Shown: positions 1-39,184 of the stretch, piece after piece
How positions within the stretch are numbered: the stretch's first letter is position 1
Layout of the letters: the number at the start of each line of letters is the position of its first letter
UHGV virus genome: UHGV-0103155
Source: a virus
Reading direction: 5' to 3' (one strand)
Length of the DNA: 39,184 nt
Translations under genes and position numbers: made by a program
The notes under the pieces: generated by a model
What the model saw: the letters and a program-made list of their open reading frames with translations, nothing else
What the model was told of the DNA's origin: nothing
The model's database searches: none

Positions 1-59
1 ATCTGATGAAAAGCGTGGGCAAAGCAGAAGAGAACAAATCGGACAGCTGGTTTAACTAA
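1..59 (+). CDS. 3' end of an unidentified host gene (left flank)
   Basis: Open frame from window edge to TAA near 57-59 (…KSDSWFN-stop), followed by a hairpin terminator; lies outside the att repeat. Confidence 0.3.
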   Translation, partial: LMKSVGKAEENKSDSWFN

Positions 60-97
60 GCGATGTCAGTAACTTCAAGCCTATGATTCGTGAGTAT

Positions 98-130
98 AAA
101 AAACCCTCTGTAGTAACAGAGGGTTTTGTT
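98..130. terminator. Bidirectional rho-independent terminator hairpin (CCCTCTG-loop-CAGAGGG) flanked by A and T runs; probable original guaA terminator
   Basis: Perfect 7-bp stem with A5 upstream and T-rich tract downstream; near-identical stem recurs at 39041-39070. Confidence 0.5.
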
Positions 131-150
131 CATTCATAGTGCAGGGTTCA

Positions 151-167
151 AATCATTCCCACTCAAT
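151..167. repeat. Left att core copy (AATCATTCCCACTCAAT)
   Basis: Exact 17-bp direct repeat of 39109-39125; contains reverse complement of guaA terminal codons. Confidence 0.6.
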
Positions 168-277
168 TATTTACGGATACCATAACCAATTGAGTGATAA
201 CATTTTTCCAAAGATGAATTTTTCTCGTACCGTTTTATATACCGTCACCGGAAATCAGTACCATGAAAAATGCCATG

Positions 278-760
278 CTATCTGGTCAGGGTGTCGTACT
301 GTTTTTCGCAGACTCTTCCGGCTTCGGCTGCCCGGTCAGCATACTCTGCCAGTTGTCTATTTCTCTCGAGAGATTTGCTGAACACGTCGGCAAGCAAAAC
401 TCCGGTGTCTGCGGCTGACGACCCAGCGCCGACAATGGCGTTATAGTGCCTGAGCTGCTCACGGATGGCAACGAGCTGTTGCTGCAACCGGCCAGCGCGA
501 GCGGCAGCATCAAGAGCATCATTGCGCGCCTGGTCGATCCTCTGCTGCGCTTCACGTTCATTGATCGATTTCTCCTGTTCGTAGTGCTGACGAATTCTCT
601 CATCTTCGGTTTTGCGGTCTTCTTTCGCCTGTGCATACCCAGCGTCGTACTGACGACTGCCGTGCACATTCCAGGCAACAACTCCTGATATGACCAGAAC
701 AGCAAGCACCGCCATGATAATCAACTGTTTACGGTATGCTTTTACGAATGACCAGATCAT
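278..760 (-). CDS. Rz-like i-spanin
   Basis: N-terminal TM segment then long charged Gln/Arg/Glu/Ala-rich coiled-coil region; directly downstream of endolysin. Confidence 0.7.
286..561 (-). CDS. Rz1-like o-spanin (lipoprotein) in alternate frame within Rz
   Basis: Alternate-frame ORF with lipoprotein signal …MLPLALAGC and Pro/Ser-rich mature part; start placed at internal Met, uncertain. Confidence 0.5.
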   Translation of the reverse strand: MNVKRSRGSTRRAMMLLMLPLALAGCSNSSLPSVSSSGTITPLSALGRQPQTPEFCLPTCSANLSREIDNWQSMLTGQPKPEESAKNSTTP

Positions 761-1386
761 ACAGCCAGCACCTTACTGGCAGTGACGTACCGCGCGCGCC
801 GGTCGTCGATGCCATTCCTGCCACCATTGATAATCAGAGTTACACGTGCAATATCGCCGGTATACTTCATGCAACCTTTGCTGGAGAAGAACCACGCCGC
901 GCTACGAGCCGCGTATTCGTCCTGCGCCAACAGTTCAGGATTCTCCAGCAGGTCCACTTTCAGGCCGTTTCCGCAATCACGATAGTTATTCAAACCGGTA
1001 ATCTGGATAAGTCCGCGGCCACGGTAATTCCAGCCATCGCCGGGGGCATTGTTCCCCATGCGTTTGCTGTACACCAGATTGGCAATCGCTCGCTGGCGCT
1101 CGAGTGGCAATGGTGGTTCACCAGCATGGCGACCCAGTGCATTAGCCTGCCCCTGAGTGAGACGCCCAGCCCGAACGAAGTTAGCCAGTCCGCTGACACT
1201 GTAGTTGAAATTCTCCTGCAACCTGGTGAAGCCCCCAGACTCATGCCCGACTTGAGCAATAAACATTGCCTGATCTTCTGCTTTGCTGATACCAAACTCT
1301 TTCATCGCAGAAGTTATATGCGAGAACCAGCGTGCGGCCAGCGCCTCGCTAATACCAGCAGCTCGCTGGAATTGTTTAATCTCCAT
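757..1386 (-). CDS. Endolysin, glycoside hydrolase family 19 (chitinase-like lysozyme)
   Basis: Motifs [21 protein letters not shown] typical of GH19 phage endolysins; start set at internal ATG (MEIKQFQ…) preceded by GAGG. Confidence 0.85.
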
Positions 1387-1684
1387 GTTTAGACCTCGAT
1401 ATTTTGAAAATCTGAACAACGTTACCGCGTGTTTTAATAACCGCGGCAAGCATGACAGCGTTGATAATGACCTCAGATAAATCCACAGCCATTGGCGTGC
1501 GTAACCAGATTGCATAGACGACACGAACAGGAATACTGGCCGCAGCAACAATAAGGAAATAAGCAAGCCACCCTCCCCATCTTCGATGTTGAGAGCCGTT
1601 ACGCCGGAATGTGACAACGCGAATTGCTATGCCAGTACAAATAACTGCATTGGTGATAAGCAAAAAAAACTCATGCGTTACCAT
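1376..1684 (-). CDS. Small membrane protein, holin/antiholin-like
   Basis: About 100 aa with three hydrophobic segments and charged C-terminus; overlaps endolysin start. Confidence 0.5.
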
Positions 1685-2084
1685 CGTCTTTTCTCCCCGG
1701 AATTAAATCGCGTGGATTGTCTGAACGGTGGTAGAGCCATATACCAATACGCACAGCGACAATTGCTGACACGAATGCGCCAGCAGAGAAAACAATCCCT
1801 TTTTCAAAAGAGTCCTGCGTGATGGTAGGGATCAGGCTGGCTATGCCGATAAGAATTGATGCTGCTGGTTTGTAGAAAAGAAGTCCACAGAGAAAGCTAA
1901 GCATCGATAAGAGTACGCGACGATGAATTGGGTACTCTACCGCAGAGGTAACAAAAATTACCGCACCAGCAAGAGCACCGAGCGCCACCTCTGGCGGAAC
2001 GCCTACGATAACTGCAGCAAGAGAGCTCACACTAAGCCATTGATTTAAAGAATCAGTAGTTAGATGGGCTGACATAATGAACAC
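1671..2084 (-). CDS. Small polytopic membrane protein, holin-like
   Basis: About 135 aa, four hydrophobic helices, charged C-terminal tail; between tailspike and endolysin. Confidence 0.5.
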   Translation of the reverse strand: MFIMSAHLTTDSLNQWLSVSSLAAVIVGVPPEVALGALAGAVIFVTSAVEYPIHRRVLLSMLSFLCGLLFYKPAASILIGIASLIPTITQDSFEKGIVFSAGAFVSAIVAVRIGIWLYHRSDNPRDLIPGRKDDGNA

Positions 2085-2304
2085 CGTTTATTACGCATAA
2101 CAATCTCCTTACTATTGAAGATTCACACATAATAAACCATTTAAGGATAATAGTTACCTCAAAACGCTGTATTTCTACCTTCTACGGCAATGAAAATTTC
2201 GTTCAGAAAATGGTCTAGTGTACCTCTCAGTCACAATTAAAGAAGAAAGAAGCCGAACTTACTTCGTAATAAGCAAGCCGGCTACTAAGATTAATCCTCA
2301 ATAT

Positions 2305-5061
2305 TTAGCTACTTTCAAGCATTGCAAGACGTGATTCTATTTTTTCGATTCTTCTACGCAAATAAGCTGACTCAAGCCATAAACACTGGTCAGTACGGAT
2401 ACCCCACCTATTTCCAGCATTGCAAACCAGAGTTCGCTCTTCTGTTTCGTATTCTTCTTCCATCTCAATTTCGACGCCATCCACAACTTTAGTGATCATC
2501 CTTACCGCCATCACTGGCGCGTATTTATCATCCCATTCATCGTAACAGAGAAGGCCAAATCTGGTTCCATCAATCCCATGCGCGAGGAAAGTGTCTCTCA
2601 CTTGTTGTGCTATAACACCAAAATGCCAGCGGGCACCATCTCCCTTTTCCCTGACGGCATCAAGCCAGCGAAAAGCTACAATCCTGATATCTCCCCATGC
2701 ATCCAGAATTGCATCACCTTCATAACCACGAGACATATACAAGCTGAGCTCACTTGTACTAATCGGTTCACTTTTTTCTCTACCATCTGATGTGTTTATC
2801 GAACCGTTCGCAGAATAAACCTGTGCCCATCTAAATGATGGTGCACCAAGAGATTTGCTGTTATCAATAATTGGTGAAAAATTACCTTTAATGGCAATAT
2901 TTCCAGAGTCGCCGAATATATTAATAACTGCAGAGTCATCACCATGGTTTTTTACGCTTAAGTTTCTTGATGAAATATTTATATCTTTGTTATATCCACT
3001 AACATTAATCCATCTTTTACCATCAATGTGATACCCGTAAATATTTCCGTCTGATTGTTCGTCAGGTGACTCTCTAAGAACAATAGCATCTGCTCCAGAC
3101 GACCATTGTATTTTTGTATCTGTAGGCCTCCAGTTCTTTATAATGAACGAACCATCAGTAAACTCCGTTTTTATTTGTCTATTGTCTACAAATGCGTCTC
3201 TTGGTTTAAACTCACTTGTGTTAACGCTGCTCTGAAGATCAGAAGCAAAAAATCTAAGATTTCCTGTATAACCCTGAGTCTCGGTCAGGTTATACGCAAT
3301 CATAATTCCATTTTCAAACTCAGATGATGTTATTTTAACATCACGGCAATCACCAAAAATGCAATTTCCTTTATCAAATGTTGTTTGAGCTTTGAATTTA
3401 TCAAACCTTAAATTACGAACAGGGAAACCATCAACCTCTAATGCAAAGGATGCAGGAAGGCCAAAGTATTCTGATGGCTTACCTGATGTATGATCAAGAG
3501 TAGTGGCTACTGTATTCTCAAAAACAGTCCCGCTAAAATTATTACCAATTGACGGAAACCTGATTACACTTATTGTACCTTGTATTTCAGGAGAAATACC
3601 AGATAGTGTGATGTTAGCTCCATCAAATGATGCATCTGAATACGTATATACTGATTCACTGCCAGCAATTTTAAACTGTTTAACTGAAGTTATTCTCATC
3701 GACTTTTTATGTTTAAATGTCACTGAGCTTTCAGTATTACTTACAAGATCAATCTGAGGGCTATTCCTTATCGCGATCCCTGACTGGACATAAACGTTAT
3801 TAAAGTGCGTTTTTTCAGGATTTCCCTTCATTGAAAGGCTCCCGTCATTTTCTGTCAGTAGTAGTCCTTTTACCCTCCAATAGCCGACAATCTGTACGTT
3901 ATCAATAACTGAATCACAGCTATCGTATACATGCAACCCTATATCCCAGTCATCACCCAATGAATAAGAATCAGGGTTATTGTATCCTTCAATACCATTT
4001 TTACTTACCATTATTCTCAGGTTGCGTAACTGTGATGCCCTGTTGATACTAACAGCTACGCTCATGGCTTTTGGTGTAGCAGGAGTAACACCTACAGAAT
4101 CTTCATTTGTAAACTCAGTGAACTTACAAGATATCCCTTCAACAATTTTAACTGGTCTTTCATTAGAGATGTTAAAAAAATATTTGTTTTTTTCTCCATC
4201 ACCAGTAAATACAAGATGGGTTCCTTTACTCCAACTTTTTAATAATCTTTCAGGCGCTGGTCTATATGTATCCCAATAATCAATGCCATCACCAATTAAA
4301 GACACTCCAGGAGGCACATCTATGTTCTTAGAAATCATCCATTTACCTGCAGGTATTCTAACGACACTTGCACCAGAATTTATCGCATTAATTAACCATT
4401 CAGACGCATCAACTTCAAAATTTAATGCAGCATATCTTTGCTCAAACGGAACAAAATCAAGAGCGTTAACGTTATCCCGCATCTTATCCTGGAACGTTCG
4501 GTATACTGCTCCAGAACCATACTGAATAAACCAACCAAAACCACCAACAACTCCGGCGATTGCAGCATCAACATAATTGCGCATTGATCGATTATTTACA
4601 GCATCCTGCTCAAGTGATGGATCTGCAAGGTTAGAAATTTTGTTTTGCTTTGCATCGTAATATTTTGCAAGCAAAGATGGTTTCATCAATGCACGTCTGA
4701 ACCATCCAAAACATTGCTGGATCAGCATCGTCAGGTAGTCAAAGGCATCTTCATGCACTTCGGGGAAAAATTTCCCCTGATTGCGAAGGTCTGTCTCCTG
4801 CACCACATCAAGCACACGATCTATCGTAATTCGCCAGCCAGCAGCAAGCGGAGACGGAAGAACCACTGAACCGCCACTATAAGTGCCCGCCCCAGTTACC
4901 GTATAACCGGTATCCAGAACCAATTCTGTTACGTTCCCGTTCAGGTCAGACACCTGAACAACCAGGTCGGATTTTTTGAAAATACGGAAGGTATACGGAA
5001 ATGATGTCGTAGCGCCGTTACCGGTGTATTCGTTGTGGTCAACTTCGGTTGAGACCGTCAT
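2305..5061 (-). CDS. Tailspike/tail fiber receptor-binding protein with C-terminal intramolecular-chaperone-like domain
   Basis: 918 aa; N-terminal virion-anchoring type segment (…YTGNGATTSFPYTF…), long Ser/Thr/Gly/Asn-rich central region, C-terminal about 160 aa beginning SDGREK. Confidence 0.8.
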   Translation of the reverse strand: MTVSTEVDHNEYTGNGATTSFPYTFRIFKKSDLVVQVSDLNGNVTELVLDTGYTVTGAGTYSGGSVVLPSPLAAGWRITIDRVLDVVQETDLRNQGKFFPEVHEDAFDYLTMLIQQCFGWFRRALMKPSLLAKYYDAKQNKISNLADPSLEQDAVNNRSMRNYVDAAIAGVVGGFGWFIQYGSGAVYRTFQDKMRDNVNALDFVPFEQRYAALNFEVDASEWLINAINSGASVVRIPAGKWMISKNIDVPPGVSLIGDGIDYWDTYRPAPERLLKSWSKGTHLVFTGDGEKNKYFFNISNERPVKIVEGISCKFTEFTNEDSVGVTPATPKAMSVAVSINRASQLRNLRIMVSKNGIEGYNNPDSYSLGDDWDIGLHVYDSCDSVIDNVQIVGYWRVKGLLLTENDGSLSMKGNPEKTHFNNVYVQSGIAIRNSPQIDLVSNTESSVTFKHKKSMRITSVKQFKIAGSESVYTYSDASFDGANITLSGISPEIQGTISVIRFPSIGNNFSGTVFENTVATTLDHTSGKPSEYFGLPASFALEVDGFPVRNLRFDKFKAQTTFDKGNCIFGDCRDVKITSSEFENGIMIAYNLTETQGYTGNLRFFASDLQSSVNTSEFKPRDAFVDNRQIKTEFTDGSFIIKNWRPTDTKIQWSSGADAIVLRESPDEQSDGNIYGYHIDGKRWINVSGYNKDINISSRNLSVKNHGDDSAVINIFGDSGNIAIKGNFSPIIDNSKSLGAPSFRWAQVYSANGSINTSDGREKSEPISTSELSLYMSRGYEGDAILDAWGDIRIVAFRWLDAVREKGDGARWHFGVIAQQVRDTFLAHGIDGTRFGLLCYDEWDDKYAPVMAVRMITKVVDGVEIEMEEEYETEERTLVCNAGNRWGIRTDQCLWLESAYLRRRIEKIESRLAMLESS

Positions 5062-5165
5062 GTTAAATCTCCAGATAGTCGCAGCACCCGTTGCGCCGCA
5101 TATCTGGTTATTCTATTACCTGAAAAACCACATATGGATAGAAAGACTGTAAATACGAATAGATA

Positions 5166-5180
5166 TTACCTTTCGGGTAA
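5166..5180. promoter_or_regulatory. Palindromic operator-like site TTACCTTTCGGGTAA
   Basis: Perfect TTACC-N5-GGTAA upstream of LexA box and small antirepressor-type gene. Confidence 0.45.
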
Positions 5181-5217
5181 TTTGCAAAACGTGCTGGATA
5201 GCAAACAAATTATTTGC

Positions 5218-5237
5218 TACTGTATAAATATACAGTT
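5218..5237. promoter_or_regulatory. LexA box (TACTGTATAAATATACAGTT)
   Basis: CTGT-N8-ACAG with AT-rich spacer, near-consensus SOS box, about 20 bp upstream of the ATG at 5257. Confidence 0.7.
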
Positions 5238-5256
5238 ATTACATGGAGAAGATAAG

Positions 5257-5514
5257 ATGCAGCAGTATCACTATCCACTGGAAGACGGATTTACCGAAAG
5301 GATTCACACGCCGGGAGGCGTCAGGTCACTGGTGGAGGGATCGCACTTGATGAAATTACTCCGGGATCTCGATAAGGATGGATTTAATGTCGATGGCCCA
5401 CTTGCCGAACTGACTGCACTGATTAACTACGTCACCAGCTCACAGATGTCTATGCAGGATCTACAAACACATCTCGACTATTGTGCCGAACAATTACGAA
5501 AACAAACCAGATAA
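5257..5514 (+). CDS. Small antirepressor-type protein (C-terminal domain of the downstream antirepressor alone; Tum/Gifsy-antirepressor-like context)
   Basis: 85 aa from internal ATG; clearly similar to the C-terminus of the 5830-6540 product; LexA box immediately upstream. Confidence 0.55.
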   Translation: MQQYHYPLEDGFTERIHTPGGVRSLVEGSHLMKLLRDLDKDGFNVDGPLAELTALINYVTSSQMSMQDLQTHLDYCAEQLRKQTR

Positions 5515-5545
5515 GGTTTGCAATTACCAAGTGGAGTGCTTATAT

Positions 5546-5560
5546 TTACCTTTGAGGTAA
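5546..5560. promoter_or_regulatory. Palindromic operator-like site TTACCTTTGAGGTAA
   Basis: Perfect TTACC-N5-GGTAA, itself flanked by inverted repeat GGAGTGC/GCACTCC. Confidence 0.45.
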
Positions 5561-5651
5561 ATTTACAACGCACTCCTCTTATGCCATAGTAATCGGGCAC
5601 TGGCAAAATCCAGTGCCGGGATTGGCGTCCCGGGTTACTAAGTGGCGCATA

Positions 5652-5680
5652 CCACGCCAGACGTGGTTTTTTTATGCGTT
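5652..5680 (+). terminator. Rho-independent terminator
   Basis: Stem ACCACG/CGTGGT with 5-nt loop followed by T7-8 run, after the small antirepressor gene. Confidence 0.6.
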
Positions 5681-5829
5681 AAGCACAGCTATATCCGAAT
5701 TATGGTGGGCTGGGCAGGGGTCCGAAAGGACGCCGGTACCACTTAGGCCGGTACGCCAACCTTGTCCAGTTCACCACCAGTAATTGGCGTTGCGGTGGTG
5801 ATTAAAATCACTAAGTGGAGATAACCACC

Positions 5830-6540
5830 ATGGCTAATGCTCAAACTGCCATCTTCAAATTTGAATCTGTTAACCCTATCCGTTCCATCATTATCGATGG
5901 CCAACCATGGTTTGTAGCCCAAGACGTTTGTAGTGCGCTGCGTATCCAAAACGTCACCCAAGCACTTGAAAAACTGGATGATGATGAAAGGTCTATGTTC
6001 AACATAGGGCATGAACATCGTGCAATTTTTGACAGCCGAGTAAAAGAGATCAACATCATCTCCGAGTCAGGCCTCTACACACTGATCCTCCGCTGCCGCG
6101 ACGCAGTGACACCAGGCACTATCCCCTACCGCTTTCGTAAATGGGTTACAGGTGAGGTTCTTCCTCAGATCCGCCGCACCGGAAGTTACATTAAAAACTC
6201 GCTCCCGCAGGAAGAACGCATAAAGATGGTTGCCGACCAGGTAGCCAACGCCACGGCGTCAGCAGTAATGCAGGCGATGAAGATAGAGAACAAAACCTAC
6301 AGCGCCCCGCTGAAGCCCGGCTACCGCAGCCTGATTCACTCGCCGTCTGGTGTTCTCGGCCTGACGGAGAACTCACTGCTGATGAATCTGCTGAACCAGT
6401 TACAGGACGACGGGCACGACGTATCGGGCGCGGCGGCGGAGCTGACCACCATGTTCTGCTACATCGTCGGTGTGAGTAAATGCCTGCGTGATATCCAGAC
6501 CCACGCGGAATACATCAACGACAAAGCAGGGTTCTTCTGA
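5830..6540 (+). CDS. Antirepressor, Bro-N domain family with Ant-like C-terminal domain
   Basis: N-terminal region resembles Bro-N/phage antirepressor domains; C-terminal domain paralogous to 5257-5514; GGAG before ATG. Confidence 0.75.
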   Translation: MANAQTAIFKFESVNPIRSIIIDGQPWFVAQDVCSALRIQNVTQALEKLDDDERSMFNIGHEHRAIFDSRVKEINIISESGLYTLILRCRDAVTPGTIPYRFRKWVTGEVLPQIRRTGSYIKNSLPQEERIKMVADQVANATASAVMQAMKIENKTYSAPLKPGYRSLIHSPSGVLGLTENSLLMNLLNQLQDDGHDVSGAAAELTTMFCYIVGVSKCLRDIQTHAEYINDKAGFF

Positions 6541-6610
6541 CAGCGGCGGCACAGGGATGTGCCTTTAAATAATTCTGTACGATTGCAGACTGGGGGTGAA
6601 TAGCGTACTA

Positions 6611-6625
6611 TTACCTCAAGGGTAA
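6611..6625. promoter_or_regulatory. Palindromic operator-like site TTACCTCAAGGGTAA
   Basis: Perfect TTACC-N5-GGTAA about 60 bp upstream of the 6685 start. Confidence 0.45.
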
Positions 6626-6684
6626 GAAAGCATTTTTAATCTTCCCTTCAAAACGCGTCCTGTAGCCAAACATGGGAGGACGAA

Positions 6685-7317
6685 ATGAGAACAAATACAA
6701 CAAGAAAAGCGATGCCATACATTATCCCAGAAGCAGATTTCGATAGAAAACTGAACATGTCTGAGAAGAACACTAGTCACACCGAAAGCTACTTAGCGAA
6801 AGGTGTGGTTGATTTCGTTCTTCCGGGATTCACAACACCTTATGGTTATCGCCTTGTAAAATCTTGTAATGGCGATCATTACAGAATGATTACTACCAGC
6901 GATACTCCAGAAACGGTGTATGCGGTTAAGTTAATCTTTCGGGAAGATATCGTCGAAGCCAAAAGAACATGTACGCAGATCATGGTATGGCGTACGCCTA
7001 ATGTTATTCATGACCGTGCTGTTCATGGTTTGCCTCAGATTTTTTTTCAGTTCTTCCTAGAGCAATATGCGATCGTTGTATCTGATGAGCAACAAACAAT
7101 CGATGGGAGAAGATTCTGGGAAAGAATGATTTCTTGGGCTATAAACACCCCAGGATATAATGTATACGTTTCAGATGGCTCTGAAGAAGATAGACCTCTT
7201 AGCTTCATGACATCATGGGATGATTTCTATAGCCAGTGGGCTGATTTCTGTTGGGGCAGTGATAAAGATGTGCATACCCACAGACTACTGGTTATAAGCA
7301 AAGATAAACTGCATTAA
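6685..7317 (+). CDS. Hypothetical protein, AT-rich single-gene cargo (moron)
   Basis: 210-aa ORF with strong GGAGGA RBS, own upstream operator-like site and downstream terminator; Trp/Phe/Tyr-rich; no family recognised. Confidence 0.6.
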   Translation: MRTNTTRKAMPYIIPEADFDRKLNMSEKNTSHTESYLAKGVVDFVLPGFTTPYGYRLVKSCNGDHYRMITTSDTPETVYAVKLIFREDIVEAKRTCTQIMVWRTPNVIHDRAVHGLPQIFFQFFLEQYAIVVSDEQQTIDGRRFWERMISWAINTPGYNVYVSDGSEEDRPLSFMTSWDDFYSQWADFCWGSDKDVHTHRLLVISKDKLH

Positions 7318-7320
7318 TAG

Positions 7321-7345
7321 AAGCCCGCAGCGCGGGCTTTTTTGT
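7321..7345 (+). terminator. Rho-independent terminator
   Basis: Stem AGCCCGC/GCGGGCT then TTTTTTG. Confidence 0.6.
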
Positions 7346-7415
7346 GGACGAAACAAAAGTCAGTGCTACACTCATTGACGCCACATTGAGGTGGCTTATA
7401 GATGGAAATTTCACA

Positions 7416-7577
7416 ATGAAAAAAGCATTTGCTGCACTGTTCGTTTTGTTGTCTCTGGTAGCTTCAACTCAGGCCTTTGCCGGTCGTTGTCAGCACGACA
7501 GCGACACTGCTGCTGACGGCTCCCGCTGCGGTGGGCGTTCTGCGGATTCCCGCCCGGGTGGCGGTGGCATTCGTTAA
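7416..7577 (+). CDS. Small secreted peptide (53 aa, signal peptide plus about 31-aa Gly/Ser/Asp-rich mature part with 2 Cys)
   Basis: Internal ATG (MKKAFAALFVLLSLVASTQAFA…) with classical signal peptide; possible promoter TTGACG upstream; small-ORF call is tentative. Confidence 0.35.
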   Translation: MKKAFAALFVLLSLVASTQAFAGRCQHDSDTAADGSRCGGRSADSRPGGGGIR

Positions 7578-7579
7578 AA

Positions 7580-7598
7580 ACAAGGCCGCGAAAGCGGC
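7580..7598 (-). terminator. Hairpin GGCCGC-GAAA-GCGGCC with T-run on minus strand
   Basis: Perfect 6-bp GC stem; T-rich tract follows in minus-strand orientation, downstream of lipoprotein gene. Confidence 0.5.
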
Positions 7599-7600
7599 CT

Positions 7601-7612
7601 GTGACATGTCAC
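7601..7612. promoter_or_regulatory. 12-bp perfect palindrome GTGACATGTCAC (copy 1 of 3)
   Basis: Exact sequence also at about 25278 and 27542; sits where plus-strand cargo genes converge on the minus-strand lipoprotein gene end. Confidence 0.5.
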
Positions 7613-7989
7613 GCAACGCAATTATTACCGCGCCATGTAACATTTTTAATAATCTTATCAGCACCAAACTCAACGTAAACAGAGCAACTGAAATGGAGTG
7701 TATAACCGCCATCAGTTGTTGCGTATGTGTTTGAATATATAGTATTACCAATTAGATTAGACGTAGTATTATACGTTGTGGTTTGTGGTACGTTATAACT
7801 ACCAGAGCTTGAGTAAACATACACTCTGTTTCCATCTGGAGATGTAAGCTCTCCCTGAGGATACCCCCACTGCTGAACCATTGCGTCTATACTCTGCCCG
7901 CGCCACGTAAGCATATTTCTTTCAAACTGTGCAGCTGACTGGCATCCAACGAGAAGCATAAATCCAAAAATCAAAAATACTTTTCTCAT
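7609..7989 (-). CDS. Lipoprotein, function unknown (possible surface-modifying or superinfection-exclusion cargo)
   Basis: Signal peptide with lipobox LLVGC (MRKVFLIFGFMLLVGC…); Thr/Ser/Asn/Tyr-rich mature region; AT-rich gene. Confidence 0.6.
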   Translation of the reverse strand: MRKVFLIFGFMLLVGCQSAAQFERNMLTWRGQSIDAMVQQWGYPQGELTSPDGNRVYVYSSSGSYNVPQTTTYNTTSNLIGNTIYSNTYATTDGGYTLHFSCSVYVEFGADKIIKNVTWRGNNCVA

Positions 7990-8208
7990 AATTACCCCTA
8001 TCATGGAAAAACAGCACCAATCCACAAATTAACTAGTTATTTTATTATTCTTCCGAACAATACAATTCCGAATACTACAAAGCCGAACCATGCCGCTGCA
8101 CGCAACAGAGATTCCAATTGAAACCCATTTTTATCAAAATGTATGAATAGCATAAAAACGCTGCACATATTAGTACAATAAAAGTTATTTGAACCATCAT
8201 ATCTCCTT

Positions 8209-10683
8209 TTATTGCGGAGTGACATCCTGTGGTCGCCACCAGTATGTCTGGTTAAACTCTTTCTTCGAACGTTGCTCCATTTTACGTAAATAGCCTGGTG
8301 AAAAATACTCCTGCATCTGGTTAAAGATCATGTGATCGAGAGCCGCCTTCAAGTACCAGAGATTCGCACCAGGCATCAAACCTTTCCCCAGCTTCACCAG
8401 ATCACCACCAGTCTGCTCACTCTTCCCTTCCACAGCATTTAACGGTATGCCCTGAGCAATCTTCACTACGTCATCAACCAGACCAGCTACCGGGCCAAGC
8501 ATCGACGCCAGCGCGCCGCTTCCGTACCTAGTGTGATCTGACAATAAAAAGTCACCGTAAAGGCCAAGACCACCACCTTTCAGTAGAGCACCAAGCCAGA
8601 ATTTTGCGGCATCTTCTCCTGTCATCTCTCGAGGATTACGACCAGACGCAAGGTCGTTAAGTTGCTGCGACAAAGCGCCAAGAATGGTCGTACTGGCAAT
8701 AAACGTCGCAATATATGCCGCACGCCCACCAGCAGACGGCATACCCATAGCGCGTGACCAGTGACGCATAACAACCGAGATAGGGAACGATTTAAACAGG
8801 AAAACACTTCTCGTTAATTCACCTTTCCATGTTCCACGCTGAATACCAGAACCGGTTATCAGTTGCTCACGTGCTCCCGGTGTAATAACAGCCATATCAA
8901 CTTCTTCAGTTACGGCACCGAGCAGTTTACGCATTGCCTCAAATTTCACGCGTTCAGGCTCACCAAGATGTTTAACTGCTGAATCAGGGATACGCATAAT
9001 GCTTTCCGGTGTCAGCATCATATTATTACCGTTCCCCCAGTCCTCCTGTTTCGCCAGCTTCCATACGCTCCAGTCTGTGTCAGTAATCCCTTTGCTTTTC
9101 AGGATACGAAAATCAGAGTCATCGAGGCTACGAAGGTCTGGTGTCCGTGACACTACTTCTCCCAGGCTTCCCATCATGGTTACGCCATAGGCGCGCTTGT
9201 GCGCATCTGACCATGCTGTAAGCCCACTGGCACGCATTACCGCCGTTGCCGCCCAACGAGACACTGACGGCCCCATATTATCCATCGCCCAGCGGTTAAC
9301 GCTGCCAAGTAGAGATTCCATCGCCAGACCAGCGCGGCGCGCCCGCGCAAGTTCTGTACGGTTCGTTGGGTCCATAGCTTCAAGCTGGTTGCGGAATAAC
9401 TGGTTCATTGGAAGGTTGGTAACCTTCGCAGACAGATACATGGTTCCAAGATCAGAGAACGATGACAGCAACGCGGATCCGAGTCTGCTGGCAACCAGCC
9501 AGTTGCGGATATTGTCAGACCATCGCGCGATGTGCGGATTCGCTACAGGCTGTGTCTTTCCGGAAATAAAGTTGTACAGATTCTCTGTGTTGTTCGCCAG
9601 CCGCTCGACTTTACCGGTTTTACTCGGGTTAGCTGTTGCCGTTTCTGCCTTCACCTGATCAAGAAGAGAGCGGAAAACATGATCGGGGTTTGGGCCATAT
9701 GTTTCCACCAGTGCAATATCTTTACTGATACCTTCCAGGTGACCGACCATGATTTCCCATAGAGAGCGATCGCCATAAAGTTGCTGATATTGCAGATAGG
9801 AATCTGCATCTTTGAAATGTATCTGTCGTGATGCATTACCACGGTTAGCACGTGCGCCGGAAATTCGCATTCCGGTATCAGTAAGCTTATTCAGCCCACC
9901 AGTAGCGATCGTGTTATAAGCCTCTCCAAGAAATGAAGACAACTCGGCATCGTTCATCAGTTGTCCATCGGCTCGGATATAATATTTGCGATCCAGCTTA
10001 CCTATAACATCGCTAACCCACTTATCCTTTGATACTGCCCCAACCTTTTCCATAGAATGATGTTGAGGGATCCCCCAGTTTTCGAGATAGCCAATGTCCC
10101 CACCAGCATCATTAAACCGGCGGCGCAGCAGCTCTGTAACTTCTCTCCACGCCTTAGCACCGTTTCTTGCTTTAGCATTGCCAGTATTTTGCCCCCGCAT
10201 TTCATATACCAGGTCACGTACGCCCGCTTCATCTTCAAACAGACCAAAAAAGCGAGGATCAACTGCTTCGAATGCCTCCTGCAATTGACTCAATGCATAA
10301 TCACGGGTGGCTTTTGTTCTGGATTCAACAGAGAGGAAATTAGATTTACCGTCTGCATTAAAAGCTATAGTACGGTTAAGAGCGCCAAGTTTCCCATCAG
10401 CCCCTTGATAGCTATTGATAAATTTATCCAATCTCTGACGCGCGGCTATAGTGAGAGCCACACGACGTTTCTTTAATGCCGCTTCTCGCTGTAATTCTTC
10501 AGATGCCAATTGTGCTGCTCGATATAGCCGCTCTGATTCGGAAAGTTGTCGCCACGATATAGGGTCATCACGAGCAATGGAGCGCATATTTCGATAAATG
10601 CGGTCTTCAATGTTCTGTATTTCTCGCGCCGTTAACGTGCGCTGCGCCGCCTGCTGGACCGCTTGTATACATTCCTGTCTCAT
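8209..10683 (-). CDS. Large internal virion / DNA-ejection protein
   Basis: 824 aa, one of three consecutive large ORFs between tail-tube genes and tailspike, position equivalent to T7 gp15/gp16 core proteins. Confidence 0.55.
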   Translation of the reverse strand: MRQECIQAVQQAAQRTLTAREIQNIEDRIYRNMRSIARDDPISWRQLSESERLYRAAQLASEELQREAALKKRRVALTIAARQRLDKFINSYQGADGKLGALNRTIAFNADGKSNFLSVESRTKATRDYALSQLQEAFEAVDPRFFGLFEDEAGVRDLVYEMRGQNTGNAKARNGAKAWREVTELLRRRFNDAGGDIGYLENWGIPQHHSMEKVGAVSKDKWVSDVIGKLDRKYYIRADGQLMNDAELSSFLGEAYNTIATGGLNKLTDTGMRISGARANRGNASRQIHFKDADSYLQYQQLYGDRSLWEIMVGHLEGISKDIALVETYGPNPDHVFRSLLDQVKAETATANPSKTGKVERLANNTENLYNFISGKTQPVANPHIARWSDNIRNWLVASRLGSALLSSFSDLGTMYLSAKVTNLPMNQLFRNQLEAMDPTNRTELARARRAGLAMESLLGSVNRWAMDNMGPSVSRWAATAVMRASGLTAWSDAHKRAYGVTMMGSLGEVVSRTPDLRSLDDSDFRILKSKGITDTDWSVWKLAKQEDWGNGNNMMLTPESIMRIPDSAVKHLGEPERVKFEAMRKLLGAVTEEVDMAVITPGAREQLITGSGIQRGTWKGELTRSVFLFKSFPISVVMRHWSRAMGMPSAGGRAAYIATFIASTTILGALSQQLNDLASGRNPREMTGEDAAKFWLGALLKGGGLGLYGDFLLSDHTRYGSGALASMLGPVAGLVDDVVKIAQGIPLNAVEGKSEQTGGDLVKLGKGLMPGANLWYLKAALDHMIFNQMQEYFSPGYLRKMEQRSKKEFNQTYWWRPQDVTPQ

Positions 10684-10688
10684 TTAAT

Positions 10689-12491
10689 TTAACCTCTCAA
10701 GAAACACGCCACAGCGACATCAAACAGGCTGGAATCCTGTATTGCCTGCTCACTTTCCCTGTTCGCTTCATCCAGTACTTCACGCGCACTGCGCGATTGT
10801 GGATTACCATCATCATCCAGCACGGTGATTATCATGTCAGGTGATTCAAGCAGCGAGTCTTCAGCTATGCGCAGATCAATATCTCCTGCCTTATCTGACA
10901 TCATTTTTTGTTCTGCCTGTTGCAATATTTTATCAGGCTCAAAAGGAGCTACTTCGTCTGGCGTCCTGACCTCTGCTGTTTTATAGAATGAAACAGCCTG
11001 AGCATTAAGTTCACTTTCTGCCTGCTGTCGCCGTGCCAGTTCTGCTCGAGCTTCAAAAAACTGACCGCCAGGCTCATGCGGTGCCAACGCGTTACGAGAA
11101 AATTCCAGGCGTTCTTGTGCCTGCCGGATTCGTTGGTCAATATCGCGAAGTCTGGCCTGTTTATCTGATCGAGCACGAGATAAAGCCTTACCGCTACCGG
11201 TTGGCTCTTCTGCAAGAATTTGTGCGCGCTGTTCAGTGAGATTTTCAATAATTCGTTGGCTATTAGCGATTTCAGACTGGTAAACCTGTCTATCGCCACG
11301 CGGTAAAAGCTGCGCGGCCTGTTCTTCAAGCAACCGATTTTCTATAGCGCGCGCCGTTACTCCATCATCTACAGATGACAGAGCCTCATTAACTGCCTGA
11401 GACAGCAGACTCTTGCGCCCAGGAATTTCACTGAAAGATGCAGACTCAACAATGCTGGCAACGTCTACAGGTCTCCCCTGGCTAACATCAGACATAGCTT
11501 TTCGCATAGCCTGAATGTGAGAATTGCGCGAAAGCACGTTGATCGGCACGCCGGGCGCAATATCAATTTCAGCATGATGAGCGGCATTCGCCGCCAGTGC
11601 AGCATCAACATCAACTGGTGAAAAATTTGGTGCGCTTGTAGACTCGCCGCGAGAGTTAATAAATCTGCCGACACCACCAAACGCCACTCCAAGAACAGCA
11701 TCAATAGCAATTGCCTGTCGATCCAACACATCATACTGGTTAGCCATTTCGCTATAGCCACCATCACGAAGCGTTTTTGCAGTAAGCCCACGCTGTGCCA
11801 TACCGAACGCAATATTTGTACCTGCGGCATAGGCAATATCTGGCGTTGCACGTACTGCTGTTGCTGCGGCGCGTCGCACTGAACTTTCACCCGTCCGCGC
11901 AAGCTGAGCCGCCACACCTTCCGCCAGCGCACCACCAGCACGTAACCCGAGGCTCATAGGGATCAGTGTTCCGGCACCAGCAGTAATACCCTGCACTAAT
12001 CCCGCTTCCTGCGCCGTCCTGAAATCAACACCCTGTGCTGTAAGCCGTTCAAACTCAGAAAAACCCTGTAGAGAAGTTACCGCCGCAGCACCTCCGACCG
12101 GACCACCGAGCGTTGTACCGACAACAGCCTGCCCGCCCATATCGAACAACCCATAAAGGACCTGCCCGGCGGTTCCGGTTGTCGCGGCATCAGGCGTCAG
12201 CCGCTTAACCTGCTGCTCTGCTAGTTTTCTCTGCTCAGCAATGTATGAAACTGAAGTGTCATTGATCGAGGTGTTTTCGTTAACAAACTGAGCAATCGGG
12301 GATACGATTTTATCCATCCCTGCCCATAGCAACTGATCTGGCTTTGCCACCAGCCCGGAGTACAAACCAGACAATGCCGCTCCTACAGCATTGTCGAAAA
12401 AACCAACATCGCTGTTAAAGCCAGCTGGATTTGATGCTGCTTCGTCAAGCTGCTGATTCTGGTTTACTGGATTAAGGCCAAAGTAACTCAT
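10689..12491 (-). CDS. Internal virion / DNA-ejection protein
   Basis: 600 aa, Ala/Gly-rich, in the ejection-protein block; translationally coupled to upstream gene. Confidence 0.5.
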   Translation of the reverse strand: MSYFGLNPVNQNQQLDEAASNPAGFNSDVGFFDNAVGAALSGLYSGLVAKPDQLLWAGMDKIVSPIAQFVNENTSINDTSVSYIAEQRKLAEQQVKRLTPDAATTGTAGQVLYGLFDMGGQAVVGTTLGGPVGGAAAVTSLQGFSEFERLTAQGVDFRTAQEAGLVQGITAGAGTLIPMSLGLRAGGALAEGVAAQLARTGESSVRRAAATAVRATPDIAYAAGTNIAFGMAQRGLTAKTLRDGGYSEMANQYDVLDRQAIAIDAVLGVAFGGVGRFINSRGESTSAPNFSPVDVDAALAANAAHHAEIDIAPGVPINVLSRNSHIQAMRKAMSDVSQGRPVDVASIVESASFSEIPGRKSLLSQAVNEALSSVDDGVTARAIENRLLEEQAAQLLPRGDRQVYQSEIANSQRIIENLTEQRAQILAEEPTGSGKALSRARSDKQARLRDIDQRIRQAQERLEFSRNALAPHEPGGQFFEARAELARRQQAESELNAQAVSFYKTAEVRTPDEVAPFEPDKILQQAEQKMMSDKAGDIDLRIAEDSLLESPDMIITVLDDDGNPQSRSAREVLDEANRESEQAIQDSSLFDVAVACFLRG

Positions 12492-15001
12492 TGCGGAATA
12501 TCTCCGGAGAATCTCTGACGCTTCTGTGTCAGATTAAGAACAACGGGAGAACCATCATCTTTCAGCAGATAACCAGTACCAAGTTTCACCAGGTACTGAC
12601 TATCGCCGTAACTTTGCAAACCATACTGACCAGGCGGTGTTTTTATCCCGGAGCCGACAACTTGTTCATTCCAAGCCTGATTAACCTGCTTATCGAATTG
12701 CTCTGCAGACATTCCCCACGGCAAAAGGACATTCCCCATTCCGTTATAGTCATGCACGCCACCTGTAGCTACGTTAACAGCCTGTTTCCAGACATCATTG
12801 TCAATTTCGCCTGATACCACGCCTTTTTTCGCCATCACACCAGCGTAATAATCCTTTGCGATCTCGTATGCCATTGATGCGCCCTGAGCGTCACCAGCAA
12901 ATGCATCCTTCACCATGTCAGAAAACTCAAGGCGAAGATCAGCATCTTTAGGCATCGGAATACCTTTCGCATCATCAGTACCTTTACGAGCCGCCGCGCC
13001 AGCAAGAATTGTCTGCGCAGCGGTTTCAGGAGACACGGAAACATCCGGATTAAACCAGTTTTTTTCTGCCAAAATACCACCAGGCTTATCCATCAGTATC
13101 CCGGCAACGGCAGCAGATGGAGCGTTGGCACTGATCTGCTGTAGTGCTGACATATACACCTGCCCACCACCAGTGCTCTGCCTGATGGTATCGAGATATG
13201 CTGCCTGTTGGGAAACTGGAGCATCACGAAAGAAAACACCGATCTGATTGGCCTCGTCTTTGGAAAAGAACGTCAGTGGAGTGCCATATGACTTAGCAAG
13301 GTCACTGACCTGAGCGGCACGCAAGGCAACGCTCTGTCCAAAGTTATCCTTATTGCTCATGTCGATAGGCTTTGCCTGTCCGGAGGCAAGAGAGAACTGC
13401 ACAGGATCCGACTGCCGCTGCTTTATCACCTGATTTGCAGCCGAAACAACGTTGTCATAAAGAGTTGCGCGTGCCGCATACCCCTCCCCTGTATCACCAG
13501 TATCCGGGCGTAATTGCTCAACATATGCTGTAATGCTGCTTGTCGGCATGTTGCGGAAAGAGCCTATATACTGTCCGGCGATCTGCGTATTCTTAAACTC
13601 GGTATATCGCAGGTTTCCTTCTCTGACTCCATAAGCTGCAATAAAATCATCCTCACCAGGTGGGTTAGGAAATTCAATGCCACGCATATACGCAGCCGTC
13701 GCATCGCGAACCCGGCTGTCGAGCATCGTTTTATATTCAGCCTGCTGTTGTCTGGCTAGTGCATCAGTCTGTCGCAACACGCTGGCCTGATCTGATTCAC
13801 TTAAAGCATCGAACCAGGCTACACCGGTATAACGTTTATTTTTTGTCGGTAGCTGAGAAAGCCCCAGCGCAGCACTAACACCTGCAGTTAACTGCTGATC
13901 ACTGTATGGCTGGCTACCGTTTTCATGATGGATAATGGCTGCACAAAGCGCCTTCAGGGTATCAGGATTTGATGCATCGAGAGGCTCATCAGCAGAAACG
14001 CCAAGTTGTTCGCACACTGCTTTGATATACGACATAGTGTCATTTTTATCAGTAGGCGGTGCCCAGCGATTAATTATCTCGCTGACGGTATCAATACCCT
14101 GCCGCTGATACGACATCAGGTTCCGCCCTAATGCACGAATACCGTGTTCAGGGGTTTCGAATTTGGCAAAGCGACCATCATCACCAGTCTGCCCAACCCA
14201 CGGATTAGTTTTGCTGTATTCAAGATTGCCGGGGTTATTGTTGCGTATACCGCGGGTACGATCGGAAGAGCCACTATCTGCTACAGCACGGCGAGAACCA
14301 GCAGCAGTATCGCTTAACTCGCCGTTTTGCTGTCTTACCTGAAGATAGTTTGCTCCAATAGCATTTTGAGCAGTTGCTTTTGCTGTTGCTTCTTTAAACT
14401 CGATTTTCTTGGCCTGGATTTGCTCGTCACTCCAGCCATGTGCAATGCCGTAATCCTCAATTTGCTGGAAAGTTTGCTTATTAGCCAATACGTATGCGGC
14501 GTTGTCGCCATACAATGCTGCGGCATTTTTACCATTGTTCAGCAGCGTAGCCTGAAACTGGCCTTCTTCGTAGGCATTTATTTGCCCTATCTCGTGCCGC
14601 CCGGCCTGCGTAGTGAACTGAATGCGCTGCTGCTGCGCCTGCTGCATGAAAGCATTACGAGCCTGTTCATCCGGCAGCGACATAGCCAGTTGTTCGACCT
14701 GAGCATCAAACTGCTGCGTATACTCCTGACCTTTTCCAATAGCATTTTTCCCTTTCAGGTTAAGCAAACCTGTTTCAGGGTTATTCAGCAGATCGCTGCT
14801 TATCTGGCTTAAGCTAAGAGAAGCATCCTGAGCCATAGCAACATTCGCACGCTGTTTTGCCTGCGCAATAATACCTGCATATTGCTCTGCAACATCGCCA
14901 AGTACATCACCGACATTTGGTGTCTGAAACGATGAGAATCCCTGCGTCGAAATCCCTCTGCTCTGAACCTGACGGCCCGATGTTGTTGGTACAACTGGCA
15001 T
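12488..15001 (-). CDS. Large internal virion / DNA-ejection protein
   Basis: 837 aa; position and size match podoviral core proteins. Confidence 0.55.
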   Translation of the reverse strand: MPVVPTTSGRQVQSRGISTQGFSSFQTPNVGDVLGDVAEQYAGIIAQAKQRANVAMAQDASLSLSQISSDLLNNPETGLLNLKGKNAIGKGQEYTQQFDAQVEQLAMSLPDEQARNAFMQQAQQQRIQFTTQAGRHEIGQINAYEEGQFQATLLNNGKNAAALYGDNAAYVLANKQTFQQIEDYGIAHGWSDEQIQAKKIEFKEATAKATAQNAIGANYLQVRQQNGELSDTAAGSRRAVADSGSSDRTRGIRNNNPGNLEYSKTNPWVGQTGDDGRFAKFETPEHGIRALGRNLMSYQRQGIDTVSEIINRWAPPTDKNDTMSYIKAVCEQLGVSADEPLDASNPDTLKALCAAIIHHENGSQPYSDQQLTAGVSAALGLSQLPTKNKRYTGVAWFDALSESDQASVLRQTDALARQQQAEYKTMLDSRVRDATAAYMRGIEFPNPPGEDDFIAAYGVREGNLRYTEFKNTQIAGQYIGSFRNMPTSSITAYVEQLRPDTGDTGEGYAARATLYDNVVSAANQVIKQRQSDPVQFSLASGQAKPIDMSNKDNFGQSVALRAAQVSDLAKSYGTPLTFFSKDEANQIGVFFRDAPVSQQAAYLDTIRQSTGGGQVYMSALQQISANAPSAAVAGILMDKPGGILAEKNWFNPDVSVSPETAAQTILAGAAARKGTDDAKGIPMPKDADLRLEFSDMVKDAFAGDAQGASMAYEIAKDYYAGVMAKKGVVSGEIDNDVWKQAVNVATGGVHDYNGMGNVLLPWGMSAEQFDKQVNQAWNEQVVGSGIKTPPGQYGLQSYGDSQYLVKLGTGYLLKDDGSPVVLNLTQKRQRFSGDIPQ

Positions 15002-15013
15002 CTTATTATCCCC

Positions 15014-15553
15014 TTATCGACCGGTTGGAGTGCCAACAGCAGCAGAAATCGGCGCAGCCTTCTGAGAGAACGGGCTCCACGTTCCGCCGCCCATCTGGTA
15101 TGCACCGTATGCTTTTAGTGGTGCCGTTAACAAAGTGCTGGTCATCGATGATTTAGCAGCCGACTGAGCAGCAGCCCCCTGTGCCTGAGCATTCATTCCC
15201 TGAACCTGATACCCATATGCCTCACGCTGAGCATTATTCACTGTCGTTAACGCATCAAGAGTGCCGAACTGAGCATTATCCGCAAAAACGTCAAGAGCTG
15301 TTCCGCTACTTAATTCCGCACCGGTAGCCCCCATAGTGGCCGCCGCAGTGCCTGAGCGTTGACGCATTTCACGACGACGCTGATCCGCTTCAATATTCCC
15401 ACGATTGATTGAATCCTGTGCCTGAGCTTCAGCAATTTCAGCATTCCGATCAGCTATGGCTGACTGGTATTTTGCCTGCTTGCTCTGGCTGTACATTGAC
15501 GCGGCTGTGGATGCCACTGTGACGGCAACCAAAGCGATGGCTGGGTTACACAT
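15014..15553 (-). CDS. Internal virion protein with N-terminal membrane segment
   Basis: 179 aa, hydrophobic N-terminus then Ala/Gln-rich region; position like T7 gp14. Confidence 0.45.
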   Translation of the reverse strand: MCNPAIALVAVTVASTAASMYSQSKQAKYQSAIADRNAEIAEAQAQDSINRGNIEADQRRREMRQRSGTAAATMGATGAELSSGTALDVFADNAQFGTLDALTTVNNAQREAYGYQVQGMNAQAQGAAAQSAAKSSMTSTLLTAPLKAYGAYQMGGGTWSPFSQKAAPISAAVGTPTGR

Positions 15554-16017
15554 TATTTTCTCTCCATGTGAAATCTGTGGAAATTAAGACCAAGAGCACC
15601 ATAAGGCGCGGCTTCTTCAAGCCTGAATCCAAGCCAGTGCAGCCATGCTTTGGCAACATGGTTTCGCTCGTCGACGTAGTTTTCCAGGCGCGGATAAACT
15701 GCCAGCATCTGCTGCAATACAGGGCGGCAGTGGCGAAGAAATGTCTTCTGATATTTTTCGATACGGCTGGTTCCGACCAGCCAGGGCGTACCATTGCCAC
15801 CGATCATTGACGCCGGAGATACGCCAAACATGGTTACCAGTTCTCCGTTCGCAAATCCTGACCAAGCCATAGTCGCAGTACGCAGACCAACACGCAGCGC
15901 ATCTTCGGTAGTCATCAGCGATACCGCATACAGTTCGTCAATATCAGCCTGACGAACATCCGGCAAAATCATCTGAAGATGCTCTTCGGTAGCGGGAATA
16001 ATTCGAACATCGATCAT
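15553..16017 (-). CDS. Hypothetical virion-associated protein
   Basis: 154-aa ORF translationally coupled between tail-tube B and core genes. Confidence 0.4.
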   Translation of the reverse strand: MIDVRIIPATEEHLQMILPDVRQADIDELYAVSLMTTEDALRVGLRTATMAWSGFANGELVTMFGVSPASMIGGNGTPWLVGTSRIEKYQKTFLRHCRPVLQQMLAVYPRLENYVDERNHVAKAWLHWLGFRLEEAAPYGALGLNFHRFHMERK

Positions 16018-18488
16018 CAGAATCCCCCAACAGTAAGGCGAGGAATAACGGCAAGAACAGACAGCGGCAACGGGTCAAGCTGACGGATTCTTACACGTCC
16101 GTTTTTGCCCCAGTTACTGTCCAGTTTCACTTCTACTTTTCCGGTAGCGTCATCAACAGGATCATCGTAGAACTCGAATTCACGCTGTGGATATTCGTAC
16201 CATTTACCGCCGGGCGTAGTCGCCCAGATGCCGCGACTGGCATTCACAACCAGAGTAACGGAGGGGATCACCTGTTTTTTGTCCAGCAGCGTTTCCTGTC
16301 CGTTAATGTTGATATCCAGTGTTTCGAATTCAGCAGTTATTGGCAGGCCGATGTGCACTACAGCACCCGGAGATTCCAGCGTGACGGCACCTCCGGAAAC
16401 CACTTTCTGTGGTTCCACGTTCGCATCAGAGAGAATGTTTACGGTCTGGCCTTCAAGATGAGACAGGCCTCCAAATGTCCGGCGCGCCATCTGCCAGTTC
16501 GTGGTGGCCACATTCCTGAGGGATGGCGGGACGTTCCTGTTAGCACGAACCACTACAGCGGTATTGCTGGTTACAGAAATAATGTCGCAACGTAATTCTT
16601 TTGACACTTCATCGCCAGTATCAGGATCAGTTCCGGTATAAGGGAACTGTAGTTGAGCACCGACATCACTACTGGTGAAGTACGCACCACCAGAAACACT
16701 GATTGTATATTCCGCGCGGTAATCCCATTCACCAGAACCACCAGTGATGGTCATCGTTCTGTCAGACGTATTTCTTCCATCATAGCTAAGGCCAGAATCA
16801 ACAAAGAAAGCATCTTCATCGCTGGTAAATAAACGGCTGGACAGCCGCTCGATGTATCTCACTGTTTGCCCGTTAACGGTTCGGTTAACGACGAAATACA
16901 CCGCATCTTCATTGCCTTCGCTGATACTGCATGTGCTTTCATATTTTCCGGTACTGGATTGTGGTGCCCATGCAAAAACCTGCTGATCACGCAAATAGGT
17001 CATCACCAGTAATTTACCGTCATCACGAATGCAGAAGGCACTTGAGTAAGGGACAATCGAGAAGCACCAGTCAACAATGCTGTGCTTCTGAAAAAGATGA
17101 TTGGCAAGGATAGTAAGGTCGTTCCCCTGATAGCCGTCAACATCGAATGAGTAGGCCAGATCACGGACAACACTGCCTTTCTCCTGGACGAACAGAGCAA
17201 TATTCGCCACGGCAATTGGTGGGACATTGCTCGAGCCATTTGATCCCTGAGAGCTGAATGCAAATGATGATGGGGTTAACACTTTGTTCTGGTCGCCGGT
17301 GATGACGTACTCACCTCCGGAAGTCAGTGCCACCAGCGAACCAACATCAATCAGGTGGCGGATCTCATTAACCTGACGCCCGGCATAGGTGTAGATAATT
17401 CTGTCGTCATCCTGCGTAGGATTGCTTTTGCCAAAATCCTTATAATCCCCGGTACGGCTGGCCCAGATAGTCTGAGGGAACGCAGTCGATGCGGCGAAGT
17501 AAAGACGCTGTTGATAATAAACAACAGTGCCAGGATAACCATTAACACTGTTCCAGGCATATTTAGCCCATTTATAGCTGGCATTATCCTCGCCAACGAC
17601 CTGCGAAGGGATATAGGAAATCACCTCAGCAGTTGCAGTAGTGCCATTTACAGCAGTTATACGGGCAATGCCAAAACCACTGTGCAGATACTCCCACTCA
17701 ATGCCGGTATCATCATCACCGGCTCCGCCCCAGCCATCCCATGATGTGCCTTCTGTATGCGAAGGGCGCAAAGTACCTGTTTTGCCTGCTGTAACGGCGC
17801 GATAGTAGTTACTGTCTGCACGGCGAATATCGCCAATCGACGTACTCTTACTGGTTTCCCATACCGGCACAGAATCCACTGCAGGCTGTTCCAGGTAGAA
17901 CAATTTGCCTACCTGCTCCGCGCCAAAAATAGAGGCGCTTGCCGTTAACGTAATTGTCCCGGTGCTGGCGCTGGCATAAACCGTCACTGACTCGTCAATA
18001 TTGATATCTTCAAATGGCCCGTTCTTCGTTACCACATCAACCAGTTGCCAGTTGTCATGCGCATAGCGACGCAACTCTTTCGGCGGGTATGCCGGATGAA
18101 CCAGCGTAAGCACGTCGGCGCTTTGCGTGAATTTAATTCGGAACAGATCGGCTTCAGTATATGGCGTGGCAATTTCATAAATAACATTGCTGCTGTTCAG
18201 CACCAACGCACCATCTTTGATAACGCGCATGTACTGGTGTCCGAACTCCAGAGCATAGGTCTGAACCGTCGAGAACTGGAACGGGATCAGGCGGCATTTC
18301 CGATTTGGGTATTTGGCGGCACCGACAAAACGCGTACCAGGTCGATTCTCAACGCCGCCATACTGCCGCACGATAAAGTTATCGCACTTGCGCAATGCCA
18401 CCTGGTACTTCGCCATGTCAATACGCCCGTACAACGACGGTCCAATCTCACCACCGGCAAAGCTGGGCTGGATCCAACTGATAGCCAT
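16017..18488 (-). CDS. Tail tubular protein B-like (T7 gp12-like nozzle)
   Basis: 823 aa; segment …QQRLYFAASTAFPQTIWASRTGDYKDF… resembles the conserved gp12 region; follows gp11-like gene. Confidence 0.6.
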   Translation of the reverse strand: MAISWIQPSFAGGEIGPSLYGRIDMAKYQVALRKCDNFIVRQYGGVENRPGTRFVGAAKYPNRKCRLIPFQFSTVQTYALEFGHQYMRVIKDGALVLNSSNVIYEIATPYTEADLFRIKFTQSADVLTLVHPAYPPKELRRYAHDNWQLVDVVTKNGPFEDINIDESVTVYASASTGTITLTASASIFGAEQVGKLFYLEQPAVDSVPVWETSKSTSIGDIRRADSNYYRAVTAGKTGTLRPSHTEGTSWDGWGGAGDDDTGIEWEYLHSGFGIARITAVNGTTATAEVISYIPSQVVGEDNASYKWAKYAWNSVNGYPGTVVYYQQRLYFAASTAFPQTIWASRTGDYKDFGKSNPTQDDDRIIYTYAGRQVNEIRHLIDVGSLVALTSGGEYVITGDQNKVLTPSSFAFSSQGSNGSSNVPPIAVANIALFVQEKGSVVRDLAYSFDVDGYQGNDLTILANHLFQKHSIVDWCFSIVPYSSAFCIRDDGKLLVMTYLRDQQVFAWAPQSSTGKYESTCSISEGNEDAVYFVVNRTVNGQTVRYIERLSSRLFTSDEDAFFVDSGLSYDGRNTSDRTMTITGGSGEWDYRAEYTISVSGGAYFTSSDVGAQLQFPYTGTDPDTGDEVSKELRCDIISVTSNTAVVVRANRNVPPSLRNVATTNWQMARRTFGGLSHLEGQTVNILSDANVEPQKVVSGGAVTLESPGAVVHIGLPITAEFETLDININGQETLLDKKQVIPSVTLVVNASRGIWATTPGGKWYEYPQREFEFYDDPVDDATGKVEVKLDSNWGKNGRVRIRQLDPLPLSVLAVIPRLTVGGF

Positions 18489-19096
18489 CAGGACAACCTC
18501 GCAATGGTAAACTCATCAACCGGTGGCTGTGGTTCCTGTGATTCATTCTGGCTATGCGAGCCAGCACTAAGAATCACGCGATTGTACATATTGAGGGCAA
18601 ACGTACCGAGGTCTGCATTCCCAGTCAGCGCCATGTTAATAGCTGCCGCAAGACGCCAGGCCAACGCCTCCATAAAAATGGCATCAAACATGTTCACATC
18701 TGAAACGCGAGAGACATACTTGAGCCATGCCTGCGGCTGGTCTGTGTAGATCAACTTTCCTGTTCCGTTGGTGTCTGCACCAACTTCGTACTGAACGCGC
18801 ATTGCTGCTGTTGGATTGCGTACACCAGGAAGCATAATTTCAGTAATGCGCAGACAATCGGACGGGTACTGGTACGCATATTCCCAGTCAGGCGGTGGAT
18901 TGTTCGTATCTGCAAGCGCCACGCGTTTGGTAGCAAAGTTCCAGTCAAAATCAGAAAGCACAGCATCACGGCAGGCCTCAAAGTGCAGCGAACATTCCCC
19001 TGCTTCCTTGCTGGCTTCCGTCAGGCTGTTAATGCTGCGGCTGTTGCCAATATTGGACAGCGCACGATTACAGATCTCTACTACAGAGGCCATCAC
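18488..19096 (-). CDS. Tail tubular protein A-like (T7 gp11-like adaptor)
   Basis: 202 aa, immediately upstream of gp12-like gene, N-terminal similarity pattern to gp11. Confidence 0.5.
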   Translation of the reverse strand: MMASVVEICNRALSNIGNSRSINSLTEASKEAGECSLHFEACRDAVLSDFDWNFATKRVALADTNNPPPDWEYAYQYPSDCLRITEIMLPGVRNPTAAMRVQYEVGADTNGTGKLIYTDQPQAWLKYVSRVSDVNMFDAIFMEALAWRLAAAINMALTGNADLGTFALNMYNRVILSAGSHSQNESQEPQPPVDEFTIARLS

Positions 19097-19422
19097 TCAC
19101 CCCCGTTACCGTAGAGGGTTTCAGCCGCTGATTTTTCTACATCACCGGAAACAGGAGCGATTGCCATATCAGTGATCTGCAGATCGGCGCTGCGATTAAC
19201 ACCATCGTCAGTTTCTCTGGCAGACAGGCCTCGAATAACAGCCTTTGCAGTTATCATCACTTCTGTTCCGACGCCCTGAGGTTGCGCCTTCAGCTTATTC
19301 AATGTGTCGTTATTAAGAGTGATGCACAGCCCCCACGGGTATTCATCGCGAGTTCTGGTTTCTCCGCTCTCATCCTGGTAGCTGTCAGTGCCGGTTTTGA
19401 GGTTTACGAGTTCCATATACAC
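19093..19422 (-). CDS. Hypothetical structural-module protein
   Basis: 109-aa ORF coupled to gp11-like gene. Confidence 0.4.
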   Translation of the reverse strand: MYMELVNLKTGTDSYQDESGETRTRDEYPWGLCITLNNDTLNKLKAQPQGVGTEVMITAKAVIRGLSARETDDGVNRSADLQITDMAIAPVSGDVEKSAAETLYGNGGE

Positions 19423-19466
19423 TCCTGCAATAAAGGGGCCGAAGCCCCTTGTCGGATTCGCGAGGC

Positions 19467-19811
19467 TTACACGCCCAGTTCTTTACGCTTATCTGCGATC
19501 TTCTCGCGGAGCGTTTCGGCTTTAGCGTTATGGTGTGGCTTCTCGTTAAAGAGCAATTCGTACTCTTCACGGAGCTTATCCAGTTCACCATCATCTGACA
19601 CATCATTGATGATTTTGGTGCTGGTTGCTGCCATTGACACCTTTCCTGCAACTTTTGCTTTTGCCTGTCTGGCTGCATCGTTAACAGGTTCCAGTGCGCT
19701 ACCAGGCTCACCTTCGTATTCGATTTCTGCCCCCTCCGGCCACAGAGTGTTATGGATATGAGAGAGGCGCAGAACGCGGTATCTTGGTTTCTCACCTGAC
19801 ATCGATATCAC
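19467..19811 (-). CDS. Hypothetical structural-module protein
   Basis: 114-aa charged ORF; hairpin (about 19432-19451) separates it from the next gene. Confidence 0.4.
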   Translation of the reverse strand: MISMSGEKPRYRVLRLSHIHNTLWPEGAEIEYEGEPGSALEPVNDAARQAKAKVAGKVSMAATSTKIINDVSDDGELDKLREEYELLFNEKPHHNAKAETLREKIADKRKELGV

Positions 19812-19812
19812 C

Positions 19813-20250
19813 TTAACCAGTTACTTTTGAGCGGATCGGATACGGCGTATTGGCATCAACATCAAGGCTGATACCAGCAGAGAATTCGCCAGCCGTTAGT
19901 GGGCCAGTTGCGACGGAGTAGTTAACACGCAGATATCGCTGAACACCGGCAGGCACCTTTGCAGAAACAACTCGTTTACCTGCTGTCAGGGCGGTCTTTG
20001 CCAGTGCGCCACTATCATAAATAGTGGTCCATGAGCTGTTATTCTCACTCGTCTGCAACTGGATGTTTACAGTTGCATCACCGCTTGCCGCGGCGGCTGT
20101 GTTAACCAGCGCCCAAAACTCAAGCGGGTAACCCACGCCGATATCACGACGTTTTCCGTCAATTGGACCGAGATCGATTACGTCAGTAGAAGCCGCGGTA
20201 TTCGTAACCGCCTGAGCTTCGGAGAACATCAACAGTTTGTCGGTGATCAT
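19813..20250 (-). CDS. Hypothetical structural protein (possible capsid decoration/staple protein)
   Basis: 145 aa, Ala/Thr/Ser-rich, immediately downstream of major capsid gene. Confidence 0.4.
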   Translation of the reverse strand: MITDKLLMFSEAQAVTNTAASTDVIDLGPIDGKRRDIGVGYPLEFWALVNTAAAASGDATVNIQLQTSENNSSWTTIYDSGALAKTALTAGKRVVSAKVPAGVQRYLRVNYSVATGPLTAGEFSAGISLDVDANTPYPIRSKVTG

Positions 20251-20301
20251 CTTCTTTCTCCATTAGTGGGTCTGTTACGACCCACAGGTTAATAACAGGC
20301 G

Positions 20302-21294
20302 TTACACCACGCGGGCTTCTGTTTCCAGAAGCGCATCAGTTTCACGGATTGGTACACCACGGAATGAAGTCCACCACTCGCCTTCTGTCTCTTTTACGCT
20401 GATCGCCAGAGATGTTTTCTCCAGAGATTGCAGATCAAGAGCCTGGCCTACAGTGCGGTTCATGTAGAACACCGGGCGACCCATGCCACGGTTTGGAATT
20501 CGATGCAGTGCTTTAACCATCAACTTCGCAATATTTGCGGCAGAGGAAGGTTCTGAAAGATTGCTGACATCGATGTTTGCAATGCGAACAACATAACGCC
20601 AGTCACGCAGAGCAAGTCCGTTGTCCCATTTGTAATGGGTACGGTAGCCTTCGTACTTGCCGCCATTAGCATCTTCCAGTGTCACCTGGCCTTTATCTTC
20701 CATCTGGATGCCAGCCTTCTGCCCTTTCGGGAAGATGCCATGCACGGTGTTTTCGCCCCACACCACTAACCAGATTGAGGTGTTATCTGTCCCCGTGCCA
20801 CCAGCATCAATGATGTTCTGAGCATTACCCGCAGACAGGCTGGAATAGCGGGAGGACAGTCCCATAAACTGCTGAGGGTTAACGCTGGAATCACCATAAA
20901 ACAGCGTCTGCGCCATCTGCTGATTCATCGCTTCAATAAATGCGCGGTCTTCAGACAGGCGGAATTCGGCGGTATTGCCGTTCAGATCAGCCAGTGACTT
21001 ATCGACTTCAGCATAGGTTTCCAGCATGCCCACGGAATCGGTTACCTGCACTGTGGTTGATTTGCTTGGCTGTACGCCATAGTTCAGCAAACGCCAGGTA
21101 GCTGAAGGTAAACCAGAACGAATGGTGGTGCGGTGTCCGGTTGGAAGGTTGCCTTCGACAAAAGGCATATCCTGAAGGATCGGGTTAGTTTGACCGAGAA
21201 GCTCGATAATCTTATCGACTTTCCCGTTTGGATCGACGCGCTTACCCCAGTCAGCCAGCGTTAGCGCAGTTAAGCCTTTAACAGACATTGTCAT
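20302..21294 (-). CDS. Major capsid protein
   Basis: 330 aa, follows scaffold gene; sequence character of HK97-fold podoviral coat proteins. Confidence 0.75.
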   Translation of the reverse strand: MTMSVKGLTALTLADWGKRVDPNGKVDKIIELLGQTNPILQDMPFVEGNLPTGHRTTIRSGLPSATWRLLNYGVQPSKSTTVQVTDSVGMLETYAEVDKSLADLNGNTAEFRLSEDRAFIEAMNQQMAQTLFYGDSSVNPQQFMGLSSRYSSLSAGNAQNIIDAGGTGTDNTSIWLVVWGENTVHGIFPKGQKAGIQMEDKGQVTLEDANGGKYEGYRTHYKWDNGLALRDWRYVVRIANIDVSNLSEPSSAANIAKLMVKALHRIPNRGMGRPVFYMNRTVGQALDLQSLEKTSLAISVKETEGEWWTSFRGVPIRETDALLETEARVV

Positions 21295-21302
21295 TTCCTC
21301 TC

Positions 21303-22004
21303 TTATTTGCCATAGAGCACTTCGGCCGCACTACGCTGGCCTTCATTACCACCGGTGACCATGCCATCTTCAGACATCGCCTTTCCGATTTTCACGAACG
21401 TTTTGACCAGATCAGGGTGATTACCCAGCCCGGTGGTGTTCAGATATTCTTTGAGTTCAGGTGTCCCGAACTGGTCAAGCGCACGCTGTGCGGCGCTAAG
21501 GTTAGAAATCAACTTGTCGCCACCGATTTCTTTGTCAGCTTTTACATCCGCAGCCCACTGCTCGGTTGTTTTCTGCCAGGCTTCTGTCTGGCGCTGCTGA
21601 ACACCTGCCAGAATCTTCGGATAAGCATCAACCAGCTTTTGCGCTTGCTCGTTGGTCAGGTTAAGTTCTCGCGCCACCGGCTCGAATTCCTTCAACGCTT
21701 CTGTATCCAGCTCTACGCCTTCGGCAGCCTGAAACTCGTACTTCTCAGGCGCACCCTCTGGTTTATCGCCGTCCTTTTTTTCATCCTGCTTATCGTTTTC
21801 AGGCTTTTTGTCATCAGCAGGTTTATCGCCATCAGCAACAGGTTGTGGCTTATCACCTTCCTGTTGTGATGGATCACCAACTGGAGCAGGGTTATCACCT
21901 GCAGGCGCTGACGGTTCTGACGCAGCCGGAGCTGCTCCACCATCGACTGGTTGCTCATTGCAAAGACGGCTATACAGCAAACGCTCAAATAAATTCATGA
22001 TCAC
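21303..22004 (-). CDS. Scaffolding protein
   Basis: 233 aa, highly acidic Pro/Asp/Lys-rich low-complexity N-half and helical C-half; between portal and capsid. Confidence 0.65.
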   Translation of the reverse strand: MIMNLFERLLYSRLCNEQPVDGGAAPAASEPSAPAGDNPAPVGDPSQQEGDKPQPVADGDKPADDKKPENDKQDEKKDGDKPEGAPEKYEFQAAEGVELDTEALKEFEPVARELNLTNEQAQKLVDAYPKILAGVQQRQTEAWQKTTEQWAADVKADKEIGGDKLISNLSAAQRALDQFGTPELKEYLNTTGLGNHPDLVKTFVKIGKAMSEDGMVTGGNEGQRSAAEVLYGK

Positions 22005-22297
22005 TCCTGTTCACTGGCCTCTTTGGCCATCTTCAAATACTGTTCAGGGCAATGCGCCATAACGCGCTGAAACAGTTCCAGCGCCAGATTGCGTTGCCCC
22101 TCATTAAATGCCATTGCCATAGCGTCCATCGGTGAGATAGCGGAAAACACACGGCCTTTCTCCAGCACCGACCAGACAACGCGACGCCCCTGTTCACTGC
22201 TCATGACAAAGCGAATGTCATCAATTTCACGCTGTGCCATGTCACGTTGCTTACGGGCGTTTTCTTCTTTCAGTTGATCGTCTTCGTAATCTGTCAT
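22001..22297 (-). CDS. Hypothetical head-module protein
   Basis: 98-aa charged ORF coupled between portal and scaffold genes. Confidence 0.4.
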   Translation of the reverse strand: MTDYEDDQLKEENARKQRDMAQREIDDIRFVMSSEQGRRVVWSVLEKGRVFSAISPMDAMAMAFNEGQRNLALELFQRVMAHCPEQYLKMAKEASEQE

Positions 22298-23973
22298 TGT
22301 GATTGCCCACCCTGACCACTAACTGCATTAGCCATAGCTGACAAAACACTCGGATCCGAAGTTTTAGCTTCGCTTAGCGTCTTGGCACCCTGTGCCGCCG
22401 CCATCCCCATCGCCATCATTTGTTGCTGCTGTTGCTGCTGTGCCCGTTGCTGGCGAGCCTGCTCAACCTGTTCCTGCGGAACAATGACGGTTGGAGACAC
22501 TCCGGACATATCAGCGAATGCATCGATCGCCTGATCAACGTTGAGTTTGTCGAGAGCTTCTGGTTTCGCTTGCGCAAGTTGACCAATGAAGTTAACCGTG
22601 GACGCCAGACTGGACAGGCCGATAGACTTCTGCGCCTGAGCCATGACGGAAATGTATTCGACCTTCAGGGGCATACCTTCCATCGCGTCAGGCGGTGGCG
22701 GCAGCATGTTTTTACGCACCATCATCGAGAAAGCGCGGTCAATGAGAGGGTTAAGACATTCGTCGTTCAGACGCTCCAGAACCGGCCCCAACATCAGAAG
22801 CTTTTCTTCTTTCATTTCGATCACTGCTTCAACAGGCATCGAGCGGGTATTGATGTTCTGCAACATCATGAACAGATCGACAAAGTAGGCGCTGTTAATG
22901 ATTTGACGGGTGTCCTGAATGTCTGCTACCAAATCTGCTGTACTGGGGTTAACCAGATAAGCAGGCCTGAAGCAATCCTGACCAGTAATCTGATCGATAT
23001 ACGTGATGTCGCCAGGAAGAAGGGAGGCGCGCTGATTCTTGAGGGAAGTCGGAGCAACCATCGGCGGATCGGTGGCTTTATCAATCAACTGCGACTTGCG
23101 CTTCTGGAGAAGCTGCAATGCCTTAACAGGTCCAAGCGCCAGCATACCCGGGCATGATGATCCATAAACATCTTCGCCGTTAACTTCCCAGCGCGGAGCC
23201 ATAATTGGAAACTCATCGAATCCGGACTCACGCAACAACTTGTCGTTATCGCCACCAACCTCGTAATAAACCGATTTGAATGGCTTGTTCTTGCTATCCA
23301 GCTTCGATGTATCGCGGTCAATGTTCGGGTAAACCGAATGCATCACTTCAATCCACTTCTCGTAGGTGCCGCTTTCCCACATGCTTTTTACGGATTCGCT
23401 GACGTTATTTAGCCCGAACTCCTGAACAAGCTGACGAACAGTCATAGAGAACTTGCGAAAACAGGTGTCCACACTGCCACGAGGTGAGTTAGCCAGGTAG
23501 TAACTGCCTATCGGGAATGGCATTGTGCGAATGATGTCCTCGTCATCCTCCAGCACCGCCATTGCACCAGTGCTGTATGTGCCGAGGCTTCCGTATAACT
23601 GCGGAAGAGACTGGTAGAGATTCGACTTATTGAACATATCGTTCATGCGGTTCTGCACCGCCTCAAGCCACAACTTAACAGGGCCATAATCCATCATTTC
23701 AGGATCTGGCGTAGCCAGGCGAAACCACGGACGCGCGGGGCTTGTGATGCCTGACATCATGCCGCTGGCGAGAGTGCGCGCCGCCATAGTCCCGGTCGAA
23801 TCAATAATGCGTGTATTGCGTCGATCGTTACGGTTGACCTCAGAAGTCAGAAAGCGGGAACCACGCGGGTTGATGTAATCACTCAACTCGCGCCAGTGCG
23901 GCTCGAACGACTGACGCTCGCTTTCAAGTTGTGCGAACTGTTTGTTCAATCGCTCTTTAGTTGTTTCCGCCAT
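22294..23973 (-). CDS. Portal protein
   Basis: 559 aa, downstream of large terminase, Gln/Ala-rich C-terminal tail, upstream of scaffold/capsid. Confidence 0.8.
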   Translation of the reverse strand: MAETTKERLNKQFAQLESERQSFEPHWRELSDYINPRGSRFLTSEVNRNDRRNTRIIDSTGTMAARTLASGMMSGITSPARPWFRLATPDPEMMDYGPVKLWLEAVQNRMNDMFNKSNLYQSLPQLYGSLGTYSTGAMAVLEDDEDIIRTMPFPIGSYYLANSPRGSVDTCFRKFSMTVRQLVQEFGLNNVSESVKSMWESGTYEKWIEVMHSVYPNIDRDTSKLDSKNKPFKSVYYEVGGDNDKLLRESGFDEFPIMAPRWEVNGEDVYGSSCPGMLALGPVKALQLLQKRKSQLIDKATDPPMVAPTSLKNQRASLLPGDITYIDQITGQDCFRPAYLVNPSTADLVADIQDTRQIINSAYFVDLFMMLQNINTRSMPVEAVIEMKEEKLLMLGPVLERLNDECLNPLIDRAFSMMVRKNMLPPPPDAMEGMPLKVEYISVMAQAQKSIGLSSLASTVNFIGQLAQAKPEALDKLNVDQAIDAFADMSGVSPTVIVPQEQVEQARQQRAQQQQQQQMMAMGMAAAQGAKTLSEAKTSDPSVLSAMANAVSGQGGQSQ

Positions 23974-23987
23974 TTCAATGACTCCGG

Positions 23988-24194
23988 TTACTGACCAAGC
24001 AGCGTTTTACCGCTGGTATTAGCGGTTGATTTGTCGCCCTGAGAACCGGTAAGCAGCGTAGAACTACGACCAGCAGCAGCGCGACGGCGACGAGTTTCTT
24101 CGTCGCGGGCATCAACAACGGCGGCATCCTGCTCCTGTGGTGCTGCCTGAACTTCTGGTGTTGCAGGCACTGATGGTGAGCTACCCATGCACAT
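23988..24194 (-). CDS. Hypothetical small protein upstream of portal
   Basis: 68 aa; its RBS/start context (GGAGTCATTGAT-ATG) nearly duplicates that of portal. Confidence 0.35.
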   Translation of the reverse strand: MCMGSSPSVPATPEVQAAPQEQDAAVVDARDEETRRRRAAAGRSSTLLTGSQGDKSTANTSGKTLLGQ

Positions 24195-24262
24195 ATCAAT
24201 GACTCCGTACGCAATTAAACTATTACCAATTTAACCACATATGATTTATTTATCGTAGATAG

Positions 24263-24299
24263 TTGACATTTAACGCACAAATTATTACCTTTCAGGTAA
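24263..24299 (+). promoter_or_regulatory. Promoter (-35 TTGACA) with overlapping operator-like site TTACCTTTCAGGTAA
   Basis: Consensus -35 hexamer followed about 17 bp later by AT-rich -10 region overlapping a perfect TTACC-N5-GGTAA palindrome. Confidence 0.45.
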
Positions 24300-24620
24300 C
24301 CAAAGAGTTCATTCCGGTTACTAACCTGACTGGCTTGTCGTTAAATTGAACAGGTGGAGTGAGCTTTTATTTTGAGCAGTACGGCGTATGGCACATGCGC
24401 CGGTAGCGGTCTGGATACGTTTAAGGGGCACCCTCCCTTGCTCGGGAAAACGAACCAGGTAGCCGGAATGTGCAAGTCGAGCGGTTTTATTCCGCGCACG
24501 GGGATTCACCATCCCGGCGATTCGGTGTGACGCCTCGGAAGAGACGAGGGTACAACGATGAGAGCATTTATGGAGCCGCGACAAAGTGTGGCGCCTTAAC
24601 AGGCTAAGTGCTCTCAGCGT
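24300..24620 (+). ncRNA. Unassigned GC-rich structured non-coding leader upstream of tRNA-Arg (candidate ncRNA or degenerate tRNA remnant)
   Basis: No credible ORF on either strand; several internal inverted repeats; lies between promoter and tRNA. Confidence 0.2.
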
Positions 24621-24621
24621 T

Positions 24622-24698
24622 GTGGCATTAGCTCAGTTGGACAGAGCAACCGCCTTCTAAGCGGTTGGTCGCAGGTTCGAATCCTGCATGCCACGCCA
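24622..24698 (+). tRNA. tRNA-Arg (anticodon UCU)
   Basis: Cloverleaf readable: acceptor GTGGCAT/ATGCCAC, D-loop AGCTCAGTTGG, anticodon loop CTTCTAA, T-loop GGTTCGAATCC, 3' GCCA. Confidence 0.9.
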
Positions 24699-24742
24699 GA
24701 ATCACGCCTAAGGACCGTGATGCCAGAAGTTCCAGGGGCTTG

Positions 24743-24790
24743 GCGGTGATGGTTTCCCTTGAAGGGCTATCACCGCCCTTTTTACAGCAG
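24743..24790 (+). terminator. Hairpin GGCGGTGAT…ATCACCGCC followed by CTTTTT
   Basis: 9-bp stem with larger loop and T-run, just downstream of tRNA. Confidence 0.4.
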
Positions 24791-24857
24791 GACGCCATTG
24801 CGATGACTTCATGCTGTAAACCAGTACAGCCACGGAAGGCATAACTCATTGCTTCCA

Positions 24858-24882
24858 GTTCGCCCGGTTCGCCGGGCATTTT
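24858..24882 (+). terminator. Hairpin GCCCGG-TTCG-CCGGGC followed by ATTTTTTT (terminator or attenuator directly before the Gp49-like gene RBS)
   Basis: Perfect 6-bp GC stem, tetraloop, T7 run. Confidence 0.5.
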
Positions 24883-24901
24883 TTTAAGGTGAGATTAGAC
24901 T

Positions 24902-25273
24902 ATGAGTGACAAAGACATTGAATCTGAAATTCAGGCTAAAGGTTTAGCCGCGCCGCGCGTTACGCCAGACCATATCGAGAGCATTATTGCTCAGGAGGCA
25001 TATTTCACAGCAGAAGATGGTGTCTTTGGCGTAGCCATAAAAGCGAAACATACTGGCGGAGAGGTAAACTACCAGCCGCACGAATCACTTTCTCTGCTGA
25101 CGTTCTGCGTTCTGGTGCTGCGCAACGGCTTCACCGTCACCGGAGAGAGCGCCTGTGCAAGCCCGGAAAACTTTGATGCGGAAATTGGTCGGAAGATTGC
25201 CCGGCAGAATGCTGTAAACAAAATCTGGATGCTTGAAGGTTACTTGCTGAAGCAGAAGTTAAGCGAGCAATAA
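24902..25273 (+). CDS. Gp49-like phage protein (function unknown)
   Basis: 123 aa with AAGGTGAG RBS; sequence recalls the Gp49-type small phage proteins; opposite strand to flanking structural genes. Confidence 0.5.
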   Translation: MSDKDIESEIQAKGLAAPRVTPDHIESIIAQEAYFTAEDGVFGVAIKAKHTGGEVNYQPHESLSLLTFCVLVLRNGFTVTGESACASPENFDAEIGRKIARQNAVNKIWMLEGYLLKQKLSEQ

Positions 25274-25277
25274 CACC

Positions 25278-25289
25278 GTGACATGTCAC
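25278..25289. promoter_or_regulatory. 12-bp perfect palindrome GTGACATGTCAC (copy 2 of 3)
   Basis: Immediately after the Gp49-like stop codon, in the convergent gap facing the large terminase gene. Confidence 0.5.
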
Positions 25290-25320
25290 AAACAGCCAGC
25301 CGATGAGCTGGCTTTGTTTT
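25290..25320 (+). terminator. Rho-independent terminator
   Basis: Stem AGCCAGC/GCTGGCT then TTTGTTTT. Confidence 0.55.
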
Positions 25321-25363
25321 ATCCTCACCAGAGGATATCTCCGTCATTATCCCCGCTAACGGA

Positions 25364-26839
25364 TTAAGCATAGGGATCGTAATCTGTGATGGCCTTGCCT
25401 TGCTGGTTCTGCTGACCGGGAATTCGCAGACGCTTCGACACAGGGAACGCAAACGTCAGCAGTAGCGCATCGCCTTTACCAGGAGAACGCCCAAGCCGCT
25501 CTTTGATATCTTCCTTCGGTTCGATAACGATTTTACCGTCCACTCGAACTTTGTACTCTGCCGCCGACAGGTCGTCCGCTGTTTCATGGTCATCCAGCAT
25601 GCCGCCAAGCCTCAGCCATGTCTTGCATGAGTTGAACATCTCCCCACGCTTGTTGAGCATCTGCGGGTCAGTAGACGCGCCACCGAACGGAACAAGTTGC
25701 CATGTACGACCCCAGCCGTCACCGATTGACTTCAAACCGGTTCCGTAACCAAAGTCGATGAACACCGCGTCAGCCTGATACTGGTCTTCAAAGTCAGCGA
25801 TACGCTTCGCCATAATCAGATCGTCGGTAGTCTTGTTTCCAGTCCACAGCACCTTACTGTGTAGCCCCTGCCGCAGGTATATCACCGCGTCATCAACGCC
25901 TGAATATGCCGGGTCAACGCCGATTATCACCGGAGCATGTGCAACCTGCGCAGCGGTTACCACCCGTTTCATTGCCTCGTCAGTAAGGCCGGTAGGGATA
26001 AACTGCAATTCAGATGCATCAGGGAATATGCCACGCACACGGATTTTAACGAAGTCGCTGTCTTCCCCGTAGTCATCAACCCATTTCTGCAACTGCTGTT
26101 TGTTGGTACCTTCCACCGTCCGACTGTCAATCTGCGCAGTTTTCCAGCGGTGTTTATACTTGCGGAAACATTCACGGAAACGTCCGGTATTACGCGTCGG
26201 GTTTCCGAACGCCACCCAGATAATCTCAGTGTCTTCGTCCGTTAGCGCACCCTCGGCAACTTCCCACACCAGATCCGCAATGTTCGACGCTTCATCGAAT
26301 ACCACGATGATGCGTTTGCGCTCATTGTGTAATCCGGCGAATGCCTCAGTGTTGTGCTCAGACCAGGGGATTGCGTCAGCTCGCCACCGCTTGTCGTGCC
26401 CAGGGTCATTGCTGTACATCGCGGTAGCGGTACAGGTAAACCAGTCTTTCGTGATAGCAAGGTTCGACCACTTGATAATTTCCGGCCATGTCTTCGTTCG
26501 TAGCTGGTTGTCGGTGTTGGCGGTCACCACGACCTTACAATCCTCGCAAGTGGACATGCCCCAGTTGATCAGCATTGAGATGAATGCGGATTTACCAATA
26601 CCGTGACCCGAAGCACGTGCCAGCATAAGCGGCTGATAGCGCGTCTCTGGATTCTGCAGGTGGTCACGTATCTCTCGGAACGCATCGGCCTGCCACTGAC
26701 GTGGACCGGTGGCATGTGCCAGTTCAGTCCCCTCTTCCCCCCACGGGAACGCATAGAGGGCATAGCCAAGCGGATCGTGAGTGAACCCTGCAATATCCTC
26801 GATCAACTGCTCTTCAGGAGATAACGCTGTATCTGTCAC
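25364..26839 (-). CDS. Terminase large subunit
   Basis: 491 aa; N-terminal ATPase region with Walker A-like GHGIGKS and C-terminal nuclease-like region; coupled to small subunit gene (ATGA overlap). Confidence 0.85.
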   Translation of the reverse strand: MTDTALSPEEQLIEDIAGFTHDPLGYALYAFPWGEEGTELAHATGPRQWQADAFREIRDHLQNPETRYQPLMLARASGHGIGKSAFISMLINWGMSTCEDCKVVVTANTDNQLRTKTWPEIIKWSNLAITKDWFTCTATAMYSNDPGHDKRWRADAIPWSEHNTEAFAGLHNERKRIIVVFDEASNIADLVWEVAEGALTDEDTEIIWVAFGNPTRNTGRFRECFRKYKHRWKTAQIDSRTVEGTNKQQLQKWVDDYGEDSDFVKIRVRGIFPDASELQFIPTGLTDEAMKRVVTAAQVAHAPVIIGVDPAYSGVDDAVIYLRQGLHSKVLWTGNKTTDDLIMAKRIADFEDQYQADAVFIDFGYGTGLKSIGDGWGRTWQLVPFGGASTDPQMLNKRGEMFNSCKTWLRLGGMLDDHETADDLSAAEYKVRVDGKIVIEPKEDIKERLGRSPGKGDALLLTFAFPVSKRLRIPGQQNQQGKAITDYDPYA

Positions 26840-27432
26840 TGATTACCATCCTGACGTTCTTTGAGTCGCTTCCTGGCTGCCGCTATGCGATCAGCAATTG
26901 TCACATTCACATTAACATCCAGGCGTTCTTTGAACGCGTTGACGTCGACGTGCTTACCAATCAGTTCGAGGTTCTTCACCTTGTCAGGCCATTTAATTTT
27001 TTTGAGGATTGTCTCTATCGAATCCTCGTTCATGTTCATGATGGTCGATGACAGATCAAAGCCACTAAGCGTAGTGCGCCAGATTTTCGGCCACTCGCGG
27101 ATTGGCTTAAGGCTCCCATCGTCGTTGAGGATGTCGATCACGTCCATCTGGTCGATCTCCACCAGGCGCATGAGAACGTAATCAGCACTGACGCGCATTC
27201 GTTTGTTGCGCTCCTCCATCAACTCGGCAATCCGTTTTTGAATGCGTTCATCGCGCATCATGACACTGGCTTTAACTGCCGCTGTATTTGGGGAGAATCC
27301 TGCGTTAATCGCTGCCTGAGTCTGGTTTTCAGGCGTTTTGATGTATGACTGGCAATAAGCCTCCTGCATTGCTGTTAGTGGCTTAAATTGCGTTGATTTG
27401 CGTTTATAGGTTTTAGGTTCAGCAGGCATCAT
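26836..27432 (-). CDS. Terminase small subunit
   Basis: About 200 aa from internal start (MMPAEPK…) with AAGGTGG RBS; immediately upstream of and coupled to large terminase. Confidence 0.6.
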   Translation of the reverse strand: MMPAEPKTYKRKSTQFKPLTAMQEAYCQSYIKTPENQTQAAINAGFSPNTAAVKASVMMRDERIQKRIAELMEERNKRMRVSADYVLMRLVEIDQMDVIDILNDDGSLKPIREWPKIWRTTLSGFDLSSTIMNMNEDSIETILKKIKWPDKVKNLELIGKHVDVNAFKERLDVNVNVTIADRIAAARKRLKERQDGNQ

Positions 27433-27449
27433 AACCACCTTGGTAATAG

Positions 27450-27464
27450 TTACCGTTGTGGTAA
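27450..27464. promoter_or_regulatory. Palindromic operator-like site TTACCGTTGTGGTAA in small-terminase leader
   Basis: Perfect TTACC-N5-GGTAA about 20 bp upstream of the small terminase start, with additional half-sites around. Confidence 0.4.
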
Positions 27465-27541
27465 TAGTACCATGCAAAATAAAGCCGCCATAGTTGGCGG
27501 CAGTATTCAAAACCATCAAATTCATCATGCATAATCTACTC

Positions 27542-27553
27542 GTGACATGTCAC
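27542..27553. promoter_or_regulatory. 12-bp perfect palindrome GTGACATGTCAC (copy 3 of 3)
   Basis: Overlaps the stop codon of the 27550-27888 gene at the early/late boundary upstream of the terminase genes. Confidence 0.5.
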
Positions 27554-27888
27554 ACTATTAATTTCGTTTCATGCCAGCCTTTAGTCACCCAGCATTGCGA
27601 GTCACCATCACACGGGCATGAATTCACAGGAACTCTCTCGCCGCACTTACCGCAACGTTTTCTGCTGATCGATTTTATACGCCCGTGCACGCGTGCATCA
27701 TCCTGGCGGATCAGTAACGCTATATACTCACCAAATTCGTAAGGCGCACGCCCGGGGCGACGCGTGGCACAGTTACGCTCCAGCATTTCAATTTCCTGAG
27801 CATCAAGCACAATTTCCAGCTTACGCACACCAGATGCAGCTTGTCTGGCTCTCTGAGCGGCTTTGCGCTCTGCTGCTGATTTAGCCAT
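27550..27888 (-). CDS. Small basic protein with C-terminal Cys-rich zinc-ribbon-like motif (candidate DNA-binding regulator)
   Basis: About 112 aa; Arg/Ala-rich N-terminus, C-terminal CGKCG…CPCDG; last gene before terminase. Confidence 0.4.
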   Translation of the reverse strand: MAKSAAERKAAQRARQAASGVRKLEIVLDAQEIEMLERNCATRRPGRAPYEFGEYIALLIRQDDARVHGRIKSISRKRCGKCGERVPVNSCPCDGDSQCWVTKGWHETKLIV

Positions 27889-28162
27889 CAATATTCACCT
27901 TTATCGCGAACACCTTTACCGGTTTATCTCCGAAGTGCGGATGTGTGATTGTCTTGATTTCATACCCTTCATACGGGACGTCTATTCTGCGGCTGGAATC
28001 GTCGCGCTTCGGATATCCCTTTGTGATAATCAGGCGGTCATACTCGCGGAACATAATTCGCTTATTCCAGTAGTCATTACACAGGCGATACTCTTCCGTT
28101 TTCTCTCCGCGAATCATGGCATCGAAGTATTCACCTTTAACGGCAAGTTGCAGGTTAGCCAC
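27881..28162 (-). CDS. Hypothetical protein
   Basis: 93-aa ORF in tightly packed early-gene array, start/stop coupled to neighbours. Confidence 0.4.
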   Translation of the reverse strand: MANLQLAVKGEYFDAMIRGEKTEEYRLCNDYWNKRIMFREYDRLIITKGYPKRDDSSRRIDVPYEGYEIKTITHPHFGDKPVKVFAIKVNIDG

Positions 28163-28802
28163 GGTTAACCTCCTGCGGTGGTTTTGGTAGCGGCATCCAG
28201 TGGGTTACGTCATCCAAGATATTTCCTGATAAATACGTGAAAGCTCTATATTTTTTGTAATCAATTGGATTTACAACCCAGTTCCAATATGCGGCCACGA
28301 TTTCACCTTGACTAAATGCCAGTAACATTTTGGTGTCTTCCGGCATTCGATCACTACAGCTTATCCAACCATCCGGAATTACCGGAGAGTTGCCGGGTTC
28401 TTTAATGTGCAAGCGAGGCTCACCATCTTTTGGCTCAGGCCACTGGCGCTCCATGTTGATCTTCAATTTATCTTCCATAGCAGCGGTAATTTCAGCATCG
28501 CTGATGCCAGCACGGCGCTGTGCATCCCACAACAGAAACTGCATATCAGCCCACTCGCTAAGATCTTCTGGTTCGGCTGCGGCTTCCAGTGCCTCTTTTG
28601 AGAGGTGTTTCAGTGGACCAATGGGGCCAACGCAGCCAAATGTGGAGTCAGACCATTTGGCATGCTCGTGGCGAATCTGTTCGCGTTCCAGCGATGCCAG
28701 TGCGATTTCATAAGCCAGGCGCTCAATATTGTCTCGCACGTCCAGGCTGCCGATTCGCTCTCTGATTTCTTTAATCAGTTCTTTGTCGGTAAAAGTAGTC
28801 AT
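28155..28802 (-). CDS. DUF550/DUF551-type phage protein
   Basis: 215 aa; C-terminal …THWMPLPKPP… motif typical of DUF551 prophage proteins. Confidence 0.45.
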   Translation of the reverse strand: MTTFTDKELIKEIRERIGSLDVRDNIERLAYEIALASLEREQIRHEHAKWSDSTFGCVGPIGPLKHLSKEALEAAAEPEDLSEWADMQFLLWDAQRRAGISDAEITAAMEDKLKINMERQWPEPKDGEPRLHIKEPGNSPVIPDGWISCSDRMPEDTKMLLAFSQGEIVAAYWNWVVNPIDYKKYRAFTYLSGNILDDVTHWMPLPKPPQEVNRG

Positions 28803-28805
28803 GTG

Positions 28806-29114
28806 TTAGTCCTCATCCACTTCAACGCCATCTTTCAGCGTGATGCCGTGCCAATCATCAGCCCAACTGGTTAGTCCTGGCGCATCAATGCTAGGCATAT
28901 AGACGCTTGCAGTGTGGTAGCCCTTATCGTTATCAATGCTGGCAACGTGCTCGCCGTTGTATGCGCTCAGCGTGTCCAGGACGCTATAAAACTTTCCTCC
29001 GGCTGCCCTGAAATCCTTTACAGCCTTCACAAGGCGATTCCACGCTTTTTCCTGTTCTGGCGTCAGGTCGATTAATTCCTGCAAAGTTGCCATATCACTC
29101 TCCTTTGATGCCAA
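28806..29114 (-). CDS. Hypothetical protein
   Basis: 102-aa acidic ORF in early array. Confidence 0.4.
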   Translation of the reverse strand: MASKESDMATLQELIDLTPEQEKAWNRLVKAVKDFRAAGGKFYSVLDTLSAYNGEHVASIDNDKGYHTASVYMPSIDAPGLTSWADDWHGITLKDGVEVDED

Positions 29115-29451
29115 TGTTTACAGCCTGACAAGCCTCTTTGAGCACCCAGTCAACAGCGTCTTTCCATGCTCCGGTTTCGACTGGCGGATTTTCACTCTTA
29201 ACCTGTTCATAGAAGCGCACCGCTTTAATCAATCCTTCGGGTGTCAGTGGCACAGGCTGGGCCGTGAATAACGCCTGAATTTCATAGTTCGGCCTGTCGT
29301 TGCAATCCTCTTTTGTCGGTACATATTTCCAGTCACCAACCCACGGCTTCTCCTGAAGCGCCGTGTATTCAGCATCATGCTCAAGGGATTTTGCCAGTGC
29401 TGCACATGGTTCTATCTTATTGCCATTAATTTGGCATTTCGACTCGCTCAC
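29095..29451 (-). CDS. Hypothetical protein
   Basis: 118-aa ORF in early array, overlapping neighbours. Confidence 0.4.
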   Translation of the reverse strand: MSESKCQINGNKIEPCAALAKSLEHDAEYTALQEKPWVGDWKYVPTKEDCNDRPNYEIQALFTAQPVPLTPEGLIKAVRFYEQVKSENPPVETGAWKDAVDWVLKEACQAVNIGIKGE

Positions 29452-29753
29452 TGGTTGCCTCCTTTGCGAAGTTTCGCGGCAAAATCAGCCGCAACCTCTT
29501 TGACCATATTGGAAAGCGGAGTGCCACCTCCGAATTTTTCTGAGAACATCTCCACGCCCTGCGCCCTCACTTCAGCCAGGAAAGCATCGGTGGCTGGGGT
29601 TTCGACATTAGGTCGAAGCTCATAATCACAAACTCTTTCAATCCATGGTGATACTCTGTCGCATTTCCTCTTCTTGCGTTCACCGACCTTGGTTGCCTGC
29701 TGAATAATTACCCCCAGCAAATGCTTTCGACCTCTTCGCTCCATCCATCGCAA
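29448..29753 (-). CDS. Hypothetical protein
   Basis: About 100-aa basic ORF in early array. Confidence 0.35.
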   Translation of the reverse strand: MRWMERRGRKHLLGVIIQQATKVGERKKRKCDRVSPWIERVCDYELRPNVETPATDAFLAEVRAQGVEMFSEKFGGGTPLSNMVKEVAADFAAKLRKGGNQ

Positions 29754-30130
29754 GCATCGCCTCTATAGTCGTCAATTGCAGCCTCAGCAGCAGCGATAGC
29801 CTCCTCAGCAGTTTTGTGACACTCGAAACTAAATTCAGAGCCATATGAGAAATACATAGCCCCGGCCTTCAGCGCCGCATTCTCCGCTGCCAGCTCCGAA
29901 AACTTCTCGTGTGCCAACTTAACAGCCGAATCAGCCTGCTTAATTGACTCAATCGCTTTCTGCTGGTCTTCGGCCATCGCATTAGCACGCACCAGTTGCA
30001 CTTCCAGTTGCGTTGCCAAATCGCTGATCAGCTTTGCCACACTGCGCATATCAACGGCACCACATTCTGCTTTCAGTTCCGAAGCCATCTCATGCCCGGC
30101 GGCAACTAACCCTTTGATATTACTTTCCAT
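29708..30130 (-). CDS. Hypothetical protein
   Basis: 140-aa Ala/Glu-rich helical ORF. Confidence 0.4.
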   Translation of the reverse strand: MESNIKGLVAAGHEMASELKAECGAVDMRSVAKLISDLATQLEVQLVRANAMAEDQQKAIESIKQADSAVKLAHEKFSELAAENAALKAGAMYFSYGSEFSFECHKTAEEAIAAAEAAIDDYRGDACDGWSEEVESICWG

Positions 30131-30191
30131 CTTTACCCTCGCTTATCCACATAACTTATTGATTACATTGATAACTAAAAAGATCGTCGAT

Positions 30192-30536
30192 TCAGAACTC
30201 TTCGATGTTCCAGCCACCACCTGCTTTCTTTGGTTTAACCGTTACCCCGATGATTCGGAACGGATACTGATCTGCGGCGACTTTGGTTTTCACCCTGGCG
30301 TCGTCGGTCCAGAAACCTTTCACTTCGTGCAGTTCCATCTCGCCGGTGGCGAGCATCACAGCAAAATCTGGCGTATAGAACGTGTTGTCAGCTAACCGCA
30401 GCTTGATACCCTCAAATCGATACCAGACGATTTCTCCTGCACGTTTACGCAACTCAAGGTGCTGGCAATACGCAGATTCTGTTTTGTTCATCTGGCCTGT
30501 TTTGAGTCGACCAAGAGCCTGTATCTGTTTTCTCAT
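30192..30536 (-). CDS. DUF1064-type phage protein
   Basis: 114 aa, sequence pattern of DUF1064 prophage proteins; operator-like palindrome overlaps its RBS. Confidence 0.45.
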   Translation of the reverse strand: MRKQIQALGRLKTGQMNKTESAYCQHLELRKRAGEIVWYRFEGIKLRLADNTFYTPDFAVMLATGEMELHEVKGFWTDDARVKTKVAADQYPFRIIGVTVKPKKAGGGWNIEEF

Positions 30537-30539
30537 AAT

Positions 30540-30616
30540 TTACCCCTGAGGTAATTAAAAACCACATAAGACACGAAATCAATAGAGTTTAGAATACTTT
30601 GTTACCCAGAAGGTAA
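30540..30616. promoter_or_regulatory. Two palindromic operator-like sites (TTACCCCTGAGGTAA and TTACCCAGAAGGTAA) about 60 bp apart
   Basis: Two perfect TTACC-N5-GGTAA copies in the gap between replication gene P and the DUF1064 gene. Confidence 0.45.
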
Positions 30617-30653
30617 CTATCAAGGCGTAAAAAAATGCGCTATCGCGCTGGTA

Positions 30654-31454
30654 TTACTTGATAAATCCTGCCGCCTTTCCCCGCCTGTATTCCTCCATCA
30701 GCCACTGTGCCGGTGTTATTCCCCCCAATGTGGCGGCGTTAGGCATACACCCGAAACTTCGCCCTGGTGGATGGTAAACGTCTCTCCCTGTGTCCGGAGG
30801 CGTACTCATGGGTTCTGGCTTTGCCTGTATGCTGATCACCGGATCGGGTATCTGCTGTCCGGAAGCTACCTTTTTCGCCCAATCATCGAGCAGCCTGCGC
30901 GCGTGTTTCTCAACCTCAATCTCGCTAAGCTGGCGCTGATACATTGCACGGCGGGTATCACATACGACCCAGTACATAACCGGATGTCGCCACGGGAATC
31001 TTTCGGGACCACCAGGATATAAACTTTTTTCCTTGCTGTACCGGTGAAACTCCGCCATCACATCGTCAATGGTGACGCCAAGAACCATCTTGCTGTCTTT
31101 ACACCACTTGATGAATTGCCCTGGCGACGGCCAGAACGGAGATTCACTGGCGCGGGCGTGGCGCATACCAGCAGAAACCTGTTCACGGGTTCGGATCCCC
31201 CCTTCGGCAAACGCAGCAATCCACTGCTGTTTTGCAGCGACTTCCTGCTCTGGCGTCTTCAGGTTGGTTACCACTGCCGCCGGAAACAGTTGTTTCAGCT
31301 GTTTGAAAAGGGCATCAACAAGCCTCTCTGCTGACATGTTCACCACGTTGTCATTGTTGGTGTACTGATGCTCATAACCTGACATGCGAGAAAGGGCTTC
31401 TCCGTCACGGTTTTGTATCGCGGTAAAAACGTTGTTCACAAGAAATCCTCCCAT
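30654..31454 (-). CDS. Replication protein P-like (helicase loader, lambda P family)
   Basis: Recognisable similarity to lambda P (…GMR.AR…PF.PSPGQF..WC…); overlaps end of O-like gene. Confidence 0.75.
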   Translation of the reverse strand: MGGFLVNNVFTAIQNRDGEALSRMSGYEHQYTNNDNVVNMSAERLVDALFKQLKQLFPAAVVTNLKTPEQEVAAKQQWIAAFAEGGIRTREQVSAGMRHARASESPFWPSPGQFIKWCKDSKMVLGVTIDDVMAEFHRYSKEKSLYPGGPERFPWRHPVMYWVVCDTRRAMYQRQLSEIEVEKHARRLLDDWAKKVASGQQIPDPVISIQAKPEPMSTPPDTGRDVYHPPGRSFGCMPNAATLGGITPAQWLMEEYRRGKAAGFIK

Positions 31455-32251
31455 GCTTCAGGGCTGTTCCAGTGCGGAACGTTGTTATCAGGTAATGTTG
31501 ATAGCTTCTGTCTGCTAATCTGCAGCCGCCTTGCCAGCTTCTGCTCCCACTGTGCCTGATGGTATGCCTTACCCTCAGCCATCCAGTAAATTCTGAACTC
31601 TGCAAGTTCCTGTGCCGTTGGCAGACTGTCCAGGTAGATCCCCTGCAATGAGCTTTTCCGAAGAAAGTCATCTGATGGTTGCCATTGTTCATGCATGACA
31701 AATTTGCCTAATTGCCCTGGCCCACCAGGATGAACAAAGTTATTCATCACGGCGTTGTTTGCGCCGGGGTCATGAGGCACAGAATCCCCGGTTTTTGTCC
31801 TGCTCTCCCTCTCTTGGTTAAATGACTGGTTATATGACTGGTTCTGGATCCCGTTTTTGGGATCATTCAACATCCCGTTTTTGGGATCATTCAACATCCC
31901 GTTTTTGGGTATATTCCCGTTTTCGGGAACATTACCGTTTTCGGGTTCATTACGTCCTTCTAGGTTGCCTTTAATGTTCCCTTTTTTGGTTATATTAAGA
32001 GAGAAAACCCGCACTCTTTTCGTCGCTCCCTTTCTCTCTCCGGTATCTGAAATAAGCCCCATTTTCATGAGCGATATAAGCCCGGCCTGCACGGTTTTTT
32101 TATTCAGGCAAGTGTCTTTAACGAGGCGTTCTATGCTGGGGTAGCAGAGGTTATATTCATCGGCTCTGTCAGCCATCGAGAGCAGTATGAGCTTTAATGA
32201 CGAGCTACCTGGATCTGTCTCCCAGGCCCAATCTGTTGCATGTCTGCTCAT
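31436..32251 (-). CDS. Replication initiation protein O-like (N-terminal HTH, internal Asn/Gly/Pro repeat region)
   Basis: 271 aa; N-terminal wHTH-like region; internal protein repeats NGNVPENGNIPKNGMLNDPKNG encoded by DNA iterons; precedes P. Confidence 0.6.
   Translation of the reverse strand: MSRHATDWAWETDPGSSSLKLILLSMADRADEYNLCYPSIERLVKDTCLNKKTVQAGLISLMKMGLISDTGERKGATKRVRVFSLNITKKGNIKGNLEGRNEPENGNVPENGNIPKNGMLNDPKNGMLNDPKNGIQNQSYNQSFNQERESRTKTGDSVPHDPGANNAVMNNFVHPGGPGQLGKFVMHEQWQPSDDFLRKSSLQGIYLDSLPTAQELAEFRIYWMAEGKAYHQAQWEQKLARRLQISRQKLSTLPDNNVPHWNSPEAWEDFL
31847..31995. repeat. Origin-like iteron array inside the O-like gene
   Basis: Tandem repeats ATCCCGTTTTTGGG (x3, about 24-bp period) then CCGTTTTCGGG (x2) and an AT-rich tract. 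Confidence 0.6.
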
Positions 32252-32266
32252 GATTAATCTCCGCTA

Positions 32267-32467
32267 TCAGCTTGAGTGTTGTGGGGAGGAATTAATCATG
32301 ATCTGCTTAATCTCTGCCCTGATGCGACGGTTTGATTCCATGGTGCACTCAACACAGTGTCCGTTGTAAACCCAGCGTTCACTGTCATGTCCGTGCTTAC
32401 ATGGTTTTCCGGTGTAGTAGCGTTTAAGTCCGCGCTTTGCGGCATCAATACGTGTAATGATTTCCAT
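32267..32467 (-). CDS. Small Cys-containing protein (zinc-finger-like), early regulator candidate
   Basis: About 66 aa from internal ATG; CKHGH…CVEC motif; between cro-like and O-like genes. Confidence 0.4.
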   Translation of the reverse strand: MEIITRIDAAKRGLKRYYTGKPCKHGHDSERWVYNGHCVECTMESNRRIRAEIKQIMINSSPQHSS

Positions 32468-32546
32468 GGTAAGCCCTGTTATTAGTATTGGGATTACGGT
32501 TATTTTGTGCTGACACAAAAAAAAGATCAACCAGATTTGGTTTTTT

Positions 32547-32561
32547 GTTACCTTTTAGGTA
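32547..32561. promoter_or_regulatory. Imperfect operator-like site TTACCTTTTAGGTAC
   Basis: One mismatch to TTACC-N5-GGTAA; between cro-like gene and next early gene. Confidence 0.3.
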
Positions 32562-32617
32562 CGAATAGATATGAAAAGACCGCCGGATGGCGGTCTACAG
32601 AGGGTTGTGGCTGGATA

Positions 32618-32848
32618 TCATGAGTAGAAGAAGTACGCCAGTTCTGCTTTTGAGCGCAGCCATCGTCTTGTTTTACAGGCTTTAAAAAGCCCATTCATCA
32701 ATACCTTACCTGGCATTTTGCGCTTACCTGTTAAGTGAGTCTGGATATAGTGACTCGTCGTTCCGGCTTCCTGTGCGAAGGCTTCACGCTCATCCGGAGT
32801 AAGTGCAAGCCAGTGTTTTTTGAAATCGAAATGTCCGTTATCGCTCAT
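32618..32848 (-). CDS. Cro-like regulator (YdaS-type HTH)
   Basis: 76 aa, divergent from repressor gene; sequence pattern of YdaS/Cro-like small HTH proteins. Confidence 0.55.
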   Translation of the reverse strand: MSDNGHFDFKKHWLALTPDEREAFAQEAGTTSHYIQTHLTGKRKMPGKVLMNGLFKACKTRRWLRSKAELAYFFYS

Positions 32849-32884
32849 AGCTATTGCCTGATATTTATTTCAGATAATAAATAT

Positions 32885-32947
32885 TCACCCATAAGGTAAC
32901 AAAAATCAAGGATAGTTACCCATGGGGTGCATTTACCTGTTGGGTAA
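32885..32947. promoter_or_regulatory. Immunity-region operator cluster: three TTACC-N5-GGTAA-type sites between divergent cro-like and repressor genes
   Basis: Sites near 32885-32899 (1 mismatch), 32916-32930 (2 mismatches), 32933-32947 (perfect); first lies between a TTGATT -35 and -10 of the leftward promoter. Confidence 0.55.
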
Positions 32948-33002
32948 TATTGCTTTAAATTGAATCATCTACTGATTCATATATGAGGCGATTTTCCAGA
33001 AA

Positions 33003-33587
33003 ATGAAAAGTATCCAGGACGTCCGCAGGCAAAATCTCAACGACTTGATCGACCGTGAATTCAATGGTGTTCAGACGCGGATGGCAGAAAAACTTGGAAC
33101 TCAGGCAAATCTGGTAAACCGCTGGGCTCTTGGCAAGAAGGTTATCGGCGACCAGGTTGCGCGAAAAATTGAAGCTGCCGCCAATAAACCCCGTAACTGG
33201 CTTGATATCGATCGCTCGCTTTCTCAGGAAGGTTTTCAGCCTGTCGGCCCAAGCGACATTGGTCAGCTGGCGGCTCACAACCTGGAACGCTGGATGAGCG
33301 AAAGCCGCGACCTTTCAACACAGGGAAAACTTCACCGCGCATCCGGCGTCGCCCAGGTGACAATCAGCCGCCTGTTAAACAATGAGGTCAGCGTTTCCAT
33401 TTCCACCCTGGAGAATGTTGCATCCGCATTCGGGCGTCACGGCTATGAATTACTGATTCACCCGCACGACCCTGCGACTATCAACTATGACCGCTCGCGC
33501 TACGCATTGTTACCCGAAACAGAGAAGGCAAAGATCGAAAGTTACATTGAATTTATCATCAGCCAGAACGAAAAAAACAAACAATAA
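33003..33587 (+). CDS. Prophage repressor with two HTH domains, no S24 peptidase domain
   Basis: 194 aa; two XRE-like HTH segments; no Ser/Lys autocleavage motifs; divergent from cro-like gene across operator cluster. Confidence 0.7.
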   Translation: MKSIQDVRRQNLNDLIDREFNGVQTRMAEKLGTQANLVNRWALGKKVIGDQVARKIEAAANKPRNWLDIDRSLSQEGFQPVGPSDIGQLAAHNLERWMSESRDLSTQGKLHRASGVAQVTISRLLNNEVSVSISTLENVASAFGRHGYELLIHPHDPATINYDRSRYALLPETEKAKIESYIEFIISQNEKNKQ

Positions 33588-33610
33588 AATCATATTTTTC
33601 AGTAAGTAAG

Positions 33611-33632
33611 CCGCCTCATGGCGGCTTTTTTA
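33611..33632 (+). terminator. Rho-independent terminator
   Basis: Stem GCCGCC/GGCGGC with 4-nt loop then T6. Confidence 0.6.
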
Positions 33633-33644
33633 TTGCCAGCAAGA

Positions 33645-33720
33645 TTACCTTATGGGTAATTTTTTTAACTCATATCTATTGACATCAAACCAGATACGCA
33701 TAATAATTACCTCAACGGTA
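33645..33720 (+). promoter_or_regulatory. Rightward promoter region (TTGACA -35) with two operator-like sites (TTACCTTATGGGTAA, TTACCTCAACGGTAA)
   Basis: Two perfect TTACC-N5-GGTAA palindromes bracketing a TTGACA hexamer upstream of the recombination operon. Confidence 0.45.
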
Positions 33721-33740
33721 ACAGACCGAGGTAACAAATT

Positions 33741-33893
33741 ATGCAGTGGAAAATCATCAACGGTTGGTACTGCGTTACTGCATGCGGATTCATGAGCTGG
33801 AAGTTCCGCACCTTACAGGAAGGCATTAAGTGGGCTTTCGTCAGCAAAGAAGCTCGCGATGTGGCCAACGATAACGAGATATGGGAGGGCTGA
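33741..33893 (+). CDS. Small ORF (50 aa), first gene of rightward operon
   Basis: ATG with GAGG SD; Trp/Cys-containing peptide; below ORF-track size cutoff, tentative. Confidence 0.3.
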   Translation: MQWKIINGWYCVTACGFMSWKFRTLQEGIKWAFVSKEARDVANDNEIWEG

Positions 33894-33895
33894 TA

Positions 33896-34195
33896 ATGAA
33901 CGTTAATCAGCAGAAAAATCTTCAAAAAATCATGCTGGCATTCGACAAGGACTACCGCCTGTCAGAACAGCTATATGACCGACAAGTTGAACTGATTGAG
34001 AGCATCCGACTTCATCAACTGTCCTCAACTTTCGACGTTGTAACAGGCAAAGGCGTTCGCCAAGAAGTACTGGAGGCTGCTAAAGACAGCCCTGAGTTCG
34101 AAGAACTGATGGATGCCTATCGGCGAGAGGCAATGGCAATTATCGCCCGCTGGGATCTGGCGGATAAGCTTGATGGACAGAGGGACGCGGCATGA
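33896..34195 (+). CDS. Hypothetical protein
   Basis: 99 aa from internal ATG with GGGAGGG RBS. Confidence 0.45.
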   Translation: MNVNQQKNLQKIMLAFDKDYRLSEQLYDRQVELIESIRLHQLSSTFDVVTGKGVRQEVLEAAKDSPEFEELMDAYRREAMAIIARWDLADKLDGQRDAA

Positions 34196-35091
34196 TGCGG
34201 AACGCTGGAATCATGGATAGAACAAAATACATCGGAGGAAGCGATGTTGCAGGGATTCTTGGAATTAGCCCATGGCGCACCCCGCTTGAGGTTTATCTGG
34301 ATAAGGTCCAGCCACGTGTCAAACCAGTAGACCAAAGCAAGCAGAAAGTTTTCACGCGTGGCCAGCGTATGGAGCCATACGTAATAGACCTGCTTTCTGA
34401 GGAAACAGGGATGGAAATCGTTCATCGCGGAAACCGCTATATCCACCGTGATTACGATTTTATTGCAGCTGAGATCGATGCAGAAGCAGCGTCAGGCGAG
34501 AACATTGAGATCAAAACAGTTAGTCCGTTCAAGGCCAAAGAATGGGGAGAAATCCAGACAGATGCAATTCCTGTGCATTACACGGCCCAGGCCATGCACG
34601 GGTTGATGGTTACAAACAAACAGGTATGCGTTTTCGGTGTGCTTATCGGTGGCGACGACTTCCGAATCTATCGGGTTGAGCGTGATGAAGAAACTATCCA
34701 GGCGATCTTAGAAAAAGAAATCGCTTTCTGGGACCGAGTGAAAAATCTTAACCCGCCGGAAGCTACCAGCGTAAGCGATGTATCGCTGATGTTTGAGAAA
34801 GATGCCGGGACAAGTATCGAGGCTGACGGAAAGGCACTCGCACTATTCAACGATCTACGAGACATGAAATCACGCAGAAAATCACTGGAAGAAGAAATAG
34901 CTATATCAGAAGAGAAGCTGAAGATGTACATGCAAGAGCACTCAGTCCTGACCCTGGACGGAAAGCCGCTCTGCACATGGAAATCTCAGATCAGCAACAG
35001 ATTCGACCAGAAGCTATTCCAGTCAGTACACCCTGAGTTATTCGAAAAATTCAAAACAACAACGACACAACGCGTCTTCAGAATGAAGTAA
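34192..35091 (+). CDS. YqaJ-like viral recombinase exonuclease
   Basis: 299 aa; sequence pattern of YqaJ/lambda-Exo-type PD-(D/E)XK nucleases; immediately upstream of RecT. Confidence 0.7.
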   Translation: MMRNAGIMDRTKYIGGSDVAGILGISPWRTPLEVYLDKVQPRVKPVDQSKQKVFTRGQRMEPYVIDLLSEETGMEIVHRGNRYIHRDYDFIAAEIDAEAASGENIEIKTVSPFKAKEWGEIQTDAIPVHYTAQAMHGLMVTNKQVCVFGVLIGGDDFRIYRVERDEETIQAILEKEIAFWDRVKNLNPPEATSVSDVSLMFEKDAGTSIEADGKALALFNDLRDMKSRRKSLEEEIAISEEKLKMYMQEHSVLTLDGKPLCTWKSQISNRFDQKLFQSVHPELFEKFKTTTTQRVFRMK

Positions 35092-35100
35092 GGAGAAAAA

Positions 35101-36123
35101 ATGTCTATCAATGCACTTAAGGCAGCGGCTACCGGTAACCAAGTTGCACATCATAATGAGAAACCAACAACTCTGGCCGGACTTCTGGCAGACCCAAAAA
35201 TTAAAGCTCAGATGGCTTTGGCACTTCCAAAGCACATGACAGCAGACCGTCTGGCGCGCATAGCAACCACAGAGATCAGAAAGGTTCCAAAACTTGCATC
35301 ATGCGACCAAGCCAGCTTCCTGGGGGCAATTATGCAATGTGCCCAATTGGGTCTTGAACCAGGCGGAGCTCTTGGACACGCTTACCTGATACCGTTCGAC
35401 AAACGCCAGAAAGTAAATGGAAGATGGGAAACCGTATCTACAGAAGCACAGCTGATTATCGGCTATCGCGGAATGATTGACCTTGCCCGCCGCTCTGGGC
35501 AGATCCTGAGTATCTCGGCTCGTACCGTACATACAAACGACAAATTCAGCTACTCATACGGCCTGGAAGAAACGCTCGAGCATTTACCTTGCGAAACAGG
35601 TGACCGCGGAGAATTAACGCACGTTTACGCCGTTGCACGACTGAAAGATGGCGGAGTCCAATTTGAAGTTATGAGCCGGGCAGACGTTGAGAAAGTTCGT
35701 GCACTGAGCAAAGCCGGTAGCAGTGGCCCATGGGTTGATCACTTCGATGAGATGGCTAAAAAAACAGTAATTCGCCGACTGTTCAAATATCTTCCTGTTT
35801 CTATTGAAATGCAGAAGGCTGTTGTTATGGATGAGCGCGCTGAAGCTGGACTTAGCCAAGATAACGCAGCTGTTATCACTGGTGAATATTCCGTAGTTGA
35901 CGATGAGCGTCAACACCTGTCGCCAATTTCAGATTCAGAACGAGAAGAAGCTCGAGAATATATCATCGCGATACTTAATAGCCTGGATCCATCTGCTGAA
36001 GATGCAAAAACGATGTTCAAGCGCGCTGAAAATGAAATTAACACCATGGCTGAAAAGCTCGGTGATGAATATCACCAAAAATTCATGATGACGCTTAACG
36101 ATATGCGTCCAGAATTCGAGTAA
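35101..36123 (+). CDS. recT: RecT-family single-strand annealing protein
   Basis: 340 aa with clear RecT-family character; paired with upstream exonuclease. Confidence 0.8.
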   Translation: MSINALKAAATGNQVAHHNEKPTTLAGLLADPKIKAQMALALPKHMTADRLARIATTEIRKVPKLASCDQASFLGAIMQCAQLGLEPGGALGHAYLIPFDKRQKVNGRWETVSTEAQLIIGYRGMIDLARRSGQILSISARTVHTNDKFSYSYGLEETLEHLPCETGDRGELTHVYAVARLKDGGVQFEVMSRADVEKVRALSKAGSSGPWVDHFDEMAKKTVIRRLFKYLPVSIEMQKAVVMDERAEAGLSQDNAAVITGEYSVVDDERQHLSPISDSEREEAREYIIAILNSLDPSAEDAKTMFKRAENEINTMAEKLGDEYHQKFMMTLNDMRPEFE

Positions 36124-36172
36124 CCACCACCGCGGCGCCACGTGCGCCGCACTGCAACCAAGAGAGGTATTC

Positions 36173-36421
36173 ATGAAAGGTGCATTAGGTAAGAAAGAAC
36201 TCCTGGCGGTGGTGCCACTGTCATGGAGCACTATCGACCGTATGGAGCGCGCAGGGGAATTTCCTAAACGCTGGTATATCACCGATAAACGCTGCGCATG
36301 GAACCGTGATGAAGTTGAGCGTTGGCTTGATGAACGTCAGGCAGCAAGCCCGGCAGAGTTCCAGGGTAAAAAGCCTCCTGTTCAGCAACGTGTATATCGT
36401 CCCGTGAGCAACGCTGCATGA
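36173..36421 (+). CDS. AlpA-family HTH regulator / putative excisionase
   Basis: 82 aa; AlpA/Xis-like pattern (…LSWSTIDRMERAGEFPKRWYI…). Confidence 0.6.
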   Translation: MKGALGKKELLAVVPLSWSTIDRMERAGEFPKRWYITDKRCAWNRDEVERWLDERQAASPAEFQGKKPPVQQRVYRPVSNAA

Positions 36422-36530
36422 GTGCGCTGCTAAGGCACTGGAGCAAATGGTCAGGATGGTACTTATTCCTGGCCTCTGTTTCAGCATGGCTTTATCTGCT
36501 GGCATTAATTTTCAGAGAGGGTTGGATTAA

Positions 36531-36830
36531 GTGAGAAAGTTAAGCCGACTTGAAAAATATCACATGAATAAGGTTTCAATGCGCAGTCCGTCAAAGATTG
36601 TCGCCGTTACTCCTGCGGCGATAGAGATCGAAAAACGCGCGATTGAAAGAGAGAAAAAAGGGCAATTCCGCATTGCCGCTCACCTTTGGCTTCAGTGTAT
36701 GGATGTTGCTTCTGGTGATGTTGAACGTGCAAGGATCGCGGTTCGCAGGGACCAATGTATCACAAAAGGTAACGGCCTTCGCCGTGGCGACTATAGCGGC
36801 ATAGGATGTTGTGGGGTGGTTTATGACTAA
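36531..36830 (+). CDS. PerC/Pch-family transcriptional regulator-like protein
   Basis: About 90-99 aa; segment …FRIAAHLWLQCMDVASGDVERARIAVRRDQC… matches the PerC-family signature pattern. Confidence 0.45.
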   Translation: MRKLSRLEKYHMNKVSMRSPSKIVAVTPAAIEIEKRAIEREKKGQFRIAAHLWLQCMDVASGDVERARIAVRRDQCITKGNGLRRGDYSGIGCCGVVYD

Positions 36831-37473
36831 GAAATACACACTAATCTATGCAGATCCACCCTGGGTATACCGGGACAAAGCCGCAGATGGTAATCGCGGT
36901 GCCGGTTTTAAATATCCGGTTATGAGTGTGCTGGATATCTGCCGCCTTCCTGTGTGGGATTTGGCCGATGAAAACTGTCTGTTGGCCATGTGGTGGGTGC
37001 CAACACAACCACTCGAAGCACTAAAAGTTGTTGAAGCCTGGGGATTCCGTCTGATGACGATGAAGGGCTTCACGTGGATAAAATGTGGTAGTCGACAACC
37101 AGATAAACTGGTTATGGGTATGGGACACATGACTCGCGCCAATAGTGAAGATTGCCTGTTTGCGGTAAAGGGAAAACTACCTACGCGCATTAATGCAGGG
37201 ATCGTTCAGTCATTTACCGCACCGCGGCTTGAGCATTCAAGAAAGCCAGATATCGTTCGTGAAAAACTTGTGCAATTATTAGGCGATGTTTCTCGCATTG
37301 AACTGTTCGCCCGCCAGACGTCTCATGGCTTCGATGTTTGGGGTAATCAGTGCGAAGACCCGGCAGTGCAACTACACCCTGGATACGCGTTGGATATTGG
37401 CGGATTAACAAATGCATTCAGCAATGCTCCGCTGTCACCAACAGACATCCAGGGGCGGGAGCGTGCTGCATGA
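36823..37473 (+). CDS. MT-A70 family DNA N6-adenine methyltransferase
   Basis: DPPW catalytic motif near N-terminus (…LIYADPPWVY…); about 216 aa. Confidence 0.75.
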   Translation: MTKKYTLIYADPPWVYRDKAADGNRGAGFKYPVMSVLDICRLPVWDLADENCLLAMWWVPTQPLEALKVVEAWGFRLMTMKGFTWIKCGSRQPDKLVMGMGHMTRANSEDCLFAVKGKLPTRINAGIVQSFTAPRLEHSRKPDIVREKLVQLLGDVSRIELFARQTSHGFDVWGNQCEDPAVQLHPGYALDIGGLTNAFSNAPLSPTDIQGRERAA

Positions 37474-37664
37474 ACAGGGCATCACCAGCAGATTTAAGAA
37501 AATGCCTTGAAACTGCAAACATGCTTGCACACAGCGGGATCAGGTTTGTTCCAATTCCCGCTGTCACTGATGCTGAATTTGCAACACTGTCAGCAATATT
37601 CGAAAACAAAATTGAATCACTGGCAGCAGAAGCAGAGATGGAAGAAAATCAGCAGAACTATTAA
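37470..37664 (+). CDS. Hypothetical protein, translationally coupled to methyltransferase
   Basis: ATGA overlap with methyltransferase stop; 64-aa ORF. Confidence 0.4.
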   Translation: MNRASPADLRKCLETANMLAHSGIRFVPIPAVTDAEFATLSAIFENKIESLAAEAEMEENQQNY

Positions 37665-37667
37665 ACG

Positions 37668-38918
37668 TTATTCCCCCGCCATCCACTTCTCAAACTTCGA
37701 CGGGGAGAACGGAATCAGATCCGTATGCTCCCCGTCAATCCATGAATCAATCATATCGGCCCACTGCTGCAACATGTAGGCGCGCTGTCTGGCGTATTCC
37801 GCTTTGTTATATACGGCGCGCACACCTTTCTGCTCATGTGCCAGAGCCTTTTCAATCCAGTCTGAAGGATAACCAGCCTCATGCAACAACGTACTGGCTG
37901 TACGGCGCATATCATGTACAGTGAAGTCCTGAATATGCTCACCATCTTCATTTATTATTTTCACCGTTCTGTCGATCAGAGAGTTCAGCGCGGCATTAGA
38001 TAATGGCTTCCGGAAATTGTAACGACCAGGAACCAGATATTCACTTCCACCAGCGCACATCTGCAACCCGATTAATATATCCTGTGCCTGTTTAGGCAGG
38101 TAAATAACGTGCGCCCGACTTCCCTTCATGCGGTCTGAAGGAATTGTCCATGTCCATTTTTTAAAATCTATTTCATCCCACGTTGCATTGGTGAATTCGC
38201 CTTTACGAACCATAGTGATAAGCACCAGCTTTAAAGCCATTTTCATAGTGCCCATAGCACCAATGGCATCCAGCGTGCGGAAGAACAGACCAATTTCTTC
38301 TGGTGTCAGTGTTCGCTCTCGTGGTTTAAATATGGCGATAGACGAAGGTTTAATGTCAGCCGCAGGATTAAACAAACCATGACCACGGTCATTGGCGTGA
38401 CGGTATACGCTGCTGATGATCTCCCTGGCCTGCACTGCTGTTGCCCGACCACCGCGTTCGACAATCCGGTCACACAAATCACGAACCATCGATGTGGTAA
38501 TTTCAGCCATTATTTTGTTGCCAAGAACCGGAAGTATGTCACGGTCGATCACCGCCTGCTTCATTGCGCGGGTACTGTCAGCCAGGATGACGTGTTTCAT
38601 ATAACTGTCGGTATGTACCGCAAACGTCTCGGCACCACGAATCTTTTTGATACCGTCACGTTTAGCCGCAGCCGGCGACTGGCCTGCTTTAAGCAGCTTC
38701 TTTGCAGCAATCAGTTCTTCTCGCGCTTCTGCCAGGCTGATACCGTCACGCCCATACTGCCCGATTACCAGTGTTTCGCGGCGACCGTTGATACGGTAGT
38801 CATAGCGAAACGAGACCGTGCCTGACGTAAGCACAGCTACATACAGCCCGTCACGATCGGAGACCTTGTACAGTTTGTCCTGCGGCTTGAGGTTTTTTAA
38901 TTTTGTATCGGTAAGCAC
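37668..38918 (-). CDS. int: Tyrosine integrase (P4-like family)
   Basis: 416 aa; N-terminal arm-binding-type segment and C-terminal catalytic region (…HDMRRT…, …LAHE…); adjacent to right att core. Confidence 0.85.
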   Translation of the reverse strand: MLTDTKLKNLKPQDKLYKVSDRDGLYVAVLTSGTVSFRYDYRINGRRETLVIGQYGRDGISLAEAREELIAAKKLLKAGQSPAAAKRDGIKKIRGAETFAVHTDSYMKHVILADSTRAMKQAVIDRDILPVLGNKIMAEITTSMVRDLCDRIVERGGRATAVQAREIISSVYRHANDRGHGLFNPAADIKPSSIAIFKPRERTLTPEEIGLFFRTLDAIGAMGTMKMALKLVLITMVRKGEFTNATWDEIDFKKWTWTIPSDRMKGSRAHVIYLPKQAQDILIGLQMCAGGSEYLVPGRYNFRKPLSNAALNSLIDRTVKIINEDGEHIQDFTVHDMRRTASTLLHEAGYPSDWIEKALAHEQKGVRAVYNKAEYARQRAYMLQQWADMIDSWIDGEHTDLIPFSPSKFEKWMAGE

Positions 38919-38960
38919 AATTCACCCGTATAGAAACCATTTTCATGACGGTATGAGAGT

Positions 38961-38975
38961 ATACCTTTAAGGTAA
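38961..38975. promoter_or_regulatory. Imperfect operator-like site ATACCTTTAAGGTAA upstream of integrase
   Basis: One mismatch to TTACC-N5-GGTAA, about 45 bp upstream of the int start. Confidence 0.3.
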
Positions 38976-39040
38976 TACCGTCACCTGTACCGCCGAAAAA
39001 TATGGTGTAGAGTGAATAGAAATGAATACATAAAAACAAA

Positions 39041-39070
39041 AACCCTCTGCAAAAACAGAGGGTTGAGTTG
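39041..39070 (-). terminator. Phage-supplied replacement terminator for guaA (hairpin CCCTCTG-loop-CAGAGGG)
   Basis: Same stem as the 98-130 hairpin with a different loop; T-run follows on minus strand, downstream of guaA stop. Confidence 0.5.
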
Positions 39071-39108
39071 GCATCTGAATAGGAATGATTTGCTATGAGT
39101 TAGCTGTT

Positions 39109-39125
39109 AATCATTCCCACTCAAT
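39109..39125. repeat. Right att core copy (AATCATTCCCACTCAAT)
   Basis: Exact 17-bp direct repeat of 151-167; overlaps guaA stop codon. Confidence 0.6.
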
Positions 39126-39184
39126 AGTCGCTGGCGGCTTGCCGCTGATGTCATACACCACGCGGGAAATACCGTTCACTTCAT
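39111..39184 (-). CDS. guaA: GMP synthase, 3' end (partial; continues beyond window)
   Basis: Reverse-strand translation of window end reads …VYDISGKPPATIEWE-stop, the conserved GuaA C-terminus. Confidence 0.75.
   Translation of the reverse strand, partial: EVNGISRVVYDISGKPPATIEWE

Follow-up and report, generated by a model that had tools for sequence, protein, structure and literature searches.

ROOL and GOLLD, about 580 and 800 nt long, are ornate structured RNAs of phages and prophages from other bacterial phyla and are reportedly often encoded beside tRNA genes. In the P1/P7 C4 antisense RNA precursor and in MALAT1-mascRNA, the end of the upstream RNA is set by RNase P at a tRNA-type structure. 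The put RNAs of HK022 (putL and putR) are ~70 nt long, consist of two stem-loops and are located just downstream of PL (PMC9378689). STnc100 and PasD have been described as Hfq-associated base-pairing sRNAs (bioRxiv 10.64898/2026.05.13.724894).

The locus described here lies in a stretch of viral DNA of 39,184 nucleotides (UHGV virus genome UHGV-0103155; the whole stretch is referred to as the window), all of which is a phiV10/epsilon15-like prophage. A tRNA-Arg(UCU) gene is preceded there by a structured leader, of which positions 24376-24555 on the plus strand make up a pseudoknotted core RNA of ~170 nt. The original prediction, made from the sequence, had described a promoter with an operator, a non-coding leader of about 320 nt, the tRNA and two hairpin/T-run structures, and all of these elements were located at or near the places where it had put them.

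Like put (PMC9378689), the core is a protein-free RNA element close behind PL of N-less lambdoid phages and would be made early, under control of the repressor via PL/OL; in the window, too, it is located just downstream of an early, putatively repressor-controlled promoter. In contrast to put, with its ~70 nt and two stem-loops, the core has ~170 nt and two pseudoknots, it is present in a single copy in a 24.5-kb segment of mEp460 that spans both early operons (search with the core covariance model R1), and relatives with the same operon lack it. The put RNAs suppress terminators in cis via the zinc-binding domain of the RNA polymerase beta' subunit. A search of HK022 with R1 gave nothing significant (best 7 bits, E = 0.9), and blastn-short comparison of PL leaders with HK022 returned only chance matches. 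Homology to put was rejected on the basis of these searches, size and fold.

ROOL and GOLLD are far larger than the core, their Rfam models do not match the window, and nothing points to multimerisation of the core, in contrast to these two RNAs. STnc100 and PasD are, like the core, non-coding RNAs of lambdoid prophages, but they act by base pairing, whereas the core looks, as modelled, like a compact tertiary fold. The STnc100 model (RF02076) has no match in the window at E up to 10. In the 3′ part of the PL leader of phage ST64B, a sub-threshold match to this model (35 bits against a gathering score of 47) directly follows a hairpin resembling helix P6 of the window (see below) and ends near the terminator, a precedent for stable RNAs from such leaders. 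The core is inserted into the same leader architecture: in the window it lies upstream of P6, and the tRNA is found where the STnc100 match sits in ST64B.

Layout of the tRNA-Arg island

A σ70-type promoter can be read from the sequence at 24263-24291 (plus strand), with a -35 element TTGACA (24263-24268), a 17-nt spacer and a -10 element TACCTT (24286-24291). The original prediction spoke of a consensus promoter; this is true of the -35 element, which is perfect, but TACCTT matches the consensus at only three of six positions, even though it is the best hexamer at 17-nt spacing, and it falls within an operator half-site. A stricter promoter scan made no call at TTGACA-17-TACCTT and found no promoter-like site across 23900-25300. 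The arrangement of the two hexamers and the operator is kept in SPN9TCW-type relatives. Transcription would start at about position 24298.

The -10 element is overlapped, as had been predicted, by a TTACC-N5-GGTAA site (TTACCTTTCAGGTAA, 24285-24299), a putative immunity-repressor operator. With at most one mismatch allowed, 15 such sites (10 of them exact) are present in the window, compared to 0.72 expected, and none of 100 shuffles reached 15. Many of the sites are housed in gaps between long ORFs, and several further ones adjoin TTGACA-type hexamers. In the homologous intergenic region of epsilon15, a repressor-binding site is annotated in the phage record. The island is on the plus strand and the large ORFs flanking it (22294-23973 and 25364-26839) are on the minus strand, in agreement with the opposite orientation noted originally; these ORFs match, by position only, the portal/head-tail connector and large terminase genes annotated in relatives.

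The 5′ segment of the leader (24298-24375, plus strand), as read from the sequence, includes a hairpin formed by AGGTAACC and GGTTACT and is kept in Tyrion, PAT1, a Klebsiella phage and epsilon15, the record of which marks a predicted RNase III site in this segment. In a by-eye comparison with two lambdoid loci (L017 and L042), the 3′ part of the segment looked similar to the 3′ half of the P6-like hairpins of lambdoid PL leaders. The lambdoid-leader motif GCTGTGTGTAGTC was looked for in the window and is absent.

Downstream of the core, CAACGAUGAGAGCA and UGCUCUCAGCGUUG pair into helix P6 (24553-24621, plus strand; ~14 bp), which encloses two small hairpins. Of 51 distinct segments carrying P6, nearly all give the predicted fold. 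When its strands were swapped between sequences (29 distinct combinations), duplexes of own partners had a mean energy of -19.8 kcal/mol, compared to -15.3 kcal/mol for swapped ones; P6 covaries. The 3′ strand of P6 contains a boxA-like sequence (UGCUCUC) that is base-paired and that we mention as a lead only. The last base pair of P6 would involve G24622, which is position 1 of the tRNA. This resembles the C4 and MALAT1-mascRNA arrangements, and RNase P processing may be proposed here by analogy; unlike in those systems, most members of the core family have no adjacent tRNA. A C4 RNA is also encoded elsewhere in the window (5698-5781, Rfam).

The tRNA itself (24622-24698, plus strand) has the anticodon UCU and an encoded CCA end. 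It is called as tRNA-Arg(TCT) by ARAGORN and scores 73.3 bits with the Rfam tRNA covariance model RF00005, the gathering score of which is 29, and so is genuine. RefSeq E. coli genomes and phiV10-type phages already annotate this tRNA-Arg, which is an ordinary example of phage-borne (argU-like) tRNA-Arg(UCU) genes; its sole oddity is the direct fusion to helix P6 of the upstream RNA. It had been suggested that the tRNA, as a decoder of rare AGA codons, could support translation of late proteins. AGA is indeed used at 8.0 per 1000 codons (27 ORFs of the window), several times the E. coli average. The late-protein rationale is nevertheless weak, since the listed ORFs between 18488 and 27528, including the large ones beside the island at the portal and large-terminase positions, contain no AGA codons at all; AGA is clustered elsewhere, with 20 codons in ORF 2305-5061 and 10 of 14 arginine codons in ORF 6685-7317.

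Both hairpin/T-run structures expected after the tRNA were recovered by a terminator scan on the plus strand, and a second scan supplied the energies given here. The first, T1 (24742-24786; hairpin 24742-24777, -22.9 kcal/mol), has a 14-bp stem followed by CUUUUU, and the second, T2 (24862-24886; hairpin 24862-24877, -11.2 kcal/mol), consists of GCCCGG-UUCG-CCGGGC followed by AUUUUUUU. A gene of the Gp49/Sf6-gene-66 family (24902-25273, plus strand; Pfam Phage_gp49_66, E = 2.4e-35) starts 16-17 nt past the T2 tail, with no promoter detected ahead of it.

Fold and conservation of the core RNA

A search of the window with R1 yielded a single match, over the full model, with 142.8 bits (E = 8e-38). 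All helices are present: the window carries P1, P2, P4, P5, the invariant 19-mer GGUAGCCGGAAUGUGCAAG and the CACC-GGUG pseudoknot that characterise the family. The consensus structure was evaluated on alignment A1, which comprises 39 core sequences below 95% identity. In A1, 96.1% of cells are paired, 13 pairs show compensatory change and 86 cells are changed on both sides. None of 500 shuffled alignments matched this, a statistic inflated by the kinship of the sequences; when pair partners were slid along the alignment, pairing dropped to 24-45%. G-U pairs such as the invariant U35-G96 are possible on the plus strand only, which points to the element acting as RNA.

P1 (24382-24402) is a hairpin of CGGCGUAU and AUGCGCCG closing a GGCAC loop. 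At its pair 11-23, 22 sequences have G-C and 15 have A-U, and pair 9-25 is G-C, G-U or A-U. An RNAalifold alternative, in which GGCACAU engages in long-range pairing instead of the local P1, was dropped, as the local helix covaries; the long-range complementarity of GGCACAU is a possible pseudoknot. In this candidate, PK1, the loop sequence GCAC is complementary to GUGC of the 19-mer. The PK1 pairs are invariant, and covariation therefore neither supports nor refutes it.

P2 (24406-24463) is formed by 24406-24414 pairing with 24455-24463; one of its C-G pairs is replaced by U-A in 12 sequences and one G-C pair by A-U in 4. It encloses a variable distal hairpin with a conserved CCUUG, the distal part ranging from 26 to 50 nt. 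The 19-mer is at 24458-24476. Its columns in A1 are invariant or nearly so while the flanks diverge by 20-30%. A different anchor motif was used to retrieve 22 copies from Enterobacteriaceae genomes, and 21 of them carry the 19-mer unchanged. In P4 (24501-24504 with 24512-24515), three of four pairs covary. The P4 loop CACC (24507-24510) pairs with GGUG (24524-24527) to form the second pseudoknot, PK2, so that the whole unit spans 24501-24527. One C-G pair of PK2 is replaced by A-U in three sequences (UAACC with GGUUUGA); this is one covarying column, probably from a single lineage. Finally, P5 (24533-24549) is a hairpin, CCUCG-GAAGAGA-CGAGG, in which four of five pairs are changed on both sides.

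The original prediction offered three identities for the leader: an sRNA, a processed spacer or the decayed remains of further tRNA genes. The last of these shares its fate with two other deflationary explanations, that the leader is neutral spacer or a small protein-coding gene, and we regard all three as extremely improbable. It is true that in some relatives T-arm-like hairpins (GGUUCGAUUCC) are found within distal P6, and that database ORFs for "hypothetical proteins" are drawn over or near the element in mEp460, Tyrion, mEp390 and phiV10. However, ARAGORN finds no second tRNA gene in the leader, the only tRNA-clan match of the tRNA covariance model at E up to 10 across 24150-24950 is the tRNA at 24622-24698, and the covarying fold is not a cloverleaf; moreover, ~60% of the fetched core copies have no tRNA nearby, and the core constitutes an RNA family of its own. 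As to coding, the ORF listing for 24300-24621 shows only ORFs of at most 87 aa, none with an ATG start. No reading frame is conserved among core homologues (none is open in more than 15 of the 39 sequences), and the lengths of variable regions are evenly spread modulo 3. A protein-coding leader was rejected on these grounds, and the view that about 320 nt lack a credible ORF stands. That three phage lineages conserve the element, including a 19-mer that does not vary, rules out a neutral spacer.

Searches of Rfam 15, both at the gathering score and at E up to 10, matched the leader of the window to no family, and the core was likewise unmatched in the homologous leader of mEp460. The structured non-coding leader is thus real, and a known Rfam element or an unconserved sequence, which the prediction had named as outcomes that would speak against it, is the opposite of what was observed. 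A full-text literature search with the invariant motifs as DNA, RNA and reverse complement retrieved no relevant paper, and the literature on prophage structured RNAs, the phiV10 tRNA-Arg, sRNAs downstream of cI and put-like RNAs does not describe the element. The Pas sRNAs were considered as its identity and are different, being located near Q and lysis genes. The core family is absent from Rfam and unannotated in the records examined and among the matches listed.

Genomic contexts and cis-acting alternatives

The core was found in 1,840 of 5,426 complete E. coli genomes, about a third; together with the invariance of the 19-mer amid diverged flanks, this distribution suggests that the core is under selection. 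Its carriers include lambdoid phages, Stx-converting phages, phage P1 and the phiV10/epsilon15-like island. A CI-type repressor gene is located upstream on the same strand in 69 of 133 fetched loci, and nine different repressor sequences that were tested all match HTH and/or Peptidase_S24 families. The order in CI-type loci is cI terminator, operators, PL-like promoter, core. Expression in the lysogen downstream of cI, in the manner of rexAB, was rejected, as the terminator, operators and promoter separate cI from the module. In phage P1, the core lies between trnI and ban, in the C1-controlled ban operon. Early, repressor-controlled placement thus appears consistent in three phage lineages (the window island, CI-type lambdoid loci and phage P1). 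The e14 prophage of K-12 was examined and lacks the element; its repressor gene shares the name ymfK with the repressor beside a common chromosomal core copy.

The related N-less lambdoids LLS, ST64B and SfV have the same early-left genes, leader architecture and terminator position but no core, and the core is therefore optional cargo rather than core machinery. A ~330-nt insert in the ST64B leader was considered as a divergent homologue and found no support, even with filters off, and Rfam searches of that leader gave nothing matching the core. In epsilon15, the core is reduced to a remnant. Taken together, the core RNAs form a family that moves horizontally among temperate phages of Enterobacteriaceae, which carry it as optional cargo in transcripts that are early and under repressor control. 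"Processed spacer" undersells such a conserved, mobile module, and "sRNA" applies only broadly, in the sense of a discrete non-coding RNA.

Since the core is located between PL and a strong terminator in lambdoids, and since a gene with no detectable promoter lies past T1 and T2 in the window, a role in cis also fits and is the main rival of the action in trans proposed below. The nascent core would bind RNA polymerase or Nus/Rho factors and let polymerase pass the downstream terminators (T1/T2 before the gp49-family gene, the strong terminator before the early-left operon of lambdoids), as a functional analogue of HK022 put RNA or lambda N/nut. The geometry is suggestive: in lambdoids, a PL-like promoter with OL-type operators precedes the start of the core by roughly 40-90 nt, just as PL closely precedes put (PMC9378689). 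The stretch from the core to the early-left genes, in which a strong terminator is met within about 130-270 nt, showed no promoter. A terminator within 700 nt downstream is found on the same strand in 75 of 103 loci and on the antisense strand in 40 of 103. No lambda-type N/nut system was found: there was no Pfam antitermination-N match among the downstream proteins scanned, no protein is annotated as N in mEp460, and no boxB hairpin was seen in the leader of the window. LLS is reported to be without an N homologue, and RNA-based antitermination has been speculated upon for N-less phages of this group (PMC12315714).

The absence of the core from LLS, ST64B and SfV argues against such a role, because it means that the core is not required for expression of the early-left operon, and it makes it less plausible that the core stands in for N in lambdoids without that gene. 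Features that these leaders share, namely the P6-like hairpin, a GUUGUGG...CCACAAC domain and the motif GCUGUGUGUAGUC, are better candidates for termination control. In phage P1, ~2.3 kb separate Pban from the core further downstream, and the interval from the core to ban yielded no terminator. In epsilon15, the terminator and the gp49-like gene persist beside what is only a remnant of the core. Given also the lack of sequence or structural similarity to put, we consider control of elongation or termination in cis unlikely.

The invariant junction nucleotides, pseudoknots and variable peripheral hairpins give the core an aptamer-like look, and its place is in 5′ leaders, ahead of terminators. 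The P1 loop UGGC is, moreover, complementary to the GCCA 3′ end of a tRNA and might pair with it. A riboswitch-like sensor of a metabolite, signalling molecule or uncharged tRNA, tuning early transcription or the lysis-lysogeny choice, could be imagined on these grounds. No expression platform overlaps the core, though, which is separated from the terminator by 130-270 nt that include a tRNA or another structured RNA; the downstream genes are heterogeneous (YfdP/Q/R-type, ParB-like, RdgC, Ban and Gp49), and no Rfam riboswitch matches, which makes a sensor quite improbable. Since the downstream genes differ by context, none of them qualifies as the gene of a conserved protein partner.

A self-cleaving or otherwise catalytic RNA, or a structural cassette that matures or stabilises a neighbouring tRNA or mRNA, is in our view similarly hard to credit. 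What speaks for it is that the core abuts tRNAs at fixed distances: in ~25% of loci, a tRNA abuts its 3′ end at a fixed distance, and in P1-type copies tRNA-Ile2 abuts its 5′ end. In addition, the flanking long hairpins are of the kind cut by RNase III, a predicted site for which is annotated in the leader in the epsilon15 record, and invariant nucleotides and pseudoknots are typical of ribozymes. Against this, the ~60% of fetched copies mentioned above lack a tRNA over a distance of about 0.6-0.8 kb, the searches gave no match to a known ribozyme family, and a stability cassette would have no need for an invariant, apparently largely unpaired segment of 19 nt.

Proposed function of the core RNA

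The best reading of these data, which we put forward tentatively and at rather less than an even chance, is that of an early, processed RNA that acts in trans by binding a host factor. On this reading, the immunity repressor would govern the island, an early "stable-RNA operon". During lysogeny, access to the promoter would be blocked by repressor sitting on TTACC-N5-GGTAA; upon induction or infection, transcription would begin near 24298 and produce an RNA consisting of the 5′ hairpin, the ~170-nt core (24376-24555), P6 and tRNA-Arg(UCU). Most transcripts would terminate at T1 and T2, and some would continue into the gp49-family gene. A cut by RNase P between 24621 and 24622 would free the tRNA and leave the upstream RNA with a flush end in P6, which would serve as a protective 3′ end. 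Discrete processing is likely, judging from the abutment of tRNAs in loci and the end of P6 at tRNA position 1.

The core would most likely work in trans as a folded RNA. An invariant pocket made of the 19-mer and the two pseudoknots may bind a host macromolecule early in lytic growth, and the core bound to this presumed target could be a decoy, an inhibitor or an RNP-type effector. We favour this mode over Hfq-type base pairing and over a role related to tRNA.

What is new at this locus is the leader and not the tRNA island: its fold is supported by covariation, it matches no Rfam family, and it is unannotated among the matches listed. Several "hypothetical protein" ORFs drawn over the element in phage records are probably spurious. 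More speculatively, and with a probability that we would place on the unlikely side, the core may represent a new class of RNA-only immediate-early phage effector, its pocket binding and neutralising or re-programming a conserved host factor of Enterobacteriaceae (such as RNA polymerase, an elongation factor, an RNase or a nuclease of a defence system). Such an effector would be mobile cargo of lambdoid, P1-like and epsilon15-like phages, often travelling with tRNA genes. The element is short, well defined and carried by genetically tractable phages. The earliest phase of phage development is the usual home of antitermination and anti-defence functions, and a role of the core in this phase is suggested by its consistent place in the transcripts that are the first to be made once the repressor is released.

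A conserved RNA fold in the tRNA-Arg(UCU) leader

The window is an E. coli prophage of the phiV10/epsilon15-like type (Uetakevirus), and a 701-base segment around the island matches phiV10, O157 typing phages 9 and 10 and many E. coli chromosomes at 98-99% identity. On the plus strand, a -35 element TTGACA (24263-24268) is separated by a 17-nt spacer from a -10 element TACCTT (24286-24291), which is overlapped by the operator-like site TTACCTTTCAGGTAA (24285-24299), a TTACC-N5-GGTAA palindrome. A leader of ca. 320 nt with no credible ORF follows, and then tRNA-Arg(TCT) (24622-24698; found by ARAGORN, Rfam tRNA score 73.3 bits), two terminator-like hairpins with T-runs (T1, 24742-24777, and T2, 24862-24877) and a Gp49/Sf6-gene-66 family gene (24902-25273). 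The large flanking ORFs (22294-23973 and 25364-26839) are on the minus strand and occupy the positions annotated in relatives as portal/head-tail connector and large terminase. The arrangement proposed in the original prediction (promoter with operator, ORF-less leader, tRNA and two hairpins, opposite in strand to the flanking ORFs) was thus confirmed, with the caveat that the -10 element is weak and that the promoter at 24263-24291 was not called by a promoter scan.

BLAST with the leader alone retrieved, besides close Uetakevirus relatives, lambdoid phages (ca. 82% identity; cdtI, mEp460, 2H10, Ayreon and Stx2-converting phages among them) and P1-type phages (ca. 79% identity; P1, P7, D6, SJ46 and RCS47). 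A first alignment revealed invariant blocks and, between them, hairpins with compensatory changes. Further copies came from two scans, one of viral contigs for the exact 19-mer GGTAGCCGGAATGTGCAAG and one of species-representative genomes for another anchor motif. In the latter scan, 22 of 28 hits were real by nhmmer, and 21 of these 22 carry the identical 19-mer. All are from Enterobacteriaceae except one 1753-bp contig binned in a "Bacillota" MAG (JAIIAN010000430.1), which holds a full-length core (138 bits by nhmmer) and probably reflects contamination by an enterobacterial phage or faulty binning, not a true occurrence outside the family.

A hand-drawn structure was tested on an alignment of 39 sequences below 95% identity. 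It comprises helices P1 (24382-24402), P2 (24406-24414 with 24455-24463), P4 (24501-24504 with 24512-24515) and P5 (24533-24537 with 24545-24549), and two candidate pseudoknots, PK1, in which GCAC of the P1 loop pairs with GUGC of the 19-mer, and PK2, in which CACC of the P4 loop pairs with GGUG at 24524-24527. Standard pairs were found in 96.1% of cells, with two-sided changes at 13 pairs (86 cells); sliding the partners by 1-3 columns reduced pairing to 24-45%, and none of 500 shuffles matched the observed values, a statistic inflated by the relatedness of the sequences. Covariation is seen in each of P1, P2, P4 and P5. PK2 has a single covarying column (C-G to A-U in three sequences), and the PK1 pairs are invariant and so show no covariation either way. 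Several pairs are G-U, which is possible on the plus strand only, and this argues for an RNA and against a DNA element. A coding sequence was effectively rejected, because the lengths of the variable hairpins are distributed evenly among the residues modulo 3 and none of the frames stays open in the majority of sequences. That the leader consists of decayed tRNA genes or a neutral spacer can likewise be effectively set aside in view of the covarying, conserved fold.

The covariance model of the core has a sole match in the window, 142.8 bits at 24376-24555. Neither the core nor the leader (of the window or of mEp460) is matched in Rfam 15 at gathering or permissive thresholds, and a full-text literature search with the core motif sequences returned no relevant paper. 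We conclude that the core defines a new RNA family of a generally known kind, the phage-encoded structured non-coding RNA of an early leader.

Predicted transcription from repressor-controlled promoters

The TTACC-N5-GGTAA palindrome occurs 15 times in the window (10 exact), versus 0.72 expected, at 1937, 5166, 5546, 6611, 24285, 27432, 27450, 30540, 30602, 32548, 32885, 32933, 33645, 33707 and 38961. Many copies are found in gaps between long ORFs and several adjoin TTGACA-type hexamers; at 33707, the operator follows TTGACA-17-CATAAT. This distribution suggests that the 15 copies are the target-site set of the prophage repressor. In the epsilon15 record, the corresponding intergenic region carries an annotated site for repressor binding. 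Just 3' of the operator at 5546 and 5' of a 241-aa ORF (5815-6540), Rfam places isrK (5597-5673, 67.7 bits) and C4 antisense RNA (5698-5781, 66 bits) in tandem, an arrangement similar to the P1 immI region (C4, then icd/ant).

Of 133 fetched loci, 69 have a gene for a CI-type repressor 5' of the core and in the same orientation, and all nine distinct repressor sequences tested match HTH and/or Peptidase_S24 families. With several repressor types, the cI stop codon is followed by an intrinsic terminator, operators, a σ70 promoter, a short leader and the core. The terminator, operators and promoter after cI rule out that the core is part of the cI transcript. In mEp460, the operators upstream of the core (TTGC-N7-GCAA) and a site between cI and cro are members of one repeat family. 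Loci whose CI begins MRMKKKPLTAEQ (the L017 type) have a TTGACC-17-GATACT promoter, flanked by operator-like repeats, which is closely similar to lambda PL. From this order, the lambdoid core stands at the start of the early-left (PL) transcript. It is followed after 130-270 nt by a strong terminator; among 103 loci, a terminator within 700 nt downstream was found on the same strand in 75 versus 40 for the antisense strand. Beyond it lie early-left genes (YfdP/Q/R-type, ParB-like, RdgC); no match to the N family was found among the downstream proteins scanned. In P1, the core is between trnI and ban, within the C1-controlled ban operon. As judged from sequence, the core RNA of three phage lineages would be made from promoters controlled by the primary immunity repressor, and thus early in the lytic cycle and not in lysogeny.

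Early leaders with and without the core

In its position, the core corresponds to lambda nutL-N and HK022 putL (PMC9378689), which would be expected if it controlled termination in cis, in the manner of put. In the window, no promoter was detected for the gp49-family gene, which starts 16-17 nt past the T2 tail, and this too is in line with such control. However, LLS, ST64B and SfV are without the core, yet have the same early-left genes, leader architecture and terminator position, and HK022 itself has no match to the core. At the mEp460 core site, SfV carries a small ORF and ST64B an unrelated non-coding insert of ca. 330 nt (~5640-5960). In epsilon15, a truncated remnant (2539-2646; 41 bits with the covariance model) keeps the P1 hairpin and little else, while the promoter and operator are preserved, as are the terminator and the gp49-like gene; sites for IHF and RNase III are annotated in the leader. 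The core is therefore optional cargo of early leaders rather than a universal operon-expression device, which lowers put-like control to an unlikely reading, if the likeliest of the rivals.

RNA-based antitermination has been suggested for LLS, an N-less lambdoid with an early-left operon of this type (PMC12315714). LLS, ST64B and SfV share with mEp460 a P6-like hairpin and a long-range GUUGUGG...CCACAAC helix, and the three, without mEp460, have GCUGUGUGUAGUC just before the terminator. This shared architecture, and not the core, may be the real candidate for RNA-based antitermination in N-less lambdoids. In ST64B, a portion of this shared region towards the 3' end of the PL leader (5465-5583, minus strand), downstream of the insert, has a sub-threshold match to STnc100, a family of prophage sRNAs (35 bits, E = 8e-6).

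N-less lambdoid PL leaders, with the core or not, contain at least one P6-like hairpin, CAAC-GAAAGCGC...GCGCUYC-GUUGUGG, and a helix formed at long range by GUUGUGGUG...CACCACAAC; most also have GCUGUGUGUAGUC just before the strong terminator (mEp460 2170-2440; L164 4760-5010, minus; ST64B 5400-5640, minus; L166 31900-32160, minus; flanks of the core-containing leaders L017 and L042). Some have an additional P6-like hairpin after the terminator, and the 3' strands of these hairpins are boxA-like in appearance. Along the BUCT708 PL leader (1860-1945 and 2310-2560), at least six GCCGG-GAAAGA-CCGGC-type hairpins or motifs (GGAAAGAC) with a boxB-like look are found before and after the core and terminator; they may be sites for an RNA-binding regulator.

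Neighbouring tRNAs, distribution and possible function

Directly 3' of the core in the window and many relatives is P6, a helix of ca. 14 bp (24553-24566 with 24609-24622), predicted to fold in nearly all of 51 distinct segments containing it. For 29 distinct strand combinations, the mean duplex energy was -19.8 kcal/mol with the own partner versus -15.3 with swapped ones. The distal part varies from ~20 to 100 nt among relatives. T-arm-like hairpins GGUUCGAUUCC and CUGGUUCAAUUCCAG were seen in the variable tip at five loci (L107, L135, L004, L010 and L011) and may represent either pieces of tRNA or T-loops with a function; no such hairpin is present in the window P6. The last P6 pair in the window would take G24622, nucleotide 1 of the tRNA. 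RNase P cleaves at the tRNA 5' end, so that after its cut the 3' end of the upstream RNA would be flush with the P6 helix. That the core is itself a ribozyme or processing cassette we consider improbable.

tRNA-Arg(tct) is present at the window's fixed distance in only about one quarter of fetched loci, and in the P1-type copies, ca. 15% of the loci, tRNA-Ile2(cat) is found instead, 14 nt upstream of the core; the remainder have no tRNA within ~0.6-0.8 kb. The tRNA thus often adjoins the element without belonging to it. AGA codons are used at 8.0 per 1000 in 27 window ORFs, several times the E. coli average, and very unevenly: 20 are in ORF 2305-5061, and in ORF 6685-7317 AGA makes up 10 of the 14 Arg codons. 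The ORFs listed from 18488 to 27528, those flanking the island included, contain none, which weakens the proposed support of late-protein translation; tRNA-Arg(UCU) probably aids decoding of a small number of accessory or tail genes rich in AGA rather than of late genes as a class.

Among 5,426 complete E. coli genomes, 1,840 carry the core, with 2,471 matches in all (554 on plasmids), and no annotation lies under any match listed in this search. Its commonest chromosomal version is downstream of a ymfK-type repressor gene. The K-12 e14 prophage lacks the core, though its repressor gene is likewise named ymfK, and the element may have been overlooked for this reason. Phage records carry hypothetical-protein ORFs that overlap the core (mEp460_037, 1943-2311; mEp390_036, 2011-2253; one on the opposite strand), abut or overlap its flanks (cdtI orf40, Tyrion gp54) or fall within the 701-nt query region (phiV10, ZX5, TL-2011b); these ORFs are probably spurious.

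A riboswitch-like sensor appears to us a slim prospect. The reading that we favour, tentatively, is that of a discrete, processed early RNA acting in trans. It is preferred because the fold is compact and pseudoknotted, with an invariant 19-mer and variable peripheral hairpins, no protein gene is conserved beside the core, and the core is cargo-like and confined to Enterobacteriaceae; flanking tRNAs and long hairpins would define its ends. The invariant pocket of the processed RNA would then engage a host macromolecule early in the lytic cycle.

Follow-up and report, generated by a model that had tools for sequence, protein, structure and literature searches.

MatP of E. coli has a ribbon-helix-helix (RHH) core with a basic helix ahead of it and a C-terminal extension behind it, and it is paired with a few dispersed palindromes, the 13-bp matS sites (GTGAC-RNY-GTCAC), which lie across a chromosomal macrodomain. 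Arc/Mnt-type RHH repressors have their sites in promoters. In mycobacteriophage L5, the gp71 'stoperators' are dispersed intergenic sites proposed or known to stop the elongating polymerase, and LacI has a site, O3, at the 3' end of its own gene, which leads to non-stop transcripts and self-limitation. P2 Ogr and P4 Delta are small Cys-rich phage regulators encoded outside the late operons, and Ogr acts at late promoters carrying TGT-N12-ACA. The DNA site of the lambdoid Q proteins (Q-lambda, Q82 and Q21) is close to a terminator where the late genes begin, and Q-lambda binds zinc. Further, C1 of phage P1 and Rep of epsilon15/SPC32H each have one repressor motif at many operators.

In our study, a window of 39,184 nucleotides (the whole stretch of the virus genome UHGV-0103155 that was analysed) has been examined around its last early gene, at 27550-27888 on the minus strand. 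The phage is epsilon15-like, and the 112-aa product of this gene appears to be a boundary regulator rather than a late-gene switch of the lambda Q or P2 Ogr kind. The closest likeness in layout is to MatP, whose basic helix, RHH core, C-terminal extension and few dispersed palindromes all recur here with the same GTGAC/GTCAC half-sites. However, the spacer is of 2 nt and not 3, the 112-aa protein has neither the four-helix bundle nor the coiled coil of MatP, and the sites are placed at operon ends of a 39-kb phage instead of across a macrodomain. MatP was also considered as a homologue, and is kept as an analogy only, since hhalign of the family alignment against E. coli MatP was not significant (probability 0.6%, E 0.089) and no MatP was found among the reported Pfam families.

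The differences from the other systems are equally marked. In comparison to P22 Arc, Mnt, CopG, ParD and omega, the 112-aa protein is extended by a basic helix at its N-terminus and by a conserved Cys4 module at its C-terminus; unlike those of Arc/Mnt-type repressors, the 12-bp sites stand at gene 3' ends and not in promoters, and the protein has no sequence-level family membership in Pfam or NCBIfam. L5 gp71 and LacI are helix-turn-helix repressors, and L5 has about 30 sites, which are asymmetric. In contrast to Ogr/Delta, the protein lacks PF04606, combines an RHH fold with a knob and has another Cys spacing, and the element of its family is GTGAC-N2-GTCAC at gene 3' ends. It is at most half the size of the lambdoid Q proteins, with no match to their families and a different fold, and no conserved promoter or pause element is apparent beside its site. 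The likeness to P1 C1 and epsilon15/SPC32H Rep concerns a second motif of the window, TTACC-N5-GGTAA.

The last early gene and its protein

The gene begins with an ATG that shares bases with the stop codon of the ORF upstream and is preceded by a ribosome-binding site, AAGGTGA. An earlier sequence-only reading had described the product as basic and Cys-rich, and this description holds: the pI is 9.5 and there are six Cys residues, at positions 40, 79, 82, 91, 93 and 99. The protein is a conserved putative regulator of the epsilon15 gp49/N15 gp46 family (phrog_536; PHROGs profile match with E 2.7e-54 over residues 1-111). A tblastn search recovered N15 gene 46 and the epsilon15-like gp49 proteins, and the epsilon15 record itself labels gp49 as similar to N15 gp46. 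No significant match was obtained from Pfam, NCBIfam or a direct PDB sequence search with the 112-aa protein, and a profile search of the collection with distant family members gave almost no matches. By tblastn the protein was absent from every phage record named Stx-converting; the matches seen in Stx-phage DNA trace to the neighbouring DUF551 and pyrophosphohydrolase genes and not to the gene itself. Prophages of the epsilon15-like group (Uetakevirus) abound in E. coli, Salmonella, Citrobacter and Klebsiella. N15-like telomere phages and P2-like phages share the gene, yet its annotation goes no further than 'hypothetical' or 'transcriptional regulator'.

In the predicted structure, a basic N-terminal helix leads into an RHH domain, which is followed by a C-terminal Cys4 knob. 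The strand-helix-helix arrangement with an N-terminal dimer-pairing strand, characteristic of the RHH superfamily (Arc/MetJ/CopG), is present, and the model strongly supports the assignment of the 112-aa protein as a small dimer-type RHH DNA-binding protein. The family alignment shows the cysteines of the knob to be highly conserved, C79 and C82 being invariant, C99 present in 58 of the 59 members and a loop Cys in all 59, with the spacing C-x2-C-x8/10-C-x5/7-C. This module probably binds zinc.

The architecture had earlier been compared to that of Ogr/Delta-type late activators, and here structure prediction and HMM search point elsewhere, to the RHH fold with its Cys4 knob and to phrog_536. 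PF04606 (Ogr_Delta) gave no match to the 112-aa protein by hmmscan at E<=1, and the 25 Pfam families reported most often for the 59 aligned family members do not include it. The control for this search, gp44 of a Yersinia P2-like phage, matches PF04606 at E 1.8e-21, and in that phage a family homologue, gp11, coexists with this true Ogr.

The palindrome and its sites

The stop codon of the gene (TGA, 27552-27550) lies inside the 12-bp palindrome GTGACATGTCAC at 27542-27553 (site 1), as had been noticed before. Two more exact copies are present in the window. Site 2 (25278-25289) is found between the convergent terL and ORF 24902-25273 (plus strand) and adjoins a hairpin at 25294-25313 (dG -13.0 kcal/mol). 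Site 3 (7601-7612) again encloses a TGA stop, that of ORF 7609-8025 (minus strand), and directly after it come a terminator at 7600-7583 (dG -13.8 kcal/mol) and its U-run. The recurrence of the exact 12-mer is not due to chance, as about 0.035 copies would be expected in the window against the three found. All three sites adjoin operon-end terminators and, in the reading direction that gives the terminator its U-run, the palindrome comes first at every one.

The same three operon ends carry palindromes in epsilon15, including those at 2142 (equivalent to site 2) and at 19517 on the gp18 stop (equivalent to site 3), and the TL-2011b equivalent of site 3 is at 32282. Moreover, 53 of 75 close relatives carry a second palindrome at a distance of 2.2-2.5 kb downstream from the first.

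Other identities for the palindrome were considered and rejected. Folded as RNA it has a dG of only -2.9 kcal/mol (z -0.45), which rules out an RNA hairpin and marks it as a DNA element. CRP and FNR sites have an N6 spacer between their half-sites, whereas the spacing here is GTGA-N4-TCAC. A pac site or genome end is opposed by the records of phiV10, Tyrion and SPN1S, which are cut at differing offsets past the stop codon, and by the N15 cos site, which is far from the N15 palindromes.

Link between the palindrome and the protein family

In 14 non-redundant homologue-bearing loci, together 317 kb, GTGAC-N2-GTCAC was found 24 times against 0.29 expected (P about 1e-37). Ten control motifs gave 0-1 copies each in the same 317 kb, and the variant with an N3 spacer gave one. 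The layout with the stop codon in the palindrome is also seen in epsilon15, 65FD, Klebsiella phi13.3, Pantoea AH07, N15 gene 46 and the Yersinia P2-like phage, and it spans lineages that are 36-100% identical. The last sense codon at the palindrome varies (GTG, ATG, CTG, CCG, GCG or TTG), with G always at the third position; such a fixed base despite a variable last amino acid indicates a constraint at the DNA level. The palindrome stays with the gene even in relatives where an extra ORF parts it from terS, and its distance from the terminator is variable, being 40 nt here and 23 nt in epsilon15 and 65FD.

In other phages, sites are found in intercistronic gaps a few nt ahead of the start of the next gene or of the protein's own start. 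One N15 site, in the antirepressor region, closely follows a TATAAA that resembles a promoter, and in Vibrio phage K303 one site is 19 nt ahead of the terS start codon. From this co-occurrence of family and motif we infer that the 112-aa protein binds the palindrome, GTGAC-N2-GTCAC being its probable target. A precise and highly over-represented motif tied to a gene offers a testable regulator/site pair.

The early/late boundary and the terS leader

The late operon had been proposed to start at the small terminase gene, and our analysis agrees: terS (26836-27432, minus strand; Pfam Terminase_2 E 1.6e-29, phrog_51) is the first gene on the late strand, with holin and endolysin (757-2084, minus strand) at the distal end. 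The start of terS was set at MMPAEP from the TL-2011b and epsilon15 annotations. Between the early operon and terS, the terminator scan revealed an intrinsic terminator, GCCGCCA-ACTA-TGGCGGC followed by UUUAUUUU (27476-27501, minus strand), whose hairpin (27501-27484) has a dG of -16.2 kcal/mol and a z of -4.25. It is kept in relatives, and the epsilon15 annotation gives it as a rho-independent terminator. A candidate promoter of terS and thus of the late genes could be read from the sequence beyond it, with the extended -10 element TGGTACTAT (TGnTAYTAT) at 27464-27472 on the minus strand; among 80 relatives, epsilon15 and 65FD, this element varies only at 'n' and at the third base of the hexamer. 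Both the strong terminator between 27550-27888 and terS and the conserved extended -10 promoter after it had been overlooked in the sequence-only reading.

An operator-like site had, on the other hand, been recorded in the terminase leader, and it proves to be the O_R/O_L motif. The operator TTACC-N5-GGTAA, TTACCACAACGGTAA in the minus-strand reading, occupies 27450-27464, its first base being the final T of the -10 hexamer. Ten exact copies of the motif, O_R and O_L included, are present in the window against well under 1 expected, and they are placed at P_L, P_R, an internal early promoter, the terS promoter, the structural-gene region and the immI region. The register of promoter and operator is identical at P_L (33679-33721) and at the internal promoter (30540-30582), and the homologous epsilon15 operator (12-27) carries the annotation 'repressor'. 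Since the terS promoter is overlapped by this motif, late transcription can, judging from the sequence, be controlled directly by the prophage repressor (33003-33587, plus strand). This operator system is separate from the 112-aa protein and is already known or annotated for epsilon15. With the late genes behind a promoter that carries the operator of the prophage repressor, the epsilon15-like phage group would need no Q-like cascade.

Search for N, Q and other late regulators

No member of the lambda N or Q families was detected by PHROGs in the 30 early-region ORFs scanned (27550-38918, both strands), nor by Pfam in 20 of those 30, and the earlier statement that the window has no recognisable N/Q antiterminator is thus borne out by homology; ORFs 34192-35091, 35101-36123, 37668-38918 and 38379-38825 were scanned with PHROGs only. 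The Q families PF06323, PF03589 and PF06530 gave no match for the 112-aa protein or the 20 early ORFs scanned with Pfam, and the control, N15 gp40, matches PF06323 at E 1e-110. At the gathering threshold, Rfam reported only tRNA, isrK and C4 in the window. The ORF at 36531-36830 was considered as a conventional late activator and set aside, as it encodes a PerC homologue (E 6e-7) which is not of the Ogr or Q type.

The view of the last early gene as a late activator is hence retained in part. There is a real, conserved, Cys-rich putative regulator in a phage with no N/Q homologue, but its likeness to Ogr/Delta is lost. There is also less reason to postulate a dedicated late activator, both because the terS promoter is overlapped by a motif annotated as repressor-binding in epsilon15 and because relatives have another gene between the palindrome and the terS control region.

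Possible role at the boundaries of transcription units

Our preferred reading, which we hold tentatively, is that the bound protein forms a bidirectional roadblock or insulator at unit ends, possibly with autoregulation, and that the late operon is under its own repressor-controlled promoter. The 112-aa protein would bind GTGAC-N2-GTCAC at its own stop codon and at the two other operon ends, and would there block RNA polymerase arriving from either direction, so that transcription would not run on into the next unit, which is under separate control, or into a gene that converges on the site. Binding at site 1 may also limit the synthesis of the protein itself, because the stalled transcripts would be without a stop codon; LacI with its O3 operator is a precedent for self-limitation through a site at the 3' end of the regulator gene. 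The 112-aa protein would not be the switch of the late operon, which would use its own extended -10 promoter downstream of the terminator. As this promoter is overlapped by the operator shared with P_R and P_L, the late genes would be held off directly by the prophage repressor. We infer this physiological role, the polymerase block and the autoregulation included, and it suggests a compact insulation of independently controlled transcription units combined with self-limitation of the regulator.

Several observations speak against the roadblock. It looks redundant beside a terminator that is already good, and in K303, with its site so close to the terS start, a pure roadblock would shut the late genes off, which is difficult to make sense of. 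Two homologue-bearing loci, L101 (3.9 kb) and L103 (20 kb), have no exact GTGAC-N2-GTCAC site. RHH proteins usually have operators that are longer or repeated, in comparison to the single 12-mer here. Moreover, the order of palindrome before terminator at all three sites would also suit an antitermination factor.

This last point leads to the explanation that survives next best, although we consider it unlikely. It is a refinement of the earlier idea, with a late-gene switch that replaces Q in epsilon15-like phages, in which the protein, bound at the palindrome immediately ahead of the early/late terminator and of the terminators between other units, would permit read-through or activate a promoter. 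The lack of an N or Q homologue in the window, the position of the gene as the last one before the strong terminator and terS, and the palindrome preceding the terminator in the functional direction at all three sites are consistent with it. A weak sigma-70-like element, GTGACA-18-CATGAT, also lies over site 1 with the terminator after it, so that promoter, binding site and terminator form a layout recalling lambda pR'-tR', and GTGACA-17-TAAATT is at the same place in epsilon15 and 65FD. However, the -10-like element is lacking in Klebsiella phi13.3, in N15 and in relatives with the inserted ORF, and the spacing of palindrome and terminator varies, with a gene even inserted between them in relatives. 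If the protein acted as an antiterminator at sites 2 and 3, polymerase would run antisense into terL or the convergent genes. Homologues coexist with a real Q in N15 (gp40) and in a further locus, L091, as well as with the real Ogr of the Yersinia phage. In the window, terS has its own conserved promoter and repressor operator. RHH proteins are, further, mostly repressors, and we know of no antiterminator that is loaded at a double-stranded DNA site and acts on the elongating polymerase. A related and somewhat less likely proposal is that the gp49/gp46 proteins are terminator-gating, zinc-bearing RHH factors which, bound to matS-like 12-bp sites directly ahead of inter-operon terminators, the gene's own stop codon among these sites, would decide whether the polymerase stops or passes, giving epsilon15-like phages a Q-like temporal switch that dispenses with a promoter-proximal pause.

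An improbable alternative is a MatP-like genome organiser, in which the C-terminal module would bridge the 2-3 dispersed matS-like sites and so loop, condense or tether the phage genome, or in which host MatP itself would read the sites; transcription would then not be what is chiefly targeted. Given the matS likeness, it may be asked whether RHH proteins of phage and host recognise DNA in a common way or compete for their sites.

It is more improbable still that the palindrome is not the target of the protein and is instead a mosaic-junction or recombination linker, or a host-factor site, travelling with the 3' end of the gene. The mosaic breakpoints of relatives, which fall right after ...GTGACATGTCACGA, fit a linker, and the pairing of protein and palindrome comes from co-occurrence in sequence. 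Yet the motif recurs with other central dinucleotides and unrelated flanks beside homologues only 30-45% identical, extra copies lie far from the gene, the excess over expectation (24 against 0.29) goes with an absence of spacing variants, and a palindrome fits a dimeric RHH protein. That the C-terminal half is a TraR/DksA-type zinc finger docking on RNA polymerase, making the protein a DNA-tethered polymerase modulator, we regard as very improbable. In its favour are the top matches of the PDB profile search, TraR (6n57_M, E 0.036) and YbiI (E 0.064), over residues 48-109 with CxxCGxxxP included, but these are marginal. Pfam gave no match, neither the whole model nor the C-terminal model gave a fold match, and of the CxxC-N17-CxxC finger, which in the DksA/TraR family stands between two helices, the second CxxC is replaced.

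Apart from the three exact sites, the window holds a one-mismatch copy of the palindrome, GTGCCATGTCAC, at 22234-22245 within a coding region. The same copy is found in TL-2011b at 16873, and it is possibly a weak site or a chance match.

Gene order and probable control of the late operon

The window is a temperate enterobacterial podophage of the epsilon15/phiV10 type (Uetakevirus-like), and in a megablast search of 26500-29500, phiV10, TL-2011b, PAS61, ZX5 and related phages matched at 94-98% identity. The minus strand carries the majority of its genes. The immunity region holds the repressor gene (33003-33587, plus strand) and a Cro-like gene (32618-32848); in minus-strand reading order, the replication genes (30654-32251) are followed by a nin-like gene set, ORF 27550-27888, terS, terL, the portal gene and the head and tail genes, with holin and endolysin (757-2084) at the distal end of the late operon. 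The sequence-only reading had placed the start of the late strand at terS, not after a lysis cassette, and this is borne out (Terminase_2, E 1.6e-29). It had also seen no antiterminator of the lambda N or Q type, and neither was matched by any of 30 early-region ORFs in PHROGs or by any of 20 of those in Pfam.

A strong intrinsic terminator, absent from that reading, lies between ORF 27550-27888 and terS (27501-27484, minus strand; dG -16.2 kcal/mol, z -4.25) and is followed by a U-run. Directly past the U-run is an extended -10 element, TGGTACTAT (27472-27464, minus strand), which varies across relatives only at the 'n' of TGn and at the third hexamer base. The operator-like site suspected in the terS leader is present: TTACCACAACGGTAA, at 27464-27450, has as its first base the last T of the -10 hexamer, and its motif, TTACC-N5-GGTAA, recurs at O_R and O_L. 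The window holds 10 exact copies against well under 1 expected, and none of TTACC/GGTAA with other spacers. These operators are spread over all transcription units: O_R has one exact copy (32933) and one with a single mismatch (32885), O_L has two (33645, 33707) and an internal early promoter two (30540, 30602), while one lies in the terS leader (27450), one ahead of the structural genes (24285) and three in the immI region (5166, 5546, 6611); 15-mers with one mismatch lie at 27432, 32548, 32885 and elsewhere. At P_L, the internal promoter and terS, the operator begins on the final base of the -10 hexamer. In TL-2011b 10 copies are placed analogously, and epsilon15 has the same dispersed layout. 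Its GenBank record annotates 7 of its 11 copies as repressor sites, including one at 12-27, just ahead of terS, and marks a terminator after gp49.

Since the terminator is followed at terS by the -10 element and operator, the early/late boundary consists of a terminator and a candidate promoter with a prophage-repressor operator, and the late operon is probably controlled by the prophage repressor through this operator. Explaining why the late genes are silent in a lysogen needs no Q-like activator; this accounts for the silence only and not for temporal delay. The multi-operator repressor layout is a feature of phage P1, which the operator-bearing boundary and dispersed copies resemble.

The internal early promoter (30537-30653, minus strand) is found where the helicase-loader gene gives way to the next ORF. 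Its TTGATT-17-TTTAAT comes after a hairpin that resembles a terminator and has a T-run. One operator begins on the final T of the -10 hexamer and another is located 62 bp upstream, so the 'early right operon' comprises at least two repressor-controlled units. In the immI region, the operator at 5546 stands ahead of isrK (5597-5673, plus strand, 67.7 bits) and a C4 antisense RNA (5698-5781, plus strand, 66 bits), both matched in Rfam and directly upstream of the anti-repressor gene 5815-6540, a P1/P7-type immI RNA control module within an epsilon15-like phage. ORF 28155-28802 (minus strand) is a dATP/dGTP pyrophosphohydrolase (PF04447, E 2.9e-42) fused to DUF551 (E 4.2e-21), and is probably the source, instead of ORF 27550-27888, of the many Stx-phage matches in the DNA search. 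ORF 36531-36830 (plus strand), in the leftward operon beside an MT-A70 methyltransferase gene, encodes a homologue of the PerC family of transcriptional activators (PF06069, E 6e-7; phrog_868, E 5.7e-62); epsilon15 gp31 is annotated 'transcriptional activator'. The terminator scan flagged a stretch at 31858-31901 (plus strand), within the replication-initiator gene (31436-32251, minus strand), where TGGGATCATTCAACATCCCG stands twice in tandem ahead of TTTTTGGG; these repeats look more like origin iterons.

The protein encoded ahead of terS

ORF 27550-27888 (minus strand) does encode a basic, Cys-rich protein, as had been read (112 aa, pI 9.5, six Cys). Its family in PHROGs is phrog_536 ('transcriptional regulator', E 2.7e-54), and it has no match in Pfam or NCBIfam. 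Its homologues form ~150 clusters at 50% identity; the gene always comes last before terS in epsilon15-like phages, is gene 46 in N15, and occurs in P2-like Yersinia prophages, Vibrio siphophages and other phages. When 59 diverse members were aligned, C79 and C82 proved invariant and C99 almost so, and each member had a loop Cys, a pattern which indicates a putative Cys4 metal site; R8, R13, E54, L59, P87 and G95 are also conserved. The C-terminal module, modelled on its own, reached a pLDDT of 89.7, and fold searches with the model returned no structural relative. As modelled, the protein is a ribbon-helix-helix (RHH) protein with an appended putative zinc knob. The proposed likeness to Ogr/Delta late activators falls away, because there is no PF04606 match.

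A palindrome at unit ends

The exact 12-mer GTGACATGTCAC occurs three times in the window (7601, 25278, 27542) against ~0.035 expected, with a one-mismatch copy at 22234, and each exact copy adjoins an intrinsic terminator at the end of a unit. At site 1 (27542-27553) the TGA stop of the ORF ahead of terS (27552-27550) lies inside the palindrome, as the sequence-only reading had noticed, and the terminator and terS follow. Site 2 (25278) comes after the stop of ORF 24902-25273 (plus strand), in a unit convergent with terL, and is followed by a hairpin and U-run. Site 3 (7601) contains the stop of ORF 7609-8025 (minus strand), in a unit convergent with a small secreted-protein ORF, and precedes a terminator. 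The three exact copies in epsilon15 occupy the corresponding places, namely the gp49 stop codon, between terL and convergent gp50, and the gp18 stop codon with a terminator just after.

GTGAC-NN-GTCAC is kept with different central bases where homologues are only 30-60% identical, and the gene's own stop codon again carries it in N15 (GTGACTGGTCAC), a Yersinia phage (GTGACGCGTCAC) and Pantoea AH07 (GTGACCTGTCAC). The codon before the stop is always NNG despite differing amino acids, which suggests that the constraint acts on the DNA itself; computed as RNA, the palindrome gave no fold. The motif has 24 sites in 14 non-redundant loci totalling 317 kb, where 0.29 would be expected (P ~1e-37), whereas ten control motifs (other spacers; swapped or complemented half-sites) gave 0-1 copies each. 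The palindrome is a DNA element specific to the family. In other phages it is found in short gaps between cistrons, as two tandem copies behind a Bro-N gene, 3 nt ahead of the protein's own start and, in the N15 antirepressor region, just downstream of a promoter-like TATAAA. It moves with the family gene and not with terS: in Klebsiella phi13.3 and ~20/80 close relatives a different ORF comes after the palindrome, and the terminator, promoter and operator remain with terS.

The protein family (phrog_536) and the repressor operators (epsilon15 record) were already annotated. The palindrome, its stop-codon placement and its conserved positions are undescribed in the epsilon15 record, though many other sites are annotated there, and in the searchable literature other than the primary epsilon15 and SPC32H papers. 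The protein, an RHH regulator with an unusual putative zinc module, would form a cassette with its probable cis-site, and this pairing offers a precise, cheap set of experiments.

Site 2 ends, with its terminator, a plus-strand insert (24285-25313) between terL and the portal region, which contains a TTGACA promoter region flanked by an operator, a tRNA (24622-24695, 73 bits) and ORF 24902-25273, of the N4 gp49/Sf6 gp66 family (PF13876, E 2.4e-35). The small ORF at ~7416-7577 (plus strand) has a signal-peptide-like N-terminus (MKKAFAALFVLLSLVASTQAFA...) and shares with convergent ORF 7609-8025 the bidirectional hairpin beside site 3; its TL-2011b homologue is annotated 'putative transmembrane anchored protein'. 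Two distinct N15-like phages (N15, 33237; locus L091, 5092) each keep one GTGACTGGTCAC copy at a matching point of the repA coding sequence.

Proposed role

On this sequence evidence the protein very probably binds GTGAC-N2-GTCAC, which it would do as an RHH dimer. The bound dimer may then act at the ends of units as a roadblock or insulator that works symmetrically, a role we infer tentatively, at somewhat below an even chance. Such a roadblock would fit the variable distance from palindrome to terminator (40 nt here vs 23 nt in epsilon15 or 65FD), the two sites at convergent junctions, each placed on the hairpin side without a U-run for the opposing transcript, and the sites just before independently regulated genes elsewhere (tum, xis, antirepressor operon). 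RHH proteins are predominantly repressors, which would suit it as well. As the protein accumulates, occupancy of the site on its own stop codon would yield non-stop transcripts and a self-limiting loop, of the kind by which LacI limits itself through its O3 operator.

The main rival, that the protein gates terminators positively as an antiterminator or late switch, is unlikely, though 3/3 window sites precede a functional terminator in a phage without Q. Against it, family members coexist with true late regulators, the Q protein gp40 (PF06323, E 1e-110) alongside the gp46 homologue in N15 and the Ogr protein gp44 (PF04606, E 1.8e-21) in a Yersinia phage; moreover, the palindrome-terminator spacing is not conserved, terS has a promoter of its own, and polymerase passing sites 2 and 3 would make harmful antisense transcripts. 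MatP-like bridging by the protein is more improbable than such gating. That the palindrome is unrelated to the protein is more doubtful again. A TraR-like polymerase binder is very improbable, the marginal profile match to TraR and YbiI (E ~0.04) being without backing from Pfam or fold searches.

In Vibrio phage K303, palindromes at 21342 and 35942 end exactly 19 nt before start codons, one of them that of terS, an arrangement hard to reconcile with a simple roadblock. Only nine phage proteins were detected in the lysogen proteome for telomere phage NAR688 (PMC12042878), and one of them bears the label 'gp46'; should this be the homologue of N15 gp46, the family would be expressed while the plasmid prophage is maintained.

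Follow-up and report, generated by a model that had tools for sequence, protein, structure and literature searches.

Proteins of the PerC family differ in their effects on LEE. PerC and PchABC activate LEE, PchD, PchE and two copies carried by PICIs are inactive, and EcCIMP1_025 represses (PMC6265319, PMC11773190). The target of EcCIMP1_025 is LEE1, on which the other two PICI copies had no effect (PMC11773190), and PchE represses csgD and curli (PMC6265319). PerC-family genes are carried by PICIs together with AlpA (PMC11773190, PMC6092414). From this comparison, membership in the family predicts neither LEE activation nor the direction of any effect. Pch proteins have no known DNA-binding motifs, and activate LEE1 only under silencing by H-NS/StpA (with Hha), by disrupting the silencing complexes, and are as such de-repressors (PMC4764244). 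Pch was located at specific chromosomal sites by ChIP, and an attempt to co-precipitate H-NS and PchA revealed no interaction (PMC4764244). The PerC core may hence act differently from Aar, the archetype of the ANR family: this three-helical protein has AggR and H-NS as direct binding partners, and shows no binding to DNA (PMC5570504). A potent anti-H-NS function is credited to protein 5.5 of T7, a small phage protein (cited in PMC5570504).

The PerC-like gene described here is located in a DNA stretch of 39,184 nucleotides (virus genome UHGV-0103155), denominated the window throughout. The window is an integrated prophage of the phiV10/epsilon15-like type (Uetakevirus, podovirus-type), found at guaA. 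At the DNA level, the region of the PerC-like gene has ~98% identity to phage phiV10 of Escherichia (NC_007804) and to the phages related to it, which are O157 typing phages 9 and 10, phiv142-3, ZX5 and TL-2011b. Matches to phiV10-like phages start at window position 151, and the prophage ends are marked by a direct repeat:

151..167, no strand: left prophage boundary, attL core AATCATTCCCACTCAAT; these 17 bp are repeated exactly, in direct orientation, at 39109-39125
39109..39125, no strand: right prophage boundary, attR core at the guaA 3' end; direct repeat of 151-167

The flanks of the window are core chromosome (guaA side). The integrase gene adjoins guaA in a near-identical prophage, and the 3' end of guaA is the insertion site of phage ZX5 (PMC9782041). 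A search of 5426 complete E. coli genomes with both window ends gave prophage matches of 99.1-99.2% identity at best. GC content around the PerC-like gene is 48%, the same as that of the window, and the GC profile has no AT-rich island there. The tail-fibre region at 2-5 kb is the only AT-rich part of the window (37-41% GC).

A sequence-only reading had assigned a product of this prophage to the PerC/Pch type, and the proposed coding region corresponds exactly to an ORF:

36531..36830, plus strand: PerC-family small helical protein, 99 aa; residues 1-33 N-terminal extension, 34-80 PerC/ANR-like core, 81-99 tail

The ORF has a GTG start, preceded at 10 nt by GAGG, and includes 99 codons and a stop. 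The GTG at 36531 overlaps the TGA of a 38-aa ORF (GTGA), and the stop overlaps the ATG of a MT-A70 methylase gene at 36823 (ATGACTAA). Shorter forms have been deposited, of 88 aa in phiV10 (ATG 36564) and of 83 aa in PGAP (ATG 36579). The N-terminal stretch K-L-S/T-R-L-E-K-Y-H is kept across genera, and the ATG starts of relatives are located there; because of this conservation the 99-aa form is favoured over the 88- and 83-aa calls. Length alone is no proof of coding, since six-frame translation of the window yields 111 ORFs of at least 80 aa, and an 82-aa ORF (36591..36839) is found antisense to the PerC-like one. The chance that the latter is a fortuitous ORF, or a decayed gene devoid of function, is nonetheless negligible. 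The protein matches phrog_868 ('transcriptional activator') over its full length (1-99/99, E 6e-62) as well as a Pfam model. A search of 5.8 billion proteins identified 134 homologues at E <= 1e-3, mostly 97-99 aa long, hosted by Escherichia, Salmonella, Citrobacter, Klebsiella, Raoultella, Enterobacter, Kosakonia, Pluralibacter and others. Synteny is maintained across genera, and in the comparison with three syntenic orthologues (60-67% identity) dN/dS was 0.16-0.25, with dS saturated. The gene has also been found at >= 95% identity in 535 of the 5426 complete E. coli genomes (~10%). The dN/dS and HMM evidence rules out both a chance ORF and the antisense ORF as the true gene, and the PerC-like gene is to be regarded as real and under purifying selection.

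The same gene is known as PhiV10p34 in phiV10, where it is annotated as 'transcriptional activator; PF06069'. In the genomes just mentioned, and in phiV10-like prophages, PGAP names it 'PerC family transcriptional regulator'. The family assignment made from the letters is thus correct, but was already in public annotation. A search for experimental work on the PhiV10p34 orthologue group found none. The HMM search that the sequence-only reading had proposed as a check gave 30.1 bits to the Pfam model PF06069 PerC (E 6e-7), above the gathering threshold of 22.6, and orthologues carry precomputed PF06069 matches. Identity to EPEC PerC (pMAR2) amounts to 40% over 60 aa (pairwise BLASTP, E 2e-10); the same percentage is found over 40 aa with a group-1 Pch encoded in an O157:H7 genome (E 1e-6). 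In an alignment including EPEC PerC, residues A37, E41, G44, A49, W53, E65, R66, A70, R73, C76 and I77 are invariant, and the motif alignable with PerC reads G-x-aromatic-R-x-A-A-x-x-W, E-R, R-R-x-x-C.

The match is confined to a part of the family model. Only positions 5-50 of 90 are covered by the window protein, whereas PerC covers 1-90 (143 bits) and group-1 Pch 1-89 (149 bits). The full coverage seen in PerC and PchABC, which includes the C-terminal half, is not found here. All that is common with PerC/Pch is a helical core of ~45 residues, their C-terminal half being absent. The 33-residue N-terminal extension and the short tail (DYSGIxCxGVVYD) are lineage-specific. When 1.84 billion cluster representatives were searched exhaustively with a profile, no more than 72 clusters had E <= 1e-3. 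Among these are forms of 140-160 aa, in which the PerC core follows an extra N-terminal domain, plausibly winged-helix-like by inspection of the sequence. Cluster names of distant representatives say nothing beyond 'PerC family'. In lambdoid prophages, a 159-aa family form is encoded immediately before the Q antiterminator, and a Yersinia form of 76 aa follows the primase of a satellite-like element.

The protein modeled by AlphaFold2 from a 48-sequence alignment (mean pLDDT 76) features helices at residues 6-17, 28-42, 46-59 and 63-79, in agreement with the helical signature perceived in the sequence-only reading. In the model, three helices make up the ~45-residue core, two of them paired in a TPR-like hairpin. 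No DNA-binding fold is recognisable in the predicted structure.

The surroundings of the gene are organized as follows:

33003..33587, plus strand: prophage repressor, 194 aa, HTH; corresponds to the putative repressor PhiV10p40, Pfam HTH_3 in orthologues
33608..33627, plus strand: intrinsic terminator of the repressor transcript, 8-bp stem with 6 GC pairs, then TTTTTTATT
33645..33721, plus strand: PL-like early promoter with two flanking operators, TTACCTTATGGGTAA, 19 nt, TTGACA, 17 nt, AATAAT, TTACCTCAACGGTAA
34192..35091, plus strand: YqaJ-type exonuclease, Pfam PF09588, E 1.1e-23
35101..36123, plus strand: RecT single-strand annealing protein, Pfam PF03837, E 4.4e-57
36173..36421, plus strand: AlpA-family excisionase/regulator, PF05930 24.2 bits (cutoff 21), phrog_66 'excisionase and transcriptional regulator', E 2e-16
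36418..36534, plus strand: 38-aa small membrane protein, phrog_17484, E 2.6e-27; corresponds to PhiV10p35
36823..37473, plus strand: MT-A70 family DNA methyltransferase, PF05063, E 2.8e-22; PGAP and phiV10 start at the ATG equivalent to 36823
37470..37664, plus strand: DUF1382 protein, last gene of the operon, PF07131, E 7.4e-30, at residues 41-100 of a long ORF; corresponds to PhiV10p32
37668..38918, minus strand: P4-type tyrosine integrase, convergent with the operon; Pfam Arm-DNA-bind_3, Phage_int_M, Phage_integrase

On the operon side, the lysogenic transcript includes no gene other than that of the repressor. Its equivalent in ZX5, ORF21, has been verified as repressor by overexpression (PMC9782041). 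The strong terminator that follows the repressor gene is annotated at the same place in phiV10, and is conserved in most of the relatives examined. In the promoter scan, the TTGACA-17-AATAAT sequence at 33679-33707 had 11 of 12 matches to the consensus. It is bracketed by two exact TTACC-N5-GGTAA palindromes, one at 33645, 19 nt 5' of the -35, the other at 33707, abutting the -10. The same palindrome is repeated three times (32885, 32916, 32933) in the divergent immunity region at 32885-32947, between the repressor and cro-like genes. The window hosts 10 exact copies, where ~0.04 are expected by an estimate from pattern length and window size, and 38 sites with up to two mismatches, compared to 11.1 +/- 3.2 in shuffled sequences. 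This arrangement (a terminator, a first operator, 19 nt to the -35, 17 nt to the -10, a second operator) is kept in phiV10 and in prophages of Kosakonia, Klebsiella and Enterobacter, though spacers and N5 bases vary.

Past this promoter are found two small ORFs, then exo, RecT, AlpA, the 38-aa ORF, the PerC-like gene, MT-A70 and DUF1382, and finally the convergent int. The operon encodes functions for recombination and excision, is directed to the att/int end, and has a promoter of its own beyond the repressor terminator, with operators of the immunity-region type. No further promoter-like site was detected on the plus strand between 33707 and 36531 in the promoter scan, and no plus-strand terminator flanking the PerC-like gene was found in the terminator scan. 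Because of the repressor terminator, the separate operator-flanked promoter, the absence of a promoter of its own and the overlaps with neighbours, the PerC-like gene is therefore assigned to what is in all appearance a repressor-controlled early-left operon of the lambda PL type. From promoter and operator anatomy, the repressor would bind the TTACC-N5-GGTAA operators and shut off the operon in the lysogen; low-level read-through of the terminator into the operon may occur. The idea that the gene belongs to a prophage lysogenic operon is not supported: the repressor transcript terminates at 33608-33627, a separate, operator-bracketed promoter follows, and the layout is conserved in three other genera. 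The repressor gene is located upstream on the same strand, which presumably suggested that label. The PerC-like gene was also considered as a lysogenic-conversion moron, and rejected as such: it has neither promoter nor terminator of its own, and both start and stop overlap neighbouring genes.

A constant array, from the repressor to exo-RecT-AlpA-(small ORF)-PerC, characterizes guaA-inserted prophages of Kosakonia cowanii, Klebsiella oxytoca and Enterobacter. The 38-aa small protein is present in some relatives, and the AlpA-PerC adjacency is conserved. Genes located between PerC and int vary in these prophages, and include DUF1317, DUF1382, Dam or MT-A70, and unknowns; past the variable part come a methylase gene, the convergent int, and guaA. 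DUF1317 and DUF1382 are, we assume, families of the lambda-type exo-xis region. The PerC-like gene is thus a conserved core early gene of this phage lineage. Klebsiella, Enterobacter and Kosakonia are not known to carry LEE, and the presence of a core early gene also in such hosts points to a phage-intrinsic role.

These data suggest that the PerC-like gene encodes an early-operon modulator of the PerC family acting by protein contact, most likely against H-NS-type silencing, a reading that we somewhat favour. That it is an early-operon PerC-family modulator is quite probable. The anti-silencing mechanism, derived from homology, is tentative. In the lysogen, the repressor would bind the two TTACC-N5-GGTAA operators, the early-left promoter would be shut and the PerC-like gene would be off. 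Induction or infection would set off transcription of the gene along with exo, RecT, AlpA, the 38-aa peptide and MT-A70, with translational coupling at its start and stop. The protein would contact host transcription or nucleoid proteins rather than DNA. Its most likely action would be to loosen H-NS-type silencing, favouring the lytic and excision programme of the phage itself. So envisaged, the protein would be neither a lysogenic-conversion factor nor a LEE-specific virulence switch.

The sequence-only reading had instead proposed a PerC/Pch-type activator, expressed in the lysogen, which switches on ler/LEE1 and tunes host virulence. Membership in the PerC family agrees with this; besides, O157:H7 is a host of phiV10, and some genomes of O157:H7 and STEC carry the gene. 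Moreover, group-1 pch genes are prophage-borne and enhanced by SOS induction (PMC6265319), which makes a phage-timed LEE effect conceivable. Expression in the lysogen is however unlikely, because the operator-flanked promoter is located downstream of the repressor terminator. The match to model positions 5-50 of 90 leaves out the C-terminal half, which all known LEE-activating members possess. In published tests LEE was not activated by Pch of groups 2 and 3 nor by PICI copies, and was repressed by EcCIMP1_025 (PMC6265319, PMC11773190). Syntenic orthologues are found in the three genera taken to lack LEE. Carriers, as judged by strain name or source only, include O157:H7 and other STEC, but also APEC, ETEC, and canine and human extraintestinal isolates. 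The context, too, differs from that of group-1 pch, a late-region moron in the lysis-terminase slot; the window gene is found neither in that multi-copy slot nor in perABC on pEAF, the settings of LEE-activating members. Lysogeny by ZX5, which is 97.7% identical to the window over the PerC-like region, left HeLa adherence, biofilm, stress response and virulence of the host unchanged (PMC9782041), and this counts against lysogenic conversion. Nothing ties the PerC-like gene to LEE virulence genes. A role as LEE activator in the lysogen is very improbable; a LEE effect during induction in an EHEC host is at most conceivable.

Two other explanations were considered. The protein might be an ANR-like anti-activator, which binds and inactivates an AraC/XylS-type factor or a phage regulator (repressor, Cro, AlpA), and hence acts negatively. 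The NCBIfam model ANR_neg_reg (NF033650, AraC negative regulator) aligns to the same core, at residues 35-77, with 23.6 bits (E 3.4e-5). PerC itself scores 18.2 bits and Pch 13.6, the other PerC-family proteins tested score 19-31.5, some reaching 29-31 against a cutoff of 32, and orthologues reach up to 25.6. The three-helix core hosts an invariant cysteine (C76), and a cysteine is highly conserved in ANR proteins (PMC4038620). In addition, the authors who found that the PICI PerC-like EcCIMP1_025 represses LEE1 suspected an ANR-like function (PMC11773190). Yet the window protein falls under the curated ANR cutoff of 32 bits while exceeding the PerC cutoff, and with 99 aa is longer than ANR proteins (39-80 aa). 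Its gene has AlpA, the 38-aa peptide, MT-A70 methylase, DUF1382 and integrase as neighbours; no AraC/XylS gene was found among those scanned with Pfam and PHROG, whereas ANR genes are linked to such genes in all the EAEC/ETEC genomes analysed (PMC4038620). The anti-activator hypothesis is on the whole rather unlikely. Still less likely is that the protein is a phage-internal regulator which, with the neighbouring AlpA, activates or times the convergent int, excision, or late transcription. The AlpA-PerC pairing is conserved while downstream genes vary, PICIs of Gram-negative bacteria, too, have AlpA together with PerC-family genes (PMC11773190), int is preceded at 43-57 nt by an operator-like palindrome, at 38961, and the family form encoded next to Q in lambdoid prophages would fit as well. 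No DNA-binding fold is predicted for the protein, however, and adjacency to AlpA is by itself no proof of a functional link. The specific case of a late activator is improbable for the early-left accessory position of the gene, and because a separate candidate regulator (phrog_536, 27550..27891) is located just upstream of the terminase genes. More broadly, it may be speculated, with due doubt, that PerC/Pch activators and ANR anti-activators are two branches of one superfamily of ~45-residue TPR-like protein-binding modules, the ancestral home of which would be the early genes of temperate phages and satellites. The phiV10-type member, produced with AlpA when the prophage is induced, would then counteract xenogeneic silencing of the H-NS type, or another host regulator, at a time set by the phage. 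If so, phages would possess a general counter-silencing device, from which LEE-activating PerC/Pch specialised late.

The label 'PerC family', found on ~10% of complete E. coli genomes, invites a virulence reading, and the value of the present analysis is corrective. The label should not be taken to mean LEE activator or lysogenic-conversion factor. Operon anatomy, a match limited to the core and the opposite behaviours of tested relatives make the virulence reading doubtful. Should early anti-silencing by the PerC-like protein prove true, a conserved Uetakevirus early gene would gain a function, and PerC and ANR proteins a mechanistic link, a useful but incremental advance.

Of the described systems, the closest are the PhiV10p34/PGAP orthologues, which are found in the same operon with the same neighbours, in a region of ~98% identical DNA, and differ for the later starts of the calls (88 aa for PhiV10p34, 83 aa for PGAP) with respect to the 99-aa form. 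EPEC PerC shares with the window protein the core E-x-K-G-x-[FY]-R-x-A-A-x-x-W ... E-R ... A ... R-x-x-C-I, and both are small, helical and without a known DNA-binding motif. Unlike the prophage gene, perC is plasmid-borne (pMAR2/pEAF perABC), downstream of perA and perB. PerC lacks the 33-aa N-terminal extension, and the window protein in turn lacks the C-terminal ~25 residues of PerC. Of the two, PerC is the one for which LEE1 activation has been demonstrated. PchA/B/C, the group-1 Pch of EHEC, are prophage-encoded members of the family with the same core. They are 104 aa long and cover the full PF06069 model, where the window protein is a partial match. Their genes are late-region morons of lambdoid prophages, flanked by lysis genes on one side and terminase genes on the other, and a genome typically has three of them (median three in 673 genomes), whereas the window gene is single-copy in an early-left operon. 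A tblastn search of the phage collection with PerC retrieved one fragment only, a group-1 pch. PchD/PchE and the PICI PerC-like proteins (EcCIEDL933, EcCICFT073, EcCIMP1_025) are divergent family members on mobile elements encoding AlpA, likened here by description; their genes are located in satellites or other prophage positions, unlike the window gene.

Proteins of the ANR family, such as Aar of EAEC, have a small three-helix core with a conserved Cys, as the window protein does. They are however 39-80 aa long and encoded beside AraC/XylS activator genes in all EAEC/ETEC genomes analysed (PMC4038620), and the window gene conforms to neither trait. Accessory genes of the lambda exo-xis region have a like position, between the recombination genes and xis/int. 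The likeness to these genes and to T7 gp5.5 is positional and functional only. For the core, the best available model is the relief of H-NS/StpA/Hha silencing by Pch (PMC4764244).

The palindrome TTACC-N5-GGTAA, two copies of which flank the PL-like early promoter, is not confined to this promoter. Ten exact copies are dispersed throughout the prophage, while about 0.04 would be expected by chance in the window by our own estimate, and imperfect copies are found as well.

Exact copies: 5166, 5546, 6611, 24285, 27450, 30540, 30602, 32933, 33645, 33707
Copies with one mismatch: 32548, 32885, 38961
Copy with two mismatches: 32916
5815-6540: anti-repressor gene

The PL-type layout (operator, 19 nt, -35, 17 nt, -10, operator) is found a second time at 30616-30540 on the minus strand, 5' of a DUF1064/resolvase-like gene. 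The lone palindrome at 5546 abuts a -10-like hexamer upstream of the anti-repressor gene, and one copy is located 43-57 nt upstream of the integrase gene int. The distribution of the palindrome suggests that at least four promoters are under one regulator, presumably the repressor, the palindromes being putative operators.

Two copies (27432, 27450) lie between the small terminase gene and the gene immediately upstream of it (27550-27891, minus strand), which encodes a 113-aa 'transcriptional regulator' matching phrog_536 (E 1.4e-54). This protein, a candidate regulator of the late genes, has no match in NCBIfam. Near the exact copy at 24285, an intergenic gap within the structural/packaging region hosts a phage-borne tRNA-Arg gene (anticodon TCT; 24622-24698, plus strand). 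The tail-fibre region (2305-5061, minus strand) has a strikingly low GC content, 37-41% at 2001-5000 versus 49% in the window, as would be consistent with a receptor-binding module exchanged horizontally. Related-phage matches are patchy too in this region (78-81% query coverage, several joined pieces, first 25 kb).

The start of the PerC-like gene differs between public annotations.

36531: start of the 99-aa form
36564: start of the 88-aa form, called in phiV10
36579: start of the 83-aa form, called by PGAP

The two shorter calls look too short, because the 99-aa form is supported by conservation across genera. A 38-aa membrane ORF (36418-36534, phrog_17484), translationally coupled to the PerC-like gene, is missing from the PGAP annotation. 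In PerC-family proteins of 140-160 aa (L012:5001-5480; P0135, P0140, P0141, P0167, P0179) the PerC core is preceded by an N-terminal domain, which on inspection of the sequence is read as winged-helix-like. In E. coli lambdoid prophages the Q antiterminator gene is found directly 3' of the 159-aa form.

All the PerC-family proteins tested, EPEC PerC and group-1 Pch included (window 36531-36830; L002:18487-18753; L011:4957-5268; P0074, P0090, P0094, P0135, P0146, P0150, P0167), match the NCBIfam model ANR_neg_reg (NF033650) below threshold, at 13.6-31.5 bits versus a cutoff of 32, and the model aligns to the same core of about 45 residues in each. PerC activators and ANR anti-activators probably form one superfamily.

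The YqaJ-type exonuclease (34192-35091, 299 aa) and RecT (35101-36123, 340 aa) are encoded in the window by two separate ORFs. In phiV10, in contrast, one 586-aa 'RecE-RecT fusion' is annotated at the corresponding place (L001:4244-6004). The phiV10 sequence may differ here or carry a frameshift.
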